Positions 1 to 36,850 of a DNA stretch of 36,850 nucleotides are shown here, one piece after another. A model generated the notes under the pieces. The model did no database searches and was not told where the DNA came from. It saw only the letters and a program-made list of their open reading frames with translations. The position numbers and the translations under genes are program-made. Origin of the DNA: Pelomyxa schiedti (lineage: Eukaryota > Protista > Evosea). How positions within the stretch are numbered: the stretch's first letter is position 1; each line of letters starts with the position of its first letter. The stretch is taken from contig JAHLWZ010000087.1 in assembly GCA_020536535.1 (NCBI GenBank), forward strand, positions 1 through 36,850. Direction: 5' to 3'.

Positions 1-191
1 GTGTCTGACCCAGAATGCCAGTCTGAAATGACTGTCGTTTGTGCATTAAATCGCAATGACATTCCTGAGGCGATGATGGCAAGTATTGTTTCAGTTGCTT
101 CGGGGTTTGCCTCCATACAGTTGGTTGCCAAGATTCCAGTATTTTGTGGCAAACGACGTTGTGGTGACAGAGAAGCGGGGCACGGTGTGTC

Positions 192-637
192 ATGGTCGTT
201 GGTGTCGGGGTGGTGATAGCGGTGGTTGTTGCAGTGAGCAGCAGCACTTATGGGGCAGCTGTGACATACAACAGCGTATGCGGAGAGCGAACAGTCCACA
301 ACGGCACGACAGGGGAGGTTGGTGTGAGGTTCGTTGTGTACAGCGACTCGGTCGGGGGCAACGACGTACACAGGTACACCCAACCACCCACCCACACAAT
401 ACGCAATTATGGGTGGGGCATACACACTGCGTAGGGAACTGATTGGGACTGTGCTGGGGCTGGACCCTGCTCCGGCATTTGTACTTCACTGTGGGGACAG
501 CGTGGATGGGAGTGATGTAGACGGCGTGTGGGGTGATTTCTTCTCCATCATACAGCCGGCCTGCAACACTTATCCGTTTTTCATTACTATGGGCACGTTG
601 TTGTGCTTGAGTATGCCTTTCCTGATTATTATGCAGG
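192..637 (+). CDS. Metallophosphoesterase, partial second copy truncated by the gap
   Basis: Near-identical to 16035-16481. Signal-peptide-like N-terminus, VVYSDSVG and LHCGDSVD motifs; runs into the N gap at 638. Confidence 0.7.
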
Positions 638-991
638 NNNNNNNNNNNNNNNNNNNNNNNNNNNNNNNNNNNNNNNNNNNNNNNNNNNNNNNNNNNNNNN
701 NNNNNNNNNNNNNNNNNNNNNNNNNNNNNNNNNNNNNACAAAAGCATACAATGTGTGTGTGCATTGCACCTGGGGTGTTACAAAAGTGTGTGATGGTGTT
801 GAATGTCACCAGAGCCTCCTTACCCGACCCATTCTTCTCCTCCACCGAAAACAACCACCTGTGGTAATGTTCCCTACCCAGGATGAATCACATCCAAAGT
901 ACTTAGTAAATAAGCCTGCAGTGCAAAGTGAAAGTGCAAAAATCTGATTGGTTGAGAGGGAAAAAAAAAAGGGGAGGAGGGGAAAAAAGGT

Positions 992-1064
992 TGGTCCCAG
1001 CAGGGATCGAACCTGCGACCTTGGCGTTATTAGCACCACGCTCTACCAACTAAGCTATGAGACC
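992..1064 (-). tRNA. tRNA-Ile(AAT)
   Basis: Reverse complement GGTCTCATAGCTTAGTTGGTAGAGCGTGGTGCTAATAACGCCAAGGTCGCAGGTTCGATCCCTGCTGGGACCA. Acceptor GGTCTCA/TGGGACC, anticodon loop CT-AAT-AA, T-loop GGTTCGATCC; T6 Pol III terminator a few nt downstream. Confidence 0.96.
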
Positions 1065-1504
1065 TTCACATGTGTGGCGGGTATTGGTCTTTCTGTTTTG
1101 TGTTTGGTTTTCAGTTATTATTTTTTTCGCATCTTGGGGCTAACTATCACCCAGGCCAACATCACTGAAATTTCACCCTCCTACACCATTCTCATCCTCC
1201 AGCCGTTGCCCAGGCTGATGTTGCAACTTGCATGTTGCACCTGGTGCAGCACAAAAGCATACAATGTGTGTGTGCATTGCACCTGGGGTGTTACAAAAGT
1301 GTGTGATGGTGTTGAATGTCACCAGAGCCTCCTTACCCGACCCATTCTTCTCCTCCACCGAAAACAACCACCTGTGGTAATGTTCCCTACCCAGGATGAA
1401 TCACATCCAAAGTACTTAGTAAATAAGCCTGCAGTGCAAAGTGAAAGTGCAAAAATCTGATTGGTTGAGAGGGAAAAAAAAAAGGGGAGGAGGGGAAAAA
1501 AGGT

Positions 1505-1577
1505 TGGTCCCAGCAGGGATCGAACCTGCGACCTTGGCGTTATTAGCACCACGCTCTACCAACTAAGCTATGAGACC
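1505..1577 (-). tRNA. tRNA-Ile(AAT), identical copy
   Basis: Same sequence as 992-1064 shifted by 513 bp. Confidence 0.95.
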
Positions 1578-1867
1578 TTCACATGTGTGGCGGGTATTGG
1601 TCTTTCTGTTTTGTGTTTGGTTTTCAGTTATTATTTTTTTCGCATCTTGGGGCTAACTATCACCCAGGCCAACATCACTGAAATTTCACCCTCCTACACC
1701 ATTCTCATCCTCCAGCCGTTGCCCAGGCTGATGTTGCAACTTGCATGTTGCACCTGGTGCAGCACAAAAGCATACAATGTGTGTGTGCATTGCACCTGGG
1801 GTGTTACAAAAGTGTGTGATGGTGTTGAATGTCACCAGAGCCTCCTTACCCGACCCATTCTTCTCCT

Positions 1868-1903
1868 CCACCGAAAACAACCACAGGTGGTTGTTTTCGG
1901 TGG
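1868..1903. repeat. Perfect 17-bp inverted repeat with 2-nt spacer at the array boundary
   Basis: ccaccgaaaacaaccac-ag-gtggttgttttcggtgg. Confidence 0.9.
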
Positions 1904-1997
1904 TTACCCTTTTTCTATGTGCCACGTGTGTATTACATTCACCAGTTTTACGTTGTGGCACAACATCCATGAATTTTTTCTTCAAAAATAGTTTGTG

Positions 1998-4658
1998 TTA
2001 GGGGTTATTAGTTGTTGGCTCTGTGGCTGGTGGTGTTGCTTCCGCCAGTGCAGTAGAGGGAGCTTGTTGTGGGGTAATGGCAGTGGAGTCTGGGGTTGGG
2101 GTAGTAGTTGTACTACTGGTGGTTGTGGTCGTAGTTGTTGTGGCTGGGGGTGATACTTTTGGGGGTGCACCTCTGCCTCTGGGGGCTCTGGGCTCCTTGG
2201 GGGGTTTTGGTTCTCGGTTCTTGGGTGCTCTGGCTTCTCGTGCTGCACAAGAGGGGTGAAATCCTAGTTAGTTGTATTGGGGAATGAAAAGAATAATAAC
2301 CTGGTGGGGGGGCCACAGCTGGTTCTTCCACTACTTTTTCTGGTTTTATGGGGTTGTAGCCAGGCGGATTTTCAGCAATCAGGAACTCACACAATTTGTC
2401 TAGTTCAACAAGAGTGGAGGACCTCTTCTTGAGAATCTTGACAGTTACACTCTTTTTGGCGATTTCATCCTCTCCCAGGAAAACCAGGGCAAATATTCCG
2501 GCTTTGGCAGCTGCTTCGACTTGGCCTCTTATTTTTCCTTGCTGGTATGGCATCTCGGCCTGTAAAAGGTGAGGATACGCAGCGGAATTACTTAATGGCA
2601 ACCTTGATCTGAGCGTCCCACAACATTTTGCATATCTTCATGCGTTCAAGAGTGTAGGGAGCTCCAATTGACAAAACCAGTACATCCGCATTTGTTGTCA
2701 TCTAAGGAAAACAAGTTAGAAAAGGAAAAACAACCTATAACAAACTATTTTATTGCCGGCTCTTGTTTCCAGAATATTGAAAACTCGTTCAATGCCAAGA
2801 GAGAAGCCAACTGAAGGTACTTTCTCACCAGAAAACATGCCCACCAAACCATCATATCGGCCACCACCACAAATCGAGCCTATCTCTTTTCCTGTGCAAA
2901 ACAGTCAGGTCGGCAGAAGAAAAAGAACTCAAAGTACCGCACAGAGTGGCCTCATAGATAACTCCAGTGTAGTAATCGAGCCCCCTGGCTAGACTCAGAT
3001 CAAAGACAACACTATCTATAGCGCCAAAGGCTTCCACATATTCAAACAGCAATTTCATATCAGCCAGAACTGCCATTGCCTCAGCATTGTCGCGAAGAAG
3101 CTCCTGTGCAGCTGCTAGCACAGTTGCTGGAGTCCCTGCATAACTTATTACTCCTCTCAAGTTTGATGAAGTGGGAATTACCCTTCACAGCAATGAATTT
3201 TTCAAGCTGGTCAGCTGTTTCAGGTGTGGCAGCATGCTTTGTATTGATGATCTCATTTCGTATGTCTTTCCATGGTTGCTGTACTGAAATTAAGACTAAA
3301 AGTGAAGGCGGCTATTTTCCTCACCTTATCCAGCTTGTCAATGGAACTGCACACGGTTCTGATGTTGTTTGGAGTAACTCCACAGTGCCTAAGGTACAAA
3401 TCCAACAATTGCCGGTTGTTCACCTTCAGATGTTTAGAAAGAAATAAACCCCAAAGTTATAGCAACTTTAATGAGGAATGGCGCAAGTTCAAGTGTCTGC
3501 AGTAGCTCTGAAATTATTGCAACACACTCAGCATCTGCCACCATATTTTCACTTGGCCCGGCACAATCATAATCCTACCCTGCTATTATGTAACGCCTTG
3601 GTAAAGATAAATGCGCACGCATTGGTAGAACTCTCTGTATCTACCCTGCTTCTCATTTACGTGGTCACGCCTGTAAACTCTACCAATCTGGTATCGCTTC
3701 ATTTGCCTGACTCCGTTTTGGGCGATAAAACGAGCAAATGGAACCTTTTAGGAATGAGCAAAAACGAAAAAAAAAATACTTGGTGCATACAGTCAGGTCG
3801 TAACGAAGGGACAAGTTTTCACTTGTCTGGCCACGTTGGAGGTTGTAAATGAGGTCTTGTCCCTCCTCACCATATTTTCCTTTAAGAATTTCCTTCATGG
3901 GATTAAAATCCAGAGCCGTAAAATGGGACTAGAACAGATCATACACTCAATTCGAAAGTGGGAGTCTCGAGTCCCACAGCGCCGTGCCTCTCATAGATTG
4001 CTGACGCTCTACTTATAACCTTCTGACGGATTGACATTGCCAGAGGCCCAAAATCCCTTGTTCCCTAAAACCCAAGTGTCAGCCAATGTCGAAGAAAGAA
4101 AAAGTGGCAACGCGAAAATTGCAACAGGAACAAGCAACAGCACCCACCCAGCCACCCACCCACCCACCCACCAAGGTAACACACACAACATACCTTTGGA
4201 GTCTTGAGCGTGAACTTCTTCCTTGGGGCCGCATCGCCGGGGGTTGATGTGGCGGGGCAGGCACAGGCACAGGGCGAGGCAGCGGTCACAGCGACATCGC
4301 CATCACCAGATCCAGATCCAGTGCCACCGTCGGTCTCCTTCTCCTTCTCATTCCCCTTCCCTCCTTTCACTTTGGTTTCTGTCTCCTCCTCCACCACGAC
4401 CGCTGGCGCCTCACCCACCACTGGCGTCGGTGCTGTTGTGTTGGTGGTTGTGGTGGTTGTGGGGGTGGTGGTGGTAGTTGTGGTGGCTACGTCAGGGGTG
4501 GTGGCATCAACCTTGGCCCCCGCTGGTTGTTGTTGTTGTTGTTGTGGGTGAGAAGGGGGAGAAGGAGCCTCCGCTTTTTGCTTGGTGGGTTTGGTGGTGG
4601 TGGCGCATGCCGACAACGCGGCGTAGTAGCTCACTGCATTACCTTCGGACGACGACAT
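1998..4658 (-). CDS. HARS1: Histidyl-tRNA synthetase, multi-exon, with low-complexity N- and C-terminal extensions
   Basis: Spliced motifs KFTLKTPK|[77 protein letters not shown], and an anticodon-binding domain ([13 protein letters not shown]). Stop TAA at 2000-1998 inferred. Confidence 0.93.
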
Positions 4659-4858
4659 GGCAATTGCGGCTTTGACTTCCTGGAGCTGTTTTTTTATTTT
4701 CTTGCTTGGGCTTTTTCCAATAAGATCTGATACAAAATTGAAGGCTGCGCAGCGTTGTGGTTCGGAATTAGAGAGGCGTTCCAGACAGAGAACGAGGAAA
4801 GTGGATCGCGATTACGAAAGCCGCACGAGGTGTGGGTGCAAGTGCCCTCATAAGGGCA

Positions 4859-5742
4859 CTAGACACTGGAGAGAAGCTCATCGAGAAGCGAGTCAGAGTC
4901 GGTGGAGGAGGTCTGGTGTTGGTGGGTGTTACGGGCCGAGGCACCTTGATTGGTTGTTGTGCAGTGTTGGGATTGTGATGACAGTTTGGAAGTGTCCAGG
5001 GCTAGAACAGTCTCCAGGGAAGCCATCTGTTGCCTGGTCGCCTCTGCCTGTTCCTGCTGTAGGATTGTTCTGACAATATCTCGCGGGGGTGGCGCATGTG
5101 ATGATGGGGAGGAAGATGATGTAGCGGTTGGTGTGTGTATTATTTGGATTCCATCTTTGTTTTTGTGTGGCCGCTGTTTGGACTTGGCTTTCTGCAAGGC
5201 CGCCACCACAGCGGCTGTGTTTTCTCTGGCATCTCTCTCTTCATCAATGCCCTCAATTTCCCTCATGTAGATGACCTCCTCACGGAGCTCCTTGGCTGTT
5301 TTTTCCACGCCATATCGCACGGAATTGTCCACAATTGCACGGGGTCCAAAGTCCCTTCTGTCCTCTTCCTCTCCCTCGTCGTCGTCGTCATCATCCTCTT
5401 CCTCACTGCTGTCATTCTCCTCATGGGAGTCAACCGCCTCGACACCAGCACTGTTGGCACCACGTTCTCCAGTGCGGGCGTTCTCGCCACTGCACAGGTT
5501 AATTAGTTGCGCACAACGCAATCACACACTTACGTTACAGCATCAGGATTGGCAGTGGTGCTGCTCCCTGCTGTGTGTGACGCACTGCCGGTTTGCCCGT
5601 TGAGTTGTGTGGCTGCAGTACCCGATGTGGTGCTAGGTTGTTGTTGTTGTTGTTGATGGCGGCGGTGGTTTGTGTTTCTCTTCTTGTTTGCAAAAGAACG
5701 CCGTGACTGCGCACGATCAGCAGCCTTCTTGTTGCCCAACAT
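4859..5742 (-). CDS. Hypothetical protein, weakly Aven-like (basic N-terminus, acidic tract, PRAIVDNSVRY)
   Basis: Two ORFs (5530-5742, 4859-5521) probably joined by an intron. The acidic run followed by FGPRAIVDNSVRY resembles the Aven RRKIxSNWxRY motif; the family call is weak. Confidence 0.55.
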
Positions 5743-5984
5743 GCAAGAATTTCGTTGATTGATGAGACGGGCACTCGGTTGTGTACGATGCCAAGAGCAA
5801 GAGAACCAATGGGATAACGGCGTGGCGCAGCAGGGGCCGGGGGGTTGCCAGACGGAAGTGGATGGCAGGGTTCTTCAGGACTTATTTTGGCATTCGACGA
5901 ATTCCTCACGTTCGGGAAAAAGGCAACAACACAACCAACAAAGAAACAAACAAGAAAAAGAGCGGGAGACACACACAGCAACAG

Positions 5985-8832
5985 ATGGGTACGCTGATCG
6001 TTGACGTCATCGAGGCACACGACCTCATCGCCGCGGACGACACTGGCTTCTCCGGTATTATTGTTAGGCCTTATTCCATCTCCCTTGTCGCACCCTTTGA
6101 AAACACAAACGACTAACAAAACGCAACCAACACAGATCCGTATTGCACATTGGGACCTGTGAGCGAGGAAGGCAAACGCGAAAAACAAAAAACCAAAGTC
6201 ATCACCAAGTCCCTTGATCCTGTGGTACGTTAGTCGCCAAACTACATATTATTATTATACAAACATGAAGGAACATGTGTACTAACACCAGTTACACAGT
6301 GGAACGAGCAGTTTACTTTCGATCTTGAATCCAAGAGGGAAGGATTCTCCCTACGTCTTTGGGTATTTGGCAATAAACAATGACACGCCGACTTAAAACT
6401 AATTTCTTTTTCCTTCAGGACTGGGATCAGTTCACTGTGAATGATCCTCTTGGTACTGCAAGCATTGATGTGGCATCGCTTCCTGATAACACTCAACAAG
6501 ACCTCGTTTTGCCTCTAGAGGCGAGTTTCTGTTTCTTAATCTCCTGTTTTTAAATCTAAAATATCATATGATACCAGGGAGTGGAGAAGGGGACTCTTCA
6601 TATCAAAGCTTTGTTTAAGCCGGATGCACCTTCTGCAACAGGTTTCCTTGATTAAACTTTTCGGCCCTCTCACCTGGTTACTGTACCTCAGGTGCCGCCA
6701 AGGTACTTCCTCTGACTGAAGCCGAGAGAAGAGTGAAGGAAGTGGCCCTCATTAAAGAAGAAAACAGGAAACTTCGCGCTGCAATTGCTGATATTGCCTT
6801 CAATGCCACTAGCATTCCAAAGTTGGATGGTCCCTATGATAGAGTGGCTTTGCAAAGGGAAATGACTTTCGCGAAAAGAAATCACGTAAGGGCATTCATT
6901 ACTTCACTGAATCCTGATCCTTCTGTAGGCAACAGTTGTAGTTCCTCCACTTAAGCCGTTCGTCTGGTGCAATGTATACTTTCTTCCTTATTCCATCCCA
7001 AGAAATGACAACGTCATAGCCTGTCTCAGGGGTAGATCCATCTTTACTTGCACCTGGGTCAATAACAATGGACTGGAGTGCATACCCTCCCGTGGCAATG
7101 GGCAAGGAAATGAGGAGAAAGCATTTCTTACTTCACTCAGGATTCCTCAATGCCTGTAATTTTTTTTTTAATTCTTTTCCGTTGAACCAATCTCGCACCA
7201 GCATCTTATGGAGCACTTCCTAAAGCCGTTCTTGAAGCAATTAACAAGTGGGAGGTAAAAGCCGCTATGCATTGGCAAGGAATCTAATTTCTTTAGATTC
7301 TCATTCAGCAGAATCCTTTCCTCTTCCGCATGAAGACATTCCCTGCCCAAATGCAGAAAGTAGTGGCAAAGGTTCAGTCTTATTAATGTTGTTGTATGCA
7401 ATATCACCAACGCATGGAAAAAAGGTATGCGATTTCATCAAGGCAGACCCCCAGAACTTCCAGTTTGTTCTCAATGCGAATGCTGCTACTTCTTCGGTTC
7501 TCAAGAGTATATCATGGGCCCCTGGAGATAGAATTGTAGTTTACAACCTTGACTATGAAGCAACCCATCACGCCTGTGCCTGGTTGAAGAAGTATCATGC
7601 TGTTGAAACTGTTGAGGTTTTTTCACATTTCTTTTCCTTCTATATTTCCAACTCACATTGAAGATTCATCTTTCCCTTCCTTTGACGCACGAAGAAATTC
7701 TTGAGCAAACTGAAGCAGAATTGAAGAAGATCGTTGCCAGGTTTGTAATTTCCTTTCGAAATTGGTTAGTTAAAATGTTTCCAGTGGACCCCTTCCAAAG
7801 CTCTTCAACTTCTGCCATGTTACATCACGCACCGCTTACATCTTCCCAGCACGAGAACTCGTGGCTCTGTCACACAAATATAATGCAAGCACCGCTATAT
7901 AATCTTGCTTCAACTTATTCCAACTAGATTCCAGTCTGTGTTGATGGCGCACAGGCACCTGGTCACATCCCGATAAATGTTGCCGAGGTTAACTCTGATT
8001 TTTACCTTGGGACACTTCACAAGTGGTGTTTTGCTAGCCAAGGCACCGCGTTCCTTGTCGTTGCCCCCGTATGTTCCTTTGCCATGTTTAGAAACACTCA
8101 TGTACCAACAGCACATGCAACGGTTCATGACACCGCTGACCGTGTCTCCGTACTTTGGAGCAGGCTTCCTAAAGGAGTTCGGTTGCTTTGGAAACCATGA
8201 CTATGCTTTGTGGTGTTCTCTGGAACAGTCCTTTGAGTTCGTTGAAAGAGGTTTTTAATTTGTCATTTAGTATAATGTTAACCGGCTTTTAGTCTGTGGA
8301 GGCTGGGACCGTGTGTACGAATACGGCTATGCCCTTGCCAATGAATGCATCACTATGCTTGAAGGACAGTGGCACACAAGAAGTTTGTTTTGCTTTACTA
8401 AGAACTACTTCCCCTAATGTCATTGAACAGTTTTCCAGAAGCCAGGCCTCTTTGGTCGCATGCCAATTATACCGCTCCCCAATGGTATCTTTGTTGCTGA
8501 TCCGGCTGTTAAGCAGATTATGGGCCGCCTTGCTCTCTGCAACGAAATAACATGTTTCCTGGTCCTCATTCCCATCAAGTAATCCTACTTTCCGCAATTC
8601 ACACTATCACTCAATCCGAGTAAAGGGGAATTCCAACCGTTGGTATCCGAATCTCCTGCCAAGTATTCAATGACCTCTCTGAAGTAAAGAAGATGGCCAA
8701 GGCTATAAACGAAATGAACGGCAACTACAGGTACCTGTTCTCAAATTCAGTTGCCCACAACTACAACCACAATTCGTGTACTACAGCACAACAAACACAT
8801 TTCCTATTTACAAATTATTCACATCACTATAG
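5985..8832 (+). CDS. C2 domain + coiled coil + PLP-dependent class-V aminotransferase/C-S lyase (cysteine desulfhydrase/Egt2/CefD-like)
   Basis: C2: LIVDVIEAHDLIAADDTGFS|DPYC..KTKVITKSLDPV|WNEQFTF..DWDQFTVNDPLG. Enzyme: SYGALP, FVLNANAATSSVL, HVTSRTA, VDGAQAPGHIP, GTLHKW (PLP lysine), RISCQVFN. The 3' end is approximate. Confidence 0.8.
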
Positions 8833-9020
8833 TGCCATCAATGCTATCCGCCACTTTGCCAGCGACGCCCTCATGTGAGAATCCCCCTCAGTCTCTGGTC
8901 TACGGTGTCAAACAAAAGAAAAGTTCGGTTTACCACCAACTGCATTCCCTGCCAAAACTTAAAAACAAATTAAGAGAAACTGATTTACAAACAATCACAA
9001 GTACAAACAACAAAGGGTGG

Positions 9021-11580
<2,560 letters not shown>

Positions 11581-11749
11581 CAATCAGGGTACGTTTTAAC
11601 TAAGTTACAGCTCTCTCTAGCCCATGAGAAGTTGTGGTGCTTCGTTTGTCATTTGTAGTGAAGGGTATTGGGGCGTTACTAAATACAATTGCTGTATAAA
11701 CTTTACTTATCTTCACACAACTCAGCAGGTTTAATAGGTGAACTACCGG

Positions 11750-11999
11750 CTAACCCACACAAAAGCACCCGGCACTGAATCCGCCAACTAACCCACTAAC
11801 CATTAAAAGAAAAGATTTCTTGGTTTTTTTAGCCCTCTAACCCAACTAACTCACTAACCCCTTAAACCAATCACCCTCTAATATATGTTGCGAACCCAAA
11901 TCACACACTCGCTCTAACCCCCTAACGCACTCTCTCCCCTCCCTCCTAACACTTCTCTCCCTCACACAAAACAAAACAACAAAAGGGGATACCACTAAC
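11750..11999 (+). promoter_or_regulatory. Cluster of 10 CTAAC motifs with pyrimidine tracts downstream of the U2AF65 stop
   Basis: CTAAC at 11750, 11788, 11796, 11837, 11846, 11854, 11914, 11922, 11946, 11995. The motifs are observed; a regulatory function is inferred. Confidence 0.5.
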
Positions 12000-12180
12000 C
12001 CCTCTGCACCACACCTTTGCACTTTTCACTTCACTCATTTCAACGCCTCTTGCGTTTTATTTTTTCTCTATGTGGTTTTGTTGAAAGAACAAAACTTAGT
12101 ATTAGTAGCACCCAAAGTAAAAAAAAAATAGTACAACACAACGGTACACGAGGAGGGCGTGGAGTCTGGGGACGGCACTG

Positions 12181-13876
12181 TTATGGCGAGTCCTTTTCGA
12201 CCATGACTTCCATGAGGCCACCAAACACAGTGCATTTTGATGTGGCAGTGTCAGTGACGTGTATGTCCTGCAGTTGTTGGATGCCGGCCTTGAGTGCAAT
12301 GCACTCAAGTACGAAGCTATGGTTGCCGCAAGACTTGAGCACCCCTGTGCCGGTCTTGCTGAGTCCAGATAGTCCAGTGACTAGAATCCCACCAGTGGAA
12401 TTCCCGGGAGTGACGTGAACGGTGGTGTCCTTGGTGGATTTGTTGCTGAGGAGGCATGTGATGATGAACGGGGATTCCAGACACACCCGGGGGGGTGGTG
12501 ACAGGATGGTGAGCTCAAGTGTTTCGGGTGTGTCACCGAACTTGCGTTTCAGCAGTGTTGTTTGCTGAATGCCGGCTTCACCAAATGGTCCGGACCACGA
12601 AGCTTGTACTCGGCCGAGGTCCCGGGATTGTTGTATCTGTGATAAAGTCAGACAGAACTTAAAAGAGGGCAGAGAGAGATGAATCGGAAAGGGAAATGCA
12701 CATTGAAGGAAAATGGATCCTTGGGAGTAAGGGAGAATACAAAGTTCGTGGACTGACCAGGCAGCATCCACATTAAAGACGAAAAGAAAGGAAAGGCGGG
12801 TGTTGTCGCAGAAGGATGTGGTGAGTTTGTAGAAACAATGACTGGGGCCGATGGGGATTGCGAGTTAAGGGACTGTTGAGTGTACCATTCTGTGGGTTCC
12901 ATTGTCACAGATTTGAGAAGAATGGCGGTTGTAGATTCGTTTAAAACACAGGCTTCAATGAATACACCTTGTGGAAGTTCTGATATCTTTTCGATTTTAG
13001 GGATTGAGTAAAGACTTGCAGAGTTTACCTTTGATTTTATGCTGATTGCACGTTCAACTGGCATTTTAAAAACCTTGGTTAATTGCTTCTCCTGATCGTA
13101 TCTAGTGTATGAGACAAAACAGACTAAAACATATTGTCCTGCATCCTCCAGTTTGCCTTCGGCCACAAAGACAGAGCTCTCTGGAAAGAGTAGTGAGAAG
13201 GGAATAGGGTTTCGAAATTTCCGTGGCTGTAAAAGCTACCTCCAGCATCAAGTTTTGGAAGAGGGTTTGCTCTATTATCAGCAATCACCTGTGGCTGCAC
13301 AAATAGGTTTGTGTTGTTTTGCAGCCTAATTTCCAGTCTGTGTGAAGAAGGAAGTTAGTTTCGCGGCTTTCCACATTTATCGGTTGTGTACAATAGGAAA
13401 CTAACGAAACCAATACAATCAAGAACGGTAACATAAGAAGAGTAAGAATAGAATAGAGAGATATACCTGTACCACACGGTGAACACATCGATGGTCGACG
13501 TGTTGCGCAGGTTGACCAGGAATTTGAGTGACTCGCCCGAGAAGGACGAGCCCAACGCGGTGGGTATCGACAGTCCCCCCCGCACCCCGTACCCCACGTC
13601 CCCTTCCCCGCCCCCCTCCCACCACGTCTCCCCGTGCCCCCCTACCCCCCTGCACCCGCATCCCACAATCCCTGTCCCTGCCGTGGACGAACTCCCTGGT
13701 GTTGGTGACGATGGCGATGGCGATGGCGATGGCGATCCGACGTGGGGACACCGCGGGAGTGGCGATGTGACTGTGAACGAGGGCTTGACTAGTCGCATCA
13801 CCCGCAGGGTCACGTTGTGCACGTCGGTGGCTGCCACGCCGCCCCCGCGGGGCGTTGATGGGCTACTCGCTGACAT
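12181..13876 (-). CDS. TRAPPC13: Trafficking protein particle complex subunit 13
   Basis: N-terminal HNVTLRVMRLVKPSF, LSIPTALGSSFSGESL, GQYVLVCFVSY..LTKVFKMPV, VFIEACVLN, LGRVQASWSGPFGEAG..QT, ALKAGIQQL. Confidence 0.85.
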
Positions 13877-14214
13877 GTGTGGACGACAACCGAGGTTTCT
13901 CAATCAAACAGACTGAATCTGTGCCCATAAAAAGGCCTTTTCGTCTTTTTCGATGAACAAGGGTTTTCCTTTAAAAAAAGAAAAAACACAACAAACAACG
14001 CCAATACATCGCCGCCGCGGTGACACCACTCCCCTGCCTCGACGCCCCACGACACACCCCCCACACTAATCTCCAACATCAACACCTGCAACCGACGTTA
14101 CACTTTTTTTTTCTTTAAGAGACAACTACACCCTGTGAGGTCGGTACCATCCCATAAGCGGGCCACAGCCACCCACGCATATAAGCGACACTAGGAACTC
14201 GACAACCTAATCGA

Positions 14215-15874
<1,660 letters not shown>

Positions 15875-16034
15875 TGAACCCACCTACGCAATACAAAATA
15901 ACCCCCTTGTTACCGTGTTGTCTTTTCTTGGCGCACTTCCCTTCCGCGTTCCGTTGTTCTTTCCTCTTTTGTGCCAAGATTCCAGTATTTTGTGGCAAAC
16001 GACGTCGTGACAGAGAAGCGGGGCACGGTGTGTC

Positions 16035-17426
16035 ATGGTCGTTGGTGTCGGGGTGGTGATAGCGGTGGTTGTTGCAGTGAGCAGCAGCACTTATGGGGCA
16101 GCTGTGACATACAACAGCGCATGCGGAGAGCGAGCAGCCCACAACGGCACGACAGGGGAGGTTGGTGTGAGGTTCGTTGTGTACAGCGACTCGGTCGGGG
16201 GCAACGACGTACACAGGTACACCCAACCACCCACCCACACAATACGGTCAATTATGGGTGGGGCATACACACTGCGTAGGGAATTGATTGGGACTGTGCT
16301 GGGGCTGGACCCTGCTCCGGCATTTGTACTTCACTGTGGGGACAGCGTGGATGGGAGTGACGTAGACGGCGTGTGGGGTGATTTCTTCTCCATCATACAG
16401 CCGGCCTGCAACACTTATCCGTTTTTCATTACTATGGGCACGTTGTTGTGCTTGAGTATGCCTTTCCTGATTATTATGCAGGCAACCACGACGAGCCAAC
16501 CGATGCTTGGGCCGAGAGGATGTCCTCTGAGTTGTATGTAGTCGATTCTATCTTTTGAAGTAATTTTTCGGCAAGATATTACTCTTTTGACTGGGGGTTG
16601 TATATACACGTAATCGTTGTAAATACGTTGATCGATACGGATACTGGAAGTGCACAATACCAGTGGTTGCAGGAGGACCTTGCTTCTGCCTCTATGATGC
16701 CGCGTTGGGTCTTTCCTCTCAAAATCACTATTATATCTAACAGCGTAACAAACACCAATTCAGATTTTTGTTATACAGCACCACCCGCGGTATTCTACTG
16801 GCTACCACGGTTGCCAGCATAAAGTGGAAGCGTTTTCTGAATTGTATGCTACCTACAACGTTACTGCGGCTTTCCAAGGGTTGGAACATATGTAAAATAT
16901 TGTAGACCCTACCTCTAATTCCTGTTCAGGCATGATCACGGTTACGAGCGAATATTCCCACTGAATGGCTATCATTCTTTTGTTCTTGGAGGTGGTGGGG
17001 AGACCTTACGCAACCAAAAGTGGACAGATACCTGGAGTGCCAAATTTGTTAAAACCAACCACTTTCTGATTGTTGATATTGTCACCGAGGCATGTATTTC
17101 CATTCCCAACTACGCGAAAAGAAAAACAAAAAAAAAGAGAAAAACAACTCACTAACAAATCCCAGAACCACCTGATATTCACGGCTGTCAAACACAACGA
17201 CGCCAGCCAAGTGATAGAGACCCTGGAACTGGATAATGGGAAGCCCTATCTGTGGTATGGGGTGGAAGGCGGTGCATCCACCCACTGCCAATGCGATGAT
17301 TCCTGGAAACTACCCGTAGCCATCGTGGTCACAGCAGCAGTACCTCTGGCCTGTGTGATTCTAGCCATCCTAGTGGGCAAACTGTTCCAATCCCGCATCA
17401 TGTTCCCTTCCCCTGAAGACCCTTGA
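16035..17426 (+). CDS. Membrane-anchored calcineurin-like metallophosphoesterase (purple-acid-phosphatase-like)
   Basis: Signal peptide; YSDS, HCGDSVD, M|GNHD, HHPRYS, GHDHGYER, LGGGG motifs; C-terminal TM helix VAIVVTAAVPLACVILAILV. Confidence 0.85.
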
Positions 17427-17510
17427 AAATTAAACGAAGATCCTTCTTCGAAAGCACGATCGCACAAAAAAAAAACAACCAAACAACAGCAGCGGGGTGT
17501 GATCTGCGGG

Positions 17511-18256
17511 ATGCCGTTCTGCGGTAGTTGTGGGAGTAAAATAGCGGATGGGTCTCGGTTCTGCCCAGGGTGCGGTACCGCCGTGGGACCCGTTGGTCGC
17601 TTTTGTTCCTCGTGCAACAACAAGGTTATGGGATTGTCACAACACTAATAATAAACACTGACATATTCACAACCACCAAACAAACTAGCTCGCTGATGAT
17701 GCGCGATTCTGCCCTGTGTGTGGCACAGCAGCCGGGGGCTCGGCAGCCAAGCCCTCGTCCTCGTCCTCGTCGTCGTCGCCTAGTACTAGTGCCAGGGCGT
17801 CACCGTCGTCTACTACTTCATCGTCACCCTCTACAAGAAAAGGTTTCTCTTGCGTGTTACTACATCAATGAACTAACGGGCACCGTGTAACTCTGCACTA
17901 GTCGGTGGAACAACAGCCTCACAAACCACTTACCAGAAGTCCATTCACTATGCGAGTCCCGAGGTGAAGCCTGTTGGACCGGCATCGTCGGCCACTGAGC
18001 AGTATATACCTCCCTCTTATTTTCAACTCGTAACTGCCAAAAAAAAAGCTGCCCAGGGTGTGGAGGTGTAATTGGGGGAGGAGAGGAAAAGCTTGTTGTC
18101 ACAGGGAAGGAGTGGCATCGCACATGCTATCTATCAAGGGGATCGGGGTCTCCCACAGTCCCCGCTCGGGAAACAGGAGGGGGTGGTGCACTCAAGTGCA
18201 GCTTACCTGAGGCTACTTATGAGAGGCAACCGGACTGGGCCTTTGCTGAAAGGTAA
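17511..18256 (+). CDS. Double zinc-ribbon protein with a C-terminal single LIM-type finger
   Basis: MPFCGSCGSKIADGSRFCPGCG..FCSSCNNK|LADDARFCPVCG, a Ser-rich linker, then CPGCGGVIGGGEEKLVVTGKEWHRTC; three introns inferred. Confidence 0.75.
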
Positions 18257-18392
18257 CTAAGGAAAATGTAATCTAAGAACTAAGAAACGAAAAAACCGCG
18301 AAGTAATAAAGTGAGGAATTAAAGTAGCTATTAACGATGTACTAGGAGCAAGAATAAGTCTGGAAAAGGAGGACAATACAAGGATGGAATGT

Positions 18393-18733
18393 TTAGGTCC
18401 TAAAAATAGCGATATGTACCAAAAGAGAAAAAAGAGAAGTTACCTTGACTCCATTGTGTCACCCATTAAATCCTTTATTTCTTGAATGTGGAAGTGGTCA
18501 TCGTGCTTGTAGATTGTTGTATTTATTCTTCTTGCCGGCTTTTGGCCACATTGTTAGTACATTACTTTTTCCGGCATGAGTGACGCACCTCAAAGCATAG
18601 TACCACCTGGTCTTCCTTCCCACTTTCCGCAAGTACACACCCACACAAGAGAACAAGTCCATTTGCAGGTACACTTGTATACTCCTGGCCACAATCAGAC
18701 TGCGTCATTTTGGCCCACTGGATGGCACACTAC

Positions 18734-18800
<67 letters not shown>

Positions 18801-19055
18801 CATATATATATATACGTATATACATATATATATATACATATATATATATATACATATATATATACATATATATATATGCAATACATACATACGTACCATG
18901 AGTTTATTGATGGCACCCTGCAAGCACTGGCCCATCCTGAGCCTCTGTGACCGCGATTTTATGCAATGGACTGTGTCCGCGTCGCCCTGCACCATCCCCT
19001 TGACTCGCTGCAGGTCCCCGTCCACGGGCCGTATCGCAACTGACAGCACGTGCAT
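18393..19055 (-). CDS. Stand-alone eRF1 N-domain (domain 1) homolog, about 118 aa, with divergent stop-recognition motifs
   Basis: Exons 19055-18897, 18684-18589, 18538-18444, 18399-18393, all joined by GT-AG introns, with TACTAAC in intron 2. Product: [118 protein letters not shown]. Collinear with eRF1 from SMISLIIPP through TASNIKSR, VPPNGLV and FEPFKPINTSLYLCDNKFH. Confidence 0.85.
18731..18878. repeat. (TA)n microsatellite with TACA interruptions, inside intron 1 of the eRF1-N-like gene
   Basis: About 148 bp of tatata/tacata. Confidence 0.97.
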
Positions 19056-19158
19056 CCCCCCCCCCCTTTACCCCTACACTACTGCCCCTGCCAACCAGTC
19101 CATTCGCGGCACCGACTTCGAGGAAAAAATAAAAACCAACAGCCGACACCCTAACGCA

Positions 19159-20593
19159 ATGGCATGGGGAGGGGGCGACGACTACGGGTACGGAGGGTGG
19201 GGAGGGGGAGGGACAGGGGGACGTGGCAGGGGGTGGGGCGGGAGCGGAACGGGGAGGACGGGGACGGGGATGGGGATGGGGATGGGGATGGGGGGCAGCG
19301 GAGGAGGATGGTCGGGTACGGGTACGGGGATGGGGATGGGGATGGGGATGGGGATGCCGATGATGATGGGCGGGGGGGTGTCCACTGAGGACTGGGAGCT
19401 GGCGATGGCAATGGCTCAGTCTAAAAAGGAGTACGACGACCTACAGACCGTGAACGAGGCCGTGGAGGAATCCAACAAACTAGCTGACAGGGAGAGGTAC
19501 CCTACCGACGCCCCCCCTGCCCCCGCGTGTTGTGTCTATGCTGTAACAATTTACGTCGGTTGTATCTGGGGGTGTGCTTTGTGTGCCTCTATTGGACTAA
19601 ATCCAGGGGATAAAGGCGCAGGAAAGAGGGACACGCTTCATCGAGACCCAGGAGAGTGGAGTGCGCAATGGGCGTGAATCAGAGGATGCTGGGCAGGGTT
19701 AATGCCTGTACTTTTTACTCCATTGGCTTTCTGCAAAAAGTACCCACCCCAACATACCATTGAAAATATCCGTAATAATAACCCCAAGTAAAACTCAAGA
19801 TAGGCTCTCATGTTAACAAACTCTAGTGAGATTAACGGCGAGTGGCTATTAGAGGTATCGATCCACCACTACTACGCTTTTCTTAATGTGCATAGCTTCT
19901 ACAAGTACCAGGAATCGATATTCCAGGTAATATTTCACTTAGTTTTTTCCCTAATAAAGGTACAGAGGGAAATCGCGAACATCCCGATGCCATTCAAGTC
20001 ATTCAAAGAGAACTAGGAGGCGCTCTGTACCCAGTCGATACAAGCGGCACCAGAGCAATGGATGCCGTCATGGTATCAACTCATCTACCAGGCACTTCTG
20101 CCCGAAGCTCCGGTGTCACAGCAAACGCTCTGGGTGAATTGATATGCCCTCCTCTTTTGGATGTCCTCAATTCCGAAATGCAAAAGGTATTCCCCCAAAG
20201 CACAAACCCCACAACAGCCCACGTCTCTGACCCCACACACAGGAGAACATCTTCGGCGGGCTTCTTCTAAACGGCACGGAAACCTTTGCGTTCTGTAAAC
20301 TACCCCAGTCGGCCAGCAACCCGACGGCGTGCCTTGTGCTGTTCGACCCGCACGGGGATGCTACGCAAACGGAGCCCGCGTTCTGCAACATCTGGGAGAA
20401 CCTCGGCGCGGGCTCCCTGGGCCTGGCTGACTTTGTGGATGAGCGCAGCAGTGTGCAGGTATCACTCATAGGCGGGACCATTGACTTGGTTCTACTGGCC
20501 AGGCCCTCAGTCCCCAGGCCATCACCACCACCACCCACAACAACACCCTCGACTGCAACAGCATCACCAAACACCAACGACAAGAAGGACTGA
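19159..20593 (+). CDS. UIM-containing viral-tegument-like deubiquitinase (VTD / peptidase C76-like)
   Basis: Gly/Met/Trp-rich N-terminus, [20 protein letters not shown]. Spliced catalytic region [20 protein letters not shown] (Cys codon 19707-19709) and [27 protein letters not shown] (FDPH at 20342-20353). Confidence 0.7.
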
Positions 20594-20776
20594 CACCCTC
20601 GCTCTCATTCTCAATGTAACTCCCAACATCAAATAAAACGATTGATTTTCGCTTTTTGTTTGAAAAAGTGTTCTTCCTGTAATAAGAAAAAACGAAAGAA
20701 GTATCTCGTTGTGTCGCTACTCCGTAGCCCCCTCCTTGTATAACACGTATAACGCCGCTATAAATTATAAATCCCA

Positions 20777-23700
20777 ATGGTATGACGTCCCGCCTTTTTT
20801 TTTATTTTTGTTGTTGGTTTTTTGTGTCGAATTAATTATGCCTTTTGTACCGTTGTGCCTGACACTAGTATCAGAAGAAACAACAAGCGCGAGGGGGGTC
20901 AGGCTCCCGATCGCGATCGCGGTCGCCACAGAGCCGCTCGCATTCTCGATCACCGTCTCGTTCTCGTTCTCGTTCTCGTTCTCGCTCTCGTTCGCGGTCA
21001 CCCGCCGCCAGATCTCCATCCCGCTCACGATCCAGATCCCGATCCAGGTCTAGGTCTGTATCGAGGTCGGGATCAGGATCCGGCAAACAGATGGCAGGCA
21101 AAGTTACGAAGGCTGTCAGCACCGCTGTATCCTCTGGCAAAAAACTAGCCTGGTCACGTTCCCCATCCCCACGGTCACGGTCACGCTCACGGTCACGGTC
21201 TAGATCAAAGACTCCTTCCCGATCCCGATCTCGCTCACGCTCAAGGTCCAAGTCAGGGTCAGGGTCACAACCCCGGCGTGACAGAGACAGGAAAATCGAG
21301 CACAAGTCGAATGGCTCACGCAGTAGCTCCGGGGGTGCTGCTGCTGCTGGGGGAAAATTGAAGTGGTCCCGCTCTAGGTCCCCTTCAAAGTCTCGCTCTC
21401 GCTCTCGCTCTCGCTCTCGTTCTCGTTCTCCGGCTGCTTCTCCACCCAAGAATTCTAAGAATTCTACAGCGGCCCCGGCAGCACCCAAGGTTCTGGGACC
21501 ACCCTCAACGCCGCCTCCACCGANNNNNNNNNNNNNNNNNNNNNNNNNNNNNNNNNNNNNNNNNNNNNNNNNNNNNNNNNNNNNNNNNNNNNNNNNNNNN
21601 NNNNNNNNNNNNNNNNNNNNNNNTCTCGCTCTCGCTCTCGTTCTCGTTCTCCGGCTGCTTCTCCACCCAAGAATTCTAAGAATTCTACAGCGGCCCCGGC
21701 AGCACCCAAGGTTCTGGGACCACCCTCAACGCCGCCTCCACCGAGTAATGTGACTGCTGGACCCCCCAGCGGGCCACCACCACGGAGTGCCGGTGGGCCT
21801 CCTTCAACACCCGCACCAAAGGCACCAAAGCAAACTGCCGGCACGCATAGAGCACCATCGCCTCCAGCTGGTGGCAGTGGTGGCGTGGCTGGTGACTCGC
21901 CAACTTCATCTGTTGTGGTTCATAGCAGAGGCAACAGCCCTGCACGAAAAGCCAATCGCAGGAGTGGGAGTAGGACGCCGAGCAAGAGTAGAAGCCGGTC
22001 AAGGCGTAGGAGCAGAAGTAGAAGTATCAGTCGGCGTGGCAGTGTGAGCAGAAGCAGAAGTAGGAGGAGCTTGAGTGGGAGCAGAAGGAGCAGAAGTCAA
22101 GGAGCCTCTATTCGAAGTGGAAGGATAAGCAGGAGCAGAAGTAGGAGTAGAAGCGGGAGTTGGAGAAGCAGAAGCCCAAGGAGTCGAAGCATAAGTAGAA
22201 GTAGAAGTATAAGCAGGCCCAGAAGTAGGAGTGCAAGTTGGAGAAGTCGCTCGGCAAGTTGGCGAAGCGGCAGTGGCAGTGGTTCCTACAGGTCTCGGCG
22301 GTATGAAGACAGAGATAGAGATAGGCGCAGTACAACTAGCTCTGTTAAATTTGCGGCCTATGCCCTCAGCCATGGCAAGGTTCCAGAAAAAAAATTAATG
22401 GCCGAAACTGCAGGAATCCAGCTAAAAGAGTCTCTCTCTGTATGTGTTTTGTCATACTTTTTTTCCAGCTGATCCTTTTGAAGAAGCAACAAGTACTTGA
22501 TGAAACAAAGTTTTCTGAACAATGGGCAGTCAAACCTTCTGGATACAAGCCGCCAAAGTACAAAAAGGGGACTGGCTTTGGTTTTCAGCCTGTTCATCCA
22601 CTTGAGAACCCCCCAGGAAAGTGGTTGCAGTACTTCCTTCCCAGTTTTTTCTGCATTGCCATGTCCTTTGCAGCTTTGTCAATCGTTTGGTACAAAATGC
22701 ATGAAGTTTGGTCCGATATTCCAGCTGGAATAGCTCACGCCATTGCCATCGCAGCCGCTGTTTTATTAGTTGCAACTTGTGTAGTCTCTGGTTCTAGGCT
22801 TTTCCTTCACCCAAGGTATGATCCTGCTGTATCCAACCAAAATTGTTAACTGGAATATATCAAGGGTTGTTTGGGCTGAGTTTTTCCATCACATGAAAGG
22901 AAATTTCTATTGTTCCATCGCAATAACCATCCTGCTATTATCTGTTGCATCTTCTAATGCAGATGTCAGGAATATGGCAATTGTTCTCTGGGTAAACTTT
23001 TTTTTTTTGTAATATCTTCCTTTGACATGCAAGTGTAGACTATTGCTGTTGCCATTCATCTTCCTCATTCACTTTTTATTATTGGAAGGTGGTTTACAGC
23101 ACCACAAACTAGACTCACTGACTGTAGCCCTGCTTGTTTCCTACCCGTTGGTATGTTGAATTCGAGTGAAAATTTCCTTTATACTTCCCTGTTCACCCTT
23201 TTCCAGTCGGGAATCTTATGGCTGCCTATGCCGGCGCAGAAATTGGCATTAGGCATCTCTCGTGGCTTTTTTATTCTGCTGGCATCATTTTCTGGTTTAT
23301 TGTGCTCACAATTTTCTTTGTGCGGCCTACATTCTACCAAACAAACTTTTCTTATAAATCCTCAGGTCAATCTTCTTCAGACAAGGCTTGGATCCATTTC
23401 CCTCGTCCCAGTTATATTCTTGCTCATGCCGCCGGCGGCCATTGCCGGTGTTGCTTACAACTCTCTTGAGGGACCTGGCTCGTTTTTCAAGTTTGGTGTG
23501 TTTGTATCTTTCTTCATGCTGTTGCTTCTTGGCAGACTAACCCTTGTGTGGGTGAGGGTATGAACCCTGCATACTCGCTATGAGTTTCCATTGGCTAACC
23601 AAATTCGTCAGGCACCTTTCACACCCAATTGGTGGACAGTTGTTTTCGCACTTGAAACAGTTGCCATAGCCGCCGGTTTGTTGGGCAATCTTCAACGGAA

Positions 23701-23958
23701 TTACCTAAATTTTCTCCAGGTGACTGGGCCCTCTATGTTATGGCAACCAATGATGCCGCCGCTGCGCTTGCATCCTCTTCCTCCTCGGGCATAACTATAG
23801 AGCATGTTGATGAAGTAGCGGCCAGAATATGGCTTGGCTTGAACCTTGTTCTATCCATGATCTCCCCGATCACAGTCTGTATCTGGACTGTTCTGACTGC
23901 TGTGAGGCACAAACTGTTCATTATGGATGAAATGGACTTGGAGGTTGGCAAGGCGTAA
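20777..23958 (+). CDS. SLAC1/TehA (TDT-family) anion channel with a very long RS-repeat N-terminal domain
   Basis: ATG-only first coding exon (20777-20779), roughly 450-500 aa of RS/Pro-rich sequence spanning a gap, then the TDT core: LQYFLPSFFCIAMSFAALSIVW, PR|VVWAEFFHHMKGNFYCSIAI, SPACFLPV|VGNLMAA, FLLMPPAAIAG, PFTPNWWTVVFALET. Confidence 0.75.
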
Positions 23959-24001
23959 AGTAATGGACGAACCACACCAATGTACAAAGAAAAAAAATGT
24001 T

Positions 24002-26868
24002 TTACTGTGTTAATTTTGTTTTGCCTTTGCCTCTAAAACAGTACTTTTTGAAGGTGAGGTTCAATCGAGCACCAACGAGTGGGTCTGGTAAGTTCTCATT
24101 GAATCGAACTTTGAATTTTCCAGATGATTTCCCAAAAGTACTATCAATGACCCCTTGCCGGGCTACAATAATGGTTAGGTTAAAAAATAGGTGTTGAGGC
24201 CGCACGTGGCGTTGTAGTGAGTGTAATTTTCAACCCAAGAAATACTTCTGGGTTAGTTTCTTTCTTGAACAGGTTCTTACCAACTAAGGTCCGTTGATCA
24301 ATTATCTGTATTGCAATTATTATCTGTATTATGTGAGGAGTTGAGAGAAATATACCCTGTCGATAGAGCCAACTTTGGTCTTGGAGTGGAAAATGTTGAG
24401 TTGTTCCTTCCGCAGATTAATTACCGGCCGAGTATTATCTGCTGTTGACTGGGAAGCTGAAGTGGAAGTTGTTGCAGGTACAAGTGAAGTGGAAGATGCA
24501 GAGGGGGGTGGATTTGGGGAAGGTTTGGTGGCACTAGGTTTCTGTTGTAAAGTTTTATTTGGAGGTGCCTTGGGAGTAGCTGCAGGGCCGGACGGTGGTT
24601 TTGCGGCAGTACTTGGCTTAACAGTGGTGGTTTGTGAAGCATCAGCAGTTGTAGAAGTATCGGAACTCGCGATATCAACTGCCTGCAGTATGTGCCCATG
24701 AAAGGCTAGTCTGCACATATTCTTATCTGTGAGATATGAGTATGTTTCGATCATAGTGCAAGAAGGGAAAGTAAGCAAACTTATATCTGTATCCATTCGA
24801 GAAGCAATAAATATCGAATTGACAGGGATGAGAATTGGTTGCTCAAACTCAAGTAACGCGAAGTAAGTCAAGAAAGTAGGGGATTGCTGAGAAACTGTTG
24901 AGGTTGTTGTAGTGGTATTCTTGTTGCTTGTAGTTGGTGTTGGAGTAGCCTTGCTTTGACCTATCCCGGGAATTAGTGACACGTATTCGTATTCACTCCT
25001 TGGATCGAATTGGCCTGTAAGACTGTCAAGAAAAAAAGGGAAAAATGAAGCCAGTACTCTGGGAGTTGGACCCAAAGAACGTGACGGTTGCCAGAACGGT
25101 GGTATGTGCAACAGTAACTTCAAGAATGAGCGAGGATCAACATGACCCAAAAAATACCATGAAACTTCGATCCAGTAGTCAGCTCTTGTTTATAGTACGG
25201 CACCTTATTAACAGAGACAATGGCAGCAGGGAAAAACTGGGTGGTATTGGGCGAACAAACTAAGCCTCGCTCTAGCAAGTTAGCATCAAATTGTGGGAGG
25301 CAGACACCAACTCTGTGTATATAAATATCAGAAAGTTTAGGAAAGTGATACCTGTCTCCAACGGCTGCACTTTGAACTGGCTTGTGGAAGACTTGTATTG
25401 ACTTCACTTTGCGCTTCAGGGTGAGCATTGGTACTTCGACTGTCTCATTTACTTGGACGGTTCCTACGAAATGTATTCGTCAGCTCATAGAGAGATTTAG
25501 GTTCACCTACCTCTGAGAATAGTTCCTGTCATCACTGTTCCTTGGCCTTTTACCTGGAAGCAATGATCAACGGCCATTAAAAAGGGAGCAGCTAAAGTCT
25601 GTTGCAAAATTAATACTGGAGATTACAAGGCGTCATGAGACCTTGGTCCTATTCTGTAAAAGTTCGGCATCCACAAACTTCAATAGATGCTGTTTCAAGT
25701 TTTCCAGACCATCAATGTTTGAGCTTGTGGAGGCTAAACGGTATTAGTGGTAAAACACAATATAAAAATGTTGACCTGGATCAGTACTACGTGGAGCTGC
25801 ACTGAGAGGAATTATAGAACATCCAGAGAAGGGAGTGACAGCAAAAGTCTTTTCGAGACGGATTTTCATCTTAATACCGCTTAGGTGAACCTGAAAGAAA
25901 GAAAAAAAAAAAAACCTTTTCAACTGAGGATGCCCGGATTTCAGAAGGTAGTAAATCAACTTTATTTAGCGCAACTACTAGCTTTTTTGTGGCAATCGAG
26001 CCTATAACCAGTCCCTTTTGAGTTGACAATAGTTATAACACCTAATTCCTTATGCAATTCAACCTCTGAAGTTTGTGTTTGAATGCCTTTGATCACGTCA
26101 ATAACAAGGATCATCATATCCATAATCTGTGAACCGCCAATGATTGTGCGAATTAGAGAGGCATGACCTGGGCAGTCCACCAAGGTAAACTGCACTTGAC
26201 TGTATTCTAACACAGTTTATCAATTAACAAACAAGGAGAATACTAGAATGAGAAGAAATATGGCCATCAAAAAAAAATACCAGGGAATGGAGAAGGCATC
26301 ATGAAAGCAGAGAACCCCAAATCCAGAGTGATTCCCCTCTGTGCGCTCTGTGGACTTTTATCGAAGGCGGCAGTAGATGCCTCGCTACTCAGTGCCTTTG
26401 CTACCCAGCCAGGTCAGGCAACGTTAATATGGCCACCCCACCTTCCAAATCCACAACCCAATCACATGCACGTTACATACCCAACGAAGTCTTGCCCGAG
26501 TCAATGTGGCCCAGCACCCCCACGTTCACATTCAACACCCTCCCTGTCCCCCCTGTCCCCGTGGCCGCCGCCCCTCCTCCTCCTCCTCCACCGCCACCGC
26601 CCCCCTGTGGCCCCACAACCTGCTCCACCGTTGTCCCTGTACTACTACTACTACTACTACTACTGCTGGTACTGGCAGCAGCAGTGCTCGTTGCAGCCGC
26701 AGTGCTTGGTGACGTGGCGGGGGTGACCGTGGCCGTGGGTGCCACGGTGGCAGGAAGTGGTTGTGGTGGTGGCGCCGTGCACCCTGTACTACCACTAGTA
26801 GCAACGGTACAGGTTCCCTCGGTTCCCTCCCCCACTGTACCACTTGTCACTGGCTCCTTGTCACCCAT
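24002..26868 (-). CDS. EEFSEC: Selenocysteine-specific elongation factor eEFSec
   Basis: NVNVGVLGHIDSGKTSL|AKALS..STAAFDKSPQS..RGITLDLGFS, FTLVDCPGHASLIRTIIGGSQIMD, AVDHCFQVKGQGTVMTG, VKSIQVFHKPV..GDR|VGVC, CRLAFHG, GVIDSTFGKSSGKFKV, LTFKKY. Confidence 0.95.
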
Positions 26869-26920
26869 CAAATTCGTGGAAATGGAACCCCCTCTTATCT
26901 AATGTTAGCAATGGAGGGGT

Positions 26921-28280
26921 TTATGAGCTGTGGGACTGGGACGGAGTGGAAGTGGTAGTGGTGGTGGTGGCGGCACAAGTGGTTGTGGTGGTTGTGGAAG
27001 CAGAAGGGGAGACCGTGAGAGACGGGGGCAGGGTGATGAGGCAGGTGAGTGAACTGTGTTGTGGAGAGGGCGGCAGGCGCCTCTTGATAAGGAGGGAAGC
27101 ACCACACGACGCAGTGGTGATGAGGTTGGTGAGGGTGGATGCCGGTTCCCCGGCAGATAGTGCACATAGTGCAAGGGCCCCCGCGATGTTCCCATCTGAT
27201 TTGGCTTTGGGGTCCGTGTCAACGAGGCTGTTCAGTACTGCAAGAGCGGAGGACTGTGGGCTGGTTGTTGTGGTGGTTGTAGATTGTGTGGTTGATGCGG
27301 GAGATGTCGTAGCGGTCGCAGGCCGAGTATTGATCGATACGGCAGAATCGGTGCTTAGATGACAGAGTGCCAGAAGGGCCGCTGCCAATCTTTGCTGGTG
27401 TAGACCGGTTTCATCTGCCCTCTCACCGGTAACTGTGTTTAAGTAAGGAGACAAATCCATGGTATTACTGGCATAATAAGAAATTCCCACACCCATGGAA
27501 GTGAGGCGTTGCATGGCAGGTTGTTTCTTGCCACAACAGAAATCAACCCAGGCAACCAGCGCATCCACGGCATCACAGTACTCAGATGACACCTTGTTGG
27601 TAATTGAGGTAAAGTAGCGGGCGCTGTTGGTTACCTCAACGCCACAGCATCGGTCCAGCACAAAGTCCGCAATAGAGGTTGCACCCAAATCGGCTACAAG
27701 GGCCGAGCACAGAGCTCTGAGGTAGATATTGGAAGGTTCTAGTGAGAGTCATTACAAGTCTCTTACCAAGCCCTCCATCCAACTGCAATTTACCTTGAAC
27801 AGAGAGAGGCCTGGTGCCCAGCACTTTACAAGCTTCCGACAGAGAATCCACGTCCCCCATCAAATAAGCAACCTAAAAACATAAGAGATAAGACAAGCCG
27901 AACGCTTAGTGCTGTGCTTTGTAGTCGTAGCCACACCCATAATAGTTGCGTACCTCGACCCACGCACGCAGCATCCTAGTGGAATTGGGGCAGTCGACGC
28001 GCCACTTGGCCAGTGCATCCGCGCATGTGCGCAGCACGCCAACGTCGCGCAGGGCCACGTGGGCCAGTGCGTGCGCCTCGTCCAGGTCGAGCCTGCTCGC
28101 CACTGCCTCCCCGCACAACGCTACAGCCCGTGCCATGTCCCCCACAAAGTATGCGTCCTGTGCCTGTGTCAACGCGTCGTCATCGTCATTCTCTGCCTCG
28201 TCCCCATCCGGGACACCCACTACGAATTCCCCGTCGTCATCGTCGTCACTAGCAGGAGCATTCGGTGGAACAAACGACAT
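26921..28280 (-). CDS. Hypothetical alpha-helical protein (acidic N-terminus, possible TPR-like helices)
   Basis: Multi-exon model. The second copy keeps the reading frame in exons while frame-breaking indels fall in predicted introns. No family recognised. Confidence 0.6.
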
Positions 28281-28404
28281 TCAGAATCCCTTGCTGAGAT
28301 GCGATCTGAGAATCGAGCCCAATTGCACTTGCACAATTCGCAAGCAATCACAGAAAATAAAAAAGCCGAGGCACAGTACAGCGCCCCAGATACCGACGCG
28401 GACG

Positions 28405-31267
28405 ATGACATCGTACAACCTCGCGTACAACCTCGACGCAGCAGAATTCGTGCCGCGAGCGTACCAGCCCCCAGCGACCCCGGCCGCGACGGCACCTACT
28501 GCCCCTCCCACCGCCTCTGCGCCCCCGCCAGCCATCAAGTACACAGGCGTCGTTACGCTAGGAGGCGGCTCCACCCCCGCACCGAAGAAACCCGCGGCGC
28601 CAGCGCAACAACAGCAGCAGCAGCCGGGAGGAGGAGGAGGAGGAGGCAAAGGCGGCAAGGCCAAGGGAGGTAACGCCAACGCCAACCAACAGCAGCAACA
28701 ACCAAGCAACAAATCTAATAAGACAGGGGGGGCACAGCAGCCAGCGGCCAAGGGCAAACCGGCAGCCCAGCCCCAGCAACAGCCAGGAGGAGGGGGCAAG
28801 GCCAAGGGGGGGCCAGCAGCACAGGGCTCCGCGTCCACCGCGCCCAAGGCAGCCGTGGTCACCATCGGCGGGCCCAGCCCAGCCAAGACACCCAGCCCAA
28901 CCCCGTCGGCCACGTCCACAGCCACAGCAGCCGCGAGCAAGACGACGACGACGACGACGACGACGACGCCGCCAGCCAAGGCATCGTCGCCACCCCCCAA
29001 GGCGTCGACGCCGCCGCCCGACCCCACTGCTGTTCAGAAACCATCAACGAAGGGAGGGAAGAAGCCTGCAGCTGACGCCGCCACGGCCAAGCCCACCCCC
29101 GCTGCTACTAGTGCTGCAGCCACATCTAGCAGTACTGCTGCTAAGCCCAAGGCTGCCTCGCCATCCCCTGACAACCTCGGGGATGAGGAAGATTACGGCG
29201 ACATACCCCCAGAGTATGCAGTCATTCTATTTCTATGAAACTTCAACTTTTCTGACTTCATCTTAGGGAAATGGTAATGGCCCCCAGGTAAAACTTTCTG
29301 ATTTGCATTGACTTTTTCCCCAGGACGATGAACTGCGTGCTGAACTTCGCAATATTGCTGTGGAGGAAATGCAACTCGTGGAGGAATCACGAGAAAATAT
29401 GAACGTTATATTCATTGGCCATGTCGACTCTGGCAAGTCTACTATCAGTGGGCAAGTATTGTATGTGCTGCAGGCTTCAATATTTCTACTTAAACTTTTT
29501 CAGATTGCAGACGGGTATGGTCGAAAAGAGGCTCATAGACAAATATGAAGGAGAAGCAAGGGAGAAAAACAGAGAATCATGGTGGCTTGCCTACATTATG
29601 GGTATTCCTTTCCCACAACTGACACTGGATTTCGAGTCACATAAAAACAGATATGATTGAAGAAGAAAGGCAGAAGGGTAAAACAATTGAAGTCGGCCGT
29701 GCCAACTTTGAGACTTCCGTTAGGAGATACACAATTCTGGATGCACCAGGGCACAGGAGTTATGGTACGCCTGCTTCACTATACCGGTTCTTTTTGCTTA
29801 CTGTTAAAAATCAGTTCCAAATATGATTGCTGGAGCTGCACAGGCTGATATCGGTATTCTCGTTCTGTCAGCCAGAAAAGATGAATTTGAGACTGGTTTC
29901 GACAGGGGTGGCCAAACGAGGGAGCACACCCAATTGGCTAAAACTGTGGGAATCAAGCAGTTGATTTGTGCTGTAAATAAAGTATGTTCCTCAAAAGTAC
30001 ATTTAGGAGGGAATAATCGCGGATGCTCAGATGGACGATCCAACGGTAAACTGGTCGATAGAGCGCTATAACGAAATCGTGGACAAAATGACTCCTTTCT
30101 TACTAAAGCAATGCCAATACGCAAAAAAAGGTACGTGGTTACCTTTGTTCCTTTTTTTTCCTTATTCATACACAGATATCATTTTTGTGCCAATTTCGGG
30201 TTACGCTGGTATAAACATCAAGGACCCTGTAAAACCCTCTGTTTGCCCTTGGTACAGGTAGTGTCCCATCCACTTTGCTTGTTTATTTCTCATTACCTAC
30301 ACAGTGGTCCTTGTCTTCTGCAAATTTTGGACTCGCTCACTGTGCAGAGGGGGCGAGACGATCTGCCACTCAGAATGCCTATCATTGACAAGTATAAAGA
30401 TATTAGAGGCAACAGTGTTATCATGGGCAAAATTGAAAGCGGCACCATTCTTCTTGAAGGGACAGCAATGATCATGCCAACACGAGTGACTGTGGAAGTC
30501 TTTGGCATCATTGCAGATGAACAAGGCACGATGCTGAAGAAGGCCAGACCTGGTGACAATGTGAGATTGATGATCAAAGGTACCTCTTTTCCCACTTTCA
30601 GAATTATTAACCAAATCACAGGGGAGGTACCCGAAAATGTATTTAGTGGCTTTGTACTTTGCAGCACTTCAGACATCATTCAACCCGTTTCTACTTTTGA
30701 AGCTCAGATAGTTGTTATGGACTTGCAACCCAATAAATCTGTATTTTGCCCTGGGTATCAAGCTGTCTTTCACTGTCACACCGCAGTCGAAGAGTGCCAG
30801 ATTACGGTTTCTTTTGTACCGCTTTTTTTTCTTCTTCACTCATTATCCACAGAGATTGCTGGCGCAAATTGACAAACAAACTGGTGTCCTCCAAAAGAAA
30901 AACCCAACATTTGTCAGAGTTGGGAGTGTTGTGGTGGCTCGCGTTGTGCTTGCAAAGCCGGTCTGCCTCGAGAAATTTGATAGCTACCAGCAACTTGGCA
31001 GATTCACTCTTCGTGATGGAGGTAAGCCATATAACACCCGAACCGCTTTCTCAAATTCTCTAAGGCAAAACAATTGCTTTCGGAAAAATTACTTTCCTTG
31101 GAAAGCGCCCGCCAAAGAACCCCGCCAAAGCAACAACCACGCCAGCAGCGGCAACTTCAACAACAGCAACAACACCATCCGAGACCACTACCATCACAAC
31201 AAGCGTAACACCCGCAACGCCCGCGGAGACTACAACCGTTACACCCGCAACACCCGACCAGGAATGA
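28405..31267 (+). CDS. SUP35: Eukaryotic peptide chain release factor 3 (eRF3/Sup35)
   Basis: PAM2 YNLDAAEFVPR, Q/G/P/T-rich N-region, NVIFIGHVDSGKSTISG, REKNRESWWLAYIM, GKTIEVGRANFET, ILDAPGH, ADIGILVLSARKDEFETGFDRGGQTREH, NK|MDDPTVNWSIERY, QLGRFTLRDG|KTIAFGKI. Confidence 0.95.
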
Positions 31268-31444
31268 ATTCGTGGCTAATGGCTCCTTTCATACGCAATG
31301 ACAGCTAGGCTGCAAGGTAGTGTCTGAGAAACCAATCCCTTCCTNNNNNNNNNNNNNNNNNNNNNNNNNNNNNNNNNNNNNNNNNNNNNNNNNNNNNNNN
31401 NNNNNNNNNNNNNNNNNNNNNNNNNNNNNNNNNNNNNNNNNNNN

Positions 31445-31962
31445 GGTGTTGCTTACAACTCTCTTGAGGGACCTGGCTCGTTTTTCAAGTTTGGTGTGTT
31501 TGTATCTTTCTTCATGCTGTTGCTTCTTGGCAGACTAACCCTTGTGTGGGTGAGGGTATGAACCCCTAACCCTAATACTCGCTATGAGTTTCCATTGGCT
31601 AACCTAATTCGTCAGGCACCTTTCACACCCAATTGGTGGACAGTTGTTTTCGCACTTGAAACAGTTGCCATAGCCGCCGGTTTGTTGGTCAATCTTCAAC
31701 GGAATTATCTAAATTTTCTCCAGGTGACTGGGCCCTCTATGTTATGGCAACGAATGATGCCGCCGCTGCGCTTGCATCCTCTTCCTCCTCGGGCATAACT
31801 ATTGAGCATGTTGATGAAGTAGCGGCCAGAATATGGCTTGGCTTGAACCTTGTTCTATCCATGATCTCCCCGATCACAGTCTGTATCTGGACTGTTCTGA
31901 CTGCTGTGCGGCACAAACTGTTCATTATGGATGAAATGGACTTGGAGGTTGGCAAGGCGTAA
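31445..31962 (+). CDS. SLAC1/TehA channel C-terminal part, second copy
   Basis: Matches 23447-23958. Confidence 0.75.
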
Positions 31963-32003
31963 AGTAATGGACTCTCCACACCATTGTACAAAAGAAAAAT
32001 GTT

Positions 32004-34829
32004 TTACTGTGTTAATTTTGTTTTGCCTTTGCCTCTAAAACAGTACTTTTTGAAGGTGAGGTTCAACCGAGCACCAACGAGTGGGTCCGGTAAGTTCTCA
32101 TTGAATCGAACTTTGAATTTTCCAGATGATTTCCCAAAGGTACTATCAATGACCCCTTGCCGGGCTACAATAATAGGGTTAATGTAAAAAAAAAGAATAA
32201 TCTCAGGCCGTACGTGGCGTTGTAGTGAGTGTAATTTTCAACCCAAGAAATACTTCTGGGTTAGTTTCTTTCTTGAACAGGTTCTTACCAACTAAGGTCC
32301 GTTGATCAATTATCTGTATTGCCAATTATTATCTGTGTTATGTGAGGAGTTGAGAGAAATATACCCTATCGATAGAGCCAACTTTGGTCTTGGAGTGGTA
32401 AATGTTGAGGTGTTCCTTCCGCAGATTAATGACCGGCCGAGTATTATCTGCTGTTGACTGGGAAGCTGAAGTGGAAGTTGTTGCAGGTACAAGTGAAGTG
32501 GAAGATGCAGAGGGGGGTGGATTTGGGGAAGGTTTGGTGGCACCAGGTTTCTGTTGTAAAGTTTTATTTGGAGGTGCCTTGGGAGTAGCTGCAGGGCCGG
32601 AGGGTGGTTTTGCGGTAGTACTTGGCTTAACAGTGGTGGTTTGTGAAGCATCAGCAGTTATAGAAGTATCGGAACTCGCGATATCAACTGCCTGCAGTAT
32701 GTGCCCATGAAAGGCTAGTCTGCACATATTCTTATCTGTGAGATGTGAGTATGTTTCAATCATAGTGCAAGAAAGGGATAGTAAGCAAACTTATATCTGT
32801 ATCCATTCGAGAAGCAATAAATATTGAATTCACAGGGATGAGAATTGGTTGCTCAAACTCAAGTAACGCGAAGTAAGTCAAGAAAGAAGGGGATTGCTGA
32901 GAAACTGTTGAGGTTGTTGTAGTGGTATTCTTGTTGCTTGTAGTTGGTGTTGGAGTAGCCTTGCTTTGACCTATCCCGGGAATTAGTGACACGTATTCGT
33001 ATTCACTCCTTGAATCGAATTGGCCTGTAAAGACTGTCAAGAAAAAAAGGGAAAAATGAAGCCAGTACTCTGGGAGTTGGACCCAAAGAACGTGACGGTT
33101 GCCAGAACGGTGGTATGTGCAACAGTAACTTCAAGAATGAGCGAGGCTCAACATGACCCAAAAAATACCATGAAACTTCGATCCAGTATTCAGCTCTTGT
33201 TTATAGTACGGCACCTTATTAACAGAGACAATGGCAGCTGGGAAAAACTGGGTGGTATTGGGCGAACAAACTAAGCCTCGCTCTAGCAAGTTCGCATCAA
33301 ATTGTGGTAGGCAGACCCCAACTCTGTGTATATAAATATCAGAAAGTTTAGGAAAGTGATACCTGTCTCCAACGGCTGCACTTTGAACTGGCTTGTGGAA
33401 GACTTGTATTGACTTCACTTTGCGCTTCAGGTTGAGCATTGGTACTTCTACTGTCTCATTTACTTGGACGGTTCCTACGAAATGTATTCGTCAGCTCAAA
33501 GAGAGATTTAGGTTCACCGACCTCTTAGGATAGTTCCTGTCATCACTGTTCCTTGGCCTTTTACCTGGAAGCAATGATCAACGGCCATTAAAAAGGGAGC
33601 AGCTAAGGTCTGTTGCAAAATTAATACTGGAGATTAAAAGGTCATGAGACCTTGGTCCTATTCCGTAAAAGTTCGGCATCCACAAACTTCAATAAATGCT
33701 GTTTCAAGTTTTCCAGACCATCAATGTTTGAGCTTTTGGAGGCTAAACGGCATTAGTGGTAAAACGCAATATAAAAATGTTGACCTGGATCAGTACTACG
33801 TGGGGCTGCACTGAGAGGAATTATAGAACATCCAGAGAAGGGAGTAACAGCAAAAGTCTTTTCGAGACGGATTTTCATCTTGATACCTCTTAGGTGAACC
33901 TGAAAGAAAGATAAAAAAAAACCTTGTCAACTGAGGATGCCCGGATTTCAGAAGGTAGTAAATCAACTTTATTTAGCGCAACTACTAGCTTTTTTGTGGC
34001 AATCGAGCCTATAACCAGTCCCTTTTGATAGTTATAACACCTAATTCCTAATGCGATTCAACCTCTGAAGTTTGTGTTTGAATGCCTTTTATCACGTCAA
34101 TAACAAGGATCATCATATCCATAATCTGTGAACCGCCAATGATTGTGCGAATTAAAGAGGCATGACCTGGGCAGTCCACCAAGGTAAACTGCACATGACT
34201 GAATTCTAACACAGTTTATCAATTAACAAACAAGGAGAATACAAGAATGAGAAGAAATATGGCCATTAAAAAAAATACCAGGGAATGGAGAAGGCATCAT
34301 GAAAGCAGAGAACCCCAAATCCAGTGTGATTCCCCTCTGTGCGCTCTGTGGACTTTTATCAAATGCGGCAGTAGATGCCTCGCTACTCAGTGCCTTTGCT
34401 ACCCAGCCAGGTCAGGCAACGTCAATATGGCCACACACACATTCATACACACACATGCATACCCAACGAAGTCTTGCCCGAGTCAATGTGGCCCAGCACC
34501 CCCACGTTCACATTCAACACCCTCCCTGTCCCCCCTGTCCCCGTGGCCGCCGCCCCTCCTCCTCCTCCACCGCCACCGCCCCCCTGCTCCCCTGTTGTCC
34601 CTGTACTACTAGTACTACTACTGCTACTGCTACTGCTACTGGCAGCAGTGCTCGTTGCCGCCGCAGTGCTTGGCGACGTGGCGGGGATGGCCGTGGCCGT
34701 GGGTACCACCACGGTGGCAGGAAGTGGTTGTGGTTGTGGTGGTGCCGGGCACACTGTAGTAGCAGCGGTACAGGTTCCCTCGGTTCCCTCCCCCACTGTA
34801 CCACTTGTCGCTGTCTCCTTGTCGCCCAT
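32004..34829 (-). CDS. EEFSEC: eEFSec, second copy or allele
   Basis: Same exons and motifs as 24002-26868, with small differences in low-complexity tracts; an upstream in-frame ATG exists at 34838. Confidence 0.9.
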
Positions 34830-34879
34830 CAAATTCATGGAAAATGGAACCCCTCTTATCTAATGGAGGGGAGGAGGGT

Positions 34880-36223
34880 TTATGAGCTGTGGGACTGCGA
34901 CGGAGTGGAAGTGGTTGTGGTGGTTGTGGAAGCAGAAGGGGACACCGTGAGAGATGGGGGCAGGGTGATGAGGCAGGTGAGTGAACTGTGTTGTGGAGGA
35001 GGGGGGGGCAGGCGCCTCTTGATAAGGAGGGAAGCACCACATGATGCAGTGGTGATGAGGTTGGTGAGGGTGGATGCCGGTTCCCCGGCAGATAGTGCGC
35101 ATAGTGCAAGGGCCCCCGCGATGTTCCCATCGGATTTGGCTTTGGGGTCCGTGTCAATGAGGCTGTTCAGTACTGCAAGAGCGGAGGACGCCGGGCTGGT
35201 TGATGATTGTGTGGTTGATGCGGGAGATGTCGTAGCGGTCGCAGGCCGACTATTGATCGATACGGCAGAATCGGTGCTTAGATGACAGAGTGCCAGAAGG
35301 GCCGCTGCCAATCTTTGCTGGTGTAGCCCGGTTTCATCTGCCCTCTCACCGGTAACTGTGTTTAAGTAAGGAGACAAATCCATGATATTACTGGCATAAT
35401 AAGACATTCCCACACCCATGGAAGTGAGGCGTTGCATGGCAGGTTGTTTCTTGCCACAACAGAAATCAACCCATGCAACCAGTGCATCCACGGCATCACA
35501 GTACTCAGATGACACCTTGTTGGTAATTGAGGGGTTAAAGTACGTGCGCTGTTGGTTACCTCAACGCCACAGCATCGGTCCAGCACAAAGTCCGCAATAG
35601 AGGTTGCACCCAAATCAGCTACAAGTGCCGAGCACAGAGCTCTGAGGTAGATATTGGAAGGTTCTAGTGAGAGTCATTACAAGTCTCTTACCAAGCCCTC
35701 CATCTAGCTGCTACCTACCTTGAACAGAGAGAGGCCTCGTGCCCAGCACTTTACAAACTTCCGACAGAGAATCCACGTCCCCCATCAAATAAGCAACCTA
35801 AAACCGTAATAAATAAGACAAGCCGAGGCACTACACCACTCTTTAGTGTTGTGCTTTGCAGTGGTAGCCACACCCATAACAGTTGCGTACCTCGACCCAC
35901 GCACGCAGCATCCTGGTGGAATTGGGGCAGTCGACGCGCCACTTGGCCAGTGCATCCGCGCATGTGCGCAGCACGCCAATGTCGCGCAGGGCCACGTGGG
36001 CCAGTGCGTGCGCCTCGTCCAGGTCGAGCCTGCTCGCCACCGCCTCCCCGCACAACGCTACAGCCCGTGCCACGTCCCCCACAAAGTATGCGTCCTGTGC
36101 CTGTGTCAACGCGTCGTCATCGTCATTCTCTGCCTCGTCCCCATCCTGGCCACCACCACCAACTACGAATTCCCCGTCGTCATCGTCGTCACTAGCAGGA
36201 GCATTCGGTGGAACAAACGACAT
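34880..36223 (-). CDS. Hypothetical protein, second copy of 26921-28280
   Basis: ORFs 35843-36223 and 34880-35515 match the first copy. Confidence 0.6.
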
Positions 36224-36345
36224 TCAGAATCCCTTGCTGAGATGCGATCTGAGAATCGAGCCCAATAATTGCACTTGCACAATTCGCAAAAGCAATCACA
36301 GAAAATAAAAAAGCCTAGCACAGCCCCCAGAGACCGACGCGGACG

Positions 36346-36850
36346 ATGACATCGTACAACCTCGCGTACAACCTCGACGCAGCAGAATTCGTGCCGCGAG
36401 CGTACCAGCCCCCAGCGACCCCGGCCGCGACGGCGCCTACTGCCCCTCCCACCGCCTCCGCGCCCCCGCCAGCCATCAAGTACACAGGCGTCGTTACGCT
36501 AGGAGGCGGCTCCACCCCCGCACCGAAGAAACCCGCGGCGCCAGCGCAACAACAGCAGCAGCCGGGAGGAGGAGGAGGAGGAGGCAAGGGCGGCAAGGCC
36601 AAGGGAGGCAACGCCAACGCCAACCAACAGCAGCAACAACAACCAAGCAACAAATCTAATAAGACAGGGGGGGCACAGCAGCCAGCGGCCAAGGGCAAAC
36701 CGGCAGCCCAGCCCCAGCAACAGCCAGGAGGAGGAGGCAAGGCCAAGGGGGGGCCAGCAGCACAGGGCTCCGCGTCCACCGCGCCCAAGGCAGCCGTGGT
36801 CACCATCGGCGGGCCCAGCCCAGCCAAGACACCCAGCCCAACCCCGTCGG
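36346..36850 (+). CDS. SUP35: eRF3 N-terminal part, second copy, truncated by the window end
   Basis: MTSYNLAYNLDAAEFVPR.. as at 28405. Confidence 0.85.
   Translation, partial: MTSYNLAYNLDAAEFVPRAYQPPATPAATAPTAPPTASAPPPAIKYTGVVTLGGGSTPAPKKPAAPAQQQQQPGGGGGGGKGGKAKGGNANANQQQQQQPSNKSNKTGGAQQPAAKGKPAAQPQQQPGGGGKAKGGPAAQGSASTAPKAAVVTIGGPSPAKTPSPTPS

Follow-up and report, generated by a model that had tools for sequence, protein, structure and literature searches.

In the genome of Pelomyxa schiedti, we identified a minus-strand gene at positions 18393-19055 of the window (the whole 36,850-nucleotide stretch of DNA that was analysed) in which four exons join into a 118-aa ORF, starting with the ATG at 19055 and corresponding to the N domain of eRF1. 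This stand-alone, N-domain-only eRF1 homologue is almost certainly a real gene; it is transcribed and all three of its introns are spliced. The best overall explanation, for and against which we find the probabilities evenly poised, is that the gene encodes a selected N-domain-only protein whose likeliest role, if it is functional, would be that of a non-catalytic competitor of eRF1 at the ribosomal A site.

Normally, eRF1 exists as one three-domain protein that is highly conserved. No description of naturally encoded and expressed eRF1 proteins consisting only of the stop-codon-reading domain was found in the literature that we searched. If the Pelomyxa protein is made on purpose, it would provide a simple protein-based means of tuning termination, readthrough or UGA recoding. 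Should the gene prove to be a relic, it still shows partial duplication creating a clean single-domain gene, it reveals a wrong public gene model in need of correction and it documents an unusual eRF1-like expansion in P. schiedti, including a copy seemingly without the GGQ motif.

Gene structure and transcript

The coding part of exon 1 spans 53 codons (18897-19055) and was defined by the sequence and its ORF, an RNA contig from run X2, BLASTP and alignment. It corresponds to human eRF1 residues ~32-85, which comprise helices alpha2-alpha3 and the NIKS loop, here represented by CIKS. Intron 1 (18685-18896; 212 nt, GT..AG) contains a (TA)n microsatellite identified by TRF at 18734-18877, and its joint is present in the X2 RNA. 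Exon 2 (18589-18684; 32 codons), covered by contigs from X1 and X2, encodes the VPxNGLV..CG..GKE..FE strands and is separated from exon 3 by intron 2 (18539-18588; 50 nt, GT..AG), which carries a branch-like TACTAAC site and whose joint was found in both runs. Exon 3 (18444-18538; 31 codons plus 2 nt), defined by RNA contigs and alignment, corresponds to eRF1 residues ~119-146; this region contains the INT..Y.H..HFH strand and the last N-domain helix, and it ends at the linker between the N and M domains. Intron 3 (18400-18443; 44 nt, GT..AG, or CT..AC on the plus strand) is followed by the coding part of exon 4 (18393-18399), which reads G ACC TAA with the stop codon at 18395-18393. Because the frame ends immediately (AGG TAA) when intron 3 is retained, translation stops after the N domain whether the last intron is spliced or not, as the initial annotation of this DNA had stated. 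The 5' flank (19056-19070) consists of a run of 11 G (19056-19066) preceded on the minus strand by an in-frame TAA at 19070-19068. The AG at 19067-19066 shares its phase with the ancestral intron-1 acceptor; in the canonical paralogue C1215, the 3' end of intron 1 lies just before the N-G-T-S codons.

The RNA evidence is composed of contigs from P. schiedti single-cell RNA-seq, all runs representing one sample from one study. The joints connecting 18589 to 18538 and 18444 to 18399 were present in contigs from both X1 and X2. In addition, an X2 contig bridges intron 1, passing from position 18684 into the 3' end of exon 1 and extending for 168 nt to its own terminus at ~19064; an exon still further upstream, not seen in this contig, is possible. 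No splice to further downstream exons was observed in the RNA contigs from these two runs. The four minus-strand exons, their GT-AG introns and the 118-aa ORF, all originally read from the letters of the DNA, were therefore confirmed by sequence and by all three RNA joints. The gene had also been described as hidden; it is indeed a real spliced gene, but the locus already has a public entry, the hypothetical protein Pelo_1081, whose ab initio model of 169 aa gets the first intron wrong. The acceptor at 18730 used by this model is ruled out by the RNA joint at 18684.

The eRF1-like gene overlaps tail to tail with a convergent gene on the plus strand, whose exons (17499-17624, 17689-17842, 17902-18001, 18049-18252 and 18346-18403) were defined by GT..AG RNA joints and open frames. 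The product of this neighbour matches the Zn_Ribbon_1 and DZR families, and its stop codon is the TAA at 18401-18403; exon 4 of the eRF1-like gene sits inside its last coding exon (18346-18403). On the other side, a divergently oriented gene lies ~100 nt from the eRF1-like gene. Genes for eRF3 and eEFSec are located within 12 kb, and the P. schiedti genome also encodes tRNA-Sec.

Homology to eRF1 and origin of the gene

Our homology searches used single exons as queries, together with the public Pelo_1081 sequence and its parts (residues 1-53, equivalent to exon 1, and residues 106-169, equivalent to exons 2 and 3). In a phmmer search against the PDB, the matches were exclusively eRF1/aRF1 chains; the best of these was the human N domain (PDB 2LLX; E 4.7e-13), aligned over human residues ~35-142, and the protein overall corresponds to residues ~32-147. 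The alignment to eRF1 contains one single-residue insertion and is otherwise gapless, in agreement with the near-gapless alignment proposed originally, and exon-by-exon alignments with eRF1 from the same genome were collinear. Exon 1 matched the latter with a BLASTP E of 1e-5; exon 2 showed 45% identity to it (E 4e-9) and 52% identity to a canonical eRF1. The Pfam eRF1_1 profile, suggested in the initial annotation as a check, did match Pelo_1081 with an E of 1e-4, but the score of 22.6 bits, to which exons 2 and 3 alone contribute, for this reason narrowly missed the 23.8-bit cut-off. Single exons, which are too short, gave no Pfam match. The search of protein representatives returned 431 matches at E<=1e-3, and each of the 14 whose sequences were examined proved to be eRF1. 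Five high-ranking matches composed of many stretches were TPR-repeat proteins (three checked against Pfam) and were dismissed as spurious, since their scores sum many weak repeat matches. An AlphaFold2 model of Pelo_1081 calculated with an eRF1 alignment was distorted, with the spurious Ile/Tyr-rich stretch from the (TA)n intron modelled as one long helix and with low confidence in the beta half. A Foldseek search with this model returned 19 eRF1 structures and one archaeal aRF1 as the top 20 matches (E ~0.03), the model being that of a mis-annotated sequence and not a valid fold test of the 118-aa protein.

The conserved positions include I62-K63-S64, R65, R68, the VPxNGLV..CG..GKE..FEP..INT core, Y125, D128, F131 and H132. 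The decoding motifs of eRF1 (NIKS, YxCxxxF and GTS) do not occur in their canonical forms. In the alignment, TASNIKS is replaced by TVHCIKS and YxCxxxF by YKHDDHF, so that S60 corresponds to histidine, N61 to cysteine and C127 to histidine, and E55 is replaced by aspartate. The combination of a retained scaffold and rewritten decoding motifs noted from the sequence is thus upheld by the alignment. Since the start methionine aligns to T32, the protein lacks helix alpha1 and the GTS loop.

The M domain with its GGQ motif is also absent, the stop codon being placed directly after the N domain. Whole-genome profile searches, in which the best candidates were scored, listed six matches for eRF1_2 and six for eRF1_3, none of them on this contig, and tblastn with the paralogue ORFs detected no M-domain or C-domain match in the region 14000-21000 of the window. 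With the M (GGQ) and C domains absent from the transcript and from the surrounding 7 kb, peptidyl-tRNA hydrolysis, which the initial annotation had already denied the protein, is implausible, and eRF3 would not be bound in the usual way; the protein predicted from the sequence is not expected to be a release factor. Nor does it belong with Dom34/Pelota, given its eRF1-type N domain and the absence of the M and C domains.

The P. schiedti genome encodes a canonical full-length eRF1 with standard motifs (C1215), which is the separate copy that the initial annotation had put forward for confirmation, as well as at least three further eRF1 paralogues (C424, C267 and C383) and Pelota (C804). In C383, the GGQ stretch is apparently replaced. 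The eRF1-like protein shares 33% identity with C1215, 33% with C424 and 25% with C383, and 33-38% with domain 1 of canonical eRF1s. The position of intron 1 (after ..KLM) is equivalent to that of the intron after ..RLK in C1215, C424 and C383, and the position of intron 2 (after ..CFE) to that of the intron after ..DFE in C1215 and C383. Because these two introns occupy eRF1's own positions, we infer that the gene originated by partial duplication of an eRF1 gene, the copied segment reaching from ancestral exon 2 to halfway through exon 5. Intron 3 has no counterpart in any of the examined paralogues (these are continuous at this point) and therefore represents a new intron at the point of truncation; this intron and the 7-nt terminal coding exon would have been drawn from the antisense strand of the neighbour's last exon. 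A split gene, with the N domain encoded here and the M and C domains on C267, was rejected, as C267 appears to carry its own N-domain exons. With ~115 saturated sites, a tree of the paralogues would gain little resolution.

Selective constraint and competing explanations

Comparison with C1215 by the NG86 method gave a dN of 0.75 and a saturated dS of ~2.3, and the identity at the three codon positions was 0.48/0.61/0.33. Synonymous sites were saturated against every paralogue, and the split from all of them must therefore be old. When neutral drift from the canonical paralogue was simulated, ~0.57 substitutions per site were needed to arrive at the observed 33% identity; under the same drift, the probability of acquiring no stop codon was 0.03, that of acquiring no indel was <0.003 and that of keeping the 8 inherited splice bases was 0.01. 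The consensus residue was kept in 50% of the columns that are >=90% conserved and in 35%, 28% and 0% of the progressively less conserved ones (Fisher p 0.011), and many of the substitutions in the eRF1-like protein are conservative. That the reading frame, splice sites and family-invariant core residues have all been preserved argues for relaxed purifying selection on a folded protein over most of the time since the split. The initial annotation had taken the intact frame and splice sites as a sign of selection, and their survival despite saturated synonymous divergence likewise argues against pure neutral decay. We consider it probable that the gene has been kept by selection as an N-only protein. 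The signals of constraint could predate the truncation and reflect a full-length stage; the dN/dS of the gene's own lineage could be as high as ~0.6, or old constraint could be mixed with recent neutrality.

A different explanation is that the locus represents a transcribed relic, either a partial eRF1 duplicate or the recently truncated stump of a diverged paralogue, that is functionless today. We regard this as possible but on the whole doubtful. Such a relic might be transcribed by way of the divergent gene nearby and spliced by way of its intact inherited introns. A diverged parent is plausible because further eRF1 paralogues in this genome have also diverged strongly, one of them seemingly without GGQ, and the very high dN, the alteration of all canonical decoding motifs and the location of a 7-nt terminal coding exon within the neighbour's last exon, behind a new intron, also speak for decay. 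The same applies to the lack of an orthologue in 5.8 billion clustered proteins, 1.84 billion representatives and the JGI metagenomes, collections in which close relatives of Pelomyxa are unlikely to be present. A search of the ESM Atlas by features gave no usable match, and a lone metagenome match was off-frame inside a GC-rich bacterial dehydrogenase gene and was discarded as spurious. The ~82% BUSCO completeness of the assembly (PMC8887013) was counted for the relic as well. However, the ORF, the start codon and all six splice sites are intact despite saturation at synonymous sites, and conservation is focused on the family-invariant positions. Furthermore, the C-terminus of the protein coincides exactly with the boundary between the N and M domains, a point at which no ancestral exon ended, and no traces of M or C exons were detected nearby (14000-21000). 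In place of the hallmarks of a pseudogene, we found two ancestral introns, an open frame, canonical splice sites and a transcript that is spliced. What decay could account for is a young unprocessed relic, including one that arose when an older and already diverged full-length paralogue was recently truncated, and to this we assign a minority share of the probability.

The NIKS and YxCxxxF loops together form one pocket in eRF1. It is improbable, but consistent with the retained core residues, that the protein has been neofunctionalised away from the ribosome while keeping the eRF1 domain-1 fold, for example as a metal- or RNA-binding module or as a binder of N-domain partners. The candidate residues for such a module are H30, C31, H149, H152 and H154 (Pelo_1081 numbering), located where the two loops meet, and most of the substituted residues at the decoding tip are histidine or cysteine rather than a random selection. 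Relaxed constraint explains the same residues equally well, the one structural model is the distorted one of mis-annotated Pelo_1081 and no family of such modules is known. An artefact, whether a chimera of the single-cell-amplification assembly or a piece of a larger gene with exons elsewhere, is very improbable. The genome was obtained from single-cell amplified DNA and comprises 5337 contigs (PMC8887013), and the tracing of the transcript no further in the 5' direction than ~19064 was also counted in favour of an artefact. In contrast, the RNA contigs follow the assembly in the same order from exon 3 through intron 3 and exon 4 into the exons of the neighbouring gene, a DNA run contains 88% of the words sampled from the surrounding 9 kb and a stop codon follows exon 3 whether intron 3 is spliced or kept.

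In the best overall explanation, the gene, a probable partial eRF1 duplicate, encodes domain 1 alone, without the GGQ motif or the eRF3-binding part. If functional, the protein would most likely compete with full-length eRF1 for the decoding site of the ribosome, occupying it without releasing the peptide, and this competition may delay or prevent termination. Given the changes in its stop-codon-reading residues, its specificity would be altered. The role of A-site competitor in particular is less likely than not and draws on analogy: in vitro, the human N domain (residues 1-145) by itself occupies the A site and shifts the toe-print in a stop-codon-specific manner (PMC3632111), and human eRF1 isoform 2, from which the first 33 residues are gone, retains ribosome binding (PMC11277123). 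Against it, residues needed for decoding are changed (N61, C127 and E55) or absent (GTS), and the improvised 3' end and the proximity of the divergent gene fit incidental transcription. It is rather unlikely, though conceivable, that the protein serves as an anti-terminator at some or all stop codons, favouring readthrough or, at UGA, selenocysteine insertion, as part of a diversified eRF1-like set. Action as a ribosome hibernation factor, also proposed in the initial annotation, is a hypothetical role.

Comparison with known eRF1-type systems

The Pelomyxa protein is homologous over its whole length to domain 1 of canonical eRF1 (eRF1_1, eRF1_2 and eRF1_3), and its gene has two intron positions in common with eRF1 genes of the same genome; helix alpha1, the GTS loop, the M domain with GGQ and the C domain of canonical eRF1 are not part of it. 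The closest functional analogue of the proposed competitor is the isolated human N domain 1-145 (PMC3632111; PDB 2LLX), which represents the same domain alone. This fragment folds on its own and binds pre-termination complexes in a stop-codon-specific manner without causing release (PMC3632111). The human fragment, however, is a laboratory construct with wild-type motifs and helix alpha1, whereas the Pelomyxa protein is naturally encoded, begins at approximately residue 32 and contains changed residues.

Human eRF1 isoform 2 has a near-identical N-terminal boundary (M34, compared with the Pelomyxa methionine at T32), and both proteins are devoid of helix alpha1 and the GTS loop. This isoform exhibits weak, UGA-restricted release activity (PMC11277123). 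In contrast to the Pelomyxa protein, it retains the M and C domains as well as NIKS and YxCxxxF, and it is produced by alternative splicing of one gene.

Dom34/Pelota and the GGQ-less eRF1-like paralogues are further members of the eRF1 family; they enter the A site but do not catalyse release of the peptide. Both kinds retain a three-domain architecture, and their delivery by GTPases of the Hbs1 or eRF3 type takes place through the C and M domains. The Pelomyxa protein has neither of these two domains, and it carries an eRF1-type rather than a Pelota-type N domain. The variant-code eRF1s of ciliates and other protists are likewise changed in and around NIKS and YxCxxxF. These are full-length active factors with few substitutions, whereas the Pelomyxa protein is much more heavily changed, its catalytic part is gone and it coexists with a canonical eRF1 that carries the standard motifs.

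Gene structure and transcription

Re-reading of the sequence gave the same exons, introns and 118-codon ORF as the initial annotation, which had placed a hidden gene for a stand-alone eRF1 stop-codon-recognition domain on the minus strand at 19055–18393 (eRF1-N-only gene). The ATG lies at 19055, preceded by an eleven-G run and an in-frame TAA (19070–19068). Coding exons 1–3 measure 159, 96 and 95 nt and are followed by a 7-nt coding tail of exon 4 (G ACC TAA) that ends at 18393. The introns (212, 50 and 44 nt) are all of the GT..AG type; intron 1 is chiefly a (TA)n microsatellite (18734–18877) and intron 2 contains TACTAAC. Retention of intron 3 ends the frame immediately (AGG TAA), and the ORF thus stops directly after the N domain with or without splicing of the last intron.

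Four runs, all from a single study, contain the 9-kb stretch around the locus: three are single-cell RNA-seq, and the fourth, of unrecorded type and probably DNA, includes 88% of the words of this stretch. RNA contigs were compared with positions 15500–18733, up to just short of the TA repeat. Contigs from two single-cell runs, X1 and X2, carry the exon 2–exon 3 and exon 3–exon 4 joints (18589|18538 and 18444|18399), which read CT..AC on the plus strand and GT..AG on the minus strand. One X2 contig match stops at 18685 and is followed by 168 nt of the reverse complement of the exon 1 3′ end, to ~19064. The acceptor used is therefore 18686–18685, as had been assumed, and all three junctions are represented, that between exons 1 and 2 by a single contig. 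These contigs come from one sample, and expression level and strand are not readable from them. None of their joints links exon 3 or exon 4 to sequence beyond the four exons, such as GGQ-domain exons. An AG at 19067–19066 matches the ancestral acceptor of intron 1 in phase, and a further exon may therefore lie upstream.

The unspliced 116-aa ORF, of which only exon 1 scored in a word-indexed search, had a single match, the public hypothetical protein Pelo_1081 of P. schiedti (169 aa). This model is an ab initio error: exon 1 was extended into the TA repeat, which yields a spurious Ile/Tyr-rich stretch; use of the wrong acceptor (18730) inserted 15 more residues ahead of exon 2; and the last codon was omitted. 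The X2 joint rules out the acceptor at 18730, and the true intron (18896–18685) gives a product of 118 aa, not 169 aa. The AlphaFold model of Pelo_1081 is distorted by the insert; its parts 1–53 (exon 1) and 106–169 (exons 2 and 3) served as references. The P. schiedti genome paper nowhere mentions release factors (PMC8887013).

The same RNA contigs contain plus-strand GT..AG introns at 17625–17688, 17843–17901, 18002–18048 and 18253–18345, which belong to a convergent gene (17499–18403, plus strand) whose product has double zinc-ribbon motifs and a linker rich in Ser and Thr. The last coding exon of this gene spans 18346–18403 (stop 18401–18403). The two genes overlap tail to tail in their coding regions and 3′ ends, with stops 6 nt apart on opposite strands, and the contigs fuse the two overlapping transcripts. 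At 17911, one RNA contig carries the sequence of a template-switch oligo, maybe an internal 5′ end or an artefact.

Relationship to eRF1 domain 1 and the eRF1 family

Exons 1, 2 and 3 are each collinear with an eRF1 gene from elsewhere in the genome (E 1e-5, 4e-9 and 2e-4, respectively). A phmmer search of Pelo_1081 against all PDB chains returned eRF1/aRF1 only, with the human N domain (2LLX) at the top (E 4.7e-13); human residues 35–75 align with exon 1 and residues 84–142 with exons 2 and 3. The Pfam eRF1_1 match fell just short on this mis-model (22.6 bits, E 1e-4, cut-off 23.8) because the spurious insert prevents the two halves from summing. Exhaustive HMMER with exons 2 and 3 against 1.84 billion representatives gave 431 matches at E<=1e-3. 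Those inspected were ordinary eRF1 or eRF1 fragments, 40–55% identical, in which TASNIKS and YLCDNKFH have their standard form, apart from a few TPR proteins, spurious matches whose scores were summed over repeats. The representatives also included P0083, a full-length eRF1-like protein of another organism (434 aa, three Pfam domains) with FAKNIKS in place of TASNIKS and no GGQ at the expected place. Judged by this sequence, catalytically dead eRF1 paralogues may exist outside Pelomyxa too.

The alignment with eRF1 requires one single-residue insertion. M1 of the 118-aa product aligns with human T32, so that the protein lacks helix alpha1 and the GTS loop, and its C-terminal end falls at about human residue 147, in the N/M linker. 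The decoding-motif changes initially described stand for E55 (to D), TASNIKS (to TVHCIKS) and YxCxxxF (to YKHDDHF).

In the region 14000–21000, tblastn (all ORFs of the paralogous loci) matched the N-domain exons alone, in agreement with the proposed lack of a GGQ-bearing M domain and a C domain. Genome-wide Pfam searches and tblastn with canonical eRF1 located the predicted separate full-length eRF1 on contig C1215 (TASNIKS, YLCDNKF, GGQ). Contig C424 encodes a full-length paralogue with TASCIKS, and C267 a diverged one that has a GGQ-bearing M domain, a C domain and, from reading by eye, probably N-terminal exons as well. C383 has N- and C-domain matches with TAMSIRT and no eRF1_2 match; its GGQ stretch, read by eye, is apparently replaced. 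The eRF1 family is thus expanded in P. schiedti, and synonymous divergence between all its members is saturated. Pelota is encoded on C804.

Constraint, orthologues and origin

Constraint values were taken from codon blocks by coordinates and summed over exons. The protein shares 33%, 33% and 25% identity with those of C1215, C424 and C383, respectively; dS is ~2.3 against C1215, ~1.8 against C424 and not calculable (saturated) against C383. With dN at 0.75 against C1215, well under dS, change since an old split has been far slower at non-synonymous than at synonymous sites. Identity by codon position is 0.48, 0.61 and 0.33. In simulation, neutral drift from canonical codons to 33% identity takes ~0.57 substitutions per site, and the frame stays free of stops in 3% of runs; the probability of no indel is <0.003 at indel-to-substitution ratios of 0.03–0.1, and that of retaining the eight inherited splice-site bases is ~0.01. 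The consensus residue is kept in 50% of columns conserved at >=90% and in 35%, 28% and 0% of less conserved classes (Fisher p 0.011), and at conserved columns roughly every second replacement is conservative. In combination, these results rule out prolonged neutral decay and bear out the initial emphasis on an intact frame and splice sites despite divergence.

This weighs against the gene being a transcribed relic, a reading we regard as possible but doubtful. In its favour, no orthologue was found in a 5.8-billion-cluster collection (length band 64–296 aa), the 1.84 billion representatives, the ESM Atlas or two scans of JGI metagenome contigs, where the sole match was off-frame in a bacterial gene and not an orthologue. 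The missing orthologues weaken the case for function, but may simply reflect a lack of sequenced close relatives. The constraint results do not date the truncation: the lineage's own dN/dS could be ~0.6, or constraint could be mixed with recent neutrality. On balance, we consider some selected function fairly probable.

In the canonical C1215 gene, one intron precedes the codons for N-G-T-S, another falls within ..VVT/EEGKE.., and others follow ..RLK, ..DFE and ..LYG. The eRF1-N-only gene starts two codons into the counterpart of canonical exon 2, has introns exactly after ..KLM (= RLK) and ..CFE (= DFE), as does C383, and breaks off 16 codons short of the end of the exon 5 counterpart. At that point a new donor opens the 44-nt intron, beyond which the terminal exon lies antisense within the last exon of the neighbouring gene. 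This pattern is what a DNA-level partial duplication of an eRF1 gene, and not a retrocopy, would be expected to leave.

Genomic neighbourhood and possible role

An eEFSec gene lies on the minus strand at ~24.3–26.9 kb (~24329–26871), with a second copy at ~32338–34900 (minus). An intron-containing eRF3 gene occupies ~28.4–31.0 kb (~28380–31000) on the plus strand, ~9.4 kb from the eRF1-N-only gene, with plus-strand ORFs at 27946–29238, 29360–29548, 29653–29826, 29823–30071, 30111–30872 and 30712–31308. A PAM2-like motif at the N-terminus of its product precedes a low-complexity region rich in Pro, Ala and Gln. The GTPase and domains II/III have their best PDB matches in eRF3a (E 2e-19 and 2e-26), with eEF1A and HBS1 far behind. 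A tandem duplication of ~8 kb (23571–28909 versus 31575–36850, ~97% identical) includes eEFSec together with the 5′ portion of eRF3. Bases at ~31340–31470 (X in ORF 31320–31538), just ahead of the second copy, are masked or unknown; the duplication junction is therefore incompletely assembled. Direct repeats of 98–100% identity, dispersed and local (156–637 versus 15999–16482; 738–1037 versus 1251–1550), may reflect recent duplication or redundancy in the assembly. The genome also encodes tRNA-Sec(UCA) (contig C1146:9231–9316), and UGA probably has a dual use in P. schiedti given this tRNA and eEFSec. Chance would not be expected to place eRF1-N, eEFSec and eRF3 within 12 kb of one another, but this observation is post hoc and silent on mechanism.

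The M and C domains of eRF1 are needed for peptidyl-tRNA hydrolysis and eRF3 binding. Lacking both, the eRF1-N-only protein is unable to do either, as the initial annotation held for hydrolysis. Its central observation is confirmed and its interpretation in part supported. The gene represents a new eRF1 variant, naturally occurring and limited to a single domain; it is expressed and has not simply decayed. By analogy with human eRF1, the protein might act non-catalytically at the ribosome as a competitor or anti-terminator, a role we regard as unlikely though worth naming. Human N domain 1–145 alone suffices for a stop-codon-specific toe-print shift and A-site occupancy, though with lower efficiency than full-length eRF1 (PMC3632111). 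Binding to ribosomes and pre-termination complexes is retained in human eRF1 isoform 2, in which the N-terminal 33 residues are missing and activity is weak and limited to UGA (PMC11277123). These results make a non-catalytic ribosomal role plausible. Compared with human eRF1, the Pelomyxa protein keeps K63, Y125 and F131, whereas N61, C127 and E55 are changed and GTS is absent; its specificity, if any, would therefore differ.
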